A stretch of DNA of 64,000 nucleotides, taken from positions 170,252 to 234,251 of the forward strand of contig CAZULS010000002.1 in the NCBI GenBank assembly GCA_964621395.1, given 5' to 3'. This document shows positions 1 through 64,000 of the stretch, one piece after another; within the stretch, counting starts at the first letter, position 1; every line of letters starts with the position of its first letter. A program made the translations under genes and the position numbers. Under the pieces are notes generated by a model. That model was not told the origin of the DNA. It was given only the letters and a program-made list of their open reading frames with translations, and ran no database searches. Source of the DNA: an uncultured Candidatus Saccharibacteria bacterium (lineage in GTDB: Bacteria; Patescibacteriota; Minisyncoccia; Phycocordibacterales; JACNGX01).

Positions 1-60
1 GTCTTTGACGTCAAATGCATTTCCCACTTTGGGGACGTTTTTCAGTAAGATAACTTTCAT
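1..60 (-). CDS. rplI: 50S ribosomal protein L9, N-terminal 20 codons (partial, continues beyond window start)
   Basis: Minus-strand translation from ATG at 58-60 gives MKVILLKNVPKVGNAFDVKD, matching the canonical L9 N-terminus (MKVILL..V..G..G). The gene is truncated by the window edge. Confidence 0.45.
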   Translation of the reverse strand, partial: MKVILLKNVPKVGNAFDVKD

Positions 61-121
61 AGTTGCTCTATTTAATCATATTCTTCCTCGAAAATCAACT
101 ACTCTCACAACAAAAGACAAA

Positions 122-173
122 GTGCGCCAAAGTTAAGCTTTGGCAGAATTGCCAAAGCTTAACTTTGGCGCAC
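122..173. repeat. 52-bp near-perfect palindromic element gcgccaaagttaagctttggc..gccaaagcttaactttggcgc (family 3), copy 1
   Basis: Seen directly. A near-identical copy lies at 24311-24364 with the central loop inverted. Confidence 0.7.
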
Positions 174-324
174 ACCCACCTCATATACCTGTCATTCCCG
201 ACTTGACCCCAAGCCACAAGCGGCGGGGCAAGTTGAGAATCTTTGTAACACCACCTCTGAAGAATGTTGGAGAAGATTCCGTATCAAGTACGGAATGACA
301 AAAGAGAGTGTGGAATGACATCAT

Positions 325-696
325 TTAGCTTTCCTGCCCGCTCTTTCCTGTATACATCGACGCTCCCACAAGAATACCACCCAGGATAATGAGCGGAAGT
401 GAAATCGCAAAGAGAACGAAGGGTTCGTTCCAAGCATTAAACGCAATGAGCGTGAAGAGTCCAAAGAGAACAACGATAATACCGCTCGCCTTCTCCCACT
501 TCCACGTTGCTCCGGCGAGAATGAGAAGAAGAAGCCATGGCAAAGCATTGGGACTATTTTGAACAATGCCGGAGATGCCACCGCCATACAATTCCGCTCC
601 CGAAAGGAGAGAAAAGATAAAGAAGAACAGCGCAATAAGCGTGAGAAGCACACGTGCGATATTTCGAAGAATGTAGATGAGATGAGAATTATTCAT
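325..696 (-). CDS. hypothetical integral membrane protein (4 predicted TM helices)
   Basis: 123-aa ORF. The translation is strongly hydrophobic with helix-length segments. No recognisable family. Confidence 0.45.
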   Translation of the reverse strand: MNNSHLIYILRNIARVLLTLIALFFFIFSLLSGAELYGGGISGIVQNSPNALPWLLLLILAGATWKWEKASGIIVVLFGLFTLIAFNAWNEPFVLFAISLPLIILGGILVGASMYTGKSGQES

Positions 697-710
697 AGAG
701 CTTGAAATGA

Positions 711-956
711 TTAATTGTCAAAAGGGCGGAGAAAGGTGAAGCGAGGGACGGTGCCTTCCGGTGTTTCCACCGTGTCAGCAAACATTGCAAGCGGGCGGAC
801 CCAAAGAGGTTTGGGACCAAAATCGTCGGTGTCGTAGCGTGCACGATAGAAGACAAGTTCTTCGAGTGTCTCTGTATGACGACCGACACCGAGCACGTCG
901 TACTCTTTATCTTTGTTTTTATAGTGGTGATAAATGCCGGGGGTAATGGTGTTCAT
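711..956 (-). CDS. DUF1653-like small protein
   Basis: Translation MNTITPGIYHHYKNKDKEYDVLGVGRHTETLEELVFYRARYD..LWVRPLAMF resembles the DUF1653 pattern (YRHYKG..Y.V.G..HTET.E..V.Y...Y). The ORF track extends to 980, which would overlap the MITE-B terminus. Confidence 0.5.
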   Translation of the reverse strand: MNTITPGIYHHYKNKDKEYDVLGVGRHTETLEELVFYRARYDTDDFGPKPLWVRPLAMFADTVETPEGTVPRFTFLRPFDN

Positions 957-971
957 AATGACATAGATTTT

Positions 972-1164
972 AGAACCCATCTCACATTAAACCGCTAAAA
1001 TAACACTTTGCACTTCGTGCATAAGCTTGGCAATTCTCGCACCGACTATCCGGCTACGCCTTGTCTCTCGACGAAAACGTACGATAGTACGTTTTCGTCT
1101 CCGAGACTGCGCCTCGCTCGAATAGTCGGCACGAGAATAAGCCATTTAATATGAGATGGGTTCT
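972..1164. mobile_element. MITE-like foldback element, family B copy 1 (TIR agaacccatctcacattaaa / tttaatatgagatgggttct)
   Basis: A 193-bp element with about 20-bp terminal inverted repeats and nested internal hairpins (gacgaaaacgtac gata gtacgttttcgtc). A second copy is at 59319-59515. It lies precisely between the DUF1653 gene start and the ctpA stop codon. Confidence 0.65.
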
Positions 1165-2446
1165 AGTTATCTGCTAAAAACTCAATTGCCGCGTCCATTT
1201 GTGGATCTCTATCGGCCATGATATCTTCATAGGTCATCTCCACTTCAATATCAGGCGCAACGCCGCCATCGGAAATGGAATTGCCGCTCGGTGTAAGCCA
1301 CTTGGCAACGGTGATTTTGAGCGATGTGTTGTCTGTCACCGGGAGAAGTTCTTGCACGGATCCTTTGCCGAATGTGGTAGTGCCAATGAGCGTGGCAATG
1401 TCGTGTTCGGAAAGTGCGCCCGCGAGAATCTCAGAAGCTGAGGCGCTTCCGCCGTCGATCAAGACAACCATCTCAAGCTTATCGGTAAAGATATCGTATC
1501 CCTTGCTTCGGTGCACGTGTTCATCTTCTTTATCGTCGTATGATTCACGGACAATCGTCTTTCCCGACGGCAAAAACCAGCTCGCCATATCGACCGACGC
1601 TTCCAAGTATCCACCCGGATTACCGCGGAGATCGAGGATGAGTTTGTGTGCGCTGGAATCAATAAATTCTTGCAATGCGTTGCGGAAGAGATTGGGCGAT
1701 TGTGCGGAGAAATTGTAGAGCGAAATGACAAAGATATCTTCCTTGGCACCCGTGGCTTTACTCTCTTTTGTTTCGCTATCACGAATGTCGGTGTCGATGG
1801 TGGGAATATCAATGACAGCGCGTGTGATTGCAATATCTTCTGTCTCTCCGGCATCTTCATGAAGCACGGTAAGAGTCACGCTACTGCCTTCCGGTCCGCG
1901 AATAAGGGAGACTGCATCGTCAACCGACATGCTGTCGGTGGTTTCTTCGTCGATAGCCAGAATACGATCACCGCTGCGCATGCCGGCGCGCTCAGCCGGG
2001 GTATCCTTGAGCGGCGCAATCACCGTGAGAATGCCGTCTCTCATGCCAATCTCCATGCCGACGCCTTGGAATTGTCCGCTGATATCTTCTTCAAACTTTT
2101 CCGATTCTTGCGGTGGAAAGAAAACGGTGTATGGGTCGCCCACGGAGCCAACCATGCCGGAAATGGCACCCCACACACGTTCTTGCGCATCGGGGATTTC
2201 CCCGCCATAGTGTTCTTTGAGGAGATTCCACGCTTTCCAAAACGGTTCAAAATCGGCGGCACCGGTGATTTCTTCGTCAGTAATATGAAAGAGGTCAGTG
2301 ACTTTCTCTGCTTCCGGACGTTCCGTGTATCCGGCATACACGCCGAGCCCAAATGATGCAGCGATGAGTGCAACAGCCAGTACACCGAAGACGATACGAT
2401 GGTAGATGTTCATGAAAGATATTATAGCATAATTTCCGATTGTCAT
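1163..2446 (-). CDS. ctpA: carboxy-terminal processing protease (S41 family, PDZ domain)
   Basis: 427 aa. The PDZ segment is GVGMEIGMRDGILTVIAPLKDTPAERAGMRSGDRILAID. The S41 catalytic region is HKLILDLRGNPGGYL ... GTTTFGKGSVQ, with an N-terminal TM anchor. Confidence 0.85.
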   Translation of the reverse strand: MTIGNYAIISFMNIYHRIVFGVLAVALIAASFGLGVYAGYTERPEAEKVTDLFHITDEEITGAADFEPFWKAWNLLKEHYGGEIPDAQERVWGAISGMVGSVGDPYTVFFPPQESEKFEEDISGQFQGVGMEIGMRDGILTVIAPLKDTPAERAGMRSGDRILAIDEETTDSMSVDDAVSLIRGPEGSSVTLTVLHEDAGETEDIAITRAVIDIPTIDTDIRDSETKESKATGAKEDIFVISLYNFSAQSPNLFRNALQEFIDSSAHKLILDLRGNPGGYLEASVDMASWFLPSGKTIVRESYDDKEDEHVHRSKGYDIFTDKLEMVVLIDGGSASASEILAGALSEHDIATLIGTTTFGKGSVQELLPVTDNTSLKITVAKWLTPSGNSISDGGVAPDIEVEMTYEDIMADRDPQMDAAIEFLADN

Positions 2447-2574
2447 TCCCGGCTTGAACGGGAATCTTTACTGTCATGAAGTACATGGCTAAGTTTCGAG
2501 TATCGAGTTGCGAGACGGCGCACTCCCTGCCCCGTCGGAGCCTTGGCGAAGTGGGGACGCACGCCTCCACAAAA

Positions 2575-2597
2575 AAAGCTGCACCTCGGTGCAGCAC
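2575..2597 (-). terminator. Rho-independent terminator hairpin (gctgcacctcggtgcagc) preceded by an A-run on the plus strand
   Basis: A perfect 7-bp stem with a 4-nt loop. The U-run is on the minus strand, immediately 3' of the HTH regulator stop. Confidence 0.5.
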
Positions 2598-2600
2598 ATT

Positions 2601-2969
2601 TCAATTCTTGCCGAAAGTGTCTTTGTCGACATCAGGATATCCCTTTCCCTTCTGAAACCTATTCCCTCTGTCGGACATTTTTCGTAATCCTTTGAGTATT
2701 TCATCGACGTCGAACGCATCCACAAGTTCATGAAATGCCTCAGAAATCTTGTCTCCTTTCCACAAGTCAGATACCGAGACATCAAGTGATTGCGCGAGTC
2801 TGTCTATTATTTCGAGATGGGGATATGTTTTACCATTTTCTATTTTTTCTAAAAATCCAGAAGAAATATTTGAAATTCGCGCCAATTTTTCCAGAGAAAG
2901 CTTCTTTGCTTCACGATATTTTCTGATGTTATTTCCTAGACTTTCTTCTGACGACCTGTGTTCTTTCAT
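2601..2969 (-). CDS. XRE-family helix-turn-helix transcriptional regulator
   Basis: 122 aa. KLSLEKLARISNISSGFLEKIENGKTYPHLEIIDRLAQSLDVSVSDLW is a classic Cro/C1-type HTH. Confidence 0.7.
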   Translation of the reverse strand: MKEHRSSEESLGNNIRKYREAKKLSLEKLARISNISSGFLEKIENGKTYPHLEIIDRLAQSLDVSVSDLWKGDKISEAFHELVDAFDVDEILKGLRKMSDRGNRFQKGKGYPDVDKDTFGKN

Positions 2970-3161
2970 AATTCCTTGTTCTTTATGTTGCGATGATTTT
3001 TACCGATACTTATAATAAATCCTCATAAGTTTTTGTCAAGCCCACGAAGTGGCGTTCTAACAACTACTCACTAAAAACTAACAACTAAACTATGGTATAC
3101 TATATCCAAGTTATATTACCCTTTTCTCGAAACTCGATACTCGTAACTCGCGACTCTTTTT

Positions 3162-4085
3162 ATGCTTAAGCGCTATACATACAAAAAAATCACATGGGTT
3201 GATTTGGAATCTCCGTCACAGGACGAAATACGCGAAGTGATGCAGGAGTTTCATATTGACCCTCTTGTTGCCGAGGAGCTTCTTGTGCCGACGGTGCGTC
3301 CGAAAGTGGATCTCCATGAAAACTATCTCTACCTCATTCTTCACTTTCCTGCGTATCTGCATAATCACGGTGCGGCGCATGATTACGGCGAACAGGAAGT
3401 CGATTTTATCGTGGGAAAAGATTTTATTATCACCACGCACTATGAGATGGTTGATCCAATTCACGAATTTTCCAAAGTCTTTGAAGTGCATTCCATGGTT
3501 AATCGAAGTGTGATGGGTAATCATGCCGGCTTTGTCCTTTTCTTTATTCTCCGAAATTTGTATCGATCACTTGGCTACGGACTCGATGCCATCGGTGATG
3601 ATTTGGAAGAAATTGAAACACATGTCTTTGAAGGGAGGGAGAAAAAAATGGTGCATGCACTCTCCGGCGTGTCGCGCGATTTACTCAACTTCAAACAGTC
3701 GATTCGGCTTCACAAGGATGTGTTGGAATCGCTTGAAAATGTGGGCCCCGATTTTTTTGGTGCGAAGTTTGCTCCGTATATGCATACGCTTATCGGTGAG
3801 TATTATCGCATTTCCTCGGAGCTTGAAAGTCATCGGGAGTCGTTTATGGAACTTCGCGAAACCAATGACTCACTTTTGACGACCAAGCAAAACGAGACCA
3901 TGAAGGTTTTCACTATCCTTGCTTTTGTCACCTTTCCGCTTTCGCTCGTCGCCAGCATCTTCGGCATGAACACGCAAGACATGCCGTTTGTCGGCTATCC
4001 GGGAGATTTCTGGGTCGTCATTGGTATTATGGTGGTTGCGACATTGATAATGTTTATGTATTTCCGGCATAAGGATTGGATGTGA
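3162..4085 (+). CDS. corA: CorA-family Mg2+/Co2+ transporter
   Basis: 307 aa. Two C-terminal TM helices and the signature GMN motif (ASIFGMNTQDMPF). Confidence 0.9.
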   Translation: MLKRYTYKKITWVDLESPSQDEIREVMQEFHIDPLVAEELLVPTVRPKVDLHENYLYLILHFPAYLHNHGAAHDYGEQEVDFIVGKDFIITTHYEMVDPIHEFSKVFEVHSMVNRSVMGNHAGFVLFFILRNLYRSLGYGLDAIGDDLEEIETHVFEGREKKMVHALSGVSRDLLNFKQSIRLHKDVLESLENVGPDFFGAKFAPYMHTLIGEYYRISSELESHRESFMELRETNDSLLTTKQNETMKVFTILAFVTFPLSLVASIFGMNTQDMPFVGYPGDFWVVIGIMVVATLIMFMYFRHKDWM

Positions 4086-4408
4086 GAACAGAAGTTAGAA
4101 ATTAGGAATTAGAAATGAGAAAGGCGGCGCGGCTACGCCGCGCCGCTCCCATAGTCAATATCAATATACGTGTCATCCCGTCCAGCCCCACATCATTGAG
4201 CATGGAAATGCATATCCCTAACTCAGCAATAATTCTACCGAGAAAAATCTTTTCTTCTTCAGAATCATAAATGTGGGGCTGGAATGCGGGATCTCCCCGA
4301 ACAGTTTTCGGAAATGATATGACGAAGATTCCGGACTCATGCCCGACCGCTTGCGGTTTAGGGTCAAGTCCGGAATGACAACAATATTTTTTCAGTTCAA
4401 AGTATTTT

Positions 4409-5833
4409 ATGAAAGACATTTACTTCACCAATACACTTACCCGCAAAAAAGAACTCTTCAAGCCAGGGAACCCGCCCTTGGTGTCGATGTATCAGTGCGG
4501 GCCCACGGTATATTGGACACAGCATATTGGTAATCTTCGCGCGGCAGTGATGGGCGATGTGGTGGTCCGTTCTCTCACCTACCTTGGCTACGATGTGAAG
4601 CTTGTGCGGAATTATACGGATGTCGGCCATCTCACCTCCGATGAAGACGAAGGAGAAGACAAAATGGAAAAGGGTGCTCGCCGTGAAGGTCTCTCTCCCG
4701 AGGAAATTGCGCAAAAATATATCGATCGCTATGAGCAAGATGTGGCTGCGCTCCATATCACTCCCCCTGCCGTGTGTCCGCGTGCGACCAATCATATTTC
4801 CGATATGATTGCGCTTACCGAAACGCTTCTCTCGAAAGGTTTTGCATACACTACTCCATCGGCGATTTATTTTGATGTGAGCAAGGTGAAAGACTACACC
4901 AAGCTTTCCGGACAGAATCTCGATGAACTTCGGACCGGTGCCGGTAGCGGTGAGGTGGAAGATTCGGAAAAGAAAAGTCGTCTCGATTTTGCGCTGTGGT
5001 TTTTCAAAGCGGGTACTCATAAAAATGCTCTGCAGACATGGCATTCGCCCTTTGAGTCTCCCCTCGTGGATCACGGCGAAGGATTTCCCGGCTGGCATAT
5101 TGAATGTTCGGCGATGATTGAGGCACATCTTGGCGAGACGATTGATATCCATATGGGCGGTATTGAGCATGTTCCGGTGCATCACACGAATGAAATCGCA
5201 CAAAGCGAATCAGCTCATGACGGAAAAGAGTACGCGCGTATGTGGCTGCACAATGAACACCTTACGGTAAACGGCGGAAAAATGGCCAAGTCTGAAGGCA
5301 CCGGATATTCGCTTGAAGAGGTGGAAGAGAAGGGCTTCTCCCCTCTTGCACTGCGCTATTTTTTCCTCCAGGCACATTATCGTTCGAAGCAGAATTTCAC
5401 CTGGAAAGCGCTTGAGGCGGCTTCGCGCGGTTTGGAGAATATTGCGAAGGCATTTCGTGCGCTTCCCGAAAATGCTGGCGCGAAGCCCGATGAAAAAACA
5501 ATTGCACTCTTTTCCGAGAAAATTGCCGATGACGCAAATATACCGCAAGCGCTCGCTGTTTTTCACGATGTGCTCGGTTCCGATATGGATGCCGGCGAGA
5601 AGCGTGCCACGCTTCTTAACATGGACCGCGTGCTTGGTCTCGGGCTTGCTGATCTTAAAAGCGAAGAGAAAGAATATATTCCCGAAGATATTATCGCCCG
5701 TGCCAAAGAGCGCGACGAGCTTCGTACACAAGGCGACTATGCCGCGTCTGATGCAATTCGTGACGAACTCGCCGAAAAAGGATATGAAATAAAAGACACG
5801 CCCGACGGCGGGCGTGTTGAGAGGGTCTTCTAA
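4409..5833 (+). CDS. cysS: cysteinyl-tRNA synthetase
   Basis: 474 aa. Class I HIGH-type motif (HIGN), KMSKS variant (KMAKSEG), CysRS zinc ligands (CGPTVY..) and a C-terminal DALR-like domain. Confidence 0.95.
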   Translation: MKDIYFTNTLTRKKELFKPGNPPLVSMYQCGPTVYWTQHIGNLRAAVMGDVVVRSLTYLGYDVKLVRNYTDVGHLTSDEDEGEDKMEKGARREGLSPEEIAQKYIDRYEQDVAALHITPPAVCPRATNHISDMIALTETLLSKGFAYTTPSAIYFDVSKVKDYTKLSGQNLDELRTGAGSGEVEDSEKKSRLDFALWFFKAGTHKNALQTWHSPFESPLVDHGEGFPGWHIECSAMIEAHLGETIDIHMGGIEHVPVHHTNEIAQSESAHDGKEYARMWLHNEHLTVNGGKMAKSEGTGYSLEEVEEKGFSPLALRYFFLQAHYRSKQNFTWKALEAASRGLENIAKAFRALPENAGAKPDEKTIALFSEKIADDANIPQALAVFHDVLGSDMDAGEKRATLLNMDRVLGLGLADLKSEEKEYIPEDIIARAKERDELRTQGDYAASDAIRDELAEKGYEIKDTPDGGRVERVF

Positions 5834-5842
5834 CAAAATACG

Positions 5843-6127
5843 CTACTTTGGAGAAAGTGAAATACCGAAATTGAAGTAAATTTTGATATTAAAACCGTCG
5901 ACCTCATGTTCGGTAAAGTCATCAGACGGATCAATGATATTTTGAAGCTCAATACACCCCTCAGCAAAACCGTTCAATGTGTCTGCTATTGGACCGCTAC
6001 CATCTTCGTCTTCTACGGTACTCGCCATTCGTCCGGTAACTGACGAGAGAAGAGTCAGTATTGCGGCTACCGTACTTTTTCCTACGTAATCAGCAGCACG
6101 GGGAATGTCCGGAATTGTAAAACTCAT
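5843..6127 (-). CDS. hypothetical protein (weak call)
   Basis: An ORF convergent with cysS, with only a 9-nt gap to the cysS stop. The translation looks protein-like but has no recognisable family and no RBS. Confidence 0.3.
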   Translation of the reverse strand: MSFTIPDIPRAADYVGKSTVAAILTLLSSVTGRMASTVEDEDGSGPIADTLNGFAEGCIELQNIIDPSDDFTEHEVDGFNIKIYFNFGISLSPK

Positions 6128-6299
6128 TTTTATTATGTTCACATATTTTGCAATAGCAGCGCGCGGACCGAAGGTCCACGCGCTGCTATTCCTGTTTTCT
6201 ATTTCCTAATTCCTACTGTGGCCGAGCATGCTTGTCATGCTTTAGGTCTTTCTGAATCATCCCCAGTTTATCCCCACACTCTCCCCTATTTTTCGGTTT

Positions 6300-7709
6300 T
6301 TGTCGTCTGGTCGCTCTTTTTTGGTATGGTACAATATGGAAACCATGTCAGAAAACACACGAGGCGGTGGACGTATTCCGCCCCAACATCTCGATTCTGA
6401 AAAAGCGCTTCTTGGCGCCATTATGATTAAGCCCGCGGCAATGATTGATGTGGCGGATTTGGTAACTCCGGAAATGTTTTATGCTGACAAGCACGCAATT
6501 ATCTATGAGACGATGCTTGAGTTGCATAAGAAGGGCGATCCGATTGATATCCTCTCTCTTTCTTCGCGACTCGAAGAACGCAAATCACTCGATCGTGTCG
6601 GCGGTAATGCCTACATCACCGAACTTGCCGGCACCGTCCCCTCTGCTTCCAATGCCGAATACTACGCGCACATCGTGAAGTCTAAAGCCATCAAGCGTGA
6701 GCTCATTTCCATTGCCGATCATATCAGCGAGCTCGGCTATGCCGAGGAGAAAGATATTGAAGAGGTTCTTGATACCGCTGAGAAGAAAATCTTCTCTGTG
6801 ACAGGCGCATATACCAAGCGTTCGTTTATGCCGATTGCCGATATTTTGCCGGAAGCATGGGCGAAGTATGAGGAGCTGCACAATAATGAAGGGACGACTC
6901 GTGGCGTGCCCACGGGCTTCCCCGATCTTGATACTCTCCTCTCGGGCTTACAACCTTCTGATATGGTGGTGCTTGCCGCGCGACCTTCGATGGGTAAGAC
7001 GACGCTTGCTCTTGATATTGCTCGCGGCGCCGCTATTGGTCATGGAGTGCCCGTGGGAGTGTTTTCTCTTGAAATGAGCTCGCATCAGCTCGTGAACCGT
7101 ATGCTTTCTGCCGAGGCTAGAGTGGACGCATGGAAGCTCCGCACCGGAAAGCTCAAAAGCGACGAAGAATATGAGAAGCTTCGCGACGCTATTGATCGCG
7201 TTTCAAAAGCGCCAATCTACATCGACGACAAGCCGGGCAACACAATCATGGGTATGCGCTCGATGGCGCGTCAGCTCAAGGCAAAGCATGGTGTGGGGCT
7301 CATTATTGTGGATTATCTTCAGCTCATTACTCCCGCGCGACACTATGATTCCATGGTGAATCAAGTGACGGAGCTTTCCCACGGCATCAAGGAGCTTGCA
7401 CGAGAAGTGGAAGTGCCGGTGCTTATCCTCTCTCAGCTTTCTCGTGCGGTGGAAGCACGCGGCGGTAAGCCTCGCCTCTCCGACCTTCGTGATTCCGGTT
7501 CTATTGAGCAAGACGCTGATGTGGTGATGTTTATTCATCGCGAGGATAAATACAATGATCAATCAGATAAACCCAATGTGGCGCAGATTTTGATTGAAAA
7601 ACACCGCAACGGTCCGACGGGATTTATTGAACTGTATTTCGACGATAAGCAAACCACTTTCCTTTCAATTGATAAAAAGGCGCAGGTGGATCCATTTGAA
7701 TCGCTCTAA
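6300..7709 (+). CDS. dnaB: replicative DNA helicase DnaB (likely true start at ATG 6336)
   Basis: The N-terminal domain is LDSEKALLGAIMIKPAAMIDV. Walker A is ARPSMGKTTLALDIA. The region IIVDYLQLI .. RDSGSIEQDADVV matches the RecA-like fold of DnaB. Confidence 0.9.
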   Translation: MSSGRSFLVWYNMETMSENTRGGGRIPPQHLDSEKALLGAIMIKPAAMIDVADLVTPEMFYADKHAIIYETMLELHKKGDPIDILSLSSRLEERKSLDRVGGNAYITELAGTVPSASNAEYYAHIVKSKAIKRELISIADHISELGYAEEKDIEEVLDTAEKKIFSVTGAYTKRSFMPIADILPEAWAKYEELHNNEGTTRGVPTGFPDLDTLLSGLQPSDMVVLAARPSMGKTTLALDIARGAAIGHGVPVGVFSLEMSSHQLVNRMLSAEARVDAWKLRTGKLKSDEEYEKLRDAIDRVSKAPIYIDDKPGNTIMGMRSMARQLKAKHGVGLIIVDYLQLITPARHYDSMVNQVTELSHGIKELAREVEVPVLILSQLSRAVEARGGKPRLSDLRDSGSIEQDADVVMFIHREDKYNDQSDKPNVAQILIEKHRNGPTGFIELYFDDKQTTFLSIDKKAQVDPFESL

Positions 7710-7825
7710 GGAGCGAAGAATTAAGAATAAAATATGAGAACCTTCTTTCTCTTAATTCGTAATTCTTCATTCTTGGCACGTTGCTCTCTTTACGTTATGT
7801 TACCCCCTCATCCATTCAATTCCTC

Positions 7826-8440
7826 ATGGACCTCATTGATCAATTAACCGAATCATTCAAACGCTTTCCCGGCATTGGCTCGCGCCAGGCGCGGCGCTTT
7901 GCATATTTTCTCTTAAACAGCTCTCCGGGGTTTCGTCAAGCACTTGCACACAACATCACCGCCCTTTCCTCGGAAATCGTGCAATGCGACACCTGCTATC
8001 GTTTCTTCAGAAAAGAAAACGGTGCTGTAACGTGCCCGATATGTGCCGATACCGCACGCGATAATACACGGCTCTTGGTCGTGGAAAAGGATATGGACTT
8101 TGAGAATATTCATGCCATGGGAGTGTTTGATGGAAAGTATTTCGTTTTAGGCGGCTCTCTTCCTGTGTTGGCTGAGGATCCGGCGCGACTTATTCGTATC
8201 AAGGAGCTTGTGGCGCGTGTGGAGAGCGGTGCGCAGGAAGGGCTGAAAGAAATTATTCTCGCTTTTTCAGTAAATGTGGAAGGAGAAAATACGGCACAAT
8301 ATGTGAGGAAAACGCTGGAGCCAATGTGTGAGCGGCTTGGCGTGAATGTGTCGTTGCTCGGGAAAGGGCTTTCCACCGGCACCGAACTCGAGTATTCCGA
8401 CAACGATACATTCCGCAGCGCTTTGGAGAATAGGAGGTAG
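7826..8440 (+). CDS. recR: recombination protein RecR
   Basis: Start MDLIDQLTESFKRFPGIGSRQARRFA (HhH motif), a C4 zinc finger CDTCYRFFRKENGAVTCPICAD, then a Toprim domain (LLVVEKDMDFENIHAMGVFDGKYFVLGG). The ORF track begins at 7781, but the RecR consensus N-terminus starts at 7826. Confidence 0.9.
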   Translation: MDLIDQLTESFKRFPGIGSRQARRFAYFLLNSSPGFRQALAHNITALSSEIVQCDTCYRFFRKENGAVTCPICADTARDNTRLLVVEKDMDFENIHAMGVFDGKYFVLGGSLPVLAEDPARLIRIKELVARVESGAQEGLKEIILAFSVNVEGENTAQYVRKTLEPMCERLGVNVSLLGKGLSTGTELEYSDNDTFRSALENRR

Positions 8441-8819
8441 GAGAACGATAAACTGTTGAACGATAAACGATAAACAAGCGCGGACTAACCCCACTTTGTT
8501 AGGTGCTTCAGCAGAAGCGCAAAAACCATCGAAGGTCTTTTTCTCACCTTCTTATCCCTTGTTGGGGTAAGTGCCTTCTTGGTTGGATATTTTGCTGGGT
8601 CCTTTCCGCTGGGTCAGCTCTTGTACAATATGCTCAGCATCAACTCTTTACATCTTGGTTTTGTTGGCCTTGTGGGGATGTTGGGCATCATCCTTTCACA
8701 AACGACTCTGTATGTTGCAAATAGGTAGTAAGTTTACTATTGTAACCCCCCTTTTTTACTCGGGGGGTGTATTTGTTTTTTTAAACAAAAACAACGCAAG
8801 CATTTAGCTTGTGTTGTCC

Positions 8820-9137
8820 TTATTTAATCTTCGAAATCGTTACCGTATTGTACAGCTGACGGTGCCCGCGCTTTTTGAAGTATCGGCTTTTTGCTTTGTA
8901 GCGGATGACGGTCACTTTGTCACTCTTCCCCGCTTCACCGAATGTGGCTTCTACACTTGCGCCGTCAATATACGGCGTGCCGAGTGTGGTCTTCGCACCG
9001 TCGTCTTTAAGGAGTACACTATCAAATACAACAGTATCCCCTTCCTTATATTCGCCGGAAAGCTTCTCGATTTCAATTGTGTCGCCTTCTGAGACACGAT
9101 ACTGCTTACCACCTGTTTCAATAACTGCTTGTGTCAT
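8820..9137 (-). CDS. rplU: 50S ribosomal protein L21
   Basis: MTQAVIETGGKQYRVSEGDTIEIEKL ... KVTVIRYKAKSRYFKKRGHRQLYNTVTISKIK is canonical L21. The start was chosen at the conserved M (the ORF track extends to 9176). Confidence 0.9.
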   Translation of the reverse strand: MTQAVIETGGKQYRVSEGDTIEIEKLSGEYKEGDTVVFDSVLLKDDGAKTTLGTPYIDGASVEATFGEAGKSDKVTVIRYKAKSRYFKKRGHRQLYNTVTISKIK

Positions 9138-9272
9138 AGTGGTGCATATCATACAGCATATGAACTCTAAATGCAAGCATTCTGGTCAATGGGCATTGAC
9201 TTATATAATAAGGGTGTTATAATACCATTTGTACTGCAATTGTTCACCCAAAACACAAACACAAACAGGAAA

Positions 9273-9407
9273 ATGACAAAAAAAGAAGGCAAACAGATAG
9301 CCACATTCTGGGGTGCTGTCCTTCTTGTCATCCTCCTTGTCAGTTTTTATGTCCAAAGTACTGAGAAAGAGGAGATAAAGGAAACTCCAATCGAGTCTAA
9401 AAAATGA
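9273..9407 (+). CDS. small hypothetical membrane protein (44 aa)
   Basis: MTKKEGKQIATFWGAVLLVILLVSFYVQSTEKEEIKETPIESKK has one TM helix. There is an AGGA 6 nt upstream of the ATG, and a bidirectional hairpin terminator at 9413-9445 follows. Confidence 0.35.
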   Translation: MTKKEGKQIATFWGAVLLVILLVSFYVQSTEKEEIKETPIESKK

Positions 9408-9481
9408 GACTCAAAAGGTGTATATGTTCGCATGTGCACCTTTTTCATTTTATGAACTCTATTATACGGATTCTTCGTGTT

Positions 9482-10597
9482 CTAATTCCCCTTCTCCACC
9501 TCCCCCGGCTTCGAAAGTGACAGAGGTTCAAATTCGGTGTTTTCGCCGGTGATTTTGAGGATGTCTTTGTCGATTTTTGTGAGCTCTTTTTGTGCTTTGT
9601 CGTAGTGATTTACCGTGGTGCCCAAGGAATTACCCACCTTGGTGAAGTATTCGTCATAGGCCTTCAGATGCTTCATAAGCATGCCAACTTGCTTTTCAAT
9701 CTGTACCGCTTGTTCCTCGATCCTAAACGCTTTGAAACCATACAGCACCGATTGGAGATATGCGGAGAATGTTGTCGGCGAAACGATAATCACCTTCTTT
9801 TCATGATAGGCATAGTCAATTAAGCTTCGGGTATTCACCTTGATGGCACCGACTTCATTCACGAGCAAATCATAATAGATACCCTCAGCAGGGATAAACA
9901 TGAATGCAAAGGGCAGTGTCCCCTCTTCCGGACGAATATATTTTGCCGTCTCGTCGATGCGCTTTTTCAAGTCGTTTCTGAATTCTTTTTCGAGTTCCTC
10001 TTTTTTGCTCTCATCCTGCTCATTGATAATACGATTATAATTATCGAGCGAGAATTTTGCATCAACGGGAATGATACCCTCTTTGGTTTTGATGATAGCG
10101 TCTACCTGATCGCCCCCCTTAAAAAGATGCTGCATGGAATAGGCGTCGGGCGGCAGGATATTGGAAAGTGAGAGTTCCAAGCTTGCCTCACCAAGATTTC
10201 CACGCTGCTTTTGATGTTTCAAGACCTTCTCAAGATTTTGGAGCTGCTCCGCCAGGGTAAAGACTTGTTTGCTCGACTCCCCCACCTCGGAAACCTCTTT
10301 TTTCACGCTGAGGAGCTGATCGGTCATTTGCTCATTGATATCGCGGATAAGGCGCTGAGACGCCGAAAATTGGCTCTCAACGGCCTCTCGCATCTCTTTT
10401 CGGGATTCTCCCAGCTTACTGTCGATAGCGCGCGTGAGGTTTTCAAGCTGGTTTTGGAGCATGATCAGGTCTTTGGTCGTCTCCTCAGAATTCTCTTCAG
10501 GGGCAGTCTTTTTGAGTATGCGCACCACGACTAATCCGGCGATGCCGGCAGCAATGACTGAGGCGATAATGGCGATGAGGATTGTTGCGATGTCCAT
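9482..10597 (-). CDS. rmuC: DNA recombination protein RmuC
   Basis: 371 aa. An N-terminal TM helix, a long coiled coil, and the RmuC C-terminal nuclease-like domain (KEFRNDLKKRIDETAKYIRPEEGTLPFAFMFIPAEGIYYDLL). Confidence 0.8.
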   Translation of the reverse strand: MDIATILIAIIASVIAAGIAGLVVVRILKKTAPEENSEETTKDLIMLQNQLENLTRAIDSKLGESRKEMREAVESQFSASQRLIRDINEQMTDQLLSVKKEVSEVGESSKQVFTLAEQLQNLEKVLKHQKQRGNLGEASLELSLSNILPPDAYSMQHLFKGGDQVDAIIKTKEGIIPVDAKFSLDNYNRIINEQDESKKEELEKEFRNDLKKRIDETAKYIRPEEGTLPFAFMFIPAEGIYYDLLVNEVGAIKVNTRSLIDYAYHEKKVIIVSPTTFSAYLQSVLYGFKAFRIEEQAVQIEKQVGMLMKHLKAYDEYFTKVGNSLGTTVNHYDKAQKELTKIDKDILKITGENTEFEPLSLSKPGEVEKGN

Positions 10598-10739
10598 AAT
10601 TACGAATTACGAATAGACGCGAATATACGAATACAAGTTTATTTTTTAAGCATATGAATAAATAATATGAATGGTTATGTAACAAGACACGAAGAGTCAA
10701 TAGTACATACACTATATCACCCATTCGTATATTCGTACA

Positions 10740-13460
10740 TTATTCGTAATTCGTAACTGTTTTTTTCCGCATGAAGACGAAGTATTTCACGCTTTCGATA
10801 CAAATGATGTTTAACATGCCGATGATAATCGCGAAGAGGATGTCGAGAGGCGAAAGCGGAACGAGCGATAGGAGTGTTTGGAGGAATGGCACGGTAAGCG
10901 CCAAAATAAGCGTACCGAAGCTTGCAAAAAGGGCGAGCAGCAAGTATGGATTATTGCGAAAATCGATATGCCAGAGCGGTGTATAGAGGTTTTTCAGAGA
11001 AAATGAGAAAAGAATCGTTCCGACGGAAAGAGCGGTAAACATAATGGTGCGTATTCTCTCTATCGGAAAATCGGATATGTATAACAGAAGATACAAGGCA
11101 ATGAGAAAGACACCGGTAACAGACGAAAGGATAATAATAAGCGTGCGAATATTGGGGATGATAATTTTTTTGCGTTCTTGGGAGCGTGGATTTTTGCGCA
11201 TGATGCCGCTTTCCGCGGGCTCGAATGCAAATGCGAAATTCATGAATCCTTCGCCGACGATATTTGTCCAAAGAATTTGTGTGGGGAGAATCGGCACGGG
11301 AAGACCGACAAAGAGCGCTGCACCAACGACAATGATTTCCGAAAAGCCGGTGGAAAGGAGATAGGCAATAATCTTGCGCATGTTGTCGAGAATGCGTCTA
11401 CCTTCTCTAATGGCGTGGACAATGGTGGTGAAGCTGTTGTTGAGCAGAATAAGGTCGGAGGCCTCTTTGGCGACTTCCGTACCGCTTCCGAGAGCCACGC
11501 CGATATCGGCTCTTCTTAATGCGGGGGCGTCGTTGATGCCGTCGCCGGTCATGGCGACCACTTCCCCGTCTTCGCGCATGAGCCGTGCAATGCGCATTTT
11601 CTGATCCGGCAATACGCGGGCAAAGACGTCCGTGTTTTTGAGTGCCACGCGAAGCTCTGCATCGGTGAGTTCGGCAATGTCGCTTCCGGTGAGCGCTTTG
11701 CGCGACATATTGGTAATGCCGACTTCGATTCCGATGCGTCGGGCGGTATTTTCATTGTCGCCGGTAAGCATGATGACGCGCGCGCCTGCGGCGCGCGCCT
11801 CTTTAATAGAAGCCGCGACATCCTCACGCACCGGATCATGAATGATGAGAAAACCGGCAAAGACAGTTTCTTCGAGAAGGAATGCGGGATCAGAAAACGC
11901 CTCTTTAGGGAACGTGTCCCAATCAACATCTCTATATGCCACACCAATCAGGCGCAATCCTTTTGCCGATTCACTCTCCTGTCTTTCCGCGAGCATGGCG
12001 CGCAACGCTTTCCCCATGCGCTTCTTTTTTCCTTCTCTGTACACATGTGTGGCGTCTTCAAGCAGCACTTCCGGCGCACCTGTCACATACACGCGTCGCT
12101 TTCCTTTCGAGAGTGTGTGGAGCGTTGCGGCATATTTTCGTTCCGATTCAAAGGGAATGGTGTCGCGTTTTGGATACCGCGCAGTGAGTATGTCGGGCTG
12201 TTCCCCTGATTCCACTCCGGCAAGCATGATAGCACGCTCTACCGGCCTACCGTGCACGGTCCATTTCCCTACCGTGTCGTCGTATCCTTCCACGAACGCA
12301 TCGGAGGTGAGCATCGCCATTGCCAGCACATCTTTTTCATCGGTGTTTCCAGACACGTGAGCCGAAGGTGTTTCCGGAGTATCGCCAGATTCCTGCTGCA
12401 GGGTGTGAGGTGTAATGATTGATGCAATGCGCATATCAGCTTGGGTGAGTGTGCCTGTTTTATCGGTGAGGATGGTGGTGGTACTCCCCAAGGTTTCCGC
12501 CGCGAGGAGATTGCGTACCAATCCTTTTTTCTTCAAAATATTTTCCATGCCAAGCGCCAAGACAACAGTGACCGCAGCGGGCAGTCCTTCGGGCATGGCG
12601 GCAACTGCAATAGCAATCGCAACAAGGAGCATATCACCCCACGACTCCCCGCGGAAAAGTCCGATAGCGACGATGAAAAGAAGAGCGACAAAAATGGCAA
12701 AAGTAAGCTGAATGGCGAGCCGCTTGATATTTTTTTGAAGAGGGGTGGCGTGCTCAGTTGCCTCGCCAAGCTCGGCGGCAATGCGACCAATCTGCGTGTC
12801 TTCCGCCGTGTGAACGACCACGCCTACGGCATTGCCCGATACCGCGAGTGTTCCCATCCACGCCATGTTATCACGACTGGTGATGGGGCACTCTTCAGGA
12901 ATGTCTTTCACTTCTTTGACGACTTCCATCCACTCCCCCGTGAGTGCCGATTCATTCACTGCAAAATCAGTCACTGCAATGAGTCTCATATCGGCCGGTA
13001 TATACATACCTGTTTCTATAATGCAGATATCTCCGGGCACGAGTCCTTCAGCGGAAACGATATGACGCTTGCCGGCACGCATCACATGCGCTTCCTTTTC
13101 CTGCGAGTCTTTGAGTTTTTTGAATGCACCGTATGCGCGTTCTTCTTGGAGCGTGCCGATGATGACATTAATAAGCAACGCGGCAATGATAACGATGAGA
13201 TCGATGTATTCGTGAAGAATAAGCGTGGCAAGAGCCGCCCCAAGGAGCACGAAGACAAGCGGATTTTTAAATTGAGTGAAAACGGTACGGAGCAATGAGT
13301 GCGCGGTGCTACCGGCAAATGTATTCGGACCATGCTTACTGAATCGTTTTTCAGCTTCGGTAAGCGGTAATCCTTCTGTCGGATTGACACCCAATGTGTG
13401 GAGCACATCGGTAAGCGGTAGCCGGTACCAGTATGATGTTTTTTCACGCTTTGTAGACAT
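10740..13460 (-). CDS. cation-transporting P-type ATPase (type II, Ca2+/Mg2+-like)
   Basis: 906 aa. Phosphorylation motif DKTGTLT, hinge MTGDGINDAPAL, the TGES-type actuator region and 10 TM segments. Confidence 0.9.
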   Translation of the reverse strand: MSTKREKTSYWYRLPLTDVLHTLGVNPTEGLPLTEAEKRFSKHGPNTFAGSTAHSLLRTVFTQFKNPLVFVLLGAALATLILHEYIDLIVIIAALLINVIIGTLQEERAYGAFKKLKDSQEKEAHVMRAGKRHIVSAEGLVPGDICIIETGMYIPADMRLIAVTDFAVNESALTGEWMEVVKEVKDIPEECPITSRDNMAWMGTLAVSGNAVGVVVHTAEDTQIGRIAAELGEATEHATPLQKNIKRLAIQLTFAIFVALLFIVAIGLFRGESWGDMLLVAIAIAVAAMPEGLPAAVTVVLALGMENILKKKGLVRNLLAAETLGSTTTILTDKTGTLTQADMRIASIITPHTLQQESGDTPETPSAHVSGNTDEKDVLAMAMLTSDAFVEGYDDTVGKWTVHGRPVERAIMLAGVESGEQPDILTARYPKRDTIPFESERKYAATLHTLSKGKRRVYVTGAPEVLLEDATHVYREGKKKRMGKALRAMLAERQESESAKGLRLIGVAYRDVDWDTFPKEAFSDPAFLLEETVFAGFLIIHDPVREDVAASIKEARAAGARVIMLTGDNENTARRIGIEVGITNMSRKALTGSDIAELTDAELRVALKNTDVFARVLPDQKMRIARLMREDGEVVAMTGDGINDAPALRRADIGVALGSGTEVAKEASDLILLNNSFTTIVHAIREGRRILDNMRKIIAYLLSTGFSEIIVVGAALFVGLPVPILPTQILWTNIVGEGFMNFAFAFEPAESGIMRKNPRSQERKKIIIPNIRTLIIILSSVTGVFLIALYLLLYISDFPIERIRTIMFTALSVGTILFSFSLKNLYTPLWHIDFRNNPYLLLALFASFGTLILALTVPFLQTLLSLVPLSPLDILFAIIIGMLNIICIESVKYFVFMRKKTVTNYE

Positions 13461-13475
13461 AGCGGTATAAATCTT

Positions 13476-13660
13476 AGAGCCTGTTTATAATCTCATGTCG
13501 TGCGTAATGCACCATATACCGAGCGAAAATCGTGAAAAATGACGAAGGAGTACTCTCGTACTTCAAGACATTTTAAGCGATTTGCAGCCGGTATATGATG
13601 CATTGAGCCGGCAAGGACATGATATTCTTTTTAATTCCGTTGAGATTATGAACAGGCTCT
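13476..13660. mobile_element. MITE-like foldback element, family A copy 1 (TIR agagcctgtttataatctca / tgagattatgaacaggctct)
   Basis: 185 bp. Terminal inverted repeats plus internal complementary arms. The conserved core is ccgagcgaaaatcgtgaaaaa .. gagtact.tcgtact .. agcgatttgcagccggtatat. Copies are at 29210, 52898 and 59600. Confidence 0.7.
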
Positions 13661-13723
13661 AAAATCACAAGCATCAAATAACAAATAATATCCAAAATTA
13701 AAATTCCAAAATACGTGTCCTGC

Positions 13724-13773
13724 GTCGTCGCCGTGCTCTTTTGGCGCTTGCGCCAAAAGAGCACGGCGACGAC
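13724..13773. repeat. 50-bp perfect palindrome (gtcgtcgccgtgctcttttggcgc tt gcgccaaaagagcacggcgacgac)
   Basis: Read directly. A 24-bp stem with no flanking T-run. It sits between MITE-A1 and the PD-(D/E)XK nuclease gene. Confidence 0.6.
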
Positions 13774-13850
13774 ATTTACTTTTCTTTTACGACAAAATTT
13801 ATATTCTGTCATTCTGAACTTGATTCAGAATCTAAAGTAATATTCCATTC

Positions 13851-14645
13851 TTACCCAAACAGCCCACTTTGCTTCGGCGCCTCAGAACTCTCCTTCGGTT
13901 CCGACACCTGCGTGCGTGCATCGTAATATCGGCAATAATCACACTCAGGATGTGGCGCGGGGATGTTTCCGCCCGCAAGTGTTGCCTTAATCTCCTCAAG
14001 AGTTTGCTCAATCCACGCATCATTACCCTCGTAGGCGATGAGCGTCAGATCAAATTCAAGTTTTTTATTGAAGCCGTCCACCTCCTTCGTGGCATTGGCA
14101 TAGACAAAATATCCGGTATTGGAGACAGTGAAGCCGTTCTCTCGCAAAAGCCACTGATACACTTCCATCTGACGCTTATACCCATCGTGCCATTCTTGGT
14201 CGAGGGCGGTGATTTTTTCATCTTTACTTGTTGATTTGTAGTCGACGATAAAGAGCTCCCCGCTTTCCCCAACCCAAATATCATCAACGGCACCGGAGAC
14301 GGTAAAACCGGTTTTTTGGTGGACTGTCTGCACACCTTTGAAGTTCTCGCGCCACATGTCCATCTGTGCATGATTAAACGGCACGGCATTTACGCCGTAT
14401 TCCTCCATGATGGGGTGTTTGGTGCCGAGGGCGCGGTGCATGTCAAATTCTTTTTTGAGCAGTGCGTCAACGGCGGAGTTGAGTGCAAAAGGAAATCCGG
14501 GCGGTCGGGCGGTACCGAGGCGATTGTCGATATAAAAACATCTCGGACATTCTTTGAAGAGATCGATTTTGGAACGGCTCAAGCGAAAGCGATCCCCTCC
14601 ATAATTCCAATTGGGATTTCTATGCGGTTTGTAGTATTGAGACAT
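13851..14645 (-). CDS. PD-(D/E)XK (RecB/Cas4-like) nuclease with Cys cluster
   Basis: 264 aa. N-terminal Cys (CPRCFY), core IVDYKST (D-x-K) and a C-terminal CDYCRYYDAR. This is the four-Cys arrangement typical of Cas4/AddB-type Fe-S nucleases. No cas genes are nearby. Confidence 0.65.
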   Translation of the reverse strand: MSQYYKPHRNPNWNYGGDRFRLSRSKIDLFKECPRCFYIDNRLGTARPPGFPFALNSAVDALLKKEFDMHRALGTKHPIMEEYGVNAVPFNHAQMDMWRENFKGVQTVHQKTGFTVSGAVDDIWVGESGELFIVDYKSTSKDEKITALDQEWHDGYKRQMEVYQWLLRENGFTVSNTGYFVYANATKEVDGFNKKLEFDLTLIAYEGNDAWIEQTLEEIKATLAGGNIPAPHPECDYCRYYDARTQVSEPKESSEAPKQSGLFG

Positions 14646-14687
14646 GACGTTATTATATCATATTCTCTCATTGCTTTGCCCGAGCAC

Positions 14688-14740
14688 AACTTGTTGTGCT
14701 TTAGGGTCATTCCCGCCTCCGAGCGGGAATCTTCTCTGGT
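14688..14740. repeat. tandem REP-like palindromes: family 2 (gcccgagcacaacttgttgtgctttagggtc) fused to family 1 (gtcattcccgcctccgagcgggaatc)
   Basis: Both families recur many times in the window (see findings). Confidence 0.7.
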
Positions 14741-14824
14741 GTGGTGTATATGGAGAAGTTTCGAGTATCGAGTTGCGAGTTTCGAGAAGGCGCGGCTTGC
14801 GCCGCGCCTTCTACCACCACTCTC

Positions 14825-14915
14825 TATTTTTGTCATTCCTGGCTTGACCAGGAATCTAGAGTTACTATCCACGTATGTCATCCTGGATTTCTGGTCACCA
14901 GGAATGACGATTGTT
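14825..14915. repeat. two family-1 REP-like palindromes (tgtcattcctggcttgaccaggaatc ; gtcatcctggatttctggtcaccaggaatgac)
   Basis: Inverted-repeat units of 25-32 bp with a tgtcattcc..ggaatc frame. Confidence 0.65.
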
Positions 14916-15048
14916 TTTGGACAAAACCGCCGATGAGCGTGAGCTCATCGGTGGTTTATGTTTGATATTTTTCTTTTTTACGTGCCCGAGCACGACTTGT
15001 CGTGCTTTAGGGTCGTTTATAGTTTAACGTTTATCGTTCATCGTTCAC

Positions 15049-15657
15049 TTAAATCCGTACCGCACGAAACGATGCAATCACACCGTTCCCCTCAGGTCCG
15101 GGAAGAAGCATGTCTCCCTCGGCGCTAAACATTTCATCGCCATTATCATCATATGCGGTGATGTAATAGGTATTACTTGCTTCAGTGTTGCGAAGAAGGT
15201 CTATCCATACGCCCTCATGATTTCCCTCTTGGAGTCGCGCTGCACCCAAAATATTGCCCAGTTCACCATTATTGTCTTCCTGGACGGCAATCCATACGGT
15301 ACGATCCGCTGAAACACTGTTGACAAAAACGTGCAATCCCTCCGGCTGCTCAAGAGCGGTTGCGGAAACAGCCAAGATGTCGTTGATAGACGGCTTGGTG
15401 CTTGTGCCGTTCTCGTTCCCCGCTTCCTTCTCATTTGTGTTTTCGGTTTCTTCCGTGTCTTCGGCAATTGCGCCGGTATTGTCACTTACAGAACGATTAT
15501 CCCAGAGATAATGACCACCGAATCCGATTAATATACCGATAATAAAGACGGTCCACATGCGTGCAGTCGATGACGCGCCGCGTGCTTCCGTGTCGTTGTT
15601 GTGCTGTGTGTTTTCCATAATACGCCTATAGTACTCGTTCAGCACACCCCCTGTCAA
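15049..15657 (-). CDS. hypothetical membrane-anchored protein
   Basis: 202 aa. One N-terminal TM helix (MWTVFIIGILIGFGG), then an acidic, polar extracytoplasmic domain. Confidence 0.5.
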   Translation of the reverse strand: MTGGVLNEYYRRIMENTQHNNDTEARGASSTARMWTVFIIGILIGFGGHYLWDNRSVSDNTGAIAEDTEETENTNEKEAGNENGTSTKPSINDILAVSATALEQPEGLHVFVNSVSADRTVWIAVQEDNNGELGNILGAARLQEGNHEGVWIDLLRNTEASNTYYITAYDDNGDEMFSAEGDMLLPGPEGNGVIASFRAVRI

Positions 15658-15748
15658 TCACTTGATTTTTTAACAATTTGGTGGTATGTTTGGTGGCGGA
15701 AGAAATAAAATAAGCACTATAAAATCTCAGATAAAAGGAGGCATTATA

Positions 15749-16099
15749 ATGCCGTTTAAAACAATAGAAGGTTTTCCTTCGGATAAATGCCGAGAGGCAA
15801 GAGAATTGAAGGAATTTATTAAAGAAACAGTCGCTGGAGAGACAGCTTTGAAGCTCAACAAGGAATCGGTCAAGGTGAATTTTATTGCATCGATGAACGA
15901 TTTCTATCCTGGCTTTCCGCCACCTGAGGCGGTGAAGATAACCATAGATATTTGGGATCTGCCTGGTCGCGAGTTTAAACATTTCAAAGCTGTTTGTAAA
16001 AAAATAGCCGAGAAGACCCGTGAATTAGTAGGTCTTGGTATGCCTATTATGGTCTTTCCGAAGCTTTTCGACGGAGTTTCCTTTTGTCCTATTTTCTAA
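15749..16099 (+). CDS. hypothetical protein
   Basis: Perfect RBS AAAGGAGG 8 nt upstream of ATG 15749 (MPFKTIEGFPSDK...). 116 aa with no recognisable family. Confidence 0.5.
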   Translation: MPFKTIEGFPSDKCREARELKEFIKETVAGETALKLNKESVKVNFIASMNDFYPGFPPPEAVKITIDIWDLPGREFKHFKAVCKKIAEKTRELVGLGMPIMVFPKLFDGVSFCPIF

Positions 16100-16116
16100 T
16101 TCCTAACTTCTAAATG

Positions 16117-17238
16117 CTAAATTACTTTTCCCCCTCCCATACACACATCACCATCATAGACGACGAGTGATTGGCCGGGTACTGCCAAGTTGGGTGCGCG
16201 GAAGGAAACGAGAGTCTCATTCTCCGAAATATGCTCCAGTGTGCAGGGAATAACCTCTCCACGATAGCGGATTTGAGCACCATGTTTCTTCCCTTCTTTT
16301 GGTGCTATGCCCGTCCAATGAATTGCGTCAATGCGCATTTCTTTCGTCTCCCAATGCGCCATATCAGGCTCATGGGCCACGGTGATTGTGTTTTCTTTCA
16401 TATTCTTGGCGACGACATAATGCGGCGCGTCATCCGTACCTTTCTTGATAATGGTAAAGCCGTGTCGCTGACCGAGGGTGAAGAAATGTGCCCCGTCGTG
16501 GACACCGATATGGTTACCCTCTCTGTCGAGTACGCTTCCCTCTTTTGGATCAATATAGTATGAGAGAAATTCTTTCAAATCAATGTGTCCGATGAAGCAC
16601 AGTCCTTGGCTGTCTTTGCGTGTGGCTGTGGGGAGATCAAATTCTTTTGCGAGAGCTCGCACTTCGCTTTTTTCATATCCTCCCACGGGAAAGAGGACGC
16701 GCGAAAGCTCATTCTGCCCAAGCGTCCAGAGGAAATATGACTGGTCTTTATTGGCATCTTTTCCACGGCGGAGTCGATACTCATCGCTCCCTTTCTTGAA
16801 AAACCCTCTTTTCTCCGGTGAGGCAATACGCGCGTAATGCCCTGTTGCCACAAAATCCGCACCTTCCCTAAGCGCATGCTCAAGAAAAGCACCAAATTTC
16901 ACATGCTTATTACACAGCACGTCCGGATTGGGTACACGCCCGCTCGCATATTCGGCAATCATGTCATCAACAATCTCTTTTTTGTATGTTTCAGAAAGAT
17001 CGAGCACCTCAAAAGGAATATCGAGATGTGTCGCCACCTTCTCCGCTTCTCTGCGATCGTCCTCTTGCGTGCACGGCATCCACGACGGTGACCACACACG
17101 AATAAACACACCGCGTACATCATACCCGGCCTCCTGCAAAAGCGACGCCGATACCGAAGAATCAACACCCCCCGACATCCCGACAAACACTTTTGGCTTA
17201 GTCGAGGTAGATAGATTTGTAGTAGAGGTGTTCATCAT
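16117..17238 (-). CDS. mnmA: tRNA-specific 2-thiouridylase MnmA
   Basis: PP-loop VFVGMSGGVDSSVSASLL, the catalytic Cys region and the C-terminal beta-barrel. The start was chosen at MMNTSTT (the ORF track extends to 17400, overlapping mltG). Confidence 0.9.
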   Translation of the reverse strand: MMNTSTTNLSTSTKPKVFVGMSGGVDSSVSASLLQEAGYDVRGVFIRVWSPSWMPCTQEDDRREAEKVATHLDIPFEVLDLSETYKKEIVDDMIAEYASGRVPNPDVLCNKHVKFGAFLEHALREGADFVATGHYARIASPEKRGFFKKGSDEYRLRRGKDANKDQSYFLWTLGQNELSRVLFPVGGYEKSEVRALAKEFDLPTATRKDSQGLCFIGHIDLKEFLSYYIDPKEGSVLDREGNHIGVHDGAHFFTLGQRHGFTIIKKGTDDAPHYVVAKNMKENTITVAHEPDMAHWETKEMRIDAIHWTGIAPKEGKKHGAQIRYRGEVIPCTLEHISENETLVSFRAPNLAVPGQSLVVYDGDVCMGGGKVI

Positions 17239-18241
17239 AATTGCGACCGTAGTGGATTTGGCTTTGGAGATCAGAGAGATAGAAATAATACGGGCTTTCT
17301 TCCGGCTCAAGTGCCGCCATGATGGATTCGAGGCCGGGATTGGCAATTGGTCCTTTGGGGAGGCCGGTACGGGTGTAGGTATTGTAATCGGAATCTTCAA
17401 GGAGATCGCTATAGGTCAATTGAAACGTATTTTTATCACGCTCATAAGCAAAAGGGGCATCAACCTGAAGCGGCATGTCGATGTCCATGCGTTTCCAAAG
17501 AATACCGGCAACGATGCGCTTGTCACTGAATGTGATAGCTTCTTTTTCAAGAATAGATGCCATGATGACGATGTCGTGCACACTTTTGTCGGTGTCCTCG
17601 ATCAAGCTCTCAATCATCGGACGTGCTTTTCTGTCAAATATCGTTTCCATATCTGAAATCACTTGCTCGGCTGAAACATTGGGGAGGAATAAATAGGTGT
17701 CGGGGAAGAGAAATCCTTCCTTGTCTTTTGCCTGTTCAATGAATGTGTCTTCGGCTATGGATGGTATGTGGTAGGAAAGAATGATTGCGACATCGTAGAT
17801 GGTTGCTCCCTCGGGGATAGTGACACGAATCGGTGAAAGACCGAATTGCCCATGTGTAACACGCGAGACAACACTCCACACCGATTCGGGAACATCAAAG
17901 AAATAATCGCCATAAAGAACACCGGTATCGGATGCGGTGAGAACGGTAAGTGCTTTAAATATAAATGCCGAGCGAATCACCTCACGTTCCTTGAGTATCT
18001 TGGCGGCTTCTTCCACGGTGGTGCCGTCTTTGATTGACACTAGTGCACCAACCGGAAAGTCTCCCGGCGGTAGAATTGCCATGTGAAAGACGACAAAGAA
18101 GATCAAGCCGGTTGCAGCTCCTGCAAGTGCCGTATAGAGCGGTCGTTTGGGGCGACGAAAGCGGGTATGCGTCCGAAAAAATTCAAGAACCCGATATTGC
18201 ATACGCTCAAGACGCGCGGAAGATTTTTGGGTGGAATACAT
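17198..18241 (-). CDS. mltG: endolytic murein transglycosylase MltG/YceG family
   Basis: An N-terminal TM helix, then the YceG-like domain with GLPKGPIANPG near the C-terminus. The start was chosen at MYSTQK, just downstream of the upstream gene's stop. Confidence 0.75.
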   Translation of the reverse strand: MYSTQKSSARLERMQYRVLEFFRTHTRFRRPKRPLYTALAGAATGLIFFVVFHMAILPPGDFPVGALVSIKDGTTVEEAAKILKEREVIRSAFIFKALTVLTASDTGVLYGDYFFDVPESVWSVVSRVTHGQFGLSPIRVTIPEGATIYDVAIILSYHIPSIAEDTFIEQAKDKEGFLFPDTYLFLPNVSAEQVISDMETIFDRKARPMIESLIEDTDKSVHDIVIMASILEKEAITFSDKRIVAGILWKRMDIDMPLQVDAPFAYERDKNTFQLTYSDLLEDSDYNTYTRTGLPKGPIANPGLESIMAALEPEESPYYFYLSDLQSQIHYGRNYDEHLYYKSIYLD

Positions 18242-18258
18242 ATAACAGCTCTTTTGAA

Positions 18259-19503
18259 TCAAAACGGCAGGTTTGACGGCGGTTCTCCCTTTTGCGATTC
18301 GATGCGTTCGAATGTCGGCGTTTCGGCAACGCTGCCGGGGAAGTGGAAGATTGTCGCGAGTTCTTCCGTATTTAACACAAACGGCTTTCGCGAATAGGGA
18401 GGATGAAAATACCCTCGTGCGCAATACGCATTGAAGATAGCAGCTTTTTTCTTATTGAGACGAGTGCCTTTATAGTCTTGCCAAGGAAAGTCAAAGTTTG
18501 TCGCATTATCGGGCTTAAAGCCGTTGAGGTCGTTGGAGTTGTATTGCTTAAACGATCCCATAAGACCGGGAATAGCTCCTCCGTTGAACGCGTCTCCTTT
18601 GCCAAGATATATCATACGAATGCCGGTGTCAAAACCGAGCTTGCCTGTGCTGCGTTCGATGGCGGCGATTTTTTCCGCTTCCCCTTTCGACATGGCGGTC
18701 GTGGGAGGAAAGGACCCTTCTTTGTCGGGTTTGTTCTTTTTTTTGTATTCCTCTTGTATTTCTTCAACGAGCTTTTCTCCTTCTTTTTGCCAATCACGCT
18801 CACTGCCGAAGATACCAAAAACATTCTTTTTTGTTTTTCTCGTGGCGCAGATGAGTATTTGAATCCATGCCTGTTCCCCTTTTCCTAAGCTTCCCAAATA
18901 CTCAATAACAGCTGTCATCGGGTCAACCTTGTATTCTTCTTTGGGATCTTTATCAAGCCCGTAATCAACATATGTTTTAATCGGATACGGATCATCTTTC
19001 GTGAGGACTACATTTGAGCCGAAGAGTTTCCATTCTGAACCTTCCTGACCGTAGGGAACATGACGCGTGTAATCGACCGCTTCGGTGACTTCCGCCGCTG
19101 GATATTGACCATAGATTTGATTCTCTATAAGCATGCGGAAATCCTCTTCTGTCCAGATGAAGAAACGTACTTTCCCCTCAATAGATACCATTTCGAGCGA
19201 GAACCATGGATATGAGCCTCCTTTTATATATTTGATAAATTGATTTCCTTCACGGAGTGGAAGATGAAGCGCGCCGATAATGATTTCCATGGCGAGCGGT
19301 GATTTATACGTGTCTTTCGGGAGTTTGATTTCAAGGAGGACGCGTTTGCGCTCAAGAATGAATTTTCTTCGGACATACAAAACCCATAATCGAGTAAAGA
19401 CAACGAGGAGCACGGGAGGCAACCAGAAGAGAGCTGTTTCATTCATGAAATACAGCGCATAGATGAGTCCGGTACCGAAGAATGTGATAATACCGTCAAG
19501 CAT
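18259..19503 (-). CDS. hypothetical membrane protein (2 N-terminal TM helices + large soluble domain)
   Basis: 414 aa. No family recognised. It appears co-transcribed with mltG and mnmA. Confidence 0.55.
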   Translation of the reverse strand: MLDGIITFFGTGLIYALYFMNETALFWLPPVLLVVFTRLWVLYVRRKFILERKRVLLEIKLPKDTYKSPLAMEIIIGALHLPLREGNQFIKYIKGGSYPWFSLEMVSIEGKVRFFIWTEEDFRMLIENQIYGQYPAAEVTEAVDYTRHVPYGQEGSEWKLFGSNVVLTKDDPYPIKTYVDYGLDKDPKEEYKVDPMTAVIEYLGSLGKGEQAWIQILICATRKTKKNVFGIFGSERDWQKEGEKLVEEIQEEYKKKNKPDKEGSFPPTTAMSKGEAEKIAAIERSTGKLGFDTGIRMIYLGKGDAFNGGAIPGLMGSFKQYNSNDLNGFKPDNATNFDFPWQDYKGTRLNKKKAAIFNAYCARGYFHPPYSRKPFVLNTEELATIFHFPGSVAETPTFERIESQKGEPPSNLPF

Positions 19504-19624
19504 AGGTCAGGAGATTAGTATATGAGTATGTTAGGAGGTTAGTGAGGCGGCTACGCCGCCTTGAAAACATATTCAGAACTCTTTTATTATACGGTAAAAG
19601 AGCAGGTGATTCCACGGTGGTGGT

Positions 19625-19677
19625 GGACAAAACATACGGCGCGGCGACCGGAGGTCGCCGCGCCGTATGTTTTGTCC
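19625..19677. terminator. long GC-rich hairpin terminator (ggacaaaacatacggcgcggcgacc gga ggtcgccgcgccgtatgttttgtcc)
   Basis: A perfect stem of about 25 bp. Similar GAAG/GGA-loop GC hairpins recur at 4120, 6153, 25832, 45856, 46921 and 49935. Confidence 0.6.
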
Positions 19678-19684
19678 TGGGCGT

Positions 19685-20710
19685 TTACGCAATAGAATAC
19701 CGCCCCTTCGTGTCGCGATTGAAGTATTTCGGATTCTGAAGGTTTACGATAATGGTATTGGGCTTCACGTAGCGTTCTTTCAAAACAAGATCGACGATTT
19801 CATCGCGTGTGAGCGGACCGTGCTTTTCAAGAAGCTGGCGAATCACATCGTGCACCACGCCCGGCATATATCCCCAATCGGTGAGTGCATACAGACCACG
19901 GCCAACAAGCACGAAACGGTCGTCCTTAATGAGCTCATTGTGGCACGTTGCCTTGTGTGCTTTGCGACCGAATGTCTCTTCGATGGCTTTTGCCACTTCA
20001 GAGAAGTGCATCGGATTGCCTTCGCGCCGAATAATCAAGTATGCGAGATCGCGAATGCTTTTGGCGCGCACGCTTGCTGATGCGGCCGGACCCCATTCAC
20101 CGAGAGGGTTCTTATCGATGGTTTTAGCAAGTTTGAGCCAGCGAAGGGCGTTGTCTTCATTTTTGTATTCATCAGCAACATCTTCAAGTGCGTCGAGGAA
20201 TTGTCCAACAAGCTCATTTTCAGGGACGAGTGCATCGCTATCAATTGAGGTGGCAATTTCGCGGAGTGCCCCTTCCACGCGACGAGCGATTTCCGCGTCC
20301 GTAATCCAGCGATGGCGGAATTCAGCATTTTCTTTTTCCTTCATGAAAGGATCACCCAAGACGAGGAAGAAGGTGATGTGATTTTGGACATTAGAATCAG
20401 ACGAGACATAGGAGAGAAGTTCATCTTCAGGCACGATGGCACCGAGCTTGGCAATAACCTCGCGAAGCTCCTCAAAAACCGGATTCGCTTTTTCAAAATG
20501 TTCCGACTTTCGGATAGCGGCAAGTGCGGCATTTTCAATCTGGCGAACACGCTCACGGGTGATGCCGTATTCCTGGCCGATTGCCTCAAGAGTGAGCCCT
20601 TTGTCAGACTCCAAACCAAAGCGCTTCACGACAACGTCGCGTGCACGATCGGAAATCCCCGAAAGGAGTTTCTTCGATATTGTCTTGGGATTAAATGAAA
20701 TGGTTTTCAT
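19685..20710 (-). CDS. sigma-70 region-4 (HTH) domain protein with unknown C-terminal domains
   Basis: At the N-terminus, ISKKLLSGISDRARDVVVKRFGLESDKGLTLEAIGQEYGITRERVRQIENAALAAIRK is a textbook sigma-70 region 4.2. The remaining 270 aa do not resemble regions 1-3 of a sigma factor. Confidence 0.65.
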   Translation of the reverse strand: MKTISFNPKTISKKLLSGISDRARDVVVKRFGLESDKGLTLEAIGQEYGITRERVRQIENAALAAIRKSEHFEKANPVFEELREVIAKLGAIVPEDELLSYVSSDSNVQNHITFFLVLGDPFMKEKENAEFRHRWITDAEIARRVEGALREIATSIDSDALVPENELVGQFLDALEDVADEYKNEDNALRWLKLAKTIDKNPLGEWGPAASASVRAKSIRDLAYLIIRREGNPMHFSEVAKAIEETFGRKAHKATCHNELIKDDRFVLVGRGLYALTDWGYMPGVVHDVIRQLLEKHGPLTRDEIVDLVLKERYVKPNTIIVNLQNPKYFNRDTKGRYSIA

Positions 20711-20824
20711 AAAGATATGATTAAATCTCGTCTGATAAATACTATCCAGAATGTCTATAATTGTCCCTCTAAGATAGCATACCCCCGAAACAGTGTCAAG
20801 CACTGTGTCAAGGGTAGGTGTTCT

Positions 20825-23800
20825 TTATGTCTTTATCACAATATTGACCAACTTTCCGGGAACCGTAATGACCTTGACAATCTCTTTGTTTTCAATGTGT
20901 TTTTGGATTTCGGGGAGTTTTTGTGCCTCCCTCTCAAGCTTATTTGGAGGTGTATCCGCACTCGTTTCAAACGTTCCTCGCACCTTGCCATTGACCTGGA
21001 CAACGATGGTAAGTGTCTCGTCGGCGAGCTTATTCTCATCATAGGAGGGCCATGGAATATCCACCACACTTCCCTCCTCTCCCAAATGCTCTCGAATCTC
21101 TTCAGCGCTATGAGGGCAAAATGGAGCAACGAGCGAGAGGAATGTGAGGTACGTTTCTTTGGAAAGTGTTGATTCTTCCTCAAGTGCATTGGCGAGAATC
21201 ATGAGGGCGGAAATTGCCGTATTGAAGCCAAAGATATCGATGTCTTCCCCCACCTTCTGTATTGTCTTGTGAAGGAGTGTTTCGGTTTTCTTTGGAAGCT
21301 CCGGCGCTTCGTCGGAAACCTTCTCAGCAAGTTTCCACACCCGCTCCACAAATCGTCGGGAGCCCATGATATTCTCCGTGCTCCACTGAGTGTCTTGATC
21401 AAATGCTCCCATAAACATCTCATACACGCGCAATGTATCAGCGCCGTATGTGTTGACGATATCATCAGGATTGATCACATTGCCAAATCGTTTACTCATC
21501 TTTCGGCCGTCTTCGCCGCCGATAAGACCCACGTGCTGGAGTCGGGCAAACGGCTCGCTCTCCGAGACCGCGCCAATATCATGAAGGAATTTATGCCAGA
21601 AACGCGCGTAGATCAAGTGCCGTGTGGCATGCTCGGCACCGCCCACATATGTGTCGACGGGTGACCAATACTTCTCCTTTTCCGGATCAACGAGCGCCGT
21701 GTCATTGTGCGGATCCATGAAGCGCAGATAATACCACGATGAGCCCGCCCACTGCGGCATGGTATTGGTTTCGCGCTTCGCCTTCCCGCCACACTTCGGG
21801 CAGGTGGTGTTGACCCATTCGACAATAGAGGCAAGCGGCGACTCTCCCGTGTCTGTCGGCTCATAGCTTTCAACCTCCGGCAATGTGAGCGGTAATTCAC
21901 TCTCGGGAATTGCCACAGCGCCACACTCTTCACAATGCACGATTGGAATCGGTTCACCCCAGTATCGCTGACGCGAAAAAACCCAGTCGCGGAGCTTGTA
22001 TGTTGTCTTGGAACGACCAACACCTTTCTCTTCCAGCCACGTGGTGATGGCAACGCGTGCCTCCGCCGATGTCATATGCGAGAATTCTCCGGCATCAACG
22101 ACCCAGCCATCGCTCGTAAAAGGAATGCGTCCATCTTTGCGTCTCTCCCATATCGGGAACTCAGCGCAGGCAAGATTCTCTCGCTTCCCTATCTCTTCCC
22201 ACGAAAGCCATGTAGGTGTGTGTTGCGCACGCTCTTCCTCATCCACCTCTTCTTGTGTGTCGTCGACGAGGGTGAAAAGCATGGCGTGCACAAACGCCAA
22301 GCGATTTTCATCCTTGTGTGCTGCAAAGAATTGATTGCGCACCGCTGATCCAAGCGAACGGACAAACTCAATATTGGTGTATCCTGTCTCTTCAATAATC
22401 TCTCTTCGTGCAGCCTCCGGCAAATCTTCCCCTTCATCAACGCCGCCGGTGATAAATGTCGTCCAATTTTGTTTTGGCCACTCCAGGCATAAATACTTGT
22501 CTGTCTTGGGATCATGAACAATGCCATGAATCATCGTACGAGCGACTGTCTCCTTTCCTTCACGAGGAGGGTTTTTCACATCGACAATATCAGGAATAAC
22601 GACATCATTGATTGGGAGGTTGTATTTTTTTGCAAAAGCAAAGTCGCGTTCATCATGTGAGGGCACTGCCATGACCGCACCGCTTCCATAATCACCAAGC
22701 ACATAATCGCCGACGAATACGGGAATATGCTCGCCGTTCGCCGGATTGATTGCTTCAATTCCTTCAATCTTCACACCGGTCTTTTCTTTCCCTTCCGCCG
22801 TGCGTTCGATTTCCGTTTTCTTTCTCGCTGTAGCGACGTAGTCGCGTATGTCGTCGTAATTCGTAATTCTTGATTCATTATTCTCAATCAGTGGATGCTC
22901 CGGCGCTACCACCGCATACGTGCATCCAAAAAGCGTGTCAGCCCGCGTGGTGAAGACGGTGAGACTGTCTGTCACTTCTCTCAGTATCTCTGGAACTTCT
23001 GGAGTCTTTTTTCCGAAATGTCCTTTATCTTCAAAAGTACAAAGTCGTGCATCAAGACCTCTTGCGTTCTCTTCTCCCGCAGAAAAAGGAACCCACTCAT
23101 CATCTTTAGAGTGAATGACGATAAATTCATTGCAGTGTTTTTTGATTTTTGAAAAATCATATCCTGTCTCCGAGAAAAATCCCTTTGATGATTTTTCTGC
23201 TTTTCCGGAATTTGTACTTACGAGTACGACTTTTGCGATTTGTTCTGAATCTTTAAGTTGCTCAAGGTACCGCATAACTGCCACGCCTCCTCGAGAGTGT
23301 CCGACGAGGATGGTGTTTGAGTCTAGTTTTAGGCTGTCTAAAACATCCAGCCATTCTTTGATATCGGGGTCTTCTGGAGACGGAAGCTCGGGAATTTCCA
23401 CCATATAGCCAAGGGACTCTAATTCTTGCGAAATCCACGGATACCATTTCTCTTTCGGAGACGTGTCTTTTCCATGCATGATAATGACACGTCTTTTTTC
23501 TTCAGAAACAATCGGAAAGTCAATTTCTGTTCCCACGCTCTTGCCGATCCAATTACGCTGGGATTCTTTAATTGATTCCGGCCAATCGAGACCTTCCAAA
23601 TCTTCGAGAAGACGGTCAGCATAATCGGTAATGCGAAGTACCCATTGGCGCATTGATTTCTTCTCGGTTTCCGTGCCGCAACGTTCACACATCGTGCCTT
23701 CGAGGTCTTCATTTGCAAGCCCTGTCTTGCACGAAGGACACCAGTTGATCGGCTCATCTGATTCATATGCGAGCCCTTTCTCAAACATTTTCAGAAATGC

Positions 23801-24238
23801 CCATTGTGTCCATTTGTAATACGCTGGATTGGTGGTGTTGATTTCACGTTCCCAATCATAGGAGAGGCCGATGATGGAGAGTTGCTTTTTATATCGCGCG
23901 ACATTCTCTTTCGTACACACTGCCGGATGGGTTTTGGTTTTCAGTGCGTAGTTTTCAGCGGGCAAGCCGAAAGCATCCCATCCCATCGGATGAAGCACAC
24001 TATATCCTTCCATTCTTTTTTTACGTGCGATTACATCGGTGGCAATATAGCCCTTCGGATGACCCACGTGAAGTCCTTGACCCGACGGATACGGAAACAT
24101 ATCCAAAATGTATGCCTTCTTGGGATTTGTGAGACTCTCGGGCGTACGATACACACCCTCCTCTGCCCATTTTTTCTGCCACTTCTTCTCAATGGATACG
24201 TGATCGTATTTCATAGGATTTGTGCACAAGCTGTACAA
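20825..24238 (-). CDS. leuS: leucyl-tRNA synthetase with inserted alpha/beta serine-hydrolase and Nudix hydrolase domains
   Basis: 1137 aa. HMGH (HVGHPKGY), KMSKS (KMSKRFGN), the LeuRS CP1 editing motifs TTRADT and GSGAVMAVPSHDERD, and the anticodon-binding domain. A hydrolase with GHSRGG is inserted at about 22970-23500. A perfect Nudix box GGVDEGEDLPEAARREIIEETGY is inserted at about 22124-22597. Confidence 0.9.
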   Translation of the reverse strand: MYSLCTNPMKYDHVSIEKKWQKKWAEEGVYRTPESLTNPKKAYILDMFPYPSGQGLHVGHPKGYIATDVIARKKRMEGYSVLHPMGWDAFGLPAENYALKTKTHPAVCTKENVARYKKQLSIIGLSYDWEREINTTNPAYYKWTQWAFLKMFEKGLAYESDEPINWCPSCKTGLANEDLEGTMCERCGTETEKKSMRQWVLRITDYADRLLEDLEGLDWPESIKESQRNWIGKSVGTEIDFPIVSEEKRRVIIMHGKDTSPKEKWYPWISQELESLGYMVEIPELPSPEDPDIKEWLDVLDSLKLDSNTILVGHSRGGVAVMRYLEQLKDSEQIAKVVLVSTNSGKAEKSSKGFFSETGYDFSKIKKHCNEFIVIHSKDDEWVPFSAGEENARGLDARLCTFEDKGHFGKKTPEVPEILREVTDSLTVFTTRADTLFGCTYAVVAPEHPLIENNESRITNYDDIRDYVATARKKTEIERTAEGKEKTGVKIEGIEAINPANGEHIPVFVGDYVLGDYGSGAVMAVPSHDERDFAFAKKYNLPINDVVIPDIVDVKNPPREGKETVARTMIHGIVHDPKTDKYLCLEWPKQNWTTFITGGVDEGEDLPEAARREIIEETGYTNIEFVRSLGSAVRNQFFAAHKDENRLAFVHAMLFTLVDDTQEEVDEEERAQHTPTWLSWEEIGKRENLACAEFPIWERRKDGRIPFTSDGWVVDAGEFSHMTSAEARVAITTWLEEKGVGRSKTTYKLRDWVFSRQRYWGEPIPIVHCEECGAVAIPESELPLTLPEVESYEPTDTGESPLASIVEWVNTTCPKCGGKAKRETNTMPQWAGSSWYYLRFMDPHNDTALVDPEKEKYWSPVDTYVGGAEHATRHLIYARFWHKFLHDIGAVSESEPFARLQHVGLIGGEDGRKMSKRFGNVINPDDIVNTYGADTLRVYEMFMGAFDQDTQWSTENIMGSRRFVERVWKLAEKVSDEAPELPKKTETLLHKTIQKVGEDIDIFGFNTAISALMILANALEEESTLSKETYLTFLSLVAPFCPHSAEEIREHLGEEGSVVDIPWPSYDENKLADETLTIVVQVNGKVRGTFETSADTPPNKLEREAQKLPEIQKHIENKEIVKVITVPGKLVNIVIKT

Positions 24239-24310
24239 ACAGTATGAATGATTGTATCAGAGATTTTGTGAAAATAAAAGCACAGATATATCGAAGCACG
24301 TAGCACGAGT

Positions 24311-24364
24311 CGCGCGCCAAAGTTAAGCTTTGGCAATTCTGCCAAAGCTTAACTTTGGCGCGCG
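24311..24364. repeat. family-3 palindromic element, copy 2
   Basis: cgcgcgccaaagttaagctttggcaattctgccaaagcttaactttggcgcgcg. Near-identical to 122-173. Confidence 0.7.
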
Positions 24365-24369
24365 GCTTT

Positions 24370-24535
24370 TCCATCCGCCCGTCATTCCGCACCACCACTC
24401 CACATGTCATCCCGCACTTGATGCGGGATCTACATGTTATGAAACAACTCTTTCGAGATCCCGCATCACCCACGCCCCAGTTTTCAAGAAAAAGGAAAAC
24501 TGAGCGGGGCAAGCGTGCGGGATGACATGGAAAGA
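24370..24535. repeat. cluster of family-1 REP-like palindromes (gtcatcccgcacttgatgcgggatc and variants)
   Basis: At least three units in 165 bp upstream of the leuS start. Confidence 0.6.
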
Positions 24536-24622
24536 AAAAGTGAACAGAAAAACAGCGCGACGCCGAAGGTGCCGCGCTGTTTTTTATACATATTTCATAT
24601 TTCGTTTTTCATATTTCTAATC

Positions 24623-25258
24623 TCATTCTCTAAACTTCCGTATGCCGATAATAATAAGCGCAATCAAGGCAATACCGAGGACGATGACGCGGATATATTC
24701 ATCCATGTCCGACCAATAGCCGATTGAACCGATAATGAGCGCCAAGACACCGCCCAAGGAGAATCCATGCATAATGGCACCAAGACCCGGAATAAGCACC
24801 GCTATAAGGATGAGAATAATACCGAAAGCAATCCATGCAATGAAGACATTGCGTTCATAGAGCTCGCGTGCATCATCGTATGCTCCACGACACGTATAAT
24901 CGGTGTCGCAGTATCCTTCCTGCTCTTGTTCAATAATCGGAATCTCCACTCCTTCGCCAGGTACGGTGCGCTGGATATATTTGTCTTCATACCATTTTCC
25001 TCCCACTTCCTCGCAATCCTCCTGGTTTTCGGGAATAATCTTCACCTGTTTTTCTTCGCAGAAGTCATTATATTCCGGCGACGGATAGGCAAGTTGCACA
25101 ACCGACGCGAAAAAGATATTCACAACGACGATAATAGCCAAAATAAGGGCCCATTTAAGAACAGCCGAAAGAGGTTTCTTCGGTTTCTTTGAGGGAGCCG
25201 CTGAGGAAGAAGTCGGCACTTGCTCTCCCTCAGTGTGTGTTTGTGTGTATTGTTCCAT
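24623..25258 (-). CDS. hypothetical membrane protein
   Basis: 211 aa. One TM helix near the N-terminus, a Cys/Glu-rich extracytoplasmic segment and 3 C-terminal TM helices. Confidence 0.5.
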   Translation of the reverse strand: MEQYTQTHTEGEQVPTSSSAAPSKKPKKPLSAVLKWALILAIIVVVNIFFASVVQLAYPSPEYNDFCEEKQVKIIPENQEDCEEVGGKWYEDKYIQRTVPGEGVEIPIIEQEQEGYCDTDYTCRGAYDDARELYERNVFIAWIAFGIILILIAVLIPGLGAIMHGFSLGGVLALIIGSIGYWSDMDEYIRVIVLGIALIALIIIGIRKFRE

Positions 25259-25376
25259 ATGAATATTATTGTATGCCCCTTAGCCATTTTCGACAAGGTA
25301 TTGACAAAATGGTTCAGATGTGTATAATTGTAGACAAGATGTTCCCTAAGTAAGACTAAACTAAAAAAAGCAAAAG

Positions 25377-25541
25377 GAGTGAGAAAATGAAATACGTATT
25401 CAGCATATTGGCTGGATGCTCCATTGGACTTAGTGTCTTTGGTGGAGTTGACGCATCGCTCGCGAGTGGTGTTCTGGCAATGGGAGTCGCTAGTTGTCTT
25501 ATGACAATTAGCGTCATCATTGACGATGCTGTCGAAAAGCT
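25377..25541 (+). CDS. small hypothetical membrane protein (54 aa)
   Basis: RBS AAAGGAGTGAG 7 nt before the ATG. MKYVFSILAGCSIGLSVFGG... is hydrophobic. It is shorter than the ORF-track cutoff. Confidence 0.4.
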
Positions 25542-25831
25542 GAAAAAGTAAAGAGGAGGGGGAGGGTCAAGAATCTGCTCTCAGCCCTTGAAACGGCGTC
25601 TTCTTACAGGCGCCGTTAGTTTTTAGATAGCCGGTATTACGTCCAGCTTTTTCTTCTGTCTCGCAAATGACGGTGTACACTAGTATGCTGTCATCCCGCA
25701 CTTGATGCGGGATCCAGGCAGAAACAAAGTGGTTCATAAACTCTGGATTCCGGCTCGGGGGCCGGAATGACAAAATATTATGGAGATTCTGAAAGACAAC
25801 GTTGGGATAACGTTGTCCCAACGTTGTCTGG

Positions 25832-25868
25832 AAAAAGCGCGGCGACCGAAGGTCGCCGCGCTTTTTAG
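25832..25868. terminator. bidirectional Rho-independent terminator (aaaaagcgcggcgacc gaag ggtcgccgcgcttttt)
   Basis: A perfect 11-bp GC stem flanked by an A5 run and a T5 run. It is downstream of the minus-strand ychF. Confidence 0.7.
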
Positions 25869-25930
25869 TTTATCGTTTACCGTTATTCGTTTTATTATTT
25901 TTAACGTTTAACATTTAATCTCCTATTCTC

Positions 25931-27031
25931 CTAGATCTTAAACTCCACCACATCCCCGTCCTTCACCACATACTCCTTCCCTTCTGTGCGCAGGAGACCT
26001 TTCTCACGAGCAGCTGCATATGAACCGCTTTCAAGAAGTGTGTCGGAGTGGATCACTTCAGCGCGGATGAATCTATCACGAAAATCGCTGTGGATGGCGG
26101 CACCCGCTTCCGGTGCGGTGGAATGATAGCTCACCGTCCATGCGCGTGTCTCGTCGGCTCCTGTGGTGAAATATGTCATAAGACCAAGGAGTGCATATGC
26201 TCCGCGAATTAAATCATTGACCCCGTCGTCGCTTCCCGCTCCCAGCTCTTCACGAAACATGCTCTTCTCCTCCCCTTCCAAACTTGAAAGTTCATGCTCA
26301 ATACCGGCGTCGACAATCACATGCTGAGCGCCATTATCGGTAAGAAATTGCATCAGTGCTTCATATCGTGGATCTTCGGGTGTGTCGGAGAGATTGGTTG
26401 CGCCCGCTTTCGTATTGAGCACATAGAGCATCGGTTTTGCGGAAATAAAATTAAGATGTTTGACCGCCTCACGATCTTCCTTTGAAAGATCGATAATTGC
26501 CGCACGTTTTCCGGCATCAAATCCTTCCAGAAGTTTTTTGATTGCTTGCTCTTCGAGCTGGGCACTTTTGTCGCCACGTTTGAGTTCACTTGCAAGGCTA
26601 CCGAGACGCTTTTCCGCGCTTGCCATGTCAGCGAGAATAAGCTCCATGTTGATGGTTTCGATATCGCGCACCGGATTAATGGAACCATCGACATGAGTGA
26701 CATTGCCATCCTCAAACATACGCACCACATGCGCAATAGCGTTCACCTCGCGGATATGTGAGAGGAATTGATTGCCCAAACCCTCCCCTTCTGCCGCACC
26801 TTTCACAAGTCCTGCGATATCCACGAATTCAATCGCGGCAGGAATGGTTTTTGCTGATTGCGAGAACAGAGAGAGTTTCCCCAAGCGTTCGTCAGGCACA
26901 GCAACAACACCGACCGACGGATCGATGGTACAAAACGGAAAATTCTCCGCAGGAACGGATTTTTTCGTGAGCGCATTAAAGAGTGTTGACTTACCAACAT
27001 TCGGCAGTCCGACGATTCCGATAGAGAGCAT
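25931..27031 (-). CDS. ychF: ribosome-binding ATPase YchF (Obg-family GTPase)
   Basis: G1 is GLPNVGKSTLFNALT. The C-terminal TGS domain is present (EGKEYVVKDGDVVEFKI). Confidence 0.9.
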   Translation of the reverse strand: MLSIGIVGLPNVGKSTLFNALTKKSVPAENFPFCTIDPSVGVVAVPDERLGKLSLFSQSAKTIPAAIEFVDIAGLVKGAAEGEGLGNQFLSHIREVNAIAHVVRMFEDGNVTHVDGSINPVRDIETINMELILADMASAEKRLGSLASELKRGDKSAQLEEQAIKKLLEGFDAGKRAAIIDLSKEDREAVKHLNFISAKPMLYVLNTKAGATNLSDTPEDPRYEALMQFLTDNGAQHVIVDAGIEHELSSLEGEEKSMFREELGAGSDDGVNDLIRGAYALLGLMTYFTTGADETRAWTVSYHSTAPEAGAAIHSDFRDRFIRAEVIHSDTLLESGSYAAAREKGLLRTEGKEYVVKDGDVVEFKI

Positions 27032-27065
27032 AAAAACGAATTACGAATACATACGAATATACGAA

Positions 27066-27530
27066 TTACGAATGGCCAACCTGCCTTTCACGACCTCTTC
27101 GTATTTGAGCTATACATTCATCTTTGAGGATACCTGTTTCGATATGGATAGGATGCGAAGTATGTTTTTGTACATCAAAAACAGTAATGTATGGATTCAT
27201 ATGCTTCTCGCTCGGTGCGCCGAAATAAAACTGAGTGATCCCCGCTTTAACCGCCGCTGACATACACATAGAACACGATTCTGCGTTACTGAAAAGAAGA
27301 CATCCTTTCAAATCTCTTGTTCCCAATTTCTTACCCGCCTTACGAAGAGCGTTGATTTCGGCGTGTGCAGTGGGGTCATTGTGTGTCTTTGTCGTGTTAT
27401 ATGCGGCGACGATAATGGTTCCGTGCATGTCAGCAATAATTGCTCCAAATGGTGCACTGCTTTCTTGTATACCTTTCTCTGCCTCTTTCATTGTACGGCG
27501 AATCAGTTTTTCTTTCTCAGTATCTTTCAT
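27066..27530 (-). CDS. CDA-fold nucleoside/tRNA adenosine deaminase family protein
   Basis: Zinc-binding HAE (HAEINALR) and C..C (CSMCMSAAVKAG) motifs of the cytidine/deoxycytidylate deaminase superfamily, TadA/guanine-deaminase-like. Confidence 0.75.
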   Translation of the reverse strand: MKDTEKEKLIRRTMKEAEKGIQESSAPFGAIIADMHGTIIVAAYNTTKTHNDPTAHAEINALRKAGKKLGTRDLKGCLLFSNAESCSMCMSAAVKAGITQFYFGAPSEKHMNPYITVFDVQKHTSHPIHIETGILKDECIAQIRRGRERQVGHS

Positions 27531-27533
27531 AAT

Positions 27534-27692
27534 TTAAGGAGTATCTTCAGTATATAATTCCACCGCTTCTTTTAGTGCGGACATTGCCTCTTTCCGAGAG
27601 TTGCCGAAACTTGAAACGCCGGTGTCAGGATTGAGCGCAACAAACATTTCTCCTTCTTTCCATATGCGACTTTTAATTGGTGTCGAGTTCAT
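27534..27692 (-). CDS. HicB-like / UPF0150-family small protein (52 aa)
   Basis: Translation MNSTPIKSRIWKEGEMFVALNPDTGVSSFGNSRKEAMSALKEAVELYTEDTP resembles HicB/UPF0150 antitoxin N-domains. The start is 4 nt after the upstream gene's stop. It is below the ORF-track cutoff. Confidence 0.45.
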   Translation of the reverse strand: MNSTPIKSRIWKEGEMFVALNPDTGVSSFGNSRKEAMSALKEAVELYTEDTP

Positions 27693-27695
27693 AGT

Positions 27696-28388
27696 CTACG
27701 CCACCTGTGCAAAAATGACAACGTAATTTTTTCCGAATGTTTTGGCGCATTTCGGACATGCGGTATAGTAGAAATACATCTTTTTGAGTTCCTTGTTCTG
27801 CGAGCCGACATATTCTTCCATCTCCTGTATCCATTGACGCATATTGCTGTACGGTCCTTCAAATACTTTTGTGAGGAAGGTTCCCGACATGCTCGCCATC
27901 TCACATCCGGGCACCTCGCGATCTACTTCCAGATATGCGTCGGCGCCCCAGAGGGATGTTTCGTCTGAGAGCATGATACCGTTTTCAGGGTATGCTTCAG
28001 CGGCTTCCACCTTTGTGTGCATGCGACCCATAACACTTCCGAAATTAAGCGGCATGTGAAGAAAAGAACGAATATGGTCTTTCACAAAAAGCTTGTTGTC
28101 CCACATAAACTCCTTCCCATCAAAATCTTCCGGATTGATGAGTGCACAGCATCCCGTTTGCGCATTGTCGTAATCGGAGCCAGTCTCACTGAAAATCGCG
28201 CAGGAAGAAAAAAATGTGTTAAAGAGCTGCGCTTGGCAGTTCTCGCACCTACATTGCGGCTGCACCTTGCCGCTCGACTGTGCCGCACAAGAGTGCGGCA
28301 CAGTCTCCGCAACTACGGTTCGCACGCAATCTATGCGCGAGAACAAGCCATTTTCAGTGAGACTGGCTCCGGTTTCTGATAGTTTCAT
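27696..28388 (-). CDS. hypothetical Cys-rich protein (putative Zn-ribbon pairs)
   Basis: 230 aa. CRCENC near the N-terminus and CPKC near the C-terminus. No family recognised. Confidence 0.5.
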   Translation of the reverse strand: MKLSETGASLTENGLFSRIDCVRTVVAETVPHSCAAQSSGKVQPQCRCENCQAQLFNTFFSSCAIFSETGSDYDNAQTGCCALINPEDFDGKEFMWDNKLFVKDHIRSFLHMPLNFGSVMGRMHTKVEAAEAYPENGIMLSDETSLWGADAYLEVDREVPGCEMASMSGTFLTKVFEGPYSNMRQWIQEMEEYVGSQNKELKKMYFYYTACPKCAKTFGKNYVVIFAQVA

Positions 28389-28472
28389 ATAGATAACGAT
28401 AAACTATAAATAAATAAACGATAAAAAGTCATCGAGTATGATCATCATCATTCGACATCAAGCAACTAGCTA

Positions 28473-28712
28473 CTAGCGTCTAGGTTGTCCCATTGCGCGC
28501 TGGAGTTCTTCCTTGTATTTCGGCATCACGGCAAATGTTGCCGCCATCTGATCTTTCCCCTTTTTCATTTCCGCCTTGATATCAGCGGAGATTTTCTGGA
28601 AAAGCTCAGGATTCTTTTCCACGGCAGTGAGAATGGCATCCTGCTGATCCTGTGGCATCCCTTTCATTTGGGAACCAATCATCTTCTTCATGAGCATTGA
28701 TTTGAGTGACAT
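28473..28712 (-). CDS. hypothetical small helical protein
   Basis: 79 aa, K/E/M-rich. No family recognised. Confidence 0.35.
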   Translation of the reverse strand: MSLKSMLMKKMIGSQMKGMPQDQQDAILTAVEKNPELFQKISADIKAEMKKGKDQMAATFAVMPKYKEELQRAMGQPRR

Positions 28713-28812
28713 AGGTGTAAAATAAAATAAATGAAAAAATATTATACCACACTTTTTTCAATTTTTTAAAGCCGGACTTTGTTTTTGGTGAAATTATGTG
28801 GTGTTATCCGTA

Positions 28813-29196
28813 TTATCCGAGCACCTGACGAATTTTTCCGAGAACATCCGTGATACTCCAATCGGATTTAACCAGATAATCCACCTTTGGATAGCTGGTC
28901 ACTTCGGCAACATACGACATATCGCTCATATTTGTGAGCATGATAATGGGAATGTGTTCTGTTGCCTCATTATTGCGAATTTCTTTTAAAGCGGCGCGAC
29001 CATCCATATTGGGCATAAGGATATCAAGAAGGATGAGATCGGGAGTATGAGCGATTGCCTGAGCAACACCTTCTTGTCCGTCTTTTGCTTCGATAGCATT
29101 GAATCCTTCGTGAGTGAGTGTGTCAACAACAGCTCGGCGAAGCGGTTCTTCATCTTCAACGATGAGCACTGTTTTATGTGAAGTGGTGTCTGTCAT
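28813..29196 (-). CDS. stand-alone response-regulator receiver (CheY-like) protein
   Basis: VLIVEDEEPLRR..DLILLDILMPNMDG..K fits the REC domain with phospho-Asp and Lys. Confidence 0.8.
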   Translation of the reverse strand: MTDTTSHKTVLIVEDEEPLRRAVVDTLTHEGFNAIEAKDGQEGVAQAIAHTPDLILLDILMPNMDGRAALKEIRNNEATEHIPIIMLTNMSDMSYVAEVTSYPKVDYLVKSDWSITDVLGKIRQVLG

Positions 29197-29209
29197 AGAT
29201 TATTTCTTA

Positions 29210-29396
29210 AGAGTCTGTTTATGGTTCTCTGTCGTGCGTGATGTGTTCGTATGTCGAGCGAAAATCGTGAAAAACTTCGCAGGAGTACTGTCGTACTTCA
29301 AGATGTTTTGAGCGATTTGCAGCCGATATACGGACATATCAGCCGACAAGGACCTATTTTCTCCATTCAATTCCGTTGAGATTATGAACAGGCTCT
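29210..29396. mobile_element. MITE-like foldback element, family A copy 2
   Basis: 187 bp, same TIRs and core as 13476-13660. The right TIR supplies the last five codons (LRACS) and the stop codon of the REC gene at 29382-29759. Confidence 0.7.
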
Positions 29397-29759
29397 AAGC
29401 GCATACTCGATGTCAGTAATAATTTGAGAGAGATCATAATCGGTCTTGGTGTAATATTGATCCACACCAAGCTGGATATAGGACTTCATGCTCTCGGAAC
29501 TCGTAGAGTTTGAGACCACAAAAATAGGAACAGAAGCGATGCTCGGCATGGTGCGTACTTTAGCGACAAAATCAATACCGTCCTCTTTGCCCAGAAGATA
29601 ATGGTCGAGCCAAATAGCGTCAACGGCCGTGTCGGAGAGTATGGTGATACCTTCTTGAACACTGTGTGCCGTATGCGTCTTAAATCCCCGCATGGAGAGT
29701 TGATGCTCAATTGCGGAAGCAAGAACAGTGTCGTCTTCGAGAATAAGGATGCGTTTCAT
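29382..29759 (-). CDS. stand-alone response-regulator receiver (CheY-like) protein
   Basis: MKRILILEDDTVLASAIE .. DAIWLDHYLLGKEDG is a REC domain. Confidence 0.8.
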   Translation of the reverse strand: MKRILILEDDTVLASAIEHQLSMRGFKTHTAHSVQEGITILSDTAVDAIWLDHYLLGKEDGIDFVAKVRTMPSIASVPIFVVSNSTSSESMKSYIQLGVDQYYTKTDYDLSQIITDIEYALRACS

Positions 29760-29831
29760 AGTTCAAATGATAAATAATATTACACCACACTTTTTCGCAA
29801 AAAAAGAGGACGGTCCTTTCGGAGTGGTGTG

Positions 29832-31619
29832 TTAAACAAGAGGTTTAGAACCTGCGGTTTCGGTTGGTTTTTCCTTCCGTATGGGCAGTATACCATAGAA
29901 GATAGTGCCTGTCCCTTGCTCTGATTCAAAGCGAAGAGAGCCGCCCGCTTTCTCAATAATGGATTTGATGATATAGAGTCCAAGGCCGGTACCGGTTGTG
30001 TCCACTTCACGGGCATTGTCCGCACGAAAGAGCTTGTTGAAGATCTGCGGTTGTTGTTCTTTGGGGATACCGATACCTGAGTCGGCAACAGAGAAGAATA
30101 TATTGTCTCCTTCAGGACGAACAGACACGGTGACAACACCTCCTTCGGGAGTATACTTTACCGCATTGGAAAGAAGATTTTGAAAAATCATACGCATATG
30201 TTGCGGATCAAACCACAGTTCGGGTATATCCGGTGCATATTCTTCTTTGAGAGAAAGTTTCTTGTGGGCAATCCTCGGACGTAATTCTCCGATGACACTT
30301 TTTACAATCGGCGGTATCACAATCTTTTCCGGCTCACTGTGAACAGTGCCCATGTCGATTCGTGAGACATTGAGAAGTGAGTTCACCAAATCAATCATGC
30401 GAATATTCGCCGCATATACTTCTTCCAGGTAGGATTTTTGTGTATCGGTGATTGCGCCGCCCATACCCTCTTTGAGCATTTCCGTATACCAGCGTATCGC
30501 TGAAAGCGGCGTCCTCAGCTGGTGCGATGCCAGAGAAACGAATTCGGTTTTAGCATGATCAATCTCTTTACGCCGGGTAATGTCACCGGCAATAATAGCA
30601 AAGAACACCACCCTCCCATCGTCTATGACGGGAGACATGGATATTTCTGCCGTGTACGCCTCGTCTTTGTTATCGGCGCGAATGCCATGGAAGTCGTCGC
30701 TTACAAATGATGTTGTGTCTTTGAGCGCTTTTTTAAGCTGACGCATGTGAATACTTTGTGTGTGCTCTTCAAAAGGAGTGAAAAATTCTTTCGGAGCTTC
30801 CTTTTTTGCCATGCCGATAAGACTATACCATGCATCATTTGCGTGAACGACTTCGCCTTTCGTGTCGACGATAGTGATAGCATCGTGAGCGCTTTCCACC
30901 GCCTGTTGAAACTTTCGCGTGTTTCGTATTTCTTCTTTAATTTGCGCGTTAGCCTTTCGTAATTCATGTGTGCGTCGTTTTAATACCTCCTCAGCAATAC
31001 GAATAGGTGTCTCATCATGGCTTGAGCCGATGAGTTTGTGTGTGTTCCCTTCCACCACAACCGAGCCGTAATCACGGACATAGCGATACTCTTCCGATGT
31101 GCCCGAGCGGATACGATATTCATTTTTATACGCACGTGCTTTTGTATCGATGCCATGTCGTGCCAGACGAAGAAAAGCGTCTCTGTCATCCGGGTGCACA
31201 AGCAGTATCCATTCTTCAAGATTCTTTGGTGCGGTGGCTTCGGTGTATCCATAGAGCTCACGCCACCGCTCCGAGACATACACGGTGGCGCTTTTGCCGG
31301 AAATTGTCCATTCCCAGGTGCCCGTTTTTGAGCTCTCAAGTGCGTGGGCGTAGCGGTCGCGGCTTTCCTTGAATGCGTGGGTAATGTGCGCCGCCGCCTT
31401 GAGGCGGCGGCGCACCAACATCAAAAACACACCACCGGAGAGCGCGTACCCGATTGTTGCACCCAAAAGCACAAACGTGACAAACTCGGTTCCGGGAATA
31501 TATTGAAAAATAAACGTTGCCCCCATACACATCACAAGGACAGCTCCATACCATACGAACCAGCGTGTTGGCACGCGAAATGCGTGTGCCGTGGCATGTT
31601 TTTCAATACGTGATGTCAT
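29832..31619 (-). CDS. PAS-domain sensor histidine kinase
   Basis: 595 aa. 2 N-terminal TM helices, two PAS/PAC-like regions, HisKA (SLASHQLRTPLSAIRWYTEML) and HATPase_c (GTGLGLYIIKSIIEKAGGSLRFESEQGTGTIFY). Confidence 0.9.
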   Translation of the reverse strand: MTSRIEKHATAHAFRVPTRWFVWYGAVLVMCMGATFIFQYIPGTEFVTFVLLGATIGYALSGGVFLMLVRRRLKAAAHITHAFKESRDRYAHALESSKTGTWEWTISGKSATVYVSERWRELYGYTEATAPKNLEEWILLVHPDDRDAFLRLARHGIDTKARAYKNEYRIRSGTSEEYRYVRDYGSVVVEGNTHKLIGSSHDETPIRIAEEVLKRRTHELRKANAQIKEEIRNTRKFQQAVESAHDAITIVDTKGEVVHANDAWYSLIGMAKKEAPKEFFTPFEEHTQSIHMRQLKKALKDTTSFVSDDFHGIRADNKDEAYTAEISMSPVIDDGRVVFFAIIAGDITRRKEIDHAKTEFVSLASHQLRTPLSAIRWYTEMLKEGMGGAITDTQKSYLEEVYAANIRMIDLVNSLLNVSRIDMGTVHSEPEKIVIPPIVKSVIGELRPRIAHKKLSLKEEYAPDIPELWFDPQHMRMIFQNLLSNAVKYTPEGGVVTVSVRPEGDNIFFSVADSGIGIPKEQQPQIFNKLFRADNAREVDTTGTGLGLYIIKSIIEKAGGSLRFESEQGTGTIFYGILPIRKEKPTETAGSKPLV

Positions 31620-31727
31620 AATGGAGCTTGTAACTGATAGCTTTTAGCTTGTAGGTCGCGCGCTACTCGTCCCGCAGAGCTTTAGCGAAGTAGGAACAAC
31701 GCGCGCTCCCTTTTTCTGCCGTGCCCG

Positions 31728-31790
31728 AGCATGACTTGCCATGCTTTAGGGCCCTGCCCGAGCACAGCTTGCTGTGCTTTAGGGTCATTC
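31728..31790. repeat. two tandem family-2 REP-like palindromes (gcccgagcatgacttgccatgctttagggcc ; gcccgagcacagcttgctgtgctttagggtc)
   Basis: Read directly. The same unit occurs at 6218, 14688, 14982, 34588, 34620, 40706 and 50025. Confidence 0.7.
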
Positions 31791-31796
31791 CGCACT

Positions 31797-32996
31797 TTAT
31801 GACCTGCGAAGCCTTGGCGGAGTAGGTGATACGGAATCTTCGTGTGTTTCAGGAATACGTTCATATGTTATCGAGAGAAGAAGCGGTGCCAGTATGGTGG
31901 AGAGTGCACTTCCGGCGATAAATGTTGCGATAAGAGTGCTATCAAGGAGTCCGAGTGATGCACCGGCAAAGACAGCGGCAAACATGGTAGAAAGCTGAGG
32001 AATCTGAGAAAAGCCCAAGGCAAGACGCTCAGCCGAAGATTGCAGACCACTTACTATTCCACCGATGTATCCGCTTACGAATTTTAAGAGAAACGCACTG
32101 CCAAGGACACTACCGAGAATGATAAGCGAGCGAGTATCTGAGAAGAGTCCTCCGATATCGGCCTGTACACCGACAAGCACAAAAAAGATGGGAATGAACA
32201 CGCCGTAGGCAAGTGCATGGAGTTTGTCTTTGAGGATGTCGGTTTTTACCGATTCGGAAAGTACGAAGCCGACGAAGAATCCGGCAATGACCGCATGAAG
32301 TCCGAGGAGTTCAAAGATGACCACCGTGCCAATCATGAGCATGAGTATGAGGCGTATCTCACGCTCAAAAGCATGTTGCGTGGAAAGGTGACGAAAGAGA
32401 TTATGAACACGGGGGATGCCCCATTTGAGAAGGACGAGAATGCCCAACAAGAGCGGATAAAATATCCACAAAGAGAGTGTAGTGGAAGGATGGATACTTT
32501 GCAAAAAAATAGAGAGAAGAACGAGTCCGGCGATATCGGCGACCATTGCCGAGCCGAGAATAGTGTCGCCGAGCGGTGTTCCGAGAGCATTGCGCGCGTT
32601 GAGCGTTGGAAGAATAACGGCAATAGAGGATGCAATAAAGACAATACCGAGCAGAAGCGCAGTAGAAAAGGGGAAACCGAGGCCGACACCAAGCAACACT
32701 CCTCCGGCAAAGGGAACGATGGTGGTAAAAATGCTGACGATGGCAATTGGTTTTAAGCGCCCTTGAATACGTGACCATTTCGTCTCGAGGCCGGCCATAA
32801 ACATGAGAAAAATGAGTCCGATTTCACTCAAGAAAAGAAGTGTCGGATCTCCGGTGGGCACAATTGCCAAACCGTGCGGACCAAGTACAAAACCGGTTAC
32901 CAATAATGCAACCACCCACGGCACATGAAGCCGACTAAATATTCCGGAGAGAAACAAGCCGGCAATGAGAATGATGAAAAAGGAAAGGAACTCCAT
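31797..32996 (-). CDS. cation:proton antiporter (CPA-family Na+/H+ or K+/H+ exchanger)
   Basis: 399 aa, about 12 TM helices. The N-terminal FLSGIFSRLHVPWVVALLVTGFVLGPHGL is typical of the Na_H_Exchanger family. Confidence 0.8.
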   Translation of the reverse strand: MEFLSFFIILIAGLFLSGIFSRLHVPWVVALLVTGFVLGPHGLAIVPTGDPTLLFLSEIGLIFLMFMAGLETKWSRIQGRLKPIAIVSIFTTIVPFAGGVLLGVGLGFPFSTALLLGIVFIASSIAVILPTLNARNALGTPLGDTILGSAMVADIAGLVLLSIFLQSIHPSTTLSLWIFYPLLLGILVLLKWGIPRVHNLFRHLSTQHAFEREIRLILMLMIGTVVIFELLGLHAVIAGFFVGFVLSESVKTDILKDKLHALAYGVFIPIFFVLVGVQADIGGLFSDTRSLIILGSVLGSAFLLKFVSGYIGGIVSGLQSSAERLALGFSQIPQLSTMFAAVFAGASLGLLDSTLIATFIAGSALSTILAPLLLSITYERIPETHEDSVSPTPPRLRRS

Positions 32997-33155
32997 GAAT
33001 TACGAATGTACAAATCACTACAAATCTACAAATGGTACGAATAATACGAATGACGAATCGGATATTTGCTGTCATCCCGCACTTGATGCGGGATCTTCAT
33101 TATATGACCACTCTGCGAAATTTTTTCCATACCAAGGTTTAACCTTGGTATGGCA

Positions 33156-33599
33156 TTACTCCGCAATATTCTCTACACATGCTGTGAAATCAGGGGTCTC
33201 CGTCCATCCACATTGCCCGCTTTCCTGGCGTTCACACGTTGCTTTTCGGTAGCAACCATACAGCGGTGTCCATTCGCATGTGGTGACTATTTCATGTGCG
33301 ACATCCGTGGGGACGCATAACTGCGAACTGCACCCGGCGGGGATGCACTGCTGGGGTGTCAGCACGTCGGGAGCGTACATGACATGCTCCACAAATGTAC
33401 GTTCACCGTGGCGACATTGGCGCGGATACGATTCCATAACCGGATTTCCTGCAGCGGCACAACTTTGAAAATCGGTGACGATACTCTCTGCGGGAGCGGC
33501 CATTCCTCCCTCTCCTACACGAGTAATTGCCACACCAATACCACCGATGATAATAACACCGATGAGCGCAAAAAAGATTGTCTGTTGCGATATATGCAT
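33156..33599 (-). CDS. hypothetical secreted/membrane-anchored Cys-rich protein
   Basis: 147 aa. An N-terminal TM/signal anchor and 10 cysteines in the mature part. Confidence 0.45.
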   Translation of the reverse strand: MHISQQTIFFALIGVIIIGGIGVAITRVGEGGMAAPAESIVTDFQSCAAAGNPVMESYPRQCRHGERTFVEHVMYAPDVLTPQQCIPAGCSSQLCVPTDVAHEIVTTCEWTPLYGCYRKATCERQESGQCGWTETPDFTACVENIAE

Positions 33600-33733
33600 A
33601 GTGGAGCTTGTAGCTGATAGCTTTTAGCTTATAGATCGCGCACTGCGTGCGCTCCTTTTCAAAAGTGAGGTTGTCGCGACACCAAGGTTCAGCTTTGGTA
33701 TGAATACCAAAGCTGAACCTTGGTGTCGCCCAG

Positions 33734-34447
33734 TCATTCCTTCTCCCCAATCGTCTCACTCGCTTTCTGTATTTCTTCCTCCTCAGCCATCTCCTTTTTC
33801 TCTTTTTCAATCGCGCGCATGGCAACACCGCGCCGCACGTAGAAATTCATAAGTGAAAACGTGACCATAGCGGCAAAGACAATACCGATAACATTGAGCA
33901 AGAAAATAATGAATCCGCCGGTCATAGCGCCCCAACTTCCCTTCGCTAACCCGACACCCGTCATGGCAATCGGCGGAATGAGTGCGACGGCAATCGCAAC
34001 ACCCGGAAGCATTTCATTGAGTTCTTTTTTCACAATGGCAAATGATGCGGCAAGCCCGGCAACGATAGCCACAGCAATATGCAGGAGCGACGGATCCATA
34101 TAGCTTGATGACATATCAGTACTGTTTCCAAAAAGGAGTGTGGCAGCCGCTGCGGCAATAACAGCCACAACAATTGATTTCCCAATCGTGATAAGCGAAC
34201 GTTGCACAAGTGTGGTATCGGAAATAACAAATCCAAGCGAGAGCGAAAGCACGGGCGAGAGAAGCGGTGCCACGAGCATACTTCCGATAAGGACGGGTAT
34301 ATTATTCATGATAAGACCGAATGCCGCCATGAGGACCGACAACGAAATCATGAGAAAGAAATCCTTACTCGGACGGCTCTGAGCAATCATTTTCTCAATG
34401 GCAATCGCTTTGTCGTCTTCTGAAAGGTTGTTGAATACTGAAAACAT
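33734..34447 (-). CDS. DUF389-like integral membrane protein
   Basis: 237 aa. Multiple TM helices with the GSMLVAPLLSPV .. IAVALIPPIAMTGVGLA pattern, reminiscent of the DUF389/TIGR00341 family. Confidence 0.5.
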   Translation of the reverse strand: MFSVFNNLSEDDKAIAIEKMIAQSRPSKDFFLMISLSVLMAAFGLIMNNIPVLIGSMLVAPLLSPVLSLSLGFVISDTTLVQRSLITIGKSIVVAVIAAAAATLLFGNSTDMSSSYMDPSLLHIAVAIVAGLAASFAIVKKELNEMLPGVAIAVALIPPIAMTGVGLAKGSWGAMTGGFIIFLLNVIGIVFAAMVTFSLMNFYVRRGVAMRAIEKEKKEMAEEEEIQKASETIGEKE

Positions 34448-34672
34448 GACCTTAGTATATCAGCACGCGTGTTTTTGCGCTAGCGCAAAAACACGCGTGC
34501 TGATAGTACGTCAGTATGTCAGGAGGTCAGTAAAAACAATCGGCGGGGCTTTCGCCCCGCCATCTGCTTTCCAACTTTTTTGCCATGCCCGAGCACGACC
34601 TGTCGTGCTTTAGGGTCGTGCCCGAGTGCGACTTGTCGCGCCTTAGAGTTTTTAGTGGGTAGTTTAGCAAGA

Positions 34673-35395
34673 CTATTTCCTCTCTGCAAAAATATCCAGT
34701 ACGTCACGTGCGGAGTCCTCCCCTACCTTTTTCTCAAAGAATTTCAATTCATCAAACTTTCTAAGCAAGATAAAGACAAAAATGATTGAACTCGCAAAAG
34801 CTCCCTTGAGGATGGAACTATAGACAAGCTCTTGAGATGGAATGATAGAAAGTGTGAGAAAAAGAATGGTGCCGAGGAAGTACATAAGCATCCACTGAAA
34901 GCGCGGCACTCGTTCGTAGTAGAGTGCAATCATGCTTTTGCGAATACTTTGGAGATCTTTGAGAGCATAGAGAATACGCTGAACGGAAAACGCAGCCACA
35001 GTTGGTAATTGCTCTCCCCCAAGCTTCTCTTCAATGAGAGTGTGTAGAGATGTAATGGTTTCAGATTTATGAGTGACATGGTAATCCCATGCATGGTTGG
35101 AGAGAATTGTCTCATAGTGTGCCGTGATAATCTGTTTTGATTTTGCTTGCACGTCAGTTCCTAAATGTCCGCATAACCGATAAATACCTGAAAGAGTCCC
35201 GTCAAAAGACGTGACGCGGTCGCGGATGGCGCTGTAACGATTACCTTGGCGCGCAATGAAAAATCCGGTGAAGATAGAGAAAAGGAATGTTGAAATCGTG
35301 AGAAGAATTTCGTAGTGCGCGATATGCCCGAAAGGCTGCACATAATACACAACAGACAAGACAGGAAAAATGAGGAAAGAAAGATAGTGTGCCAT
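34673..35395 (-). CDS. hypothetical membrane protein
   Basis: About 240 aa with N- and C-terminal TM helices. No family recognised. Confidence 0.45.
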   Translation of the reverse strand: MAHYLSFLIFPVLSVVYYVQPFGHIAHYEILLTISTFLFSIFTGFFIARQGNRYSAIRDRVTSFDGTLSGIYRLCGHLGTDVQAKSKQIITAHYETILSNHAWDYHVTHKSETITSLHTLIEEKLGGEQLPTVAAFSVQRILYALKDLQSIRKSMIALYYERVPRFQWMLMYFLGTILFLTLSIIPSQELVYSSILKGAFASSIIFVFILLRKFDELKFFEKKVGEDSARDVLDIFAERK

Positions 35396-35436
35396 ATAGC
35401 GTATAGTATAACACGGCAATAAGTCAGTATGTGTAT

Positions 35437-36021
35437 TTATACGATACCAAGTGCCAGATTAAGATACCGATACAGAAAGATACAGAGGACGACGAGTGCA
35501 ATGACCACGAAGAAAGCGAGGACAGTGAGGTTGTTTCCGGTTTGCTTTGCACCTTTTGCATTGGTATGGACGACCCCCACCTCATCTTCTTCTTCAGGAG
35601 TCCAACCGTGTGATGGTGGATGAATGGTCTCCTGCTCTCTGGCGGACGCTGAAGGAGGAAGCTCGCTCCCAACCTTTACGGTGTCGGGAATGTGTTGCGG
35701 AGCACCTTCAGGCATGCCGGGCGCGCGATATGCTCCTTTTTCAGGCTCACTCTGCTCTACCTCAGGAGATGTTTCTTCTCTTCGTGATTCTGGTGCGGGA
35801 GTAGAGTTTGTGGGAGGTATAGTATCGGCGCGCGCTTCGCGCGCGCCTTCTTCGACCGATTCTGTCTTGGCAGGATGTAGGTCTTCGACCGACCAAGCAT
35901 CACCCTCGCCGTCAGGCGAAAGTGATGCTTGGTTCAGGTCCTCGACCGATTTCGCTTCAGTATCACTATCCCCCTCATCAGGCCAAAACCGATTCGGATT
36001 GTTGGAAGTATTTTCATCCAT
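35437..36021 (-). CDS. acidic low-complexity protein with C-terminal TM anchor; contains palindrome-encoded SVEDL(H/N)P repeats
   Basis: 194 aa, a D/E/P-rich tail-anchored protein. The repeats SVEDLNQASLSPDGEGDAWSVEDLHPAKTE are encoded by nested DNA palindromes. Confidence 0.5.
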   Translation of the reverse strand: MDENTSNNPNRFWPDEGDSDTEAKSVEDLNQASLSPDGEGDAWSVEDLHPAKTESVEEGAREARADTIPPTNSTPAPESRREETSPEVEQSEPEKGAYRAPGMPEGAPQHIPDTVKVGSELPPSASAREQETIHPPSHGWTPEEEDEVGVVHTNAKGAKQTGNNLTVLAFFVVIALVVLCIFLYRYLNLALGIV

Positions 36022-36536
36022 ATATACAAGTATATCACGGAAAAACTTTATCTGTCATTGCAAATAAAATTATTTTCTGTCATTCCCGCCTCCGAGCGGG
36101 AATCTACAAAGTCGTATAGCCAACCTGCGTTTCTTCACAAATCTTCACACATTCTCGCTATGCGAAACTCAACTCCCTATAAAAACAAACACCCTATACC
36201 TGGTTGGTATAGGGCACCCTTTCCAAAGGTTAAACCTTTGGAAAGCCTGTATACCAAGGTTAAACCTTGGTATAGATGAGGGGTGTGCTGAAAACACACA
36301 GCGGCGCCAAAGGCACCGCTGTGTGTTTTGTTTGATTTTGTCATTCCGTACTTGATACGGAATCTTCCCAAACAATTTCTAAAAATAAGATAGAGGAGAT
36401 TCTGAATCGCCAGAGCCCCACTTTCACCAACAAGCGTTTTCAGTAAAATACTCTCTTTTTTCTTCTATCGTTTCTCCTTTCTTGCTTATTCAGTGAAAGT
36501 GAAGCTCGGCAAGAGTTCAGAATGACAGGGAGATAA

Positions 36537-38129
36537 TTATTCCTCTCCCTGTATATTAGGTTGGTTTTGAGACATGGTACCCTCTCCTTTCTTATCCAAT
36601 TTGCGCTTGATGCACCAAATGATGAGCACGAGCAATAGAATCGCGAGCGGAATAATCGGACAGAAGATGCCAAAGAGATAGAGGATAAAGATTGCGATAA
36701 CGTCACACAGAATCCAGAGACGCAAATCTTCTTCCCTACTCACCTCGTAGCCATGCTTTTCTCGCCATGCCCGATACAATCGCCAAATGATTGCAATGAT
36801 AACAAGAACGAGGATAAACCAGAATGCGCACATGGCAAGTTCGGCAAAGCTTGCCGGCAAAAATCCAAGACCTGCCGGAAGGAGTCCGTTGCCGTCGTCT
36901 TTCAGAAGCTCTTCCTCCTCGCCTCCACCACCTGGAAGGACGTTTTCTTGTGAGGGAGGTGTATAGGTTCCGCCACCCACTGTGCCTCCATCGGCAAGTG
37001 GTCCGCCTGTTCCTCCCTCGGCCGATCCTGCTTCAGCAGGATTTAGGCCTCCTCCATCATCACTCGGTCCGCTTTCGTCTCCATAGGGAATGGTAAATTC
37101 ATGCTGATAGCTTACAGTCGCCGGCGAAGCGTGCGAAACCACACGATACACATACGTGCCGCCCACTTCCAAACCGGTAAGGGTGACTTCATGGTGTGTG
37201 ACCAACGTTGGGTCTTCTGTCGTGGCGTGCGGATACCCAAAATTCGGCTGTGTGAGGTTGATACTGTATGGATAGCCTGCCGCGGGATTACCGTCGCCAT
37301 GAGTCTTGAGTCCGTAAATAACCTGACTGGTCGCCGGCTCAAGTGCACCGTTGCGGTATGTTTCCCATCGAATAATTGCTTCACCACTTGCATCACCGAT
37401 TGCCGTCGGCGACGGTGTGCTCAAGTCGGCAACTCGCTCATTGGCGATAGTAAGCGGCGAGCTCTCAATAATACCGCCACCACCTCCACCGGAGCCGCCT
37501 CCTCCACCTCCGTTTCCGCCGCATGAGCCACAGTCGGAAGGACAAATTTCGCACGATTCATCGCCGTTACACGTGCCATCACCGCAGTACGGATCCTCTC
37601 CGTCGCTGATTTGCGTACCGCAGACATAGCCATTAGGGTCTTCAAAGCCGACACAAATATCAAACGACAAGCTCTTTTCCTGCATGTCATTACCGGTCAA
37701 TTCTTCGAAAGAAACCGTATAGGTATAGATAATTGTTTGACCAGGGTCAATATCGCCGAGCGACACTTCGCCGTCATCAAGGAAATTGCCAAAGAAGTCG
37801 TTGTACCACTCTATACTCGTCACATTATCGGTAATCACCAGCGTCATGTGATCACCTAAGCCGTCAGGATCGGATTCGAAGATGGTATCGGTGTGTACGG
37901 TTTCCGTCTCACTGCCATTGTTGGTCACATGCGCCGTACCCACGGCAGTATCGCCGGGGAGAAAATTGGTTTCGCCAAACATGGCCGTTGAGGATGCCAC
38001 GCCATTGAAAAGCACCTCAAGATTTCCATTTGCATGTGCGGTGGAAGACCCAACAAACAGTCCCATCGCCATAACGGTGAAGAGCAGTCCTCCGAGAAGC
38101 GTATTGTGCATGAATGTATTCATAGTCAT
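36537..38129 (-). CDS. secreted surface protein with Cys-rich knot, poly-Gly linker, beta-rich domain and C-terminal TM/Cys-rich tail
   Basis: 530 aa. An N-terminal signal/TM segment, CGDGTCNGDESCEICPSDCGSCGGNGGGGGGSGGGGGG, and the in-frame palindromic repeat GGLNPAEAGSAEGG. Confidence 0.6.
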   Translation of the reverse strand: MTMNTFMHNTLLGGLLFTVMAMGLFVGSSTAHANGNLEVLFNGVASSTAMFGETNFLPGDTAVGTAHVTNNGSETETVHTDTIFESDPDGLGDHMTLVITDNVTSIEWYNDFFGNFLDDGEVSLGDIDPGQTIIYTYTVSFEELTGNDMQEKSLSFDICVGFEDPNGYVCGTQISDGEDPYCGDGTCNGDESCEICPSDCGSCGGNGGGGGGSGGGGGGIIESSPLTIANERVADLSTPSPTAIGDASGEAIIRWETYRNGALEPATSQVIYGLKTHGDGNPAAGYPYSINLTQPNFGYPHATTEDPTLVTHHEVTLTGLEVGGTYVYRVVSHASPATVSYQHEFTIPYGDESGPSDDGGGLNPAEAGSAEGGTGGPLADGGTVGGGTYTPPSQENVLPGGGGEEEELLKDDGNGLLPAGLGFLPASFAELAMCAFWFILVLVIIAIIWRLYRAWREKHGYEVSREEDLRLWILCDVIAIFILYLFGIFCPIIPLAILLLVLIIWCIKRKLDKKGEGTMSQNQPNIQGEE

Positions 38130-38134
38130 GGTAT

Positions 38135-40609
38135 TTAGGCGGTCTCTTCGCCGTTATCTGATAATGTGTCATCTTCGACAGAAGTGTCCGGCTCGTTTCC
38201 GGTGTCGGAATCACTCTCATGTTCTGAAGAGTCGCCTGATTCTTCATGTGTTTCTTGAGAAGTATCATCTTCGGTGGGCGGTACATCTTCTGTTGTTTGG
38301 GCATCATGCTGATCTTCCAGAGGTGTGTCCTCTTCTCGCAGTGCTTCTTGCTCATCTTCCTCTACGGCAGAACCGGGCATCTCTTCTTCACTTTCTTCTT
38401 CGACCGATCCCGCTTCAGCATCGCTTGAATCTTCTTCCTCCGTATTCTCGGAAACTGTCTCCTCAGAGCCTTGTGTTTCGACATCCTCAGACTCGTCAGA
38501 AGCGGCAGTATCCGTGCCCTGTTCTTCACTCTCGGCCGATTCGCCCGACTCTGATTCCTCATCTTGAGAAGCTGTTTCGTCGTTCTCCTCGCCAACTTCA
38601 TCTTCCTCGACCAATCCTGCTTCAGCAGGACTGAGGTCTTCACCGTCTTCATCTCCTTCGCCCGATTCTGACGCATCACCTTCTTCATTGTCCTCATTAT
38701 TTTCAGAAGCCGTCGCGCTACCGTCATCAGCTGCTCCATCCTCAGCACCCGCGCCATCACTATCATCACCGGAATCCGAAGCACCGTCAGTACCATCGTC
38801 ACCGAGCATCATCGTATCACCTGATTCAACATCCGAACCCTCGGCCGATCCAGCTTCAGCTGGATGTAGGCTTTCCTCAGGCACAATCTCAATCGCCGGC
38901 ACCGCATAGGAAGCTGCATCCGGCACCTCTTCCCCTTCGTAGACAACCACAAGTCGTGTACCTGTGAGCTCATACCCGTCTGCCTCCGCTGTGTACACAA
39001 TCTCGTATACCCCCGCCACAGCGGTATCAACAGTTCCTTCCGTGTGCACGCTCATATCAGCACCCGAAGCATTCAAAACGCGCGCACCCATATCGCTATA
39101 CGAAGAACCAAGTGCCACAAGAGCCGGATTGTTGCCCACAATCTCCATTTCCGGCATCGGCTCATCCTCCGCCGGCACCGGCGTCATAAGCGGCTCGTCC
39201 ATCATCGCTTCAATCGGGAACGGATCCCATACACGACCACTAAAGGTAAAGGCATGTACCATTGGATTTTCCGGTCCGTATGCCACAAGTTTAATCCAGA
39301 TATTACCCACAAATCCGCTTGGCACCGTCCAGTCGTATTCTCCGGTATTACCAATACCCGTTGCAATCACGTGCTCGGTATCACCGTCGTCAATCACTTC
39401 ATCAGCATTGATATCGCGAATGTACGAAAGATCAATAGAGAGATCTCCGTCAGGACCGTTGTGGTTCTCTGCATTCCATTCAATGGTATAGGTGTATGTC
39501 CAGTACCATGTTTGTGAATTGTCGTTTTCATCGGGATTGAGCATATCCACGCTCGGCGGAAGAAGCTCACTCCAGTCCGCAGGTGTGTCGGTGTCGGTTC
39601 CCGAAGGATTACGCGCAAGCATGCCGCCCTCTTGCACAAGAGGTGCAGCCGGATCCCATACCGCCGTGTCGTCTCCCCAACCCACAGCATCAATCACCAC
39701 ACCATCGGGGCGCTTCAAAAGCAAATGGTCGCCATCGTTTGCCAAACCGCCACCGATTGCATTGTCGTCAATCTCAATCTTCACCACCTCATCCGGAATA
39801 TTCCAATAATCCCATGTCGTGCTCGTTGCTGAAATCACCGCATATCCGCCGGCGGGAATTGCCGGCGTGGACGTTGGCATAACATCACATGATGTATTAT
39901 CACACAGTTCCCACTCGGCAAATTCAAGCGGTACATCCGTCTGATTGAAAATCTCTATCCATTCATTCGCCGGCTCACTGCCGAGAGACGGCGCAACATC
40001 ATAATACACCTTATTGATACGCAATCCCCATGAGCTAATGGTATTTTCCACCTTTTCTGTATCGTAATATCCACCGAGCATGTATCCCGGCAGTTCCTTT
40101 TGCCAACCGTCGTACACAATATCAAACGAGCAAATCTTATTCTGATGATTTACCGGCGACGTGAGTGTGTAGTGCCAGGTGCCGAGGGTGTCTGCATCCG
40201 GTGCACTGGAAAACGCGGTAAGCGCACCATTATAGTATGTAGTCGAATCGTATTCGGCTTTAATATTCAAATCGTCACAGTAGTCGACATCGCCCGCCAT
40301 ATTATCAGCATGAGCGACGTAGTAAAAATCAGTACTGGTGCCTTCGTCGATAATTTCAATGTCTCGAAAACCGGTATTGCCGTAGAAAAGGTCTGCCTCC
40401 GATTCCGGCGGAGTCCAACTCGTCGGCTCCAAACGAAAGTCCAGCATATGCGCCGCAAAAAGATTGCCGTCTGAGCGTTCGGTATCGTTGTAGTAGCCAA
40501 ACGTCTCACCCACCGCCGAGAGCCCGGCGGCATTCATGCCCACAACAAGAAACACGGCGACGATGCGTCGAATTGCTTCTTGAATGTATTGTTCGTTAAG
40601 ACGAGTCAT
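38135..40609 (-). CDS. SipW-cognate (TasA/camelysin-like N-terminus) surface protein with lamin-tail domain and long acidic C-terminal tail
   Basis: 824 aa. The N-terminus GETFGYYNDTERSDGNLFAA parallels the AFFSDTETSTGNTFTAG motif of SipW-cognate proteins. An LTD-like segment is present (NEWIEIFNQTDVPLEFAEWELCD..AIPAGGYAVIS). The C-terminal 260 aa are D/E/S-rich with LHPAEAG / LSPAEAG / SDAEAG repeats. Confidence 0.7.
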   Translation of the reverse strand: MTRLNEQYIQEAIRRIVAVFLVVGMNAAGLSAVGETFGYYNDTERSDGNLFAAHMLDFRLEPTSWTPPESEADLFYGNTGFRDIEIIDEGTSTDFYYVAHADNMAGDVDYCDDLNIKAEYDSTTYYNGALTAFSSAPDADTLGTWHYTLTSPVNHQNKICSFDIVYDGWQKELPGYMLGGYYDTEKVENTISSWGLRINKVYYDVAPSLGSEPANEWIEIFNQTDVPLEFAEWELCDNTSCDVMPTSTPAIPAGGYAVISATSTTWDYWNIPDEVVKIEIDDNAIGGGLANDGDHLLLKRPDGVVIDAVGWGDDTAVWDPAAPLVQEGGMLARNPSGTDTDTPADWSELLPPSVDMLNPDENDNSQTWYWTYTYTIEWNAENHNGPDGDLSIDLSYIRDINADEVIDDGDTEHVIATGIGNTGEYDWTVPSGFVGNIWIKLVAYGPENPMVHAFTFSGRVWDPFPIEAMMDEPLMTPVPAEDEPMPEMEIVGNNPALVALGSSYSDMGARVLNASGADMSVHTEGTVDTAVAGVYEIVYTAEADGYELTGTRLVVVYEGEEVPDAASYAVPAIEIVPEESLHPAEAGSAEGSDVESGDTMMLGDDGTDGASDSGDDSDGAGAEDGAADDGSATASENNEDNEEGDASESGEGDEDGEDLSPAEAGLVEEDEVGEENDETASQDEESESGESAESEEQGTDTAASDESEDVETQGSEETVSENTEEEDSSDAEAGSVEEESEEEMPGSAVEEDEQEALREEDTPLEDQHDAQTTEDVPPTEDDTSQETHEESGDSSEHESDSDTGNEPDTSVEDDTLSDNGEETA

Positions 40610-40785
40610 GTACCTAGGAAATTAGGAGATTAATAAGTTAGGAGGTTAGTATTCGCGCGCTAACGCGCGCTCCTCATATTCACCAAAGCAAACGGCTAAT
40701 TCAAGCTTTGCCCGAGCACAGCTTGCTGTGCTTTAGGGTCATTTTTTGTTTGGTTTTTGATATTTTTCTTTTTATCGTTCATCGT

Positions 40786-41367
40786 TTATAGTTTATCGTT
40801 TACAGAGTCAGCGTGTCCTTCACTATCTATTTCTCCACCACCATCCTCTTTCTTACCACGCCCCTTCCGCACCTCCTTAATTATCTTCCACACCTCATCC
40901 ACAATAATCGCCCCCGCGGGAATCACAATAAGGAGAAAGAATCCAATCGGTTTTTTCGCAAAATCAATAATATATCCAAGATAGGGAATGGAAAACAGCA
41001 CCTTTCCAATCACTTCCCCTTCACCAACCTCGCGCACATCCGGATCTTCATTGGCATCTCCCTTCGTTTGAAAGAGCGTCTGTCCCGCTTCGACACGCAT
41101 GTCAACAATACGGTGCGTCGTTGGAACCTTCTCACGTGTGTCTTCGCCGAATGTGATAATGTCGTCGATGGCATACATGCTCTGCGGCAAAATGACAGCC
41201 AAACTCCCCGTGTGAATTGCCGGCTCCATCGAACCCGACGACACAATCTTCACCTGGACATTCCCCTTCATCGGAATGAGCGAGAAGACAAGAATGGCGG
41301 CGATGCAGAGAACGGCAGCCGTAAACGCATAATATGCGATTTTCCAGATGGTATTGATGAGGTTCAT
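40786..41367 (-). CDS. sipW: signal peptidase I, SipW-type (archaeal/eukaryotic-like S26B)
   Basis: 193 aa. N-terminal TM, the catalytic Ser box VSSGSMEPAIHTGSLAVI, His in TTHRIVD, and a C-terminal TM. It is adjacent to three SipW-cognate proteins. Confidence 0.8.
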   Translation of the reverse strand: MNLINTIWKIAYYAFTAAVLCIAAILVFSLIPMKGNVQVKIVSSGSMEPAIHTGSLAVILPQSMYAIDDIITFGEDTREKVPTTHRIVDMRVEAGQTLFQTKGDANEDPDVREVGEGEVIGKVLFSIPYLGYIIDFAKKPIGFFLLIVIPAGAIIVDEVWKIIKEVRKGRGKKEDGGGEIDSEGHADSVNDKL

Positions 41368-41571
41368 ACTCTATATAGCTGTCATTCTGGCCTCCGAGCC
41401 GGAATCTTCGCTATTGCGGACGATTACACCAGTTTTTAGTTGTTAGTTTGTAGTTTTTAGTCCGCGCACTTCGTGCGCTCCTCCACACCCTCTTTTGTCA
41501 TTCCCGACTTGATCGGGAATCTTCGCGATACCAAAGTTAAACATTTGTATCGCCTTCCAACCGACGCCCTA

Positions 41572-41726
41572 GCGAGGCGCCTGATACTAGATTTATGTGT
41601 TTCGAAATGTTAATAGACCGCTCAGCAACATAGCTTCGAGCAGTACATATTATCCAACATCGTCATCAATCTAGTATCAGGCGCCTCGCACACGGTCCCT
41701 AAAACGTAGCAAGCTATGTTTTAGGG
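41572..41726. repeat. large structured element: 21-bp perfect inverted repeats (gcgaggcgcctgatactagat ... atctagtatcaggcgcctcgc) enclosing a 76-nt loop, followed by a second 14-bp hairpin
   Basis: Read directly. A single copy in the window, intergenic between sipW and the next TasA-like gene. Confidence 0.55.
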
Positions 41727-41779
41727 AGCCGCATACGCAAGCGCCGTTTTCAATCAGTAAGTTTTTTCAAAGAATCTGT

Positions 41780-43099
41780 TTATTGAGGAGTGGTAGGAAT
41801 AACCACATCCGCACAATTAAATCCATCATTATTACGCTGCTGTTCCGCATACGCAACAAATTCAGAAATAACCTTGTCCGTCTGTGCTATGTCACCCATA
41901 CCACTTCCACTACAAGTAATGGGATCTGAATCACCGGTGTTTTGAGGACCGGTCTGCGTACCTGCACACCAATCAAAGCCAATAAGACTTACCGGCGTGT
42001 TCGGAAGAAGCGGCATAGCAATCATGTTTTGTTGAATTTGATCGAATGAAGTTCCTGCCGGAACATACACCGTCTCAGAAACATCATACATATTGTTTGC
42101 ATTCGCATCACCCCAAACGAAGAATTCAAGTTCTCCGGAGAGTTCACCCACAGCGTCAGTCGTGTCGTTGGCTTCAATTTCCGGATCAATACGAGTATTT
42201 TCATCGTCGACGATATTGTGCGGGAAGAGACATGAATATGCCTCGTTGCCATACACATGAAGTGAGATAATGCTCTTGCCCCAGTCACCCGGCTTCACAT
42301 CGTTGAAGTTCCAAAATGTTTCGCCGCTCAAGTCTGTTTCACTCCAAAGAGTACACGTACCCCCATAAGTGTATGTGTCATCACAATCAAGTGTTACAAG
42401 AGATATATCGTCAAGATATCCTCCGAGAGTGTCTTGCTGTGAACCGGCATCTGTGAAGCTCACGGTGGTTTGTGCATCAAGAGCGACAAAGTCGTAGGTG
42501 TACTCTTTCCACACTGTACCAGAACCACTATACGAAGGCTGTCCAATGACATCGTTCACCATGACACCGCTTGTTGATGTCACAAGAACACCAAGTTCAA
42601 TTGCATTGTCGGTGTCGGGACCATTGTTCGGTCGCGGTGAGTGGTAGAAAGTGAGACGGTATTGCTGACCGGGCACAGTATCAACCACCTGTTCAATTCC
42701 CGAGGCGCTATCACCGGGAGTATGGCTGTCGAGTTCAGCAAGCTGATTTCCACTATGTGGTGCACCAGCAGCATTATTCTGGATTTCAAGGCCTGCAGAA
42801 CCGCCGGTTACGTCCCAACTCGTGAGTGAGCCGTCGGGATACACAGCCCATTGTCCATTGCCAAGCGCCGGCGTTTCGAATCCGCCGTTTACAATAAGTT
42901 CCGTGTCTCCCTCAACACAGTTATTACACACTTCGCCATTGTACTCAGCGTATGTGTGGTCTACCTTCAAATCAACAGAACCCGCCGTGAAGACATTGCC
43001 TGTGGACGTTTCCGTGTCGTTGTAGAACGCCACCGTAGCGCCTGCGACAACCACACCGACAAGAGCGATAGTCGCAATTCCTGTAAATAATCTGTTCAT
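41780..43099 (-). CDS. SipW-cognate TasA/camelysin-like secreted protein
   Basis: 439 aa. Signal peptide, then ATVAFYNDTETSTGNVFTAGSVDLKVD, the hallmark N-terminal motif of the TasA/CalY (peptidase M73-like) SipW substrates. Confidence 0.75.
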   Translation of the reverse strand: MNRLFTGIATIALVGVVVAGATVAFYNDTETSTGNVFTAGSVDLKVDHTYAEYNGEVCNNCVEGDTELIVNGGFETPALGNGQWAVYPDGSLTSWDVTGGSAGLEIQNNAAGAPHSGNQLAELDSHTPGDSASGIEQVVDTVPGQQYRLTFYHSPRPNNGPDTDNAIELGVLVTSTSGVMVNDVIGQPSYSGSGTVWKEYTYDFVALDAQTTVSFTDAGSQQDTLGGYLDDISLVTLDCDDTYTYGGTCTLWSETDLSGETFWNFNDVKPGDWGKSIISLHVYGNEAYSCLFPHNIVDDENTRIDPEIEANDTTDAVGELSGELEFFVWGDANANNMYDVSETVYVPAGTSFDQIQQNMIAMPLLPNTPVSLIGFDWCAGTQTGPQNTGDSDPITCSGSGMGDIAQTDKVISEFVAYAEQQRNNDGFNCADVVIPTTPQ

Positions 43100-43172
43100 G
43101 TTTTAGGAAGTTAGCTTGCAGCTGATAGCTTTTAGGGTCGTGTGCTCACGCACACTCTTTCTCTCTGTCATC

Positions 43173-43240
43173 CCGTACTCTTGCCGAGCACTTTTTTCGC
43201 TTTAGCGAAAATGGTGCTTGGTGATACAGAATCTTCGTAG
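43173..43240. repeat. family-5 nested palindrome (about 68 bp), copy 1 (inverted relative to copies 2 and 3)
   Basis: tgtcatcccgtactcttgccgagcacttttttcgctttagcgaaaatggtgcttggtgatacagaatc. Copies are at 45690-45757 and 52315-52384. Confidence 0.65.
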
Positions 43241-43386
43241 ATCCTGAATCAAGTTCAGGATAACGAGTTTATCGTTTACCGTTTATAGTTTATCGTTTAC
43301 AAAATCAGCCACACCCAACTCATTTATCTGTCAAAACCCCGAAGGGCAACACCACAATCGCTCACGCGATTGTGGTGTTTGAAAGA

Positions 43387-44802
43387 TTAGTCAACTTGAA
43401 CCAAGAGACCAAACTGTTCTCCCCCGCTTCCCGTGGGAGTTGTTGACCATGTCGCTGTAACTTGACCTGTAAGAGTGAAGCCATCAGCAAGCTGAGTGTC
43501 GCCACTAATGACAAGAGAGCCCTTATCACCTGCTCCTGATGCAGAAGTTGAATCAGGACCGACAGGACTCATGCCGTCAAGTTGAACATTTGCCAGTACG
43601 AGTGATGCGTCGGGAGCATCTGAATTAACCTTCAAAGTAAGACCAAGGTTAGAGCCATCAACTGCCGGAACCGTAGTCACAGCGTTTACAGACTTATCAC
43701 CAACAGTAAACGTTGCATTGCCTGCACCATCGTACGTCAGAGTGAAGTCTTCTGTCACACCGCTACGCCACAAACCTGTTGCGTTATCAGTATGTGTCTG
43801 TGCGATTGGACTACCTCCTCCCGGAAGTCCAATGCGAATTTCGTTTTGTGCAGCAGTTGTTCCTCCGTCACCATAGCGTGCATCTGCTTGCCATGATTCA
43901 TCAAACGAACCCACAGAACTTGCCCATGTTTCGCCTTCCACGGAGGTGATATCGCGAGGGTTCATGCTTGAACACACGAAGTCTCCATTGTTACGTGACT
44001 GTACAGCGTAGAATTCTACATCCACTTCCATACCATCGGTTTGGGTGAGGTTGGTAGTGTTTGCACCGCTACAAGTGAAACCGGTACCACGATCGAGCGG
44101 ACCGTTCTGCCCGGTCTTTCCCTCGTTGTCCTGGGTGACAGCGGCTTCTGCCATGTCACCAAGACACCAGTATTTTGCAATGTAGTGTACCGGCTCATTG
44201 TTGTCACCACCGGCGATGGGACCGCCCGTCTGTGTCCATACATTGTATTGGGAGTCTGCGAGTGCAATGTAACTGCCGTCAAAGAGAGTTGCAGCAGAAC
44301 CTTGTCCCATGAAGATGTATTCACCACCATCGGGACCCTCATACACATTGTCACCATCGTCGTTCCAGAATGCGAATTGGAGCTCGTCCTGAAGCTCGCC
44401 GTCAGTTTCTACGGCACAGGAGTCGTCTACTTCACCTTCCGGCTCTGTACATTCATTGTCTGGTGTCGCCGTGATATCAATCGCCATACATGCATACGCA
44501 TCATTGTTGTTGACATGAATGGAGATGGTGTCTTCACCGCGGTCACCTGGCTTGATGTCGAGGAAATTGAAGAAAAGACCCATGTCCTCATCAATACCCC
44601 AGGACGTAGCAGGGCTTGCCACCAAGTCACCGTCCATGTTGGTGACATAGCTTTCATTGTCGATCTTGAGATCAATCGCGCCGGCGGTGAATGTGTTGCC
44701 GGTTGATGTCTCCGTGTCGGAGAAGAATGCGCCTGTTGCGCCTGCGACTGCAACGCCCGCAAACACAAGCATCGCAATACTCATAAAGAGTTGTTTGTTC
44801 AT
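43387..44802 (-). CDS. SipW-cognate TasA/camelysin-like secreted protein
   Basis: 471 aa. ATGAFFSDTETSTGNTFTAGAIDLKIDNES after the signal peptide. Confidence 0.75.
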   Translation of the reverse strand: MNKQLFMSIAMLVFAGVAVAGATGAFFSDTETSTGNTFTAGAIDLKIDNESYVTNMDGDLVASPATSWGIDEDMGLFFNFLDIKPGDRGEDTISIHVNNNDAYACMAIDITATPDNECTEPEGEVDDSCAVETDGELQDELQFAFWNDDGDNVYEGPDGGEYIFMGQGSAATLFDGSYIALADSQYNVWTQTGGPIAGGDNNEPVHYIAKYWCLGDMAEAAVTQDNEGKTGQNGPLDRGTGFTCSGANTTNLTQTDGMEVDVEFYAVQSRNNGDFVCSSMNPRDITSVEGETWASSVGSFDESWQADARYGDGGTTAAQNEIRIGLPGGGSPIAQTHTDNATGLWRSGVTEDFTLTYDGAGNATFTVGDKSVNAVTTVPAVDGSNLGLTLKVNSDAPDASLVLANVQLDGMSPVGPDSTSASGAGDKGSLVISGDTQLADGFTLTGQVTATWSTTPTGSGGEQFGLLVQVD

Positions 44803-45689
44803 AAATAATCAGTAGAACAGTAATCAGTATGTCGGGATATGAGTATGTATAGAGGATAAAAAAAGTTATCCACAGTTCTTTCCAAAGGTTTAACCTTTGG
44901 AAAACAATATATCTATTCCGACATATCCGAATACTGCAATGAATAAACGAATAAGAAGTATATTTTGAGCGGAGCACAAAAAAACTCTCCACCCGAAATA
45001 CGCTTACAAAGCTGATAAAAAGTGAAAGAGCCAAAGGATCTATGCTGCTATTATATTTTTGTGAGCGCGCGGAAAGTGTTTGTACGTTCGCTGTATTTCG
45101 CACTCGGTAGAACCGAAGACATTCGCCTCGACTCGACCGAGCACGAACATATGGATGTGTTCGCGCACCACATGTTCTCAATTCAAAGTAATGTTTTTCA
45201 GTATCCGAATCGTTTCTCCCCTGCACATAATTGTACTCCTCAGAGAAAAGTGATTCAAATGAAAATAAAGTTGGGAAAGGAAACGGACGGTTCGTCAATC
45301 TCCATGTGACGAAGGATTGAGACGGTATGCCTGACATTGCGTGTCGCGGGTTACCCGACCGCTTGTGTTTTGGCACTGTCTTGAACCGCCTGTATCTTCC
45401 TTCCCCAACATTAAAAAAGAGTCTACTTCCCATACTCTACCCCTCCCGCATATTGTCAAGACCCAAAACAAAGCCCAACATGTCCTTTATGATGTGTCAA
45501 TCTGTTGCCTAAAGGACACCCAAAAAACCCTGCAAAAGAAAGCCCAAAATCCCCTGTCCCTTACATGTCCGATAGAACATATCAAAATACAAAAATAAAA
45601 TATCAAACAAAAACGTAATCCGAAATCTCGCAGACAAAACCAAAGACTATCTTTGGTATGCATACCAAAGATAGTCTTTGGTTTTGTAA

Positions 45690-45757
45690 GATCCCGCATC
45701 ACCAAGCGCCATTTTCACTAAAGTGAAAAAAGTGCTCGGCAAGAGTGCGGGATGACA
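45690..45757. repeat. family-5 nested palindrome, copy 2
   Basis: gatcccgcatcaccaagcgccattttcactaaagtgaaaaaagtgctcggcaagagtgcgggatgaca. Confidence 0.65.
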
Positions 45758-45855
45758 AGCGGCGCGGTCCTTTAGGACCGCGCCGCTTGTCTTTCTGTCA
45801 CGAGTCTCGTGCCAAGGCTTAACCTTGGTCAACCACAAAACATTAGATTGTCAAG

Positions 45856-45890
45856 CAAAAGGGCGGCTCCGAAGGAGCCGCCCTTTTTGC
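45856..45890. terminator. bidirectional Rho-independent terminator (caaaagggcggctcc gaag gagccgccctttttg)
   Basis: A perfect 10-bp GC stem with a GAAG loop, flanked by A and T runs, just 3' of the Fic gene. Confidence 0.7.
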
Positions 45891-45901
45891 TTTGCGGTAA
45901 C

Positions 45902-46774
45902 TCATTCCCCGATTTTCCACTCTCCCTTTTCAAGAAATGCTTCAATCGTTTGCCGCTTTGCCTTATTGAGCAGATTGGAATGTGAAAGTTTACGTTTCTT
46001 TGCATACTCTTTCAATGAGACAATCTGTTTCCCCTCAAGATAGGCAAGCCGTTTATGGTAACTGCGCGCAAGCGCCCGAGCAACGATTTCTTCCATGGGT
46101 TTTGTTTCTTTTTTGGTGTCAAATGCTTTGAACGCATCATAATAGAGAGCACGGTTTTCAAAAGCGATATTTATCGGTACATATCCTTCGCGAATAAAAA
46201 GGTAGTTGTTGAGCACACGTCCGATACGTCCGTTTCCGTCAACAAATGGATGAATACGTTCAAACGTAAGATGAAGTCGCGCAACGCGCTTTACAATATG
46301 TTCGTTTGTGCGCGCGTGATATGTCGCGAGCATGTCGGTTATCAGTGTTTCAATATCTTTCGGATCTGCACCGATATGCGACCCAACGCGTACCCATTCC
46401 CCTTCCGCACGAAATCTGCCGGCAATATCATCACGAATATTGCTGATAAGCATGCGATGGAGAAGAAGTATCATGTCCGTTGAAAGCTCGCTTTCTTTCG
46501 CCTTCCCTTCCATATATTCAACGACACGCGCAAGGTTTTTCGCTTCAAAAATTTCTCGTTCATTCACAAAACGCTCCAAATCAATCTGGAGAAGAATCTT
46601 TTCAGTCTCTTCAAGAGTGAGTGTACTGTTTTCAATCGCATTTGAGTTGTACACATGCTCGGGAACTTCCGCGGCATTGATTGTTGCAATGAGAGACTCT
46701 TTCCCCGGGAGTGCTGCATAATACCGCTCCCTAAGAGATTGAATTGCTGAAAATGTGTGAGATTTTCGTGGCAT
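45902..46774 (-). CDS. Fic/Doc-family protein (putative AMPylase)
   Basis: 290 aa. Canonical Fic motif HPFVDGNGRIGR (HPFx[DE]GNGR). Confidence 0.85.
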   Translation of the reverse strand: MPRKSHTFSAIQSLRERYYAALPGKESLIATINAAEVPEHVYNSNAIENSTLTLEETEKILLQIDLERFVNEREIFEAKNLARVVEYMEGKAKESELSTDMILLLHRMLISNIRDDIAGRFRAEGEWVRVGSHIGADPKDIETLITDMLATYHARTNEHIVKRVARLHLTFERIHPFVDGNGRIGRVLNNYLFIREGYVPINIAFENRALYYDAFKAFDTKKETKPMEEIVARALARSYHKRLAYLEGKQIVSLKEYAKKRKLSHSNLLNKAKRQTIEAFLEKGEWKIGE

Positions 46775-47031
46775 ATACCGTATATTATAGTCTTTTTCAC
46801 GATTATGTCAATAATAATCGTGAAAAAACACGTTTTTTACCACTTTTTAACGATTATTTTTCTGATATTTTCTGTACCAAGGTTGAACCTTGGTACACCA
46901 CATAATATCAAGCTGTCAAGCAAAAGGACGGCTCCTTCGGAGCCGCCCTACGCGCCCTTGACTTTTCACTGCAGAAAGTCCATCCTTGTGAAAGATTGAC
47001 TTTGATAAAAAACACTTCAAAGGAGGCGATA

Positions 47032-47496
47032 ATGAATATCAATGCTCTTGAATTTTCTCCCGGTGTTCTCAGAGGCAGATTGGGCAACATTATCAGTGTT
47101 GTTGCAGCATGTGAAAAAGCCAAAGAATACGCGGCGAAGCATGGAAGACGCGCGTATAACGACAGAGACCCGTTGTTGTACGAATCATTCATGCCGTTTA
47201 CCCCGCAAGTTGTCGGTAGCTATTATTTTTTCCCGAAAGATGAAGATATTGTGAAATTCGCGCATATCCTCGTACGTGAACTCGAAAGTGATCTCGGATT
47301 GATTGATTTCCGTAAAAGAAAAGAGGTCATGCAGGCGAATCACCTCGTTGCATGGCGCGCCGATGCGCCGGCGAACAATCACCTGACGTTCTTGGTACAA
47401 ATGTATGACGGAGTCGGTACTAATGGTAATCTCGGCATTGCCATCGGCATCGCGCATAAAAGTGTCGTTTACGATCTCGCGCATCATACGAATTGA
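47032..47496 (+). CDS. hypothetical protein
   Basis: RBS AAAGGAGG 6 nt upstream of ATG 47032 and a TTGACT -35-like box upstream. 154 aa with no recognisable family. A hairpin plus T-run terminator is at 47510-47540. Confidence 0.5.
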   Translation: MNINALEFSPGVLRGRLGNIISVVAACEKAKEYAAKHGRRAYNDRDPLLYESFMPFTPQVVGSYYFFPKDEDIVKFAHILVRELESDLGLIDFRKRKEVMQANHLVAWRADAPANNHLTFLVQMYDGVGTNGNLGIAIGIAHKSVVYDLAHHTN

Positions 47497-47621
47497 TATG
47501 CACCTACTTCCCCGCTCCTTCGCCGGAGCGGTTTTTTCTTGACAATTTTAGACGGGACATATACCCTTTACAAGGTTTTCAAAAAGCACTATTTTCTTTC
47601 ACAAAAACAAAGCAAGCTATG

Positions 47622-48110
47622 AGTAAAGAAACAAACCTCCTTCTTCTGCACCTGTTTGCGCCGAAGGAAAAACAGGGTGAAAGTGTCAATCAATATGATG
47701 GGCTTCCATCCGCTTCTGCGGTATTTCTCCCCGCGTCCGAGAATGTGGGCGAAATACTTGAAGACGCATCGGTGTGGGAAATTCAGACATGTCTCGCGGG
47801 AGACCGCGGTCTCGGCATGTTTTGCAACGACGTGTCCGCGTACGCCCATCACCGCATGCACGTTGCCGGCAAAGTTGCACCGCACAAAAAACGTATCCTC
47901 CTCGGCGCGCCGGACAACAAGCGCGGATGGATGGTACTCTACACGGCGGAAGAGCCGGTGCCCCAGACCGTTGCGTACCTCAACCAGCTGGTCATGGTAT
48001 GGGGATGCAACAGCGGAAAGATGTATCTCAAAACACTCGTTCCCCGGCAGGAATTTGATGGCGGACTGTTCACGCCCGCCATACCGTTCCTCAAAGTTCC
48101 TTCTTTGTGA
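47622..48110 (+). CDS. hypothetical protein
   Basis: 162 aa. It has its own TTGACA box (47544) and a terminator hairpin (48118-48150). No family recognised. Confidence 0.45.
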   Translation, partial: SKETNLLLLHLFAPKEKQGESVNQYDGLPSASAVFLPASENVGEILEDASVWEIQTCLAGDRGLGMFCNDVSAYAHHRMHVAGKVAPHKKRILLGAPDNKRGWMVLYTAEEPVPQTVAYLNQLVMVWGCNSGKMYLKTLVPRQEFDGGLFTPAIPFLKVPSL

Positions 48111-48210
48111 CAAGTTCCCCTCCCGATCATCCGACTATCGGGAGGTTTTTTCTTGACAACCGCTCCCACTTCGTGCATGATTGGCGCAGAACATACAACA
48201 ACAATCAAAT

Positions 48211-48732
48211 ATGGAGTCTCTTATGGAACACGAACGCATCGTACGCTCCGGTGCCGGTCATGTCATGCTTTTGCATAAGCCATCCGACATGGAGATATGT
48301 TTTAACTTTATCTTCACTCTTTCCAAAGAAATGAGTGAAGAAAACGCCCGAGGTCTGTTCCGGTATTTTTCACCACACGCGATGATCGAAGAAGGGCAGG
48401 CGGTATTTTTCGGATTACAGGAAGAATATGTGCCGGATGTAATGGTGCCCCGCGTATTTTCCCCCGAACCTATCCCTTCTCGCCTCATTATTCAGACAAT
48501 GGACGCTTTGGGAGGAGAAACGGAACACCTTTTCACTTTCAAGGAAGACGGCGAAAAAGATATTGCTGCAACATTTGTAGAGCACGCAAATTTTCTCAAT
48601 ATGGGCGAAATCCCACAGCACAGTATTTCTTCCCTTTTCGGGAATACAAATATACTGGGTGTGTGGAAACCGACACCAAGGTTTATCTCCCTTGTAGAGA
48701 TAAAAATTATTGGTGTTGCAGAAGAAAAATAA
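48211..48732 (+). CDS. hypothetical protein
   Basis: 173 aa. A TTGACA box at 48154. No family recognised. Confidence 0.45.
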   Translation: MESLMEHERIVRSGAGHVMLLHKPSDMEICFNFIFTLSKEMSEENARGLFRYFSPHAMIEEGQAVFFGLQEEYVPDVMVPRVFSPEPIPSRLIIQTMDALGGETEHLFTFKEDGEKDIAATFVEHANFLNMGEIPQHSISSLFGNTNILGVWKPTPRFISLVEIKIIGVAEEK

Positions 48733-48833
48733 CGAGCGGCCCCGAACACGGGCCGTTTTTACTTGCGTAATTTTTGCATGTATGGTATTGTGTAAGCCGT
48801 TTTGTTTTTTGCAACCGCCAAAAGAATACAACT

Positions 48834-49364
48834 ATGAGTACAAGTCAGAGAGAGCCGGAGAAAATCTTTAACATCAAATTTTCCTCAATATCCATGAGGG
48901 ATCTTCGGAGGGAAGCTGAAAAATATGCAGAAGAAGTAGCAGAAAAAGTAGACGAGAAAGTCCCTATACCAGATAAATTGAAAGATATTATTGTCGTGGG
49001 GACAACCGCTCTCCCTCATTTTGACAGAGAAAAAGAAGACGAGAGAAGTATGCAGAAGATTCTCAGAAGAAACCTCAGGGCGTATTTTTCTGCTCTCAAT
49101 TTGTCAATGAATGGCGCTGGGATACTTTTCTTTGAAGAGAAGCATAATCACGATACTCTTGAACAATCAAAAGGGTTCTTTACTGCGTACGCTTCCGCAG
49201 GTGACCATGTGGTCATCTGGGCAGATCTTTTCAAACGATTTGATGCCAGGGTTTATCATGTTCGCCTTGGCCTTGCCTGGAAACCGGTTATGGAAGCCTG
49301 GAAGCTATCAGCGGAAGGTTTACTTGCAGAAGAAAGAGAAAGAGTCGTAAAAGATTTGGTGTAG
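48834..49364 (+). CDS. hypothetical protein
   Basis: 176 aa. The N-terminal half is charged and helical. No family recognised. Confidence 0.45.
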   Translation: MSTSQREPEKIFNIKFSSISMRDLRREAEKYAEEVAEKVDEKVPIPDKLKDIIVVGTTALPHFDREKEDERSMQKILRRNLRAYFSALNLSMNGAGILFFEEKHNHDTLEQSKGFFTAYASAGDHVVIWADLFKRFDARVYHVRLGLAWKPVMEAWKLSAEGLLAEERERVVKDLV

Positions 49365-49453
49365 GGAGATTGGTTACCTCTCTGCATCTTGCAGCGCGGT
49401 CCGTCAGTACCTTGTGGTACGGGGCCGCTTTTTTATGCATAAAGCACGAAGTA

Positions 49454-49481
49454 TTGACAAAAGTATGCTTTTGTGTATAAT
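49454..49481 (+). promoter_or_regulatory. consensus sigma-70-type promoter TTGACA-16nt-TATAAT
   Basis: ttgacaaaagtatgcttttgtgtataat read directly, about 55 nt upstream of ATG 49536. Confidence 0.5.
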
Positions 49482-49535
49482 ACTATTCAGAGTTTTTAGA
49501 CACAATTTTCGCAAAACCTTATCCAAGGGGGACTT

Positions 49536-49751
49536 ATGCGGATGGGAAAAATCACAGTCGTTGCCGCTCTTCTTGTGGCAGCATTCTTTGTCTCTTTCAG
49601 GGCTGGTGTCGTCATACATCAGCTCCCGATTGAGTGGGGTGTACAGCCGGGAGACTGGCTCATGATCACTCCAATCGCTTTTATGGGGGTGGTTATGCTC
49701 TTTGTAGCATACCATCTCATCGCAAAAGCGATAAAAATAATCGGCAATTAG
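49536..49751 (+). CDS. small hypothetical membrane protein (71 aa, 2 TM)
   Basis: MRMGKITVVAALLVAAFFVSF ... ITPIAFMGVVMLFVAYHLIA. Driven by the consensus promoter above. Confidence 0.5.
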   Translation: MRMGKITVVAALLVAAFFVSFRAGVVIHQLPIEWGVQPGDWLMITPIAFMGVVMLFVAYHLIAKAIKIIGN

Positions 49752-50052
49752 CCGAGAACACCGGAGCGTACAGCAGTATTGTACGACTCCGGTTTGTTGT
49801 TTCCGCGGCCGAGCATCCTTATACCAAGGTTCAACCTTGGTATAAGGATGCTATTATGATTATAGCCTTATATTACAATGGTTTTATACTTACCTATACC
49901 AAGGTTGAACCTTGGTATAGATACTTGTGTCAAGAGAAAGCGCGGCGTATGCCGCGCTTTCTATTTCTATCTCCTATAGCTTTTATCGTTAATAGTTCAG
50001 CGTTTTACTGTGGCCGAGCATGCTCGCCATGCTTTAGGCCCGTTCACCAAGA

Positions 50053-50229
50053 TTATTTCTTCCAATCTTCGATGATGAGCCTAGTTCCCTCCTGGCGGAC
50101 GGTGACCTTCTGTTTTTCTCGCCATTTGAGATTACGGACCATTTCTATCGGAAGTGTGACAGCAATACTTCCATTTCCTATTTTTAATAATTTGCGCGTA
50201 TTTCGTTCTCCGAGAGTTTTACGTGGCAT
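50053..50229 (-). CDS. AbrB/MazE/SpoVT-family DNA-binding protein (58 aa)
   Basis: MPRKTLGERNTRKLLKIGNGSIAVTLPIEMVRNLKWREKQKVTVRQEGTRLIIE is the swapped-hairpin beta-barrel signature (KIGNGSIAVTLP). An AT-rich multi-palindrome lies immediately upstream (50231-50285). Confidence 0.6.
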   Translation of the reverse strand: MPRKTLGERNTRKLLKIGNGSIAVTLPIEMVRNLKWREKQKVTVRQEGTRLIIEDWKK

Positions 50230-50422
50230 ATACGTGAGAAAATTAATTAATAAATTATATAATTTATTATATAATAAATTAATTAATTTTTTTATCCACA
50301 CATAATACTTTTCTTCTTTTTTATCATTTCAACCTCTCCGAGTCGGAATAGTGCGGGATGACAAGATGGGTAGTACACAAAAACACCCCCTTTAGGGGTG
50401 TTTTTGTGACTAATGGTCAGTG

Positions 50423-50460
50423 TGGACCCGACTGGGTTCGAACCAGCGACCTCCTGATTG
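50423..50460 (-). pseudogene. tRNA-Ala 3'-half fragment (anticodon-loop position 36 to discriminator)
   Basis: 38 nt identical to the 3' half of the intact tRNA-Ala at 50526-50599. Identity ends exactly at the anticodon loop (..cctgattg|). Confidence 0.7.
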
Positions 50461-50525
50461 TACCGAAAAGCAAGAAGTGGAACGGCTATGCTTTTCATAT
50501 CCCGTAAAAATGATAATGGTCAGTG

Positions 50526-50599
50526 TGGACCCGACTGGGTTCGAACCAGCGACCTCCTGATTGCAAAACAGGTGCTCTAGCCAACTGAGCTACGGGCCC
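50526..50599 (-). tRNA. tRNA-Ala (anticodon UGC)
   Basis: A manual cloverleaf folds with acceptor GGGCCCG/CGGGUCC, the G3:U70 Ala identity pair, a D-arm GCUC-AGUUGGCUA-GAGC, anticodon loop UUUGCAA, T-arm GCUGG-UUCGAAC-CCAGU and discriminator A. CCA is not encoded. Confidence 0.85.
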
Positions 50600-50688
50600 A
50601 CACTACTCACTATAAGGATATGGTACGGACAAAAGGACTTACTCGGGATCTCGAAAAATATATTCGCTTTGCTCATTATTTTTCGGGA

Positions 50689-50724
50689 CAAAACAGGTGC
50701 TCTAGCCAACTGAGCTACAGGCCC
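50689..50724 (-). pseudogene. tRNA-Ala 5'-half fragment (position 1 to anticodon position 35), 1 mismatch
   Basis: 36 nt matching the 5' half of the intact tRNA (gggcctgtagctcagttggctagagcacctgttttg). It ends at the same anticodon-loop junction as the 3'-half fragment. Confidence 0.7.
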
Positions 50725-51294
50725 AAGTGAGGAATATTATATAGAACACACCAAAAAAAGCAAGGGATTTTGGGTGTTAATTGAATAAAAAACCACCTCA
50801 ATCATAGAGGTGGTATGGAAATCGGGAACAAATTTTCGCACGAACGGCGACATTCCCTCACGGATACGTATTTTTTCTTCTCCATTCTCGTTCTTTCTCT
50901 GCGTATTGCTTCCTGTTCCTCGGCCATCGCCTTTGCTTTTTTATACTGACGACAAAGAGTAAATGGGAACAAATGTAATCCATCATCCTCGAAAAGCCCA
51001 ATGCCTTTTTCAGCATACTTCATAAAGGAATTATGGGCATATTTCTCTGCTGCTTTCAAAAAATGCAGGTACATATTACCCGTTGATAGAAAAGAAAAAA
51101 CCGGTTCGGGGGAAAGAATGACGCGCTTCAGTAAGAACAACGATATCCTCTTCGCACCCTTTTCCGCGCATCGACAAGAAAGAGAAAAAAGGATATGGCG
51201 TTTGTATGCTCTGTATATTTCTCTCAAACCGAAAGAAATAAGAGAGCATGTGGTCAAAAAAGATTGTCTGTTCATAGCACACTCCTTTTTGTTT

Positions 51295-51729
51295 TTAAGC
51301 AAAACCGAATATTTGTCTTTCGAAAGTCTGAACAAACTTCTCATTGACAACCGCTTTACGCAGAAGCGCAATAAGAATTTCGTTCAAGGTTTCCGAAGCA
51401 CACGAAAAGTCCGACAAGGACCCTTCTGCCACCCCTTCCACTCGCTCACGCAATTCTAGAAAAGCTTCAACGCTTTTCCCGACACACGGACCTTTTTTCA
51501 ACTCTGCAAGAAGCGAGCTGAAGAAGAGATCTCCGTGATTGATGAGAATTAACCCATTCTTTCTTTGCAGTATGTCAATCCATGTCATCCCTTCAAGCAG
51601 TTCTACAAACCGCTTCTCGTCGGCGGGGGTCATTGCGGTTTTTGAAGGCGTGGCGACACTTTTTCTTCCTTGGTCGTCTCTCAGCAGTGTTTTTTTGCTC
51701 ATTTCCCAAAATTCTTTTGAAGTTACCAA
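51295..51729 (-). CDS. hypothetical protein
   Basis: 144 aa. The translation is protein-like, and there is a divergent promoter region at 51730-51810. No family recognised. Confidence 0.4.
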   Translation of the reverse strand: MVTSKEFWEMSKKTLLRDDQGRKSVATPSKTAMTPADEKRFVELLEGMTWIDILQRKNGLILINHGDLFFSSLLAELKKGPCVGKSVEAFLELRERVEGVAEGSLSDFSCASETLNEILIALLRKAVVNEKFVQTFERQIFGFA

Positions 51730-51816
51730 AAATTCCAGATTTCACCATACCATACACTCATTTTGTTTGTCAAATGCTTGTGTTGAAAAGATGTGTATGG
51801 GATGTATAATGATTGT

Positions 51817-52290
51817 ATGAGTAACCGCTATGAAATGCCAAACGAGGTAGAAGTAATGGTGCCTGAAAAGGCCATTCATAAAGTGGCACAGATTTATACT
51901 GAGCATCTCATGCAGCCAGGTAACGCTGAAGCACTTATTTCCGAGGCGCTTGAGCGTATTGGACGTAAAGAGAAGAACACTATTAATGCCAATGAGGTTC
52001 GCATTGCGGCACTGGAACGTGTTGCTGAAGATAACGGCGGTGTATTACCTGAAGGTTCACTGCGTGATTTGTATAAAGAAAAAGTTATTGAAGAAATTAC
52101 GGAGATAATGTGTGCTGAGCCGTACGATCCCACTGATCCTGAGAGAGTTGTAGAGTATTACAACAAGCCACAACAGCTTCTTATTGCACATGAGCCATTT
52201 CGGGTAATGTTTTCCGGTGAGATAAATAAGATTACGAAGGATATTTTAGGAGATGAACGTCTTGCGTTCAACATTGCTGAGACGGGATAA
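51817..52290 (+). CDS. hypothetical protein (alternative start ATG 51856 with GAGGT RBS)
   Basis: A TTGAAA-16-TATAAT promoter at 51783-51810 sits inside the ORF-track start (51793), so the true start must be downstream. No family recognised. Confidence 0.45.
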   Translation: MSNRYEMPNEVEVMVPEKAIHKVAQIYTEHLMQPGNAEALISEALERIGRKEKNTINANEVRIAALERVAEDNGGVLPEGSLRDLYKEKVIEEITEIMCAEPYDPTDPERVVEYYNKPQQLLIAHEPFRVMFSGEINKITKDILGDERLAFNIAETG

Positions 52291-52314
52291 CTAACGGTTC
52301 TAGATTCCGAAGCT

Positions 52315-52384
52315 GGATCCTGAATCACCAAGTACCATTTTCACTAAAGCGAAAAAAGTGCTCGGCACGAGTTCAGGATGACGA
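52315..52384. repeat. family-5 nested palindrome, copy 3
   Basis: ggatcctgaatcaccaagtaccattttcactaaagcgaaaaaagtgctcggcacgagttcaggatgacg. Confidence 0.65.
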
Positions 52385-52434
52385 TGTTTTGTTTTTAGAC
52401 AAAAAACTGACCTTCGCGGTCAGTTTTAGAGTGT

Positions 52435-52869
52435 CTATGTAAGCGGTTTGATGTCGAATTCGTCTGTACTTCCCTCTTTGAGATATGCGAAATAGAGGAG
52501 TACTTCGACACCGGGAAATGTTTCTTCGACGATTTTCTTTGCCTCCTCAAGGTCTTTGGTGTGCTGAGTAAGTTCTCGTTCTCTAGCTTCGAAATCCATT
52601 GCTTCATAAGCGCCGCAGTCTTCATGATTCAGCAGAATGATTTTTGTGACAGAATGTTTTTTCACCGATACGGTGAGGTCGCGAATCACTGCATCTTTAA
52701 ATCCTTCACTCTGCGGGCGGACGAGATCCTGGATTGCCCCACCGCGAGTGATGAGGTCGCATTCACCGCCGAGCTCTTTAATAAAATCTGCGACATAATT
52801 GCGTCCATCTCCTCTTTGATGAAGGCGGAAGTCTTCACAGGTAATAAGTGCGTGTGTGCAAGTGTGCAT
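52435..52869 (-). CDS. beta-carbonic-anhydrase-like protein (short)
   Basis: The Zn-ligand-like motifs CEDFR (Cx[DE]xR) and HEDCGA (HxxCG) have the spacing of beta-class carbonic anhydrases. At 144 aa it is shorter than typical beta-CAs. Confidence 0.4.
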   Translation of the reverse strand: MHTCTHALITCEDFRLHQRGDGRNYVADFIKELGGECDLITRGGAIQDLVRPQSEGFKDAVIRDLTVSVKKHSVTKIILLNHEDCGAYEAMDFEARERELTQHTKDLEEAKKIVEETFPGVEVLLYFAYLKEGSTDEFDIKPLT

Positions 52870-52897
52870 ATGGAAATAGTGAATGAATAAAATTATA

Positions 52898-53083
52898 AGA
52901 GCCTGTTCGTAATCTCATGTCGTGCGTGATATGCCCATATACCGAGCGAAAATCGTGAAAAACGTTGATGGAGTACTGCCGTACTTCGAGACGTTTTGAG
53001 CGATTTGCAGCCGGTATATGGGCATATCAGCCGACAAGGACAATTTTATTCATTCAATTCCGTTGAGATTGTGAACAGGCTCT
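52898..53083. mobile_element. MITE-like foldback element, family A copy 3
   Basis: 186 bp. TIRs agagcctgttcgtaatctca / tgagattgtgaacaggctct. The internal 17-bp arms gatatgcccatataccg / cggtatatgggcatatc pair perfectly. It ends 3 nt before the atpC stop codon. Confidence 0.7.
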
Positions 53084-53086
53084 AAG

Positions 53087-53527
53087 TTATGACTTATCGG
53101 AACGAATTCTTCCTCCAATATTTCGCCAGCGTCTCATTGCCTTTGTGCGCGCAAGTTCACGCTGAAGGCGTGCTGACGCTGTCGTGAATTGATTCACATC
53201 AACACGGCGACTCTCTTCCATCACTCTTTGTGCCTCTTCTTTTGCTCTCTCCAGGCGTTCTTCGTCGATTTCTTCTGCTCGTTCGGCCGTGTCTGCCAAA
53301 ATAACCGTCTTCTCATGCATCACTTCCACAAAACCACCGGACACCGCCATCACATCACGAGTGCCGTCTTCTTTTTGTGTTTCGATAACACCCGGAGAAA
53401 GTGCTGTCACCATCGGCACATGGCCGGTAAGCACAGTCAACTCCCCTGCCAACGTGGGCAAGGTTAGCGAGGTAACCGTCTCTTTGGAGACAACGCGCTC
53501 AGGTGTAACAATTTCGAATGTAAACAT
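53087..53527 (-). CDS. atpC: F1 ATP synthase epsilon subunit
   Basis: MFTFEIVTPERVVSKETVTSLTLPTLAGELTVLTGHVPMVTAL is a canonical epsilon N-domain. The start is at the conserved M (the ORF track extends to 53611). Confidence 0.85.
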   Translation of the reverse strand: MFTFEIVTPERVVSKETVTSLTLPTLAGELTVLTGHVPMVTALSPGVIETQKEDGTRDVMAVSGGFVEVMHEKTVILADTAERAEEIDEERLERAKEEAQRVMEESRRVDVNQFTTASARLQRELARTKAMRRWRNIGGRIRSDKS

Positions 53528-53693
53528 AGTAATTATTTTTAGGGTTTTCTTGGGGAGACCGAGCACCACATTGATGTGTTTAGAAATATATATATTCAGC
53601 TCAGTAATCATACTACTGAGGAGATTATAAACTCATAATAATCATAGATGTGGTGCTCGGTGACAGAAGAGTGTGTGATGACAAAAAGAATAT

Positions 53694-55103
<1,410 letters not shown>

Positions 55104-55212
55104 TTAAAAATTAAACATCGAATTACGAATATGTACAAATATACAAATTACAAATGGGTATATCAATGGGAAAGACACGGCTATATTTGTAATTTGTATA
55201 TTTGTAATTCGT

Positions 55213-56205
55213 TTACTCAGCTAAAGCATTTGCGCCGGCTGCGATTTCGCTGATTTCGGCGGTAATCGTCGCCTGACGCTCTTTATTATAAAAGAGGGTC
55301 AATTCCTCCACCATTTCTCCCGCGGCCTCCGTTGCGGCATGCATGGCATTCATACGTGCAGAGTGTTCGGACGCATTTGATTCGAGGAGTGCCTGGTACA
55401 GCTGAATATCGATAAGGCGCGGGATGAGATTACCCAGTACTTCAGTAGCGGACGGTTCGAAGAGATACGCAATCGGTGAAAACGGCACCTCCCCTTCCTT
55501 CTTGCAGTGTCTTTGACGTTTTTCTTCAATAAAGGCACGTCGTGTTTCGAGCTTTCCTCCTCTTCCTGCAATACCGAGATATTCATCTTCGGTGCAAATA
55601 TCTACCGGAAGGAGCTGCTTTACGCGTGGTGTCTGTGTGCCGACATTGATGAAATCGGTGTAGGCTACGAGCACCTTATCGTATGCTCCCGCGAGGAACC
55701 CTTCTGTTGCTGTATGCGCGATAGGGCGAATCTCTTCAAATGATGATACCGAATCTTCTTTAGGGAATGCGGCTGTAATGTCGTAGCCATAGTGTGTATA
55801 CATTTCTTTTCCCTTTTCCCCCACCACGATGAACGTGACTTCGCGCCCCTGTTCTTTCTCGTATTTCTGAATCGAATCGTGCGCTTTTTTCATCACGGAG
55901 GTGTTAAATCCGCCACAGAGTCCACGATTGGAAGCGATGAGGATAATGAGTGTTTTCTTCGCGCTGTTGCGCGGATTGGGTGTTTCAAGGAGCGGATGAG
56001 AAAGTTTTTCATCAGAACATGCGCCAATGGATTCAGCGATATTGAGAAGTGTTTCCCAAGAGAGGTTGGCGTATGTGCGGGTGGCAAGTACCGCGGAAAT
56101 CGCTCGACGCATCTTTGTGGCGGCAATCATCTCCATCGCTTTTGTAATCTTTCGAGTACTTCCGACGGATCGAATACGTGTTTTGATTGTTTTGAGATTT
56201 GCCAT
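55213..56205 (-). CDS. atpG: F1 ATP synthase gamma subunit
   Basis: MANLKTIKTRIRSVGSTRKITKAMEMIAATKMRRA is a canonical gamma N-terminus. Confidence 0.9.
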   Translation of the reverse strand: MANLKTIKTRIRSVGSTRKITKAMEMIAATKMRRAISAVLATRTYANLSWETLLNIAESIGACSDEKLSHPLLETPNPRNSAKKTLIILIASNRGLCGGFNTSVMKKAHDSIQKYEKEQGREVTFIVVGEKGKEMYTHYGYDITAAFPKEDSVSSFEEIRPIAHTATEGFLAGAYDKVLVAYTDFINVGTQTPRVKQLLPVDICTEDEYLGIAGRGGKLETRRAFIEEKRQRHCKKEGEVPFSPIAYLFEPSATEVLGNLIPRLIDIQLYQALLESNASEHSARMNAMHAATEAAGEMVEELTLFYNKERQATITAEISEIAAGANALAE

Positions 56206-56268
56206 ACGGTATTTTCGGAAAGGACGGTCCTGTCTGCAGGACGGTGAAAAGTGTAGTGTAATGTTTTT

Positions 56269-57795
56269 TTATTCTTTTTCCTTCTCGAGATAATCGAGCG
56301 TTGCGCGGTAGTCAGTGATAAGCGCTTTCAGTTTCTCTTCGAGTTCATCGTTAAATACCCCTTTTTCAGCGAGCTCGGTGAGCACCTCCTTGCCCGATGT
56401 GTCGGCATAGGCGTACAATCCTTCTTCAAAGGAGCGCACGTGCTCTACCGGCACATCATCCACAAAGCCATGCAGGAGTGCGTAAAAAACGATTACCTGC
56501 TTTTCGTCAGCAATCGGCGCATACTGACCCTGCTTGAAGACTTCTGAAAGACGTTTTCCGCGTTCCAGGCGCTGCGCTGTCTCTTCATCAACATCAGAAC
56601 CAAATTGAGCAAATGCCGCAAGTTCACGATACTGTGCCGCCTCAATACGCATCTTGCCGGCAACTTTTTTCATGACCTTTGTTTGTGCTGATGAGCCCAC
56701 ACGCGATACGGAGAGCCCGGCATTTACCGCAGGACGTACACCTTGGTGAAAGAGATCGGTTTCAAGATAGATTTGTCCGTCGGTAATGGAAATTACATTG
56801 GTCGGGATATATGCAGACACGTCGCCTGATTGGGTTTCGATAACGGGAAGTGCGGTAATTGACCCGCCACCGTAATCATTATTCAAACGACACGCGCGCT
56901 CAAGCAAACGCGAGTGGAGATAGAAGACATCTCCCGGATACGCTTCACGGCCCGGCGGGCGACGAAGAAGGAGTGAAATTTCTCGATAGGCAACAGCATG
57001 CTTGGAGAGATCATCGTAAATCACAAGCACGTCTTCACCTTTATCAAGGAAATATTCGGCAATTGCAGTGCCGGCATACGGAGCAATATATGAAAGAGAG
57101 GCCGGATCCGATGCTCCTGAGAGCACCACAGTTGTGTACTCCATTGCTCCGTGTTCTTCGAGTTTGGCGACAATGCCGGCGACTTTCGACTCTTTCTGAC
57201 CGATTGCCACATACACGCACTTCATGTTTTTACCTTTTTGATTAATGATTGTGTCGATGGCAATTGCTGTCTTTCCTGTTTGGCGATCGCCGATGATAAG
57301 CTCACGCTGACCACGACCAATGGGCACCATCGCATCAATTGCCTTCATGCCTGTTTGCATCGGCACCGACACAGATTGACGTGTAATCACACCCGGGGCC
57401 ACCTTCTCCACCGGATAAAAGGCATCACTTACAACAGCTCCCTTGCCATCAAGTGGTGTGCCAAGCGGACCAACCACCCGACCGATCATTCCCTCACCAA
57501 CAGGCACCTCAAGAATACGCCCTGTTGCTTTTACCGTGTCTCCCTCCTTCATATCGCCATATTCACCGAGAACGATAGCGCCAATCTGCCCTTCCTCAAG
57601 GTTCATCACAACGCCAAAAGCGTCGCTCTCTCCTTCACCGAATGAAAGCATTTCCGACATGCGTGCTTCAGGGAGACCACTTACGGTAACGATACCGTCG
57701 CCGATTGCAACAACCGTACCAAATGATGTGTCGGAGATATCGCGGGTGAAGCCGGCGATACGTTGTTTGAGTTCATCGATGATGATGTCTTTCAT
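56269..57795 (-). CDS. atpA: F1 ATP synthase alpha subunit
   Basis: 508 aa. P-loop GDRQTGKT. Confidence 0.95.
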
Positions 57796-57937
57796 GATTA
57801 GTATGTCAGTATGTTAGTAAATTAGGAGGGTAGTATGTCAGTATGAATCGCTGCTACGCAGCTCCTTTTATTGGTAAATATTTGTACCATTTGTAGATTT
57901 GTAATTATTCGTACATTCGGAGTCCTTGTAATTTGTT

Positions 57938-58342
57938 CTAATGTGTTTTCAGTGCAGTACTGAGTTTCTTCAATGTGTGTTTGAGGCTTCCGTCGAGGAG
58001 GCGATTTTCATATCGGAGGGTAACGCCGCCAAGAAGCGACATGTCTGTCTTCTCAGAGAGCTCAACGAAAGTAGCATTCGTCTTTTCTTTTACATACTCC
58101 GTAATAATATGCTTCTCGCTTTCCGAGAGCTCTTTCGCTGAAGTAACATGAGCATGAACCCTTCCCTCTTCTCTATCATATAAGCGCCGAAGAGCCTCAA
58201 GAATTTCGTCTGCATACGGCAACATCATGTCTTCGGAGAGCACAGTGCAAAAACGGCTGAGAACCTCGGCACGTTCCTCACCGCCTTCTTCGAGGGCGGC
58301 TTTGAGTGCGCGGGCATAATATTGTGGGCTCGGTTTTTTCAT
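57938..58342 (-). CDS. atpH: F1 ATP synthase delta (OSCP) subunit
   Basis: 134 aa. Sits between atpF and atpA. The C-terminal LLGGVTLRYENRLLDGSLKHTLKKL is OSCP-like. Confidence 0.7.
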   Translation of the reverse strand: MKKPSPQYYARALKAALEEGGEERAEVLSRFCTVLSEDMMLPYADEILEALRRLYDREEGRVHAHVTSAKELSESEKHIITEYVKEKTNATFVELSEKTDMSLLGGVTLRYENRLLDGSLKHTLKKLSTALKTH

Positions 58343-58397
58343 AATTCAGTAAGTCAGTACATGAGGAGGGTAGTATGAATCGCCGCTTCGCGGCTCT

Positions 58398-58889
58398 TTA
58401 TGATTCATTACGAATCTCTTCTACAAGACTCTTTTGGGTTTCCGAATCGAGTTTTCCCAATACTTTTTCCAAAGAAAGCACCACTAAATCAGCGGTCTCT
58501 TCGCGAAGCTCGTTTTTCAGCTGTTTTCTTTCCTCTTCCATGCGAGCATGTTCTTTTTCTGCCTCACGCTGCATGTCTTCTTTCATTTCCGTGAGTGCCG
58601 CGACACGGTTCTTTTCCGCGTCTTCCCGTGTTTTTTCGAGGAGTGCATGTGCCTCTTTTTTCGCTTCAGCAAGCTTTTCTTCGTACCCACTGTGTGCTTT
58701 TTTCAGCTGTTCGTCGGCCGCTTGGGCGTCTGCAATTCCTTTCTCTACTTTTTTGGTACGTTCCTCAAGAACATGTGTGAGCGGCTTCACTACAAAGAAA
58801 TACAAAACAGCCAAGACAATGGCAAAGTTGATTACTTGGGCAATGAGAAGCCCGACATCAATGTGAAATGATTCGACGATTGGATTCAT
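58398..58889 (-). CDS. atpF: Fo ATP synthase b subunit
   Basis: 163 aa. One N-terminal TM helix followed by a long charged coiled coil. Confidence 0.8.
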   Translation of the reverse strand: MNPIVESFHIDVGLLIAQVINFAIVLAVLYFFVVKPLTHVLEERTKKVEKGIADAQAADEQLKKAHSGYEEKLAEAKKEAHALLEKTREDAEKNRVAALTEMKEDMQREAEKEHARMEEERKQLKNELREETADLVVLSLEKVLGKLDSETQKSLVEEIRNES

Positions 58890-59094
58890 ACGAGAGCTTA
58901 TAGCTGATAGCTTTTAGCTTATAGGCGCGCGCTTCGCGCGCAGTTTTTATCGTTATGAGTTTCGAGCAAGTGGTTTACACCCTTATCCGGGGAAAATTCG
59001 AGAAGTTGTTAGTTTTTAGTGAGTAGTTGGTAGTGCCGCGCGAGCGAAGCTCGCGCGGCTTTTATCGTTTATAGTTTTTCGTTTAATCGTTCAC

Positions 59095-59515
<421 letters not shown>

Positions 59516-59599
59516 GTTGATTAAGTAATAAAAGCGTATGATACGCACGGAAACGTGTCTCATGCGGGACACACGCTTTCGTTCGTACCACTCCTTCTT

Positions 59600-59785
59600 A
59601 GAGCCTGTTCACAATCTCAACGGAATTGAATGAATAAAAATTTCCTTGTCGGCTGATATGCCCATATACCGGCTGCAAATCGCTCAAAACGTCTCGAAGT
59701 ACGAGAGTACTCCATCAACGTTTTTTACGATTTTCGCTCGGTATATGGGCATATCACGCACGACATGAGATTATGAACAGGCTCT
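59600..59785. mobile_element. MITE-like foldback element, family A copy 4 (inverted orientation)
   Basis: 186 bp, the reverse complement of copy 3 (96-98 percent identical by eye). It is in tandem with the family-B element inside the atpB-atpE spacer. Confidence 0.7.
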
Positions 59786-59819
59786 TAAAAAAGAAAATGC
59801 TGATAATCCAAAGGGATTA

Positions 59820-60704
59820 TCAGTGTCCTTCGGAGGTGTGAATTGTCAAATACGACAGCACCAATATAGCAAAAATGGCAGCCTGAATCAAACCGACCAA
59901 TACCTCCAAAAAGAGGAATGGTAAGGGTAGTCCAAACGCCAATATCGCCGACATCGAAGCCAGGAGCACTTCCCCGGCAAAGATATTTCCAAAGAGACGA
60001 AAGGAAAGACTGGCCACCTTGGCGAACTCTCCAATAATCTCCACCAAACCGACAAATACATTAATCGGATTCACGATGAGCACAGTCGGATCTTTCTTTA
60101 CCTGGGCAGGAATAGCAAGCAGTGCATCAATATTGATGAATGTATTGAAGTGTTTCCACGCCCCCACGGCAATCACACCAAAAATATGGCTTACCACCAC
60201 GCCGATAATAGCGAGTGCGAGCGTGGTATTGAGGTCGGCGCTTCCTCCACGGAGAAATGAGATAAAGGTGTCGTGTCCGTCGACGGACGCAATATAGCCG
60301 ATTGAGCCCACACCCGGGATAAGGCCGAGCCAATTATTAAGCAGAATAAAGAGAAAGAGTGCAAAAACAATCGGGAAGAATGTGAGAGATTTCTTTTTAT
60401 CGCCCGTTACCGAATCGACGATGCCAAGTGCGCTTTCAATCACGAGTTCGAAAAAGCCTTGGAGTTTACCGGGCACCTCTTTTACTGAACGCCTTACGCC
60501 AATACCGATAATCAGAATGACAACAACAACAATCCATGAGGTAAAAAGTGCATTGGTAATTTCAAAGCCACCAATTTCGGCAATAGGCTCTGCGGCAAGA
60601 GAGTGAGCGTGTTCCCCATGCGACTCCCCCTCATGAAGAGCCGCCCCCTCATGGGAGGCGTCATATGCGTGTGTGTCTGTGGAGAGGGCTGTTTCTTCGG
60701 GCAT
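59820..60704 (-). CDS. atpB: Fo ATP synthase a subunit
   Basis: 294 aa. Multiple TM helices with the conserved Arg region RLFGNIFAGEVLL. The N-terminal 60 aa are His/acidic-rich. Confidence 0.85.
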   Translation of the reverse strand: MPEETALSTDTHAYDASHEGAALHEGESHGEHAHSLAAEPIAEIGGFEITNALFTSWIVVVVILIIGIGVRRSVKEVPGKLQGFFELVIESALGIVDSVTGDKKKSLTFFPIVFALFLFILLNNWLGLIPGVGSIGYIASVDGHDTFISFLRGGSADLNTTLALAIIGVVVSHIFGVIAVGAWKHFNTFINIDALLAIPAQVKKDPTVLIVNPINVFVGLVEIIGEFAKVASLSFRLFGNIFAGEVLLASMSAILAFGLPLPFLFLEVLVGLIQAAIFAILVLSYLTIHTSEGH

Positions 60705-60706
60705 AG

Positions 60707-60961
60707 TTAGACTGTATCCTCATCGTCCTTTTTCTGTTCGCCATCCATACGGCGAAACTCGGCAAAAGCGATACGAGCGATACCAACAACCGATATGATA
60801 AAGGAAAGCCCTAAAATAAGCAAGAAAAGCCACGGAGCAGTGCCGTATTTCTCATCAAGCCACGTACCTAAAAGCCCGCCAGCTATAGCGGGCACCAGAA
60901 TCCAGCCGGTCATTGCGCCAAGTAGGCGCGGAATCGTTGTGTACATTTTCGTGTACTTCAT
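60707..60961 (-). CDS. AtpZ/AtpI-like small membrane protein preceding the atp operon
   Basis: 84 aa, 2 TM helices, position 5' of atpB. Assigned by position and topology only. Confidence 0.45.
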   Translation of the reverse strand: MKYTKMYTTIPRLLGAMTGWILVPAIAGGLLGTWLDEKYGTAPWLFLLILGLSFIISVVGIARIAFAEFRRMDGEQKKDDEDTV

Positions 60962-60972
60962 ACCCTTTTTCT

Positions 60973-61014
60973 AGAACCGGTCTCACTGAAAAGATTTTCA
61001 GTGAGACCGGTTCT
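60973..61014. terminator. perfect 19-bp hairpin terminator (agaaccggtctcactgaaaa..ttttcagtgagaccggttct)
   Basis: Read directly. It lies between the upstream surface-protein gene and the atp operon. Confidence 0.6.
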
Positions 61015-61024
61015 GTTGTCATTA

Positions 61025-62758
61025 TTATTTCACTGCTCGTGTGATGTCTTTCAATTCTTTTTGAATGTATTCATGAGCATCCTTCAGATTTTTCTTCATT
61101 CGTCGCATGACCAAACTCTCCTCTTTGGTGAGCTTTCTGCTCTTTCGTGCTTTCTCCAACACACTGCGCTGTTCTTCCAAATCTTCCACGAGTAAGGCGA
61201 ATGCTTTTTTGAGCGCGTCCTCAGCTTCAGACACCTCCCTCCTTAAGGCCGCTCGCCAGAGAATGAATCGATGCCACGCATAATACAGGAGTGCAATAAG
61301 AGCCAATACAAGCACAACAAGCGGCACAAGGACTGCCATGACATGTATTGCTCGGTTTCCGAATTTCATAAGTGCCGTTTGTTCCACCGCAACGGTAACT
61401 CGTCCGGACGGCATACTGCGGGCACCGCGCGTGTCAATTACCTCGGCCCATATGGTACAGAGTCCTTGTTCAGCTCGTTTCTCCGCGACAAAGACAAAGT
61501 TTCCTGATTCGTCGTTGGTCACTCTGTATGATACAACATCTCTATTTCCTTGTTGTACAAAGACTTCCGTGGTGCCTCCCGGGTATAGAGTTTCGCCTTT
61601 TACCACTAGAAATTCTCCCTCAATAAGCTGACGAGTGTACTCGGTAATACGCGGTGTCTCAAGCGAATCAATACTAAATTCAGCGGATCGACTGATACTG
61701 TTTCCCGCTGCGTCCGTCGCACGGACAATCATAATGTAATCGCCGGGGGGAAGAGCAGGTGTTTCATATATATTACTTCCATCGTTTACCCACATCTCGG
61801 TGACATCACCGTTGATAATGATGTCATAGTGATCGATACCGGACATCGTGTCTTCGGCATCAAAGACAAACGCGCGAGTCGGCGAGGTTGGGTCGCTTGT
61901 TTCGACGGGAGTTATTGAAAGTGACGTCGGCGGTTGTGTGTCAATACGAAAACGTGTATGCCCCACACTTCCCCAGCCACTTGTGTCGTGGAACTGCACA
62001 TGCATGTACCACTCACCGTCCTCCATGTCAGGAACCTCTTTTGTATCAATTGGCGGTGTGTAGACAACACTTGGCGTTGAACGAGACGAATCATCAACCA
62101 AAAGACGAACCTTGTCTACGTTGGAAGAAAGGTTCCAGGAAAACGTAGCGGTACGGACAGCATACCACTTCGACGGATCAGGATGCGTACTTGAGACAAC
62201 ATCGGGCGCACCGGGTCCTCCGGCGGTACTTGGTGTTGAAGAAACAGGAACAGCGGGTGATTCACCTGAGAATATATACGATGCTCCCGACACATCCGAG
62301 AGAATATTGGTACCAAGACCATCATTTGCCAGCACTGAACTTTGAGAAAAACGAATTGGCACAGATCCGACCGCCGTTGCTCGTGCGGTGACGCGAAGTA
62401 AGTGTCCGTTTCTGCCTTGGAAGCCGGGATTAAGCACAATACCTTCAAATGAAACCGTGCCACTCGTATTGGAAAAAGACGGTTCCTGTACCCATAAATC
62501 AAACAGAGATGCTGTTTTCGACACAGACAGCACTTTCATTTTATCGGACGGAAAGCTGATACTGCCGGAAACGGCGTTCATTGCTCTGTCGACACTGTCG
62601 ACATACACGGTAAATGAAAACGTATCGCCGACCGTATAATTCCGATCCGACGGCGAGAGTACAAGCTCGGCGGCATGCGCCGCAAACGGAGTGAGGTATA
62701 GAATACAGGCAATGGAAATGCTTGCTACGACGTGTGAGGAGAATATCGTTCTTTCCAT
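61025..62758 (-). CDS. surface protein with N-terminal cohesin-like beta-sandwich domain and C-terminal TM anchor/coiled coil
   Basis: 577 aa. A signal peptide, then SISFPSDKMKVLSVSKTASLFDLW (cohesin-like), Ser/Thr/Pro linkers, a TM helix at about residue 480 and a basic coiled-coil tail. Confidence 0.55.
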   Translation of the reverse strand: MERTIFSSHVVASISIACILYLTPFAAHAAELVLSPSDRNYTVGDTFSFTVYVDSVDRAMNAVSGSISFPSDKMKVLSVSKTASLFDLWVQEPSFSNTSGTVSFEGIVLNPGFQGRNGHLLRVTARATAVGSVPIRFSQSSVLANDGLGTNILSDVSGASYIFSGESPAVPVSSTPSTAGGPGAPDVVSSTHPDPSKWYAVRTATFSWNLSSNVDKVRLLVDDSSRSTPSVVYTPPIDTKEVPDMEDGEWYMHVQFHDTSGWGSVGHTRFRIDTQPPTSLSITPVETSDPTSPTRAFVFDAEDTMSGIDHYDIIINGDVTEMWVNDGSNIYETPALPPGDYIMIVRATDAAGNSISRSAEFSIDSLETPRITEYTRQLIEGEFLVVKGETLYPGGTTEVFVQQGNRDVVSYRVTNDESGNFVFVAEKRAEQGLCTIWAEVIDTRGARSMPSGRVTVAVEQTALMKFGNRAIHVMAVLVPLVVLVLALIALLYYAWHRFILWRAALRREVSEAEDALKKAFALLVEDLEEQRSVLEKARKSRKLTKEESLVMRRMKKNLKDAHEYIQKELKDITRAVK

Positions 62759-63588
62759 ATGAGATGAACACCAAGTATGATGATTACTATCAGTATACCA
62801 AAGAGAACGTACCCCGTCTTATCGCGAGTGAGGATAACTTCACGTGTATTACCATTGCCATCGACAGCAATGACTGTCATGTCAGTGGGCAGCCACCTTT
62901 GTTTGACTCTGTACGGACTTTCAACACGAAGACAACCATATCCGAATTCGCACACTTGATAATGATCAATACCGCTGCCTTTATCTTGGGTGGCGAAGAG
63001 AAGTGTCGGTGCTCCATTGAACAACGATGCATCCCAAACGAGCTCCGGAGTAAAAAGCTCCGGAGGTTCGCGATCGGTGAGCGTCGCAGGGCGATCCGGC
63101 TCTGAGGCATGGGGAGTCCAGGGAAGTACCGACACTTCGTAGGGAGAAACGGACACATCCGCTTCCGTGCCGTGTCCGTCGTGAAGAAGAACGCGACACG
63201 ATTCACACATGATTGGTGCTTTTTTTGCGGCGACACCATGTGCCACGACGGAAAGAAGAATACTCTCTTTGGTATTAAATCCGCCCGGCGTGATGCCTGA
63301 GAACACAACGCCACTTTCCTCGACATGTGGTTCTTCAATCCAGAAATTGATAATAGAATTAGCGTCTACCACACGGGTTATTGCCAACGCTTCAGGATCA
63401 AACATAATTGTGCCCTCCACCGCATTGACTGTCTCCCCTTCCGTATCAATAACGACACGGAATATCTGTTCATCATATACGCGCATGGGACCATATTCCG
63501 GCACGACCCACATATGCGCGGCGAAAAGCTGTGCGGGCACAGTGCACAACAAAAAGAAAAAGAAGAATGTGGTATAAAAGTAGGTCAT
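62725..63588 (-). CDS. paralogous surface protein with cohesin-like domain and C-terminal TM anchor
   Basis: 287 aa. A signal peptide, then GTIMFDPEALAITRVVDANSIINFW. There is a C-terminal TM helix. Confidence 0.5.
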   Translation of the reverse strand: MTYFYTTFFFFFLLCTVPAQLFAAHMWVVPEYGPMRVYDEQIFRVVIDTEGETVNAVEGTIMFDPEALAITRVVDANSIINFWIEEPHVEESGVVFSGITPGGFNTKESILLSVVAHGVAAKKAPIMCESCRVLLHDGHGTEADVSVSPYEVSVLPWTPHASEPDRPATLTDREPPELFTPELVWDASLFNGAPTLLFATQDKGSGIDHYQVCEFGYGCLRVESPYRVKQRWLPTDMTVIAVDGNGNTREVILTRDKTGYVLFGILIVIIILGVHLIWKERYSPHTS

Positions 63589-63589
63589 A

Positions 63590-63985
63590 TTATCCCGTCC
63601 AGTGATATGCCATGATACTGAAGTCTACGAATGTGACAGCACCGTCGCCGTTTAGGCGTTCGCCTTCTGTGATGAAGAACGCATCACTGAGCACACGTTT
63701 GTACCAATATGCGGCAATAGAGAAATCAACGAAGTTTACCCTGTCGTCGTAATTGACATCGCCTATAAGAAAACCCCCTGCCCTTTTGAGAACTGTCTGA
63801 TTACCCACGAGAAAAGCAACAAGCTGGCTTTCCGAACTCACACTCACCCCGTCCACCGTCTTGGAGCGGGTATGATGCTGCCCTTTTTCAAGCGATGATG
63901 TGTCGAATTGATATATGTAGGCACCAATGTCGTCAGTTTCCGTATTGACGAATACCGGATTACTTGATGCAACCATGATGGACAC
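63590..63985 (-). CDS. dockerin-domain protein, C-terminal part (ORF remains open to the window edge; true start probably beyond 64000)
   Basis: Two dockerin-like Ca-binding repeats, GDVNYDDRVNFVDFSIAAYW and LNGDGAVTFVDFSIMAYHW, at the C-terminus. Confidence 0.5.
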   Translation of the reverse strand: MSIMVASSNPVFVNTETDDIGAYIYQFDTSSLEKGQHHTRSKTVDGVSVSSESQLVAFLVGNQTVLKRAGGFLIGDVNYDDRVNFVDFSIAAYWYKRVLSDAFFITEGERLNGDGAVTFVDFSIMAYHWTG

Positions 63986-64000
63986 ATCTGATTCGGGTAT

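What the first reader, a model, noticed from the sequence alone, without database searches (positions are those of the whole stretch)
35855..38880. In-frame palindromic DNA repeats encoding a recurring (E/D)xL(N/H/S)PAEAG peptide inside several surface-protein genes
The same imperfect DNA palindrome, atcc(t/a)gcttcagc(a/t)ggat plus flanks, occurs inside coding sequence at about 37015-37050 (GGGLNPAEAGSAEGG), 38385-38420 (SDAEAGSVEE), 38605-38640 (EDLSPAEAGLVEE) and 38835-38875 (ESLHPAEAGSAEG). A degenerate tandem pair is at 35855-35960 (SVEDLNQASLSPDGEGDAWSVEDLHPAKTE), and there the arms gaaccaagcatcac/gtgatgcttggtc form a nested palindrome. Each copy is in frame and sits in a low-complexity linker. 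This resembles Rickettsia palindromic elements (RPEs), which insert into ORFs without disrupting them. Given the many other palindromic repeat families in this window, it may be the coding-region face of the same mobile-palindrome phenomenon.
Basis: seen in the sequence. Interest (0 to 1): 0.6.

Follow-up and report, generated by a model that had tools for sequence, protein, structure and literature searches.

The report
In-frame hairpin repeat in surface-protein linkers
A 30-base hairpin-forming DNA unit has been copied, in frame, into the floppy linker regions of three neighbouring envelope-protein genes of one uncultivated Parcubacteria bacterium; the recurring "PAEAG" peptide is simply what the hairpin spells when translated.

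Summary
A discrete 30-33 nt unit (sense strand G[G/A]CC-tNa-ATCCTGC-TGAA-GCAGGAT-c-GG[C/T]C-GAG) occurs as four full copies and two or three short or odd copies. All lie in three adjacent minus-strand genes of a SipW cluster (35437-40609). There are none in the other ~59 kb of the window.

It is a derived DNA insertion. In the 530-aa gene it is a clean 30-nt indel, and five orthologues lack it. No related locus or public collection scan found it.

Copying was at the DNA level: boundaries are sharp and the rare Leu codon CTA is shared. Later substitutions keep the hairpin (two compensatory pairs) but not the peptide (pN/pS 0.4-1.4).

The motif is not a protein family. A profile search of 1.84 billion proteins returned five hits, none a plausible relative. 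The one whose DNA I examined is a translated CRISPR array.

It is RPE-like and REP-like in behaviour. It is not a member of RPE or GTAG-REP, nor of the window's extragenic TGTCATTCC...GGAATC hairpin family (7.8 bits, E = 6.8).

Genome-wide mobility is not shown, and the spread looks local. It is a modestly interesting new variant of a known kind.

The parts
38840..38872 (-). Full copy D in the P3 tail: AGCCTACATCCAGCTGAAGCTGGATCGGCCGAG, translated SLHPAEAGSAE. Inner stem pair 5 is A-T rather than T-A, a compensatory change at two synonymous sites.
38606..38638 (-). Full copy C in the P3 tail: GACCTCAGTCCTGCTGAAGCAGGATTGGTCGAG, translated DLSPAEAGLVE. The outer stem is GACC/GGTC, compensatory relative to GGCC/GGCC in copy A, and both changes are nonsynonymous. 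There is one G.U pair in the sense strand.
38396..38428 (-). Short-type copy B in the P3 tail: right half only, GCTGAAGCGGGATCGGTCGAAGA, translated (SS)DAEAGSVEE. The left arm is absent.
37017..37049 (-). Full copy A in the Gly-rich linker of P2: GGCCTAAATCCTGCTGAAGCAGGATCGGCCGAG, translated GLNPAEAGSAE. This is a clean 30-nt insertion relative to L020 and to four further orthologues.
35851..35883 (-). Degenerate full copy P1b: GACCTACATCCTGCCAAGACAGAATCGGTCGAA, translated DLHPAKTESVE. The outer stem is intact. The inner stem pairs only with G.T wobbles, and only on the + strand.
35884..35940 (-). Unit P1a. It has the same flanks (GACC tga ... c GGTC GAA), but the inner stem is ACCAAGCATCAC/GTGATGCTTGGT. 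That stem extends to 18-20 bp with G.U around a segment (SLSPDGEGD) that aligns with STEPAGDGD in L020.
35939..35967 (-). Short-type copy P1c: ACTGAAGCGAAATCGGTCGAGGA, translated (DSD)TEAKSVED. It is 83% identical to copy B.
35437..36021 (-). Host gene P1: 194 aa, acidic N-terminal region and a C-terminal TM anchor. Orthologues are in L020 (7515-8087) and L024 (14301-14780).
36537..38129 (-). Host gene P2: 530 aa, with a signal peptide, an FN3/Pur_ac_phosph_N-like domain, a Gly-rich linker and C-terminal TM segments.
38135..40609 (-). Host gene P3: 824 aa, with a SipW-type signal, a lamin-tail domain, an Ig-like domain and an acidic tail of about 250 aa. It is identical to P0001 (Parcubacteria).

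Best explanation
This is a young, lineage-specific DNA repeat. The unit is a 30-nt hairpin running from outer stem to outer stem, plus a following GAR codon. It has been copied at the nucleotide level, always in the same frame and orientation, into linker or tail-coding DNA of three consecutive envelope-protein genes. That DNA appears disordered, judged from composition. The spread covers about 3 kb.

The peptide (E/D)xLxPAEAG(S/L)xE is a passenger. CCn-GCn-GAR-GCn-GGn is intrinsically a CCnGC/GCnGG hairpin, so any such palindrome read in that frame spells PAEAG. The insertions are tolerated because 30 nt is 10 codons, the encoded peptide is small and hydrophilic, and the sites are low-complexity spacers.

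After copying, the two arms change together, so what is preserved or repeatedly restored is base pairing, not amino-acid sequence. Older copies (P1b, B, P1c) decay in both palindrome and peptide, which argues for no durable function.

Shown here: the unit is discrete, it is an insertion relative to orthologues, it was copied as DNA, its substitutions preserve structure, and it is absent elsewhere.

Inferred: the copying engine. My preferred reading is local templated copying or short-patch conversion between GA/GG-rich linkers. Hairpin-driven template switching and arm-to-arm correction would then explain the compensatory changes and the palindromised P1a unit. A transposase with local hopping is not excluded.
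For: 1. Recurrence far above chance, confined to three adjacent genes.
2. Sharp boundaries: core identity 67-88%, flanks 25-50%.
3. A clean 30-nt insertion in P2, absent from five orthologues. P1 has extra segments. The P3 orthologues at 77% and 59% identity lack the motif. No related locus has a match within 10 of 33 mismatches.
4. Copying was at the DNA level. Three of the four full copies use CTA, which is 15 of 974 Leu codons in the window's genes, and the Pro codons used (CCT, CCA) are also the rarer ones.
5. The hairpin is more stable than the peptide requires. In synonymous-codon resampling, the fraction of resamples at least as stable as observed was 0.004, 0.012 and 0.065 for A, C and D.
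6. There are nine substitutions among A, C and D: two compensatory pairs (four changes), one G.U, one terminal mismatch and three in the internal loop. P(at most 1 broken pair) is about 0.006.
7. pN/pS among copies is 0.4-1.4, so there is no clear purifying selection on the peptide, although counts are tiny.
8. The motif profile searched against 1.84 billion proteins gave five hits. None looks like a relative of these proteins by inspection of their sequences. The one examined at DNA level, P0215, is a translated CRISPR array whose 29-nt repeat GGGCTCATCCCCGCGGAGGCGGGGAGCAC reads LIPAEAGST.
9. The same lineage keeps other in-frame perfect hairpins through compensatory, residue-changing substitutions, for example in the kinase gene, window versus L020.
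Against: - Only one genome carries the element. The rest of its 295-kb contig and genome could not be searched, so genome-wide copies cannot be excluded.
- The sample is very small (three good copies), and the statistics are post hoc.
- Direct-orientation copy-paste of a 30-nt unit over 0.2-1.4 kb by template switching is, to my knowledge, not a well-documented bacterial mechanism.
- Every copy shares one frame and orientation. That would also be expected if a peptide were selected.
- The P3 tail alignments are too poor to show clean indels there.
- No strand preference emerges from the wobble pairs. Copies C and P1a favour the sense strand and P1b the antisense. RNA-level and DNA-level pairing therefore cannot be separated.
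Confidence: 0.55

Rival explanations
1. It is a genuine non-autonomous mobile palindrome, a REP or mini-RPE. A tyrosine (HUH/RAYT or IS200-like) or other transposase encoded elsewhere in the genome moves it. The copies here are the ones that survived because they landed in frame in linkers.
For: - The unit is discrete, has REP size and sharp ends, and the insert runs exactly from outer stem to outer stem.
- Presence and absence differ among orthologues.
- Two of four full copies have GTAG next to the hairpin on the + strand.
- The genome is rich in other palindromic repeats.
- Intragenic REPs and in-frame RPEs are documented (PMC3733652, PMC10969869).
Against: - No copies lie in the other ~59 kb, including roughly 10 kb of spacer DNA where 15 of 15 copies of the extragenic family sit.
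- All copies share one frame and one orientation.
- No transposase was found among about 38 scanned window proteins.
- GTDB, JGI and IMG/VR scans gave no hits.
- GTAG lies 3' of the hairpin, not 5' as in GTAG-REPs.
Confidence: 0.2
2. It is a functional mRNA structure. The hairpins would be selected in the transcript of this operon, for example to slow ribosomes between domains during secretion or membrane insertion, or to block exonucleases. The peptide would be incidental.
For: - Sense-strand RNA hairpins of -14.5 to -18.5 kcal/mol exceed the synonymous-codon expectation.
- Copy C has a G.U pair and P1a has two, all in the sense strand.
- The P1 5' coding region folds at -75.9 kcal/mol with z = -6.1.
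- Other in-frame hairpins are conserved across species, in the kinase gene and at GAREARA in P1.
Against: - All orthologues lack the hairpins and evidently manage without them.
- Older copies have decayed (P1b, B).
- P1b pairs better on the antisense strand.
- The hairpins have no consistent position relative to domains or TM segments.
- There is no Rfam match in the window other than a tRNA.
Confidence: 0.15
3. It is a protein-level motif, such as a processing, glycosylation or binding site. It would have spread by duplication among co-functioning SipW-cluster surface proteins and be kept by selection on the peptide. The palindrome would be a by-product of the P-A-E-A-G codons.
For: - PAEAG is invariant in the three good copies.
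- All copies share one frame and sit in related, co-located envelope proteins.
- The peptide alone already encodes a hairpin averaging about -9.8 kcal/mol.
Against: - Every orthologue examined lacks it.
- No real protein among 1.84 billion representatives carries it repeatedly.
- The flanking residues vary (G/D/S, N/S/H, S/L, A/V) in exactly the ways that keep base pairs.
- pN/pS is 0.4-1.4.
- The rare CTA codon is retained.
- P1 has no signal peptide by inspection, so its copies may lie in a different compartment. This is an inference.
Confidence: 0.08
4. It is a chance similarity within low-complexity acidic or glycine-rich coding DNA, or an assembly artefact.
For: The host regions are compositionally biased, and MAG assemblies can be chimeric.
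Against: - None of 100 shuffles reach the observed matches.
- The core is 67-88% identical against flanks of 25-50%.
- The sequence in an independent Logan contig is identical.
Confidence: 0.02

Closest known systems
Rickettsia palindromic elements (RPE)
   Same: Both are palindromic repeats found in frame inside ORFs. Both encode a recurring peptide that the host protein tolerates, and both show presence/absence differences among orthologues (PMC10969869, PMC3733652).
   Different: Per PMC10969869, RPEs are about 150 bp, fall into ten families, and integrated 44 times into unrelated genes of R. conorii, nearly half of them in ORFs. This unit is 30-33 nt with 4-7 copies, all within about 3 kb in three adjacent genes. 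None is extragenic and none is found in any other genome. The taxa are unrelated (Parcubacteria).
REPs, including intragenic GTAG/CGTC-tagged REPs (Di Nocera et al. 2013, PMC3733652)
   Same: Both are stem-loop repeats of 20-40 nt whose arms vary in a compensatory way. REPs lying wholly inside ORFs have been reported.
   Different: There is no 5' GTAG or CGTC tag; GTAG appears in 2 of 4 copies but on the 3' side. The copy number is low, and the element is never extragenic. No RAYT was seen in the window.
The window's own extragenic hairpin family TGTCAT[TC]C[CT]NNN-CTTGA-NNN[AG]G[AG]ATC
   Same: The stem starts in a similar way (ATCCT...AGGAT), the loop is 4-5 nt, and the arms covary. It occurs in the same genome.
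   Different: The flanks and loop differ, and the unit is 3 nt shorter. Covariance model R1 scores true members at 19-51 bits (14 of the 15 above 38) but copy A at 7.8 bits (E = 6.8), no better than palindrome-only antisense hits. That family is 15 of 15 extragenic and is shared with L020 and L024. The in-frame element is 0 of 7 extragenic and private to this genome.
Quasipalindrome template-switch mutagenesis (known from E. coli and phage T4 genetics; cited from my own knowledge)
   Same: The mechanism explains arms that become or stay perfectly complementary through paired changes without selection. It also explains growth of a palindrome around a pre-existing centre, as in P1a.
   Different: It produces inverted, local corrections. 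It does not obviously explain direct-orientation copies 0.2-1.4 kb apart.
[quoted passage not shown]
   Same: Both are intragenic repeats with dyad-symmetric coding DNA in surface or membrane proteins.
   Different: PARCELs are 25-residue amphipathic domains in tandem arrays, spread by HGT across many taxa. Here the unit is a 10-11-residue hydrophilic insert, dispersed rather than tandem, in a single genome.
CRISPR repeats read as protein
   Same: A CCCCGC-GGAG-GCGGGG repeat translates to LIPAEAGST. This shows that PAEAG is the generic reading of this type of palindrome.
   Different: There is no regular repeat-spacer array here. The copies sit inside genes that are conserved in related genomes.

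Membership tests
Rickettsia palindromic elements (RPE) | Length about 100-150 bp | tested here: not met
   The unit is 30-33 nt with sharp boundaries.
Rickettsia palindromic elements (RPE) | In-frame insertion in ORFs, encoding a recurring peptide, absent from orthologues | tested here: met
Rickettsia palindromic elements (RPE) | Many copies dispersed through unrelated genes and spacers | tested here: not met
   Within the 64 kb available, all copies lie in three adjacent genes. The rest of the genome could not be searched.
GTAG/CGTC-tagged REP (RAYT-associated) | Imperfect palindrome of 20-40 nt | tested here: met
   The outer stem is 3-4 bp (3 bp in copy D) and the inner stem 7 bp. RNA MFE is -14.5 to -18.5 kcal/mol and DNA MFE is -6.5 to -9.4.
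GTAG/CGTC-tagged REP (RAYT-associated) | Conserved GTAG or CGTC tetranucleotide at the 5' end of the stem-loop | tested here: not met
   On the + strand the tag follows the hairpin: GTAG in copies D and P1b, TTAG in A, and no tetranucleotide in register in C, where GGAC is followed by TGAG. On the sense strand it reads CTAC.
GTAG/CGTC-tagged REP (RAYT-associated) | High copy number, predominantly extragenic | tested here: not met
   None of 7 copies is extragenic, and there are none elsewhere in the window.
GTAG/CGTC-tagged REP (RAYT-associated) | Cognate RAYT / Y1 transposase in the genome | not testable with these tools
   None among about 38 window proteins scanned against Pfam.
Window's extragenic TGTCATTCC...GGAATC hairpin family | Significant score against the family covariance model (sequence, flanks and 8-bp stem) | tested here: not met
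   Against R1, 15 members have E < 1e-3. Copy A scores 7.8 bits (E = 6.8), and copies C and D are not listed.
Conserved protein motif or sorting signal | Same peptide at the same position in orthologues | tested here: not met
   Absent from P0002, P0003 and P0097-P0101.
Conserved protein motif or sorting signal | Recurrence in other, unrelated proteins | tested here: not met
   The profile search of 1.84 billion representatives gave five hits, none resembling these proteins. The one examined at DNA level is a translated CRISPR array. Single-copy occurrences would fall below the E-value cut-off.
CRISPR array | Regularly spaced identical repeats with unique spacers | tested here: not met
   Spacings are 34, 57, 1166, 1382, 207 and 234 nt, inside conserved ORFs.
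PARCEL | Tandem 25-residue amphipathic repeats | tested here: not met
   The units are 10-11 residues, hydrophilic, and dispersed.

The most novel reading that the evidence does not exclude
This Parcubacteria lineage actively maintains perfect palindromes inside coding DNA by concerted evolution of the two arms, even at the cost of amino-acid changes. Examples are the 13-bp hairpin in the sensor-kinase gene, the GAREARA hairpin, and P1a. One such coding hairpin has become a 30-nt, frame-neutral, locally mobile 'coding REP' that builds new linker peptides in surface proteins. That would be a miniature, mechanistically distinct counterpart of Rickettsia RPEs in a CPR bacterium.
Probability: 0.25. 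Interest if true: 0.6.

Novelty: new variant of a known kind. Interest (0 to 1): 0.38.

Why it matters
If the reading is right, this is a compact, datable example of new peptide segments entering surface proteins as a side effect of DNA-level hairpin dynamics, in a reduced-genome CPR bacterium. It extends the RPE and intragenic-REP phenomenon to a much smaller unit and to a new phylum.

There are also practical cautions. PAEAG-like peptide motifs can be pure translations of palindromes; the same peptide turns up in a mistranslated CRISPR array. Compensatory changes inside coding DNA need not mean that a functional RNA is present.

Tried and rejected
1. The GTDB genome scan with CTNNNNCCNGCNGARGCNGGNTYGGYCGA gave 19 single chance hits in high-GC, unrelated genomes. 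The source genome is not in that collection.
2. The JGI metagenome scan and the IMG/VR scan gave only chance hits in DNA of 58-67% GC.
3. A word-indexed protein search with a concatenated motif query found 2 candidates and nothing scored. That search was wasted.
4. I tried to walk along the contig from the window's end genes. Only short Logan contigs were returned, adding about 3 kb, with no further copy.
5. I tested whether the in-frame unit belongs to the extragenic TGTCATTCC family. The covariance model rejects this.
6. I looked for a target-site duplication. The flanks are GAA/GGA-rich low complexity, so nothing convincing emerged.
7. I looked for a strand preference from wobble pairs, to separate RNA-level from DNA-level pairing. 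The copies contradict each other.
8. The Rfam scan of the window found only one tRNA.
9. I looked for lineage-specific hairpin inserts in the same linkers of relatives L020, L024, L032, L034 and L035 and found none.


Full report
**Context.** The window is a chromosomal stretch of an uncultivated Parcubacteria (CPR) bacterium. The 824-aa protein is identical to P0001, which comes from a 294,908-bp contig, and its nearest named relatives are annotated Parcubacteria group bacterium.

The finding lies in three consecutive minus-strand genes downstream of a SipW signal peptidase (40786-41367) and two SipW-signal proteins:
- P3 (38135-40609): SipW-type signal, lamin-tail domain, Ig-like domain, and an acidic tail of about 250 aa.
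- P2 (36537-38129): signal peptide, FN3/Pur_ac_phosph_N-like domain, Gly-rich linker and C-terminal TM segments.
- P1 (35437-36021): acidic N-terminal region and a C-terminal TM anchor.

The gene order SipW-P3-P2-P1-DUF389 is conserved in two related genomes: L020 (GCA_014383885.1) and L024 (a TARA scaffold).

- The 18-nt core matches at 37025-37042, 38614-38631 and 38848-38865 with 0-2 mismatches. The chance expectation is 0.02.
- The fully codon-degenerate pattern for P-A-E-A-G hits only these three sites.
- A six-frame peptide scan finds the motif nowhere else in the window.
- Repeat finding and a right-half pattern add the copy at 38396-38428 and a further one at 35939-35967.
- The degenerate pair in P1 is confirmed. 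It includes a perfect 12-bp stem at 35892-35933.

**Anatomy.** Read on the coding strand, the full unit is G(G/A)CC - tNa - ATCCTGC - TGAA - GCAGGAT - c/t - GG(C/T)C - GAG.
- It has an outer 4-bp stem, a 3-nt/1-nt internal loop, a 7-bp inner stem and a tetraloop. That is 30 nt, or 10 codons, followed by a Glu codon.
- RNA folding energies are -18.5 (A), -17.0 (C) and -14.5 (D) kcal/mol.
- DNA energies are -6.5 to -9.4 kcal/mol on either strand.
- Identity between copies is 67-88% inside the 33 nt and falls to 25-50% immediately outside. The unit is therefore discrete, not part of a longer duplication.
- Two copies (B and P1c) carry only the right half. P1b is a full-length copy with a decayed centre.
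- P1a has the same flanks but a different and much longer inner stem.

**Insertion or conserved motif?** It is an insertion.
- In P2 the codon alignment with L020 shows ...GGA GGA [30 nt] GAG GGA GGA... against ...GGT GGA GGC GAT GGA..., a clean 10-codon indel.
- The four other closest P2 homologues (P0098-P0101) also lack it.
- P1 has two extra segments relative to L020 and L024.
- The P3 orthologues, at 77% and 59% identity, have no copy, although their tails are too diverged for clean indels.
- No related locus contains anything within 10 of 33 mismatches.
- Scans of GTDB genomes, JGI metagenomes and IMG/VR returned only chance matches in high-GC DNA.
- An independent Logan contig is identical to the window over its whole length: P3 and the part of P2 it holds, covering copies A-D.

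**DNA or peptide?** Six lines point to DNA.
1. Three of the four full copies use CTA for Leu. CTA is the rarest Leu codon here (15 of 974), and the Pro codons used are also the rarer ones. The copies therefore descend from one nucleotide sequence and are not convergent peptides.
2. P-A-E-A-G intrinsically encodes four of five stem pairs, yet the observed hairpins are more stable than codon-resampled versions of the same peptides. The fraction at least as stable as observed was 0.004, 0.012 and 0.065.
3. There are nine substitutions among A, C and D.
   - Four form two compensatory pairs. One is at two synonymous third positions (CCT/GCA to CCA/GCT). The other changes two residues (Gly to Asp together with Ala to Val).
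   - One gives a G.U pair, one breaks a terminal pair, and three fall in the 4-nt internal loop.
   - Random placement gives at most one broken pair with P of about 0.006.
4. pN/pS among copies is 0.4-1.4, from tiny counts.
5. A profile of the five peptide copies, searched against 1.84 billion representative proteins, gave five hits.
   - All five are short-period repeat proteins that bear no resemblance to P1-P3.
   - I examined the DNA of one, P0215. It is a 61-nt-period CRISPR array whose repeat GGGCTCATCCCCGCGGAGGCGGGGAGCAC reads LIPAEAGST.
   - PAEAG is thus the generic translation of this kind of palindrome and not a protein family.
6. The older copies have lost both palindrome and peptide.

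**Is it a mobile element of a known family?** It behaves like an RPE or an intragenic REP. It is in frame, tolerated, and shows presence/absence differences among orthologues. It fails the defining features of both families.
- It is 30 nt rather than about 150 bp.
- There is no 5' GTAG or CGTC tag.
- The copy number is low, and it is never extragenic.
- No transposase is among the roughly 38 window proteins scanned.

The window does contain a genuine REP-like extragenic family, TGTCAT[TC]C[CT]NNN-CTTGA-NNN[AG]G[AG]ATC.
- It has 15 copies, all in spacers.
- It is shared with L020 and L024.
- Its cells are 98.9% paired. Five of eight pairs change on both sides, and there are no wobble pairs.
- The in-frame unit superficially resembles it (ATCCTGC...GCAGGAT), but the family's covariance model gives copy A only 7.8 bits (E = 6.8). 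That is no better than palindrome-only antisense hits.

The idea that the in-frame repeat is the coding face of that family is therefore rejected.

The distribution is also telling. There are seven copies in about 3 kb of coding DNA and none in the other roughly 59 kb, including about 10 kb of spacers. A freely transposing element would not be expected to show that pattern.

**How it most likely works.** I conclude that this is a young hairpin repeat that spreads by a DNA-level copy process acting locally.
- It persists where a 10-codon hydrophilic insert is harmless, and it then decays.
- The coupled arm changes, and the P1a unit, fit hairpin-mediated template switching or arm-to-arm correction. 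In P1a, complementarity has grown to 18-20 bp around a segment that is not palindromic in L020.
- That mechanism is an inference. It does not by itself explain direct copies hundreds of bases apart.
- A transposase with local hopping remains a live rival, as does selection for an mRNA structure.
- Wobble pairs give no consistent strand preference.

**Related observation.** The lineage keeps other in-frame perfect hairpins.
- The sensor-kinase gene has a 13-bp perfect hairpin at 31386-31415 (VRRRLKAAAH).
- Its L020 orthologue is also a perfect 13-bp hairpin, but with three compensatory pair changes that alter four residues.
- A GC-only hairpin encoding GAREARA (35827-35847) is kept in L020 and L024, in shifted registers.

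These make the nucleic-acid-level reading more credible and deserve their own follow-up.

**Verdict.** The RPE-like interpretation is right about insertion and DNA-level constraint. It is unsupported for genome-wide mobility and for kinship with the extragenic palindromes. This is a new variant of a known kind, of modest interest.

Noticed in passing
window 31386-31415 (in gene 29832-31619, minus strand); L020 10925-10954: A perfect 13-bp in-frame hairpin sits just after the TM region of a PAS/HisKA sensor kinase (VRRRLKAAAH). The L020 orthologue is also a perfect 13-bp hairpin, but with three compensatory pair changes that alter four residues. L024 has only about 6 bp and L032 has none.
   Followed up: partly
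window 35827-35847 (in P1); L020 ~7608-7640; L024 14366-14394: A GC-only in-frame hairpin GGCGCGCGC-GAA-GCGCGCGCC (GAREARA) lies immediately 3' of the P1 repeat copies. A hairpin is kept at this position in both orthologues: 10 bp with one G.T in L020, and 11 bp in another register in L024.
   Followed up: partly
window 268-304, 2437-2473, 13803-13839, 14701-14738, 14827-14863, 14879-14913, 24401-24437, 25685-25721, 25739-25776, 33066-33102, 36074-36111, 36335-36371, 41376-41413, 41492-41528, 43233-43269: An extragenic REP-like hairpin family, TGTCAT[TC]C[CT]NNN-CTTGA-NNN[AG]G[AG]ATC(T/C), often followed by TAC, so the antisense reads GTAG-hairpin-GACA. It has 15 copies, all in spacers. Covariation is strong with no wobble pairs. 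It is shared with L020 (10 copies in 16 kb) and L024.
   Followed up: yes
window 122-173, 24311-24364, 33676-33729, 45634-45687; 33127-33153, 36219-36274, 44879-44903, 46873-46897, 49812-49920; 14683-14700, 14989-15006, 31761-31778, 40715-40732: Further spacer palindrome families are present. They include 22-25-bp perfect hairpins built on CCAAAG..CTTTGG, an ACCAAGGT-TNA-ACCTTGGT family, and a short AGCAC(A/G)(A/G)-CTTG hairpin family that is also present in L020.
   Followed up: no
window 36022-36536: The P2-P1 spacer is 515 nt here and packed with at least 6 hairpins from several families. In L020 it is 152 nt. The spacer has apparently been expanded by accumulation of palindromic repeats.
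   Followed up: no
window 20825-24238: The leucyl-tRNA synthetase ORF is 1137 aa, with Pfam Ser_hydrolase (residues 251-410) and NUDIX (588-687) domains embedded in the synthetase.
   Followed up: no
window 34673-35419: A bestrophin-like gene lies between P1 and the DUF389 gene here. It is absent at that position in L020 and L024.
   Followed up: no
L020 5500-5560 (P3 tail of the sister genome): The L020 tail contains GAA AAT CCA GCT GAA GCT CCA (ENPAEAP). It shares 14 consecutive bases with copy D but does not form the hairpin. It could be a relic of the kind of sequence from which the unit arose.
   Followed up: no
L037 (ENA scaffold; protein P0215): A 512-aa predicted protein in the public protein set is a translated type I-E-like CRISPR array: a 29-nt repeat present 26 times with a 61-nt period. 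It is an annotation artefact that surfaces in motif searches.
   Followed up: yes

What the first reader, a model, noticed from the sequence alone, without database searches (positions are those of the whole stretch)
36537..44802. Co-directional cluster of a SipW-type signal peptidase with three SipW-cognate TasA/camelysin-like proteins and further giant acidic surface proteins
The cluster holds sipW (40786-41367), whose S26B Ser box is SSGSMEP. Three proteins have the hallmark post-signal motif of SipW substrates: AFYNDTETSTGNVFTAG (41780), AFFSDTETSTGNTFTAG (43387) and a degenerate YYNDTERSDGNLFAA (38135). The 38135 protein also has a lamin-tail domain and a 260-aa poly-acidic tail. A 530-aa Cys-knot, poly-Gly surface protein (36537) and a tail-anchored acidic protein (35437) complete the run, all on the same strand. 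In Bacillus, SipW plus TasA builds biofilm or spore-coat amyloid-like fibres. A comparable sipW-centred cassette in a reduced-genome organism would be a candidate extracellular fibre or adhesion system, possibly for host attachment.
Basis: partly seen in the sequence, partly recalled or inferred. Interest (0 to 1): 0.7.

Follow-up and report, generated by a model that had tools for sequence, protein, structure and literature searches.

The report
SipW-dependent TasA-like surface fibre operon
This is a conserved five-gene cassette of an ultra-small Patescibacteria (CPR) bacterium that most likely builds a sugar-binding surface fibre related to the Bacillus biofilm fibre TasA; the kind of system is known, but this CPR version has not been studied experimentally.

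Summary
Five co-directional minus-strand genes encode two TasA-like proteins (A 43387-44802, B 41780-43099), an ER/archaeal-type SipW signal peptidase (40786-41367), and two accessory proteins (C 38135-40609, D 36537-38129).

A and B pass the curated SipW-cognate signal model. The A core is closest to the TasA fibre subunit in fold searches. A ends in a legume-lectin-like domain, and B has a DUF642 sugar-binding-like module inserted between the N-terminal strand and the core.

C is not TasA-like in its core. It has a SipW-type signal and donor-strand motif followed by a different beta-sandwich, a lamin-tail domain, an Ig-like domain and an acidic tail, which makes it an analogue of TapA. D lacks the donor motif, has a sandwich domain homologous to that of C, and is anchored in the membrane at its C-terminus.

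The order TasA-like (2-6 copies) -> SipW -> C-like -> D-like recurs in Patescibacteria genomes. SipW was present in 62 of 62 related loci with enough downstream sequence, and in 23 of 65 it is fused in frame to its presumed substrate.

Best reading: a donor-strand-exchange adhesive fibre with shaft, tip/initiator and membrane base. It is a new variant of a known kind; databases already name these proteins. Fibre assembly and host attachment are inferred, not shown.

The parts
43387..44802 (-). Gene A (471 aa), TasA-like shaft subunit, paralogue 1. It has a SipW-type signal peptide and donor-strand motif (aa 1-42, AFFSDTETSTGNTFTAG), a jelly-roll core (aa ~43-285, with a KPGD motif and 4 invariant Cys), and a C-terminal legume-lectin-like 'choice-of-anchor W' domain (aa ~297-471).
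41780..43099 (-). Gene B (439 aa), TasA-like shaft subunit, paralogue 2. It has a SipW-type signal and donor strand (AFYNDTETSTGNVFTAG). A DUF642/choice-of-anchor-C jelly-roll module (aa ~68-233) is inserted between the donor strand and the TasA-like core (aa ~262-432).
   Evidence: TIGR04088 scores 29.3 against 19. DUF642 scores 32.1 against 27, and PF12389 matches aa 3-49. The core is homologous to the A core (BLASTP 3e-22, 32% identity). Comparable insertions occur in 16 of 118 family members and are enriched in the last copy before sipW (11 of 36).
40786..41367 (-). sipW-type (S26B, ER/archaeal-type) signal peptidase I, 193 aa. The predicted catalytic residues are Ser46 (SGSMEP), His85 (THR) and Asp104/Asp110 (GDANEDPD). 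It has N- and C-terminal membrane helices.
   Evidence: TIGR02228 scores 100.2 against 51.85. The SipW Bacillus equivalog NF046067 scores 111 against 190, which is below cut-off. The LepB model scores 19 against 47. It aligns to human SEC11A/C at E 2e-9 across the Ser, His and Asp boxes. Ser, His and both Asp are invariant in 65 orthologues.
38135..40609 (-). Gene C (824 aa), TapA-like accessory and putative initiator/tip. Domain order: N-terminal membrane helix; SipW-type donor-strand motif (aa 39-53, YYNDTERSDGNLFAA); beta-sandwich with 2 invariant Cys (aa ~80-195); lamin-tail domain (196-312); bacterial Ig-like domain (489-556); 260-aa acidic tail (565-824).
   Evidence: LTD and Bact_surface_Ig-like are found by Pfam. 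The donor-strand HMM scores 15.1 bits against a shuffle maximum of 6.6. Eight of 20 family members hit TIGR04088. A C-like gene follows sipW in 36 of 53 loci. The C-like domain sits in the same reading frame as SipW in 7 loci, and a further 16 SipW ORFs are long fusions. The model has pLDDT 61 and matches generic Ig-like sandwiches, including donor-strand-complemented fimbrial subunits.
36537..38129 (-). Gene D (530 aa), putative membrane-anchored base. Domain order: ordinary AXA-type signal peptide; beta-sandwich homologous to that of C but without a donor-strand motif (aa ~34-165); Cys-rich and poly-Gly linker; FN3-like domain (245-346); Gly/acidic stalk; two C-terminal membrane helices.
   Evidence: Pur_ac_phosph_N scores 31.9 against 30. 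Its N-terminal domain matches the L001 protein in the same position at E 6e-13. The family has 801 representatives at E <= 1e-3, and 120 of 126 full-length members have a C-terminal membrane helix. hhalign against the C-like domain gives 92%, E 7e-7; against the TasA-like core it gives only 2%. None of the 12 D-like proteins scanned has a clear donor-strand hit; the best is marginal at 3.2 bits.
35437..36021 (-). Gene E (194 aa), an acidic protein with a C-terminal membrane helix. It is adjacent and co-directional but probably not part of the system.
   Evidence: It has no Pfam or NCBIfam hit and no homologue in any related locus. Its only link to the cluster is a weak copy (62%) of the 50-nt coding repeat shared with C and D.

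Best explanation
This is a SipW-dependent, TasA-superfamily surface-fibre operon of a Patescibacteria (Parcubacteria/Paceibacteria-type) bacterium.

**Shown**
- The peptidase is ER/archaeal-type and carries an invariant Ser/His/Asp set.
- A and B carry curated SipW-cognate signals, followed by a conserved strand motif. In A this leads into a core closest in fold to TasA, and B shares that core by sequence.
- Both A and B carry lectin/CBM-like modules.
- C carries the same strand motif on a different sandwich domain. D has the homologous sandwich, no strand motif, and C-terminal membrane helices.
- The gene order is conserved across many genomes.

**Inferred mechanism**
1. A, B and C are exported by Sec. 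SipW cleaves them at about residue 24-26 (...ATG(A)|FFSD...), which frees the N-terminal segment.
2. In TasA the corresponding segment (residues 28-38) is the donor strand that inserts into the next subunit.
3. A and B would polymerise head-to-tail by donor-strand exchange into a shaft. Their lectin-like (A) and DUF642 (B) modules would decorate its surface and bind glycans, for example on a host cell.
4. C can donate a strand but has its own complete sandwich. Like TapA, it would nucleate or cap one end. After cleavage it is no longer membrane-bound, so it would sit distally and display its lamin-tail domain, Ig-like domain and acidic tail.
5. D cannot donate a strand and stays in the membrane. 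It would take up the last free donor strand and tether the fibre to the cell.
For: **Peptidase type**
- TIGR02228 passes and the LepB model fails.
- It aligns to SEC11A/C across the catalytic boxes.
- Ser46, His85, Asp104 and Asp110 are invariant in 65 orthologues.

**Substrates**
- TIGR04088 is above cut-off for A and B.
- The donor-strand HMM hits C at 15.1 bits against a shuffle maximum of 6.6. It hits 39 of 43 C-like proteins above 3 bits and gives no clear hit in the 12 D-like proteins scanned (best 3.2 bits).
- hhalign of the A family against B. subtilis TasA aligns signal plus donor strand over 48 columns at 87% probability.

**Fold**
- In the A model the core has pLDDT 80-95 while the N-terminal 40 residues are unpacked.
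- TasA fibre 8aur_A is the only Foldseek hit with probability 1.00.

**Synteny**
- 376 species-representative genomes encode a relative.
- The order T(2-6) -> SipW -> C-like -> D-like is co-directional.
- SipW is present in 62 of 62 loci with at least 1.5 kb downstream, at a median gap of 20 nt. C-like is present in 36 of 53 loci and D-like in 13 of 38.
- SipW is fused in frame to a downstream membrane helix plus SipW-type motif in 23 of 65 loci. This is a Rosetta-stone link between enzyme and substrate.

**Variable adhesin-type add-on domains in the family:** Reelin-B-like, SpaA, VWA, MAM and DUF642.

**Literature**
- TasA residues 28-38, right after the SipW cut, form the donor strand, and the TapA N-terminus supplies the first strand (PMC9674648; PMC10151520).
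- TasA-superfamily loci commonly hold a dedicated SPase I, a tip protein and a membrane anchor (bioRxiv 10.64898/2026.01.04.697558).
Against: - No fibre, cleavage or binding has been observed; everything is in silico.
- Beyond the first ~50 residues there is no sequence-level similarity to TasA. PF12389 covers profile positions 3-53 only, a family profile finds no PDB sequence, and the TasA equivalog scores 13 against 450.
- Whether the core has an open acceptor groove could not be examined, because no multimer prediction was available.
- The C model has only moderate confidence (pLDDT 61, from a 6-sequence alignment), and its fold matches are generic.
- D is not detectably related to the TasA-like core (2%), so its role as strand acceptor is a guess.
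- D-like genes were found in only about a third of loci.
- Promoter and terminator scans were no better than chance, so operon status rests on co-direction and conservation alone.
Confidence: 0.6

Rival explanations
1. A, B and C are SipW-processed secreted or cell-surface lectin-like proteins that act as monomers or as a loose coat (adhesins, glycan scavengers, a cell-envelope layer). They share only the export signal with TasA and do not polymerise by strand exchange.
Against: The post-cleavage motif is far more conserved than export needs: S33, N36 and G41 are invariant, and G35, T37 and F38 are nearly so, in 111 sequences. It corresponds to the TasA donor strand (PMC9674648). It is unpacked in the monomer model. 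The same motif recurs on the accessory protein C and is absent from the membrane-anchored D. That pattern makes sense for an ordered polymer and not for independent monomers. Tandem paralogues followed by minor components resemble pilus operons.
Confidence: 0.2
2. The C-like protein is not a substrate. It is a non-cleaved accessory subunit of the signal peptidase, comparable to eukaryotic SPC22/23 or the DUF5305 proteins that are sometimes fused to SPase I in TasA-superfamily loci. On this view SipW may be the cell's general signal peptidase.
For: C-like genes lie directly after sipW, and SipW is fused in frame to downstream sequence in 23 of 65 loci. C has one membrane helix followed by an extracellular beta-sandwich, the same layout as SPC22/23. 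Fusions of an accessory protein to SPase I are described in bioRxiv 10.64898/2026.01.04.697558. No LepB-type gene was seen among the window ORFs that were scanned.
Against: The segment after the helix matches the substrate motif (15.1 bits here; 8 of 20 relatives hit TIGR04088). An uncleaved anchor would have no reason to keep that motif. C carries large outward-facing adhesin-type domains (LTD, Ig-like, acidic tail). No DUF5305 hit was found. TapA, a proven SipW substrate, is likewise encoded next to sipW (PMC10151520). The window covers only 64 kb, so the absence of lepB says nothing about the genome.
Confidence: 0.1
3. A and B are camelysin-type (M73) metalloproteases or other degradative enzymes, as some database names suggest.
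For: The Pfam family hit is named Peptidase_M73. One source names a homologue 'M73 family metallopeptidase'.
Against: The hit covers only the signal and N-terminal strand (profile positions 3-53 of 196). There is no HExxH motif in A to E. Fold matches are to the TasA fibre subunit and to lectins, not to proteases.
Confidence: 0.03
4. The cluster is a sortase-assembled Gram-positive-type pilus.
For: In the related locus L001 a sortase, SpaA/SdrD-like proteins and an LPTTG-bearing D-like protein lie in the same neighbourhood.
Against: There is no LPXTG motif in A to E, and no sortase among the scanned window genes. Only 8 of 126 D-like representatives have an LPXTG-like motif, while 120 of 126 end in membrane helices. 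A and B lack pilin/SpaA domains.
Confidence: 0.02

Closest known systems
Bacillus subtilis tapA-sipW-tasA operon (TasA donor-strand-exchange biofilm fibre; PDB 8AUR, 5OF1/5OF2)
   Different: The gene order differs: tasA-like x2, sipW, C, D here, against tapA, sipW, tasA. There are two to six tandem major-subunit paralogues rather than one. The subunits are about twice as large and carry appended or inserted lectin/CBM-like modules. There is no sequence similarity beyond ~50 residues. An additional membrane-anchored protein (D) is present. C is not detectably homologous to TapA and carries LTD, Ig-like and acidic-tail modules. In relatives SipW is often fused to its presumed substrate. The host is a Patescibacteria lineage, not a Bacillota species.
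Archaeal and bacterial TasA-superfamily filaments (AbpA bundling pili, AbpX, Tafi pili, Saci_0406 threads, cannulae)
   Different: Those families were defined in Thermoproteota, Methanobacteriota, Bacillota and Chloroflexota. The SPase I linked to AbpX has ten membrane helices, whereas this one has two. No DUF5305 accessory is present here. The lectin-decorated subunits and the C/D accessory families are specific to the Patescibacteria loci examined.
Chaperone-usher pili (for example Pap and Fim): tip adhesin, shaft, terminator/anchor
   Different: This is an analogy only. There is no chaperone, usher or outer membrane, no sequence homology, and the C model has moderate confidence.

Membership tests
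S26B / SipW-SEC11-type (ER/archaeal-type) signal peptidase I | Family HMM above the curated cut-off (TIGR02228 sigpep_I_arch) | tested here: met
   100.2 bits against a cut-off of 51.85.
S26B / SipW-SEC11-type (ER/archaeal-type) signal peptidase I | Catalytic Ser in an SxSMxP box, with His (not the Lys of LepB-type enzymes) as general base and conserved Asp residues | tested here: met
   SGSMEP, THR and GDANEDPD align with the SEC11A/C boxes. Ser46, His85, Asp104 and Asp110 are invariant in 65 orthologues. The LepB-type model TIGR02227 scores 19.1 against 47.
S26B / SipW-SEC11-type (ER/archaeal-type) signal peptidase I | Equivalog of Bacillus SipW (NF046067) | tested here: not met
   111.1 bits against a cut-off of 190. 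It is the same type of enzyme but not an orthologue-level match.
S26B / SipW-SEC11-type (ER/archaeal-type) signal peptidase I | Cleaves the neighbouring proteins at the predicted site | not testable with these tools
   This needs N-terminal proteomics or heterologous processing assays.
SipW-dependent-type signal peptide (TIGR04088, cognate_SipW) | HMM above the curated cut-off (19 bits) at the N-terminus | tested here: met
   A scores 22.1 bits (aa 11-42) and B scores 29.3 bits (aa 8-42).
SipW-dependent-type signal peptide (TIGR04088, cognate_SipW) | The same model applied to the 38135 protein (C) | tested here: not met
   C has no hit at E <= 0.1. However, 8 of 20 of its homologues hit at E <= 0.01, and a family-specific donor-strand HMM scores C at 15.1 bits against a shuffle maximum of 6.6. 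C has a diverged copy of the motif.
TasA/camelysin family (Pfam PF12389; TasA superfamily) | Pfam model above the gathering score over the whole domain | tested here: inconclusive
   A scores 24.9 and B scores 26.5 against 22.5, so both pass. The match covers only profile positions 3-53 of 196, which is the signal and N-terminal strand. The A-family profile finds no PDB sequence.
TasA/camelysin family (Pfam PF12389; TasA superfamily) | Jelly-roll core structurally similar to TasA | tested here: met
TasA/camelysin family (Pfam PF12389; TasA superfamily) | N-terminal donor strand directly after the signal cleavage site | tested here: met
The motif is invariant or nearly so in 111 homologues. It is unpacked in the monomer model (pLDDT < 50).
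TasA/camelysin family (Pfam PF12389; TasA superfamily) | Polymerises into fibres by donor-strand exchange | not testable with these tools
   No multimer prediction or experiment was available.
TasA/camelysin family (Pfam PF12389; TasA superfamily) | Equivalog of B. subtilis TasA (NF046066) | tested here: not met
   B scores 13.1 bits against a cut-off of 450, and A has no hit.
TapA-like initiator/anchoring accessory (functional class) | SipW-type signal with an N-terminal segment resembling the major subunit's donor strand, on a separate complete Ig-like fold, encoded next to sipW | tested here: inconclusive
   The motif criterion is met and the adjacency criterion is met. The fold is a beta-sandwich, but the model has pLDDT 61 and only generic matches. 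No sequence homology to TapA was detected, and Pfam finds only LTD and Ig-like domains.
Sortase-dependent pilus | LPXTG sorting signals and a pilus-specific sortase in the locus | tested here: not met
   There is no LPXTG motif in A to E and no sortase among the scanned window genes.
M73 camelysin metalloprotease (as named) | Metal-binding or catalytic motif and a protease fold | tested here: not met
   There is no HExxH motif. Fold hits are to the TasA fibre subunit and to lectins.

The most novel reading that the evidence does not exclude
Parcubacteria/Paceibacteria-type CPR bacteria assemble a chaperone-free, polar, modular pilus from TasA-like subunits. Its shaft would be studded with interchangeable lectin/CBM/VWA-type modules. 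It would have a TapA-like tip carrying a lamin-tail domain and a dedicated membrane base. This fibre, rather than or in addition to type IV pili, would be their main organelle for attaching to host cells. In many lineages the signal peptidase and its first substrate would be made as one polyprotein that cuts itself in cis.
Probability: 0.25. Interest if true: 0.65.

Novelty: new variant of a known kind. Interest (0 to 1): 0.45.

Why it matters
How ultra-small, host-dependent Patescibacteria attach to their hosts is largely unknown outside a few cultured Saccharibacteria. This cassette is conserved: the scan matched 376 of 185,579 species-representative genomes, and the A protein alone has about 2000 or more homologues. 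It is built like an adhesive fibre, with swappable glycan-binding modules on the subunits. That variability is what host-range determinants would be expected to show.

The cassette gives concrete targets: A and B as shaft, C as tip, D as base. These can be pursued by cryo-ET, antibodies, glycan arrays and multimer modelling in enrichment cultures.

It also places the TasA donor-strand-exchange architecture (dedicated peptidase, initiator, anchor) in a third large part of the tree. The SipW-substrate fusions offer a natural system for studying how cleavage is coupled to assembly.

Two limits apply. The kind of system is already known, and databases already label these proteins 'TasA family' or 'SipW-dependent signal'. 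The advance would therefore be one of scope and architecture, not of principle.

Tried and rejected
1. **Second, internal donor-strand-like motif in C.** I suspected that GGYYDTEKVENTISS, after the sandwich domain, might self-complement the domain. The donor-strand HMM found a second hit in only 1 of 43 C-like proteins, so I dropped the idea.
2. **D sandwich as a TasA-like core.** A shallow alignment gave hhalign 29% with a shared PGD motif. With 151 sequences this fell to 2%. It is not supported. D is homologous to C instead (92%).
4. **Homologue search with C residues 1-204.** It returned nothing. A 20-sequence profile returned only 5 proteins, so the C model rests on a 6-sequence alignment.
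5. **Sequence-level link of the A family to solved structures.** phmmer and a profile search found none.
6. **Promoter and terminator consensus scans across the cluster.** Counts were not above shuffles, so there is no statement on transcription units.
7. **The 70-nt inverted repeats bracketing gene A as a possible invertible segment.** They are copies of dispersed short repeats found elsewhere in the window, so this was rejected as cluster-specific.
8. **Exact-match look-ups of A and SipW in public assemblies.** Neither is on record. The AtpD protein matches only an unlabelled Logan contig. The organism is therefore placed only by the taxonomy of its homologues.
9. **Gene E as part of the system.** It has no conserved counterpart.


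Full report
**1. Observation**

The region holds six co-directional minus-strand ORFs:

| Gene | Coordinates | Length |
|---|---|---|
| A | 43387-44802 | 471 aa |
| B | 41780-43099 | 439 aa |
| SipW-like peptidase | 40786-41367 | 193 aa |
| C | 38135-40609 | 824 aa |
| D | 36537-38129 | 530 aa |
| E | 35437-36021 | 194 aa |

The surrounding window encodes ordinary housekeeping genes: LeuRS, CysRS, DnaB, RecR, F-type ATP synthase, YchF, a P-type ATPase and one tRNA-Ala. GC content is 44-52%. Named homologues of A all come from Patescibacteria metagenome-assembled genomes (Taylor-, Nomura-, Vogel-, Zambryski-, Kaiser-, Yonath- and Lloydbacteria, Minisyncoccia, Paceibacterota), one of them on a 717-kb contig. 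The organism is therefore a Parcubacteria/Paceibacteria-type CPR bacterium.

**2. The peptidase**

- It passes the archaeal/ER-type SPase I model (TIGR02228, 100.2 bits against a cut-off of 51.85). It fails the bacterial LepB model (19.1 against 47). It is below the Bacillus SipW equivalog cut-off (111 against 190).
- Its only relatives among solved structures are the human SEC11A/C catalytic subunits (E 2e-9). The Ser box (SGSMEP), His box (THR) and Asp box (GDxN...D) all align.
- Ser46, His85, Asp104 and Asp110 are invariant in 65 orthologues.

**3. Proteins A and B**

*Signals and domains.*
- Both pass TIGR04088, the curated SipW-cognate signal model (22.1 and 29.3 bits against 19).
- Both pass PF12389, but only over profile positions 3-53 of 196, which is the signal peptide plus the first strand.
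- The two proteins share that N-terminus (63% identity) and a ~200-residue core (32% identity, E 3e-22). In B a DUF642/choice-of-anchor-C module (aa 68-233) is inserted between the two.
- A ends in a 'choice-of-anchor W' domain (75.8 bits against 45).

*Structure of A.* An AlphaFold model built on a 50-sequence alignment has core pLDDT 80-95 and an unpacked N-terminal 40 residues.
- In Foldseek against the PDB, the only hit with probability 1.00 is the TasA fibre subunit 8aur_A (E 1.6e-3).

A family profile finds no PDB sequence.

*Other points.* There is no HExxH motif, so the 'metallopeptidase' name does not apply. In 111 family members, S33, N36 and G41 of the post-signal motif are invariant. 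G35, T37 and F38 are nearly so, as are the KPGD motif and four cysteines of the core. The C-terminal add-on domains vary: Reelin-B-like in 25 of 111, plus SpaA-like, VWA, MAM and DUF4215.

**4. What the conserved motif is**

In B. subtilis, SipW cuts TasA after Ala27. Residues 28-38 of the mature protein form the donor strand that completes the sandwich of the next subunit. TapA, the second SipW substrate, has a similar N-terminus and supplies the first strand, while its own Ig-like fold is already complete (PMC9674648; PMC10151520). The 'hallmark post-signal motif' is therefore the signal-cleavage site plus the donor strand. By the alignment, cleavage in A falls at about residue 24-26.

**5. 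Protein C**

- It does not reach TIGR04088.
- An HMM made from 152 mature N-termini of the A/B family scores C residues 39-53 at 15.1 bits. The maximum in 290 shuffled controls is 6.6.
- In related loci the gene directly after sipW encodes a homologue of the C N-terminal region (E 2e-7 to 8e-25). The family consensus there is ...S(V/I)GxT(V/I)SYFNDxExSxGNxLxAGxLDF.
- Eight of 20 members hit TIGR04088, and 39 of 43 hit the donor-strand HMM above 3 bits.
- The domain that follows (two invariant Cys) shows no relation to the TasA-like core (hhalign 0.7%).
- Downstream, C has a lamin-tail domain, a bacterial Ig-like domain and a 260-aa tail with 39% Asp+Glu and no Lys/Arg.
- LTDs occur in 19 of 43 C-like proteins and never in the A/B family.

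C is thus a SipW-cognate accessory protein analogous to TapA, not a third TasA.

**6. Protein D**

- It has an ordinary AXA-type signal and no donor-strand motif. None of the 12 D-like proteins scanned gives a clear hit; the best is a marginal 3.2 bits.
- Its N-terminal sandwich is homologous to that of C (hhalign 92%, E 7e-7). It is not homologous to the A/B core (2%). An earlier 29% with a shallow alignment did not hold.
- After the sandwich come a Cys-rich and poly-Gly linker, an FN3-like domain, a Gly/acidic stalk and two C-terminal membrane helices.
- Its family has 801 representatives at E <= 1e-3 in a library of 1.84 billion proteins. Of 126 full-length members, 120 end in a membrane helix and only 8 have an LPXTG-like motif.

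**7. Synteny**

A pattern scan of one genome per species found relatives of A in 376 genomes, and 79 loci were fetched. Six-frame ORFs were classified with iterated HMMs.
- The order is always T x 2-6 (mode 3) -> SipW -> C-like -> D-like on one strand.
- SipW is present in 62 of 62 loci with at least 1.5 kb after the last T gene, at a median gap of 20 nt.
- A C-like domain is present in 36 of 53 loci with at least 4 kb downstream, and a D-like gene in 13 of 38 with at least 6.5 kb.
- In 23 of 65 loci the SipW ORF is long (288-731 aa). It runs in frame through a cytoplasmic linker into a further membrane helix followed by the SipW-type motif. Seven of these have the C-like domain and eight have an LTD.
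- The membrane topology of such fusions is consistent. They are a Rosetta-stone argument that the downstream protein is the peptidase's substrate or partner.
- Gene E has no counterpart anywhere.

**8. Mechanism (inferred)**

Sec exports A, B and C, and SipW frees their N-terminal strands. A and B polymerise by donor-strand exchange into a shaft that displays lectin-like and DUF642 modules. C donates a strand but has its own complete sandwich, so like TapA it nucleates or caps one end. Because cleavage releases it from the membrane, it would be distal. D cannot donate a strand and remains in the membrane, so it would accept the last free strand and tether the fibre.

The overall logic of tip, shaft and base parallels chaperone-usher pili. 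It also matches what has been reported for other TasA-superfamily loci, which hold a dedicated SPase I, minor subunits, a tip and a membrane anchor (bioRxiv 10.64898/2026.01.04.697558). The roles of C and D, the polarity of the fibre and the glycan or host binding are all inference.

**9. Rivals**

- *Monomeric SipW-exported adhesins or a coat (0.2).* This fits the weak sequence link to TasA. It does not explain the extreme conservation of the post-cleavage strand, nor its presence on C and absence from D.
- *C as an uncleaved peptidase accessory subunit, like SPC22/23 or DUF5305 (0.1).* This fits the adjacency, the fusions and the topology. It does not explain why C keeps a substrate-type motif and carries adhesin-type domains.
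- *Camelysin-type protease (0.03) and sortase pilus (0.02).* Both fail direct tests.

**10. Novelty**

PF12389 homologues were already noted to be widespread in Patescibacteria (PMC9245690). Public records already name these proteins 'TasA family protein', 'SipW-dependent-type signal peptide-containing protein' or 'M73 family metallopeptidase'.

Full-text searches found no paper that analyses this cassette in CPR bacteria. The following appear not to have been described:
- the conserved five-part architecture;
- the two accessory families C and D;
- the lectin/CBM-decorated subunits, including the insertion between strand and core;
- the peptidase-substrate fusions.

I class it as a new variant of a known kind, of moderate interest.

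Noticed in passing
window 20825-24238 (-): The leucyl-tRNA synthetase is 1137 aa long. Besides the usual catalytic, editing and anticodon-binding domains, it gives Pfam hits to a serine hydrolase / alpha-beta hydrolase domain (aa 251-410) and a NUDIX domain (aa 588-687), which flank the editing domain (aa 422-553). These are unusual insertions for a LeuRS.
   Followed up: no
window 36077-36535, 40743-40812, 41372-41690, 43160-43310, 44878-44903, 45580-45830; further copies at 272-303, 14706-14732, 15013-15045, 25746-25772, 52324-52382, 59064-59085: The intergenic spacers of the cluster are packed with several families of short (16-70 nt) palindromic or hairpin-forming repeats. Examples are TGTCATTCC...GGAATCT units, CTTTCCAAAGGTTAAACCTTTGGAAA, and TTTATCGTTTA(C/T)... 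runs. One pair of 70-nt copies lies in inverted orientation either side of gene A. Copies occur elsewhere in the window, so this is a dispersed REP/MITE-like repeat class and is not specific to the cluster.
   Followed up: partly
window 37013-37062 (D), 38602-38651 and 38836-38885 (C), 38395-38444 (C), 35847-35896 (E): A 50-nt coding repeat (62-80% identical at the DNA level) encodes L-x-P-A-E-A-G-S-A-E-G. It is shared by the stalk or tail regions of C (twice clearly), D, and more weakly E. It could be a recombination footprint or a short functional motif. Its meaning is unknown.
   Followed up: partly
window 44803-45900: About 1.1 kb upstream of gene A has no convincing gene; the 253-aa ORF at 44672-45433 overlaps the start of A. 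The stretch is rich in perfect palindromes (45634-45687 and 45754-45791). It may hold the regulatory region of the cluster.
   Followed up: no
window 45902-46774 (-): A Fic/DOC-domain protein (290 aa, PF02661, 76.6 bits) lies directly upstream of the cluster on the same strand. It was not seen as a conserved neighbour in the related loci.
   Followed up: no
D-like family (P0126-P0275) and window D aa 495-520: Many D-like proteins have a second C-terminal membrane helix with a conserved Cys in a C-(P/I/V)-(I/V)-(I/L)-P-L context (window D: FCPIIPLAILLL). They also have a conserved (L/F)LA(A/S)xxG-type motif just before the first helix. This might be a sorting, lipidation or processing signal.
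   Followed up: no
L001/L004 (GCA_964620905.1 contig CAZUKA010000001.1), locus positions 1994-8113 and 16279-18297: In the closest long-contig relative, the cassette is flanked upstream by VWA/SpaA-like (1138 aa) and SdrD_B/SpaA-like (829 aa) proteins. Downstream lie a sortase and a separate LTD protein. There the D-like protein carries LPTTGG before its membrane helix. So in some lineages the base may be sortase-anchored.
   Followed up: partly
SipW fusion ORFs in L010, L051, L053, L063, L071, L081: The cytoplasmic linker between the SipW domain and the downstream membrane helix contains a conserved R-x-M-D-(E/D)-(I/V)-F-V-P-(M/I/V) motif. Its function is unknown.
   Followed up: no
window 61025-62758 (-) and 15049-15657 (-): The window holds further predicted surface proteins: a 577-aa protein with a signal peptide and a weak Big_13 Ig-like hit, and a 202-aa DUF7282 protein.
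   Followed up: no
record titles of L003, L004, L008 and others: Several third-party-annotated MAGs that carry this cassette are titled 'uncultured Gammaproteobacteria' or 'Candidatus Saccharibacteria'. Their gene content and closest homologues are Parcubacteria/Paceibacteria-like. The record-level taxonomy is probably unreliable.
   Followed up: no

What the first reader, a model, noticed from the sequence alone, without database searches (positions are those of the whole stretch)
44803..50300. Island-like accessory segment: 840-bp gene-free gap, Fic protein, AbrB/MazE-like regulator and five orphan genes each with its own promoter and terminator
After the TasA-like gene there is about 840 bp (44803-45640) with no credible ORF and an unusual A/C-rich composition. 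Then come a Fic/Doc protein (HPFVDGNGRIGR) flanked by strong bidirectional terminators, four consecutive plus-strand orphan genes of about 150-175 aa, a 71-aa membrane protein behind a consensus TTGACA-16-TATAAT promoter, and a minus-strand AbrB/MazE-like gene whose upstream region (50231-50285) is a stack of perfect AT palindromes (attaattaat, aaattatataattt, aatttattatataataaatt). Each plus-strand orphan has a hairpin plus T-run just upstream of a TTGACA box. This is unlike the operonic organisation elsewhere in the window. None of the orphans matched a family I recognise.
Basis: partly seen in the sequence, partly recalled or inferred. Interest (0 to 1): 0.5.

Follow-up and report, generated by a model that had tools for sequence, protein, structure and literature searches.

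The report
Gene-turnover zone beside a scarred tRNA-Ala
This stretch of a Patescibacteria (CPR) chromosome is a patch of fast gene turnover, not a discrete mobile island: it holds a movable self-regulated Fic enzyme gene, four lineage-only genes of unknown function that are really under selection, a conserved small AbrB-type regulator and many hairpin repeats, which is interesting but fairly ordinary for these genomes.

Summary
The described features are real. The window is a Patescibacteria chromosome. Fic (45902-46774, -) is a class II, self-inhibited Fic. It has its own conserved three-site operator and promoter. Homologues that are 72-83% identical sit in at least five unrelated contexts in other CPR genomes. 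Here Fic lies between 76-nt direct repeats, and two related genomes lack it at this position. Orphans A-D are real genes: dN/dS is 0.06-0.37 at dS of about 1. They keep their order and their terminator-promoter junctions in four related metagenomic populations. No homologue was found outside that lineage. AbrB (91-97% identical) next to tRNA-Ala is also conserved. Composition and codon usage are normal. No integrase or transposase occurs anywhere in the 64 kb. The tRNA half-copies bracket only a 228-bp insert, not the segment. Gene turnover also affects E, X and F, so it extends to about 52.4 kb. My verdict is a repeat-rich plasticity zone holding one movable Fic cassette and a lineage-specific orphan block. 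It is not a discrete acquired island. The function of A-D remains unknown. Interest is modest.

The parts
44803..45640 (.). Non-coding spacer upstream of the TasA-like gene. It contains one REP-like palindrome (44879-44903). Its last 240 nt (45401-45640) form a G-poor, C/A-rich tract on the + strand.
   Evidence: No Pfam hit for any gap ORF. No gene is called there in the identical contig L124. Base composition per 100 nt is. The region folds better than shuffles on both strands, z = -5.0 and -5.9. No Rfam family matches.
45634..45687 (.). Perfect palindrome with 27-nt arms, made of two inverted copies of a REP-like unit (ACCAAAGAnTAnTCTTTGGT). It looks like a terminator on both strands.
   Evidence: (I3). 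Independent Logan assemblies break exactly here (L124 ends at 45663).
45688..45757 (.). 70-nt structured hairpin repeat ('REP2'). Other full copies lie at 43166-43235 (-) and 52316-52382 (+). Fragments lie at 50347-50365, 43252-43277 and about 33070.
   Evidence: Folding z-scores range from -3.5 to -6.7. Three base pairs show compensatory changes among the three copies.
45754..45791 (+). GC-rich hairpin (17 pairs) followed by a T-rich tail. It looks like a terminator for a + strand transcript coming from the gap.
   Evidence: (I13).
45809..45884 (-). 76-nt repeat unit, copy 1. Read on the minus strand it runs: Fic terminator hairpin, TTTTGC, TTGACA, 16-17 nt, REP-like palindrome.
   Evidence: D2, 80% identical to copy 2.
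45902..46774 (-). Class II Fic protein, 290 aa. It has the N-terminal inhibitory motif SNAIEN, the active site HPFVDGNGRIGR, and a conserved C-terminal region that looks like a helix-turn-helix.
   Evidence: Pfam Fic 2.8e-21. The best PDB match is FICD, with SNAIEN aligned to TVAIEG. PADLOC SoFic 2.7e-29 and PDC-S04 2.2e-35. All these motifs are invariant in 13 homologues.
46775..46857 (-). Fic promoter and operator. The -35 TTGACA is at 46811-46806 and the -10 TATAAT at 46789-46784, 9 nt before the ATG, so the mRNA is nearly leaderless. Three copies of ATAATCGTGAAAAA lie at 46793-46806, 46814-46827 and 46843-46857.
   Evidence: 12/12 promoter match. The operator architecture is conserved in L136, L142, L143, L147 and L152 despite unrelated flanks.
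46874..46949 (-). 76-nt repeat unit, copy 2. L122 has a single copy of this unit at the homologous position (L122 734-808).
47032..47496 (+). Orphan A, 154 aa, with a strong Shine-Dalgarno sequence (AAGGAGG).
   Evidence: 88% identical to the L122 copy, dN/dS 0.06. A full HMMER scan of 1.84 billion representatives found only one real homologue, P0012 at 80%.
47619..48110 (+). Orphan B, 163 aa, with conserved Cys and His residues.
   Evidence: Homologues at 88%, 79% and 60% identity, all from the same narrow lineage. dN/dS is 0.06. The AlphaFold model was unusable, pLDDT 33.
48211..48732 (+). Orphan C, 173 aa. The likely true start is 48223 (169 aa), because relatives start at MEH.
   Evidence: 74%, 71% and 33% identity to relatives. 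dN/dS is 0.13.
48834..49364 (+). Orphan D, 176 aa. This family evolves fast and has two D-like genes side by side in L127 (sequence-level homology about 19% identity, not statistically confirmed).
   Evidence: 51% identity to L122 and about 19-20% to the L127 and L135 members, with shared motifs. dN/dS is 0.37.
49454..49751 (+). Consensus promoter (49454-49481) plus E, a 71-aa protein with two hydrophobic stretches (49536-49751). E is not conserved: L122 has an unrelated 35-aa hydrophobic ORF at the same place.
49820..49962 (.). Two REP-like palindromes (49820-49844 and 49895-49919), then a hairpin (49935-49962). They lie between the convergent genes E and AbrB.
50053..50229 (-). Solitary AbrB/SpoVT-MazE-type DNA-binding protein, 58 aa.
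   Evidence: PF04014 1.1e-5. 97% identical in L122 and 91% in L127, dN/dS 0.03. No toxin gene is adjacent.
50239..50295 (.). Stack of AT-only palindromes upstream of AbrB. This is the presumed promoter and auto-operator.
   Evidence: I5, I8, I24. It is almost identical in L127 and shorter in L122.
50411..50725 (-). Nested tRNA-Ala locus. It consists of an outer 3' half (50411-50460), a 53-nt spacer, an intact tRNA-Ala(TGC) (50525-50599), an 88-nt spacer and an outer 5' half (50689-50725). In other words, a 228-bp insert that carries a whole tRNA-Ala sits exactly in the anticodon of an older tRNA-Ala.
   Evidence: (D4, D5).
50802..52382 (.). Continuation of the variable zone. X (50802-51278, -) is conserved in L082 but replaced in L122. 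F (51295-51729, -) is absent from L082 and L122. G (51802-52290, +) is conserved. A REP2 copy lies at 52316-52382, where L082 has an extra 113-aa gene.

Best explanation
The segment is part of a repeat-rich plasticity zone of about 7.6 kb (roughly 44.8-52.4 kb) in a Patescibacteria chromosome. It lies between a TasA/camelysin-like surface-protein cluster and the conserved gene H + ATP-synthase operon. It is a mosaic of three kinds of DNA.

**1. A self-contained Fic cassette.** It comprises its own sigma-70-type promoter, a three-site operator and a nearly leaderless class II Fic gene. The enzyme carries its own inhibitory helix (S-x-x-x-E-N), so it needs no separate antitoxin. I infer that its C-terminal helix-turn-helix-like region binds the ATAATCGTGAAAAA repeats and represses its own promoter. 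I also infer that, like its SoFic and PDC-S04 relatives, it acts as a stress- or phage-triggered AMP-transferase. The cassette changes location between CPR genomes. Here it sits between two copies of a 76-nt terminator/promoter/palindrome unit. It most likely arrived, or was lost in relatives, by recombination at such repeats.

**2. A lineage-specific core.** This is the four orphan genes A-D plus a solitary AbrB-type regulator next to tRNA-Ala. It is inherited vertically within a narrow lineage. Each gene is insulated by a conserved terminator followed directly by a promoter, so each is transcribed on its own. Their biochemical function is unknown. My best guess is cytoplasmic proteins involved in lineage-specific host or phage interaction.

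**3. Expendable small genes (E, X, F) and two families of hairpin repeats.** I infer that the repeats serve as terminators and as recombination substrates that drive the turnover.

**Shown versus inferred.** Shown: gene content, conservation, selection, repeat structure, variable contexts, absence of mobility genes. Inferred: Fic autoregulation and defence role, repeat-mediated recombination, and any role for A-D.
For: **Organism.** AtpD best matches are 72-81% identical, to Falkowbacteria, Magasanikbacteria and other Patescibacteria MAGs. Housekeeping genes fill the window.

**Fic.**
- Family membership and class II motif.
- Hits to defence-related profiles.
- More than 100 clusters at 72-83% identity across Patescibacteria.
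- Five unrelated contexts. These are this locus, inside an hsdR-fic-hsdM type I RM operon, after truB, next to MazG/SLFN/RecQ, and after rplB in the same sample that holds an A-B-C-D contig.
- DNA similarity extends only 50-85 nt upstream of the gene and stops at its end.
- The triple operator is conserved everywhere, and in L152 all three sites carry the same base change.
- 76-nt direct repeats flank Fic here, while L122 has one copy and no Fic. L127 also lacks Fic.

**Core block.**
- Collinear in L122/L123, L127-133, L134 and L135.
- dS is about 1, with dN/dS 0.03-0.37.
- The B|C and C|D hairpin + T-run + -35 junctions are conserved, with compensatory stem changes.

**Normal composition**.

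**No mobility genes**.

**Turnover of E, X and F**.

**Repeats.** The palindrome family gives 20 strand matches against 0.18 expected. It has 16 sites in the window, 7 of them in 44.8-50 kb. REP2 shows covariation.
Against: - All relatives that carry the block are short metagenomic contigs (under 5 kb), so the borders of conservation are not seen.
- The nearest genome with a longer view (L082, gene H 85% identical) has no tRNA-Ala, AbrB or A-D next to X. That is also what an island present or absent as a unit would look like.
- A 16-nt exact direct repeat (45741-45759 and 50347-50365) brackets Fic to AbrB. It could be read as att sites. I attribute it to two REP2 copies.
- High Fic identity across CPR could reflect strong constraint rather than transfer.
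- No experiment or structure supports Fic autoregulation, its defence role, or any function for A-D.
- The 840-bp gap remains unexplained.
Confidence: 0.55

Rival explanations
1. A discrete, horizontally acquired genomic island integrated at tRNA-Ala. It would run from the hairpin element at about 45.7 kb to about 50.4 kb and carry Fic, A-E and AbrB as cargo.
For: - It lies next to a tRNA-Ala that has duplicated halves, which are classic integration scars.
- 16-nt exact direct repeats lie at 45741-45759 and 50347-50365 (D6).
- The cargo has no homologues outside a narrow lineage.
- L082 lacks the block next to X.
- Assemblies break at both ends.
Against: - No integrase, transposase or relaxase is present in 64 kb.
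- GC, GC3 and codon-usage distance are within the spread of other small genes.
- A-D/AbrB/tRNA order is kept at dS of about 1 under purifying selection.
- The tRNA halves enclose only 228 bp, and the block lies outside them.
- The 16-nt repeats belong to a dispersed hairpin family that has other copies nearby.
- Fic varies independently of A-D.
Confidence: 0.12
2. An ordinary, vertically inherited core region of this lineage. It would merely look odd because CPR genomes are full of unannotated small genes, and nothing in it would be accessory.
For: Conserved order, purifying selection and normal composition. Gene H and the atp operon are syntenic in many relatives.
Against: - Fic is present here but absent in L122 and L127, and it sits at other sites elsewhere.
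- E, X and F differ between genomes of similar divergence.
- The tRNA insert is polymorphic.
- Synteny beyond gene H is lost in all more distant relatives.
Confidence: 0.2
3. A dispersed toxin-antitoxin or immunity system. Fic (a Doc-like toxin) would be neutralised by the AbrB/MazE-type protein, or by one or more of the orphans acting as immunity proteins.
For: Fic/Doc and AbrB/MazE-fold antidotes are known partners. The AbrB protein gives a weak hit to TIGR02609 'doc_partner' (E=0.007, below cut-off). Both genes begin MPRK and share a 20-nt 5' stretch (D11).
Against: - The two genes are 3.3 kb apart with five genes between them, and each is transcribed from its own promoter.
- AbrB and A-D are conserved in L122 and L127, whose contigs show no Fic.
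- Fic homologues elsewhere have neither AbrB nor A-D beside them.
- Fic carries its own inhibitory helix.
Confidence: 0.05
4. A decayed prophage or other degraded mobile element whose mobility and structural genes have been lost.
For: Fic and AbrB hit PHROG families. The region holds many orphans, strong promoters, a tRNA neighbour and a gene-free gap that could be decayed DNA.
Against: - No PHROG hit below E=0.01 for A-E, F or G (B has one weak hit, E=0.025).
- No phage structural, replication or lysis genes are present.
- The orphans are under purifying selection and are not decaying.
- The palindrome and the two conserved spacer stretches of the tRNA insert are essentially absent from 2.9 million viral contigs.
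Confidence: 0.03

Closest known systems
Class II Fic AMP-transferases (human FICD/HYPE type) and the single-gene SoFic / PDC-S04 defence candidates
   Same: - It has the Fic fold signature HPFxDGNGRxxR.
- It has an N-terminal inhibitory motif (S/T)xxxE(G/N), aligned to that of FICD.
- It scores strongly against the PADLOC SoFic and PDC-S04 profiles.
- It is a single stand-alone gene.
- A close homologue (80% identical) is embedded in a type I restriction-modification operon.
   Different: - It scores far below NCBIfam's SoFic equivalog cut-off (40 bits against 550), so it is a separate clade.
- It is restricted to Patescibacteria at unusually high identity.
- It carries a conserved three-site operator and a nearly leaderless start.
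- No activity or defence phenotype is known for it.
tRNA-targeted integrative genomic islands
   Same: It lies next to a tRNA gene that has duplicated tRNA fragments. It has accessory-looking cargo and gene content that varies between relatives.
   Different: - There is no integrase.
- The tRNA-derived repeats bracket 228 bp, not the cargo.
- Composition is normal.
- Most of the cargo is collinear in diverged relatives.
REP/BIME-type repetitive extragenic palindromes
   Same: These are short imperfect palindromes confined to intergenic DNA, often in inverted pairs. Arm changes are compensated, and many copies sit at gene ends where they can act as terminators.
   Different: The sequences are unrelated to enterobacterial REPs. 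No RAYT-type transposase is seen in the 64 kb. Some copies are fused to a -35 box and terminator, forming a 76-nt unit.
AbrB/SpoVT-MazE swapped-hairpin DNA-binding proteins
   Same: It matches the Pfam MazE_antitoxin/SpoVT-AbrB domain. It is small (58 aa) and has an AT-rich palindromic upstream region suited to self-regulation.
   Different: It has no adjacent toxin gene. It is highly conserved and fixed next to tRNA-Ala in relatives, so it behaves as a stand-alone regulator rather than an antitoxin.
Defence islands / genomic plasticity zones (regions of genome plasticity)
   Same: It shows clustered gene gain, loss and replacement at one chromosomal spot. It contains a defence-type gene, and relatives carry a different two-gene module at the same position.
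   Different: Only one gene (Fic) has any defence annotation. Most of the zone consists of conserved lineage-specific orphans.

Membership tests
Fic family, class II (intramolecular inhibition) | Catalytic motif HxFx(D/E)GNGRxxR | tested here: met
   HPFVDGNGRIGR is present. Pfam Fic 2.8e-21. The motif is invariant in 13 homologues.
Fic family, class II (intramolecular inhibition) | Inhibitory helix motif (S/T)xxxE(G/N) located N-terminal to the Fic core in the same polypeptide | tested here: met
   S44-N-A-I-E48-N49 aligns with T-V-A-I-E-G of FICD and is invariant in homologues. The class definition itself comes from established knowledge of Fic proteins.
Fic family, class II (intramolecular inhibition) | AMP-transfer (or related) activity released by mutating the inhibitory Glu | not testable with these tools
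   Needs biochemistry.
SoFic single-gene anti-phage defence | Sequence membership of the SoFic family | tested here: inconclusive
   PADLOC SoFic profile 2.7e-29 over residues 21-278. However, the NCBIfam SoFic equivalog gives only 40 bits against a cut-off of 550.
SoFic single-gene anti-phage defence | Protection against phage | not testable with these tools
   Context is only suggestive: an 80%-identical homologue lies inside a type I RM operon.
tRNA-integrated genomic island | Integrase or recombinase gene at one end | tested here: not met
   No such domain in any ORF scanned across the 64 kb (all those of at least 90 aa, plus the short ORFs of the segment).
tRNA-integrated genomic island | Direct repeats derived from the tRNA that flank the island | tested here: not met
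   tRNA half-copies occur only at 50411-50460 and 50689-50725, and they bracket 228 bp. The segment lies outside them.
tRNA-integrated genomic island | Deviant base composition or codon usage | tested here: not met
   Gene GC is 0.42-0.55 against 0.468±0.033 for other small genes. Codon-usage distance is 0.35-0.48 against 0.38±0.09 for genes of comparable length.
tRNA-integrated genomic island | Presence or absence as a unit among close relatives | tested here: inconclusive
   A-D/AbrB are retained in L122, L127 and L135. Fic varies on its own. L082 lacks the block next to X, but that contig is only 3.9 kb.
Type II toxin-antitoxin pair (Doc/Fic toxin + AbrB-fold antidote) | Adjacent, co-transcribed toxin and antitoxin genes | tested here: not met
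   The genes are 3.3 kb apart with separate promoters and five genes between them. AbrB is conserved in contigs that show no Fic.
AbrB/SpoVT-MazE domain proteins | SpoVT-AbrB swapped-hairpin domain | tested here: met
   PF04014, 25.7 bits against a cut-off of 24.7, E=1.1e-5.
REP-type extragenic palindromes | Multi-copy imperfect palindromes restricted to intergenic DNA | tested here: met
   Ten sites within 3 mismatches (20 strand matches against 0.18 expected). There are 16 sites when variants are included. All are intergenic.
REP-type extragenic palindromes | Cognate RAYT (IS200/IS605-like) transposase in the genome | tested here: inconclusive
   None is present in the 64-kb window. The rest of the genome was not available.

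The most novel reading that the evidence does not exclude
Two linked readings remain open.

(a) The Fic cassette (three-site operator, leaderless class II Fic with a DNA-binding tail) is an autonomous single-gene defence module. It would spread among Patescibacteria without any recombinase of its own, by recombination at hairpin repeats.

(b) A-B-C-D plus AbrB form a previously unknown functional module of this lineage. Each gene would be deliberately insulated by a conserved terminator-promoter junction. The module could, for example, act in host interaction or as an anti-phage or anti-defence set.

Separately, the 228-bp insert bounded by 9-nt terminal inverted repeats may be a new kind of tRNA-targeting mini-element. 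It splits tRNA-Ala in the anticodon while carrying a replacement tRNA-Ala.
Probability: 0.12. Interest if true: 0.6.

Novelty: new member of a known kind. Interest (0 to 1): 0.3.

Why it matters
CPR/Patescibacteria genomes are small, and a large share of their genes have no known function. This locus gives a concrete, well-bounded example of how such genomes vary.

- A single defence-type Fic gene travels with its own regulatory DNA.
- Small orphan genes are swapped at a repeat-rich spot.
- A block of four orphan families is clearly maintained by selection.
- The conserved Fic operator offers a directly testable case of Fic autoregulation.
- The four orphan families are good targets for structure determination.

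None of this overturns current ideas. The value is descriptive, plus a few testable leads.

Tried and rejected
1. **Concatenated A-E query.** One homology search with A-E joined together returned nothing, not even the proteins themselves. A later single-protein search worked. One search was therefore a technical failure and not evidence of absence.
2. **Apparent distant homologue of A.** P0013 (2093 aa, 18 matched stretches, E=1e-27) is a translated tandem satellite repeat. I rejected it as an artefact.
3. **A-D as diverged paralogues.** BLASTP gave no hits. The four profile-profile pairs tested (A-C, A-D, B-C, B-D) gave probabilities of 0.2% or less.
4. **Sequence search of the four profiles against PDB.** Nothing scored below E=0.5.
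5. **AlphaFold2 of B with its three-sequence alignment.** Mean pLDDT was 32.8, so I ran no fold search.
6. **Rfam.** Both gathering and permissive thresholds gave only tRNA-Ala. The other hits are generic hairpins.
7. **Gap as a hidden or recoded gene.** No Pfam hits. Reading through TGA or TAG does not produce a convincing ORF.
8. **tRNA-derived att repeats further away.** None found.
9. **Viral contigs.** The palindrome gave one chance hit. The two conserved spacer stretches of the tRNA insert gave none.
10. **Long terminal inverted repeats in the tRNA insert.** The local alignment is not significant (51 of 1000 shuffles score as well). Only the terminal 9 nt match.
11. **HicAB-like reading of the two-gene module that replaces Fic in L122 and L127.** No Pfam support, so I dropped it.
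12. **Synteny from 80 GTDB genomes via AtpD and 40 metagenome loci via gene H.** Relatives are too distant. Synteny ends at gene H in all except L082.

Full report
**What is there.**

The window is a bacterial chromosome. It carries LeuRS, CysRS, DnaB, RecR, an F1Fo ATP-synthase operon and similar genes. Its AtpD is at best 72-81% identical to MAGs labelled Falkowbacteria, Magasanikbacteria, Saccharibacteria or 'Patescibacteria group'. The organism is therefore a CPR/Patescibacteria bacterium with no close representative in the genome collection.

- TasA/camelysin-like genes at 41780-43099 and 43387-44802.
- A gene-free stretch.
- Fic at 45902-46774 (-).
- Four plus-strand genes: A 47032-47496, B 47619-48110, C 48211/48223-48732 and D 48834-49364.
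- A 71-aa protein E with two hydrophobic stretches, 49536-49751.
- An AbrB/MazE-type gene at 50053-50229 (-).

Pfam confirms Fic (2.8e-21) and the SpoVT-AbrB/MazE domain (1.1e-5). It finds nothing for A-E. NCBIfam and PADLOC also give nothing below E=0.09, and PHROGs only one weak hit for B (E=0.025).

The two perfect TTGACA-16-TATAAT promoters (upstream of Fic and of E), the AT palindromes at 50239-50295 and the hairpin + T-run + -35 arrangement before B, C, D and E are all present. Promoter-like sites number 25 against 13.5±3.5 expected in 44-52 kb. Two control regions give 14 and 7, both near expectation. Terminator-like sites exceed expectation in all three regions.

**The gap.**

No gap ORF has a family hit. 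The gene calls stored for the identical contig L124 include none there. Alternative stop-codon readings do not rescue a gene. GC is 40.8%, like other intergenic DNA at 42.6%.

Only 45401-45640 is truly A/C-rich, with G at 10-11% and 14 CCC against 0 GGG. That tract is followed on the + strand by two strong hairpins with T-rich tails, at 45634-45687 and 45754-45791. A small C-rich RNA is therefore possible but untested. The region folds better than shuffles on both strands because it is full of local palindromes. No Rfam family matches.

**Are the orphans real, and how widely are they found?**

B has three related clusters (88%, 79% and 60% identity). All come from short metagenomic contigs, one of them annotated as a Parcubacteria-group MAG. 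A full HMMER scan of 1.84 billion representatives with A found one true relative (80%) and one artefact, a translated satellite repeat.

The contigs that carry these relatives show the same order:
- L122/L123 carry A-B-C-D-(small ORF)-AbrB-tRNA-Ala.
- L127-133 carry B-C-D-like-D-like-AbrB-tRNA-Ala.
- L134 carries B-C.
- L135 carries A-B-C-D-like.

Against L122, synonymous divergence is about 1. dN/dS is 0.06 for A, 0.06 for B, 0.13 for C, 0.37 for D and 0.03 for AbrB. These are therefore genuine proteins under purifying selection.

The intergenic junctions are conserved too. The B|C hairpin (CCTCCCGAT...ATCGGGAGG) + T-run + TTGACAA is kept across relatives. So is the C|D hairpin + TTTTT + TTGCG-N17-TATGGTA, and its stems show compensatory changes. 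This supports independent transcription of each gene.

A-D show no similarity to one another by BLASTP, nor in the four profile-profile pairs tested. They are also not similar to any PDB sequence. An AlphaFold2 model of B was unusable, with pLDDT 33. Their function stays unknown.

**Fic.**

The best solved relative is human FICD. The alignment places SNAIEN of this protein on the inhibitory TVAIEG of FICD. That motif, the active site and a C-terminal helix-turn-helix-like stretch are invariant in 13 homologues. It scores 2.7e-29 on PADLOC's SoFic profile and 2.2e-35 on PDC-S04, but it is far below NCBIfam's SoFic equivalog cut-off.

More than 100 clusters at 72-83% identity exist, and those with names are Patescibacteria such as Uhrbacteria and Paceibacterota. 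That is as conserved as AtpD is between this genome and its nearest relatives. Their contexts are unrelated to each other:
- Inside an hsdR-fic-hsdM-...-hsdS operon (80% identical homologue).
- After truB, among small orphans.
- Beside MazG/SLFN/RecQ and a Gp49-HTH pair.
- After rplB, in the same JGI sample that yielded the A-B-C-D contig L135.

DNA similarity to the window covers the ORF plus 50-85 nt upstream and stops at the stop codon. The shared upstream piece holds ATAATCGTGAAAAA three times (forward, inverted, forward) around the -35 box. A TATAAT lies 9 nt before the ATG in three of four loci. The same triple arrangement is found in L136, L143, L147 and L152, and less perfectly in L142. 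In L152 all three sites carry the same G-to-T change. I infer autoregulation by the Fic C-terminal region.

In the window, Fic lies between two 80%-identical 76-nt units, each made of a terminator hairpin, TTGACA and a palindrome (D2). L122 has one such unit and no Fic. It carries a pair of overlapping small genes on the other side of the unit instead, as does L127. Fic is thus a cassette gained or lost independently of A-D.

**Is it an island?**

- **Composition.** It is unremarkable. Gene GC is 0.42-0.55 against 0.468±0.033 for other small genes, and codon-usage distance is within their spread.
- **Mobility genes.** No integrase, transposase or relaxase domain occurs anywhere in the window.
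- **tRNA-derived repeats.** The tRNA-Ala(TGC) at 50525-50599 has an exact 50-nt copy of its 3' half at 50411-50460. It also has a 97% copy of its 5' half at 50689-50725, and the two break exactly in the anticodon. Comparison shows what happened. L122 has a plain tRNA-Ala with the same outer flanks. The window and L127 share a 228-bp insert (spacer, whole tRNA-Ala, spacer) in the anticodon of the older gene, and in L127 the outer halves are decaying. So the tRNA-derived repeats bracket 228 bp, and AbrB to Fic lies outside them. No further tRNA fragment exists in the window.
- **The 16-nt direct repeat.** The copies at 45741-45759 and 50347-50365 do bracket Fic to AbrB. They are ends of a dispersed 70-nt hairpin repeat with other copies at 43.2, 52.3 and 33.1 kb. 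I read them as repeat copies, not att sites.

**The wider zone.**

Gene H (52435-52869, Pro_CA_2-like) follows atpC in several relatives, and synteny stops there. The closest longer contig, L082 (H 85% identical), has H, an extra 113-aa gene, G, X, and then unrelated genes. It has no tRNA-Ala or AbrB at that point. F is missing in L082 and L122, and X is replaced by another gene in L122. E is replaced in L122 by an unrelated 35-aa hydrophobic ORF. Turnover therefore affects about 44.8-52.4 kb gene by gene.

Two repeat families populate the zone:
- **Palindromes of the type TACCAAGGTTnAACCTTGGTA.** Ten sites lie within 3 mismatches, giving 20 strand matches against 0.18 expected. There are 16 sites when variants are counted, and 7 of them lie in 44.8-50 kb.
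- **The 70-nt hairpin.** Three of its base pairs change in a compensatory way among three copies.

Independent assemblies break at these repeats.

**Conclusion.**

The best reading is a repeat-rich plasticity zone with three components:
- One movable, self-regulated, defence-type Fic cassette.
- A lineage-specific but vertically kept block, A-D + AbrB + tRNA-Ala.
- Expendable small genes.

It is not a discrete integrated island. The mechanism of turnover (recombination at repeats), Fic autoregulation and its defence role, and any function for A-D are inferences.

I rate it a new member of a known kind, with modest interest.

Noticed in passing
window 50411-50725 (also L127 3925-4231; L122 3992-4067): tRNA-Ala(TGC) is split exactly in its anticodon by a 228-bp insert that carries a complete second tRNA-Ala. 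The insert ends in a 9-nt inverted repeat (TCCCGAAAA...TTTTCGGGA), exact in L127 and 8 of 9 in the window. There is no target duplication. The insert is shared by the window and L127 but absent from L122, which is the closer relative. In L127 the outer halves are decaying, while in the window the outer 3' half is 100% identical to the inner one. I have no mechanism for this. The two conserved spacer stretches tested are absent from viral contigs.
   Followed up: partly
window 126, 151, 24316, 24341, 33131, 33682, 33707, 36222, 36253, 44881, 45639, 45664, 45812, 46876, 49823, 49898: A genome-wide family of intergenic palindromes (core CCAARG...CYTTGG, often TATACCAAGGTTnAACCTTGGTATA). They frequently occur as inverted pairs about 25-30 nt apart, and changes in the arms are compensated. 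The family is also present in L122 but essentially absent from 2.9 million viral contigs. It may be REP-like, or a binding site for a dimeric protein.
   Followed up: partly
window 43166-43235 (-), 45688-45757 (+), 52316-52382 (+); fragments at 50347-50365, 43252-43277 and about 33050-33080: A 70-nt hairpin repeat with three compensatory base-pair changes among three copies. A short form (GATCCCGCA-TCAAG-TGCGGGATGAC) occurs at about 33.07 kb and in L122. It matches no Rfam family.
   Followed up: partly
window 46784-46857; L136 4918-4982; L143 4909-4976; L147 1361-1429; L152 210-275: The Fic genes of this CPR clade carry a conserved three-site operator (ATAATCGTGAAAAA: forward, inverted, forward) that overlaps a consensus promoter. 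The ATG lies 9 nt after the -10 box, so the mRNA is nearly leaderless. In L152 all three sites share the same G-to-T change.
   Followed up: yes
window 45401-45791 (+): A 240-nt G-poor, CCC-rich tract (including CCTCC) is followed by two strong hairpins with T-rich tails, and no ORF lies upstream. This is a candidate small RNA. No homologous sequence was available to test conservation.
   Followed up: partly
window 46759-46778 and 50214-50233: Fic and AbrB both begin MPRK(S/T) and share a 20-nt stretch across the start codon (90% identical). Neither has a visible Shine-Dalgarno sequence. This may be chance or a shared translation-start feature.
   Followed up: no
L122 2-518 (-) and L127 339-1008 (-): Where the window has Fic, both relatives have two overlapping small genes (56/101 aa and 123/128 aa). 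The architecture is toxin-antitoxin-like, but neither gene has a Pfam hit.
   Followed up: partly
window 49536-49751 and L122 3323-3430: Unrelated small hydrophobic ORFs (71 aa and 35 aa) occupy the same position in the two genomes. The window's copy sits behind a perfect consensus promoter. A type I toxin-like peptide is conceivable.
   Followed up: no
window 51295-51729 (-) and 50802-51278 (-): F has no counterpart in L082 or L122. X is conserved in L082 (71% aa identity, dN/dS 0.05) but replaced by an unrelated 161-aa gene in L122.
   Followed up: partly
contig ends: L001 = window 45713-50289; L124 ends at 45663; L122, L127 and L135 are all under 5 kb: Independent metagenome assemblies of this locus all break at the hairpin repeats. 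This explains why no relative gives a long view of the region.
   Followed up: no
window 20825-24238 (-): The LeuRS gene encodes 1137 aa and matches the 843-position bacterial LeuRS model in three separate stretches. It appears to carry large insertions, as also seen in the L015 comparison.
   Followed up: no
window 25258-25931: A second gene-free stretch of about 670 bp lies elsewhere in the window, so large intergenic gaps are not unique to the finding.
   Followed up: no
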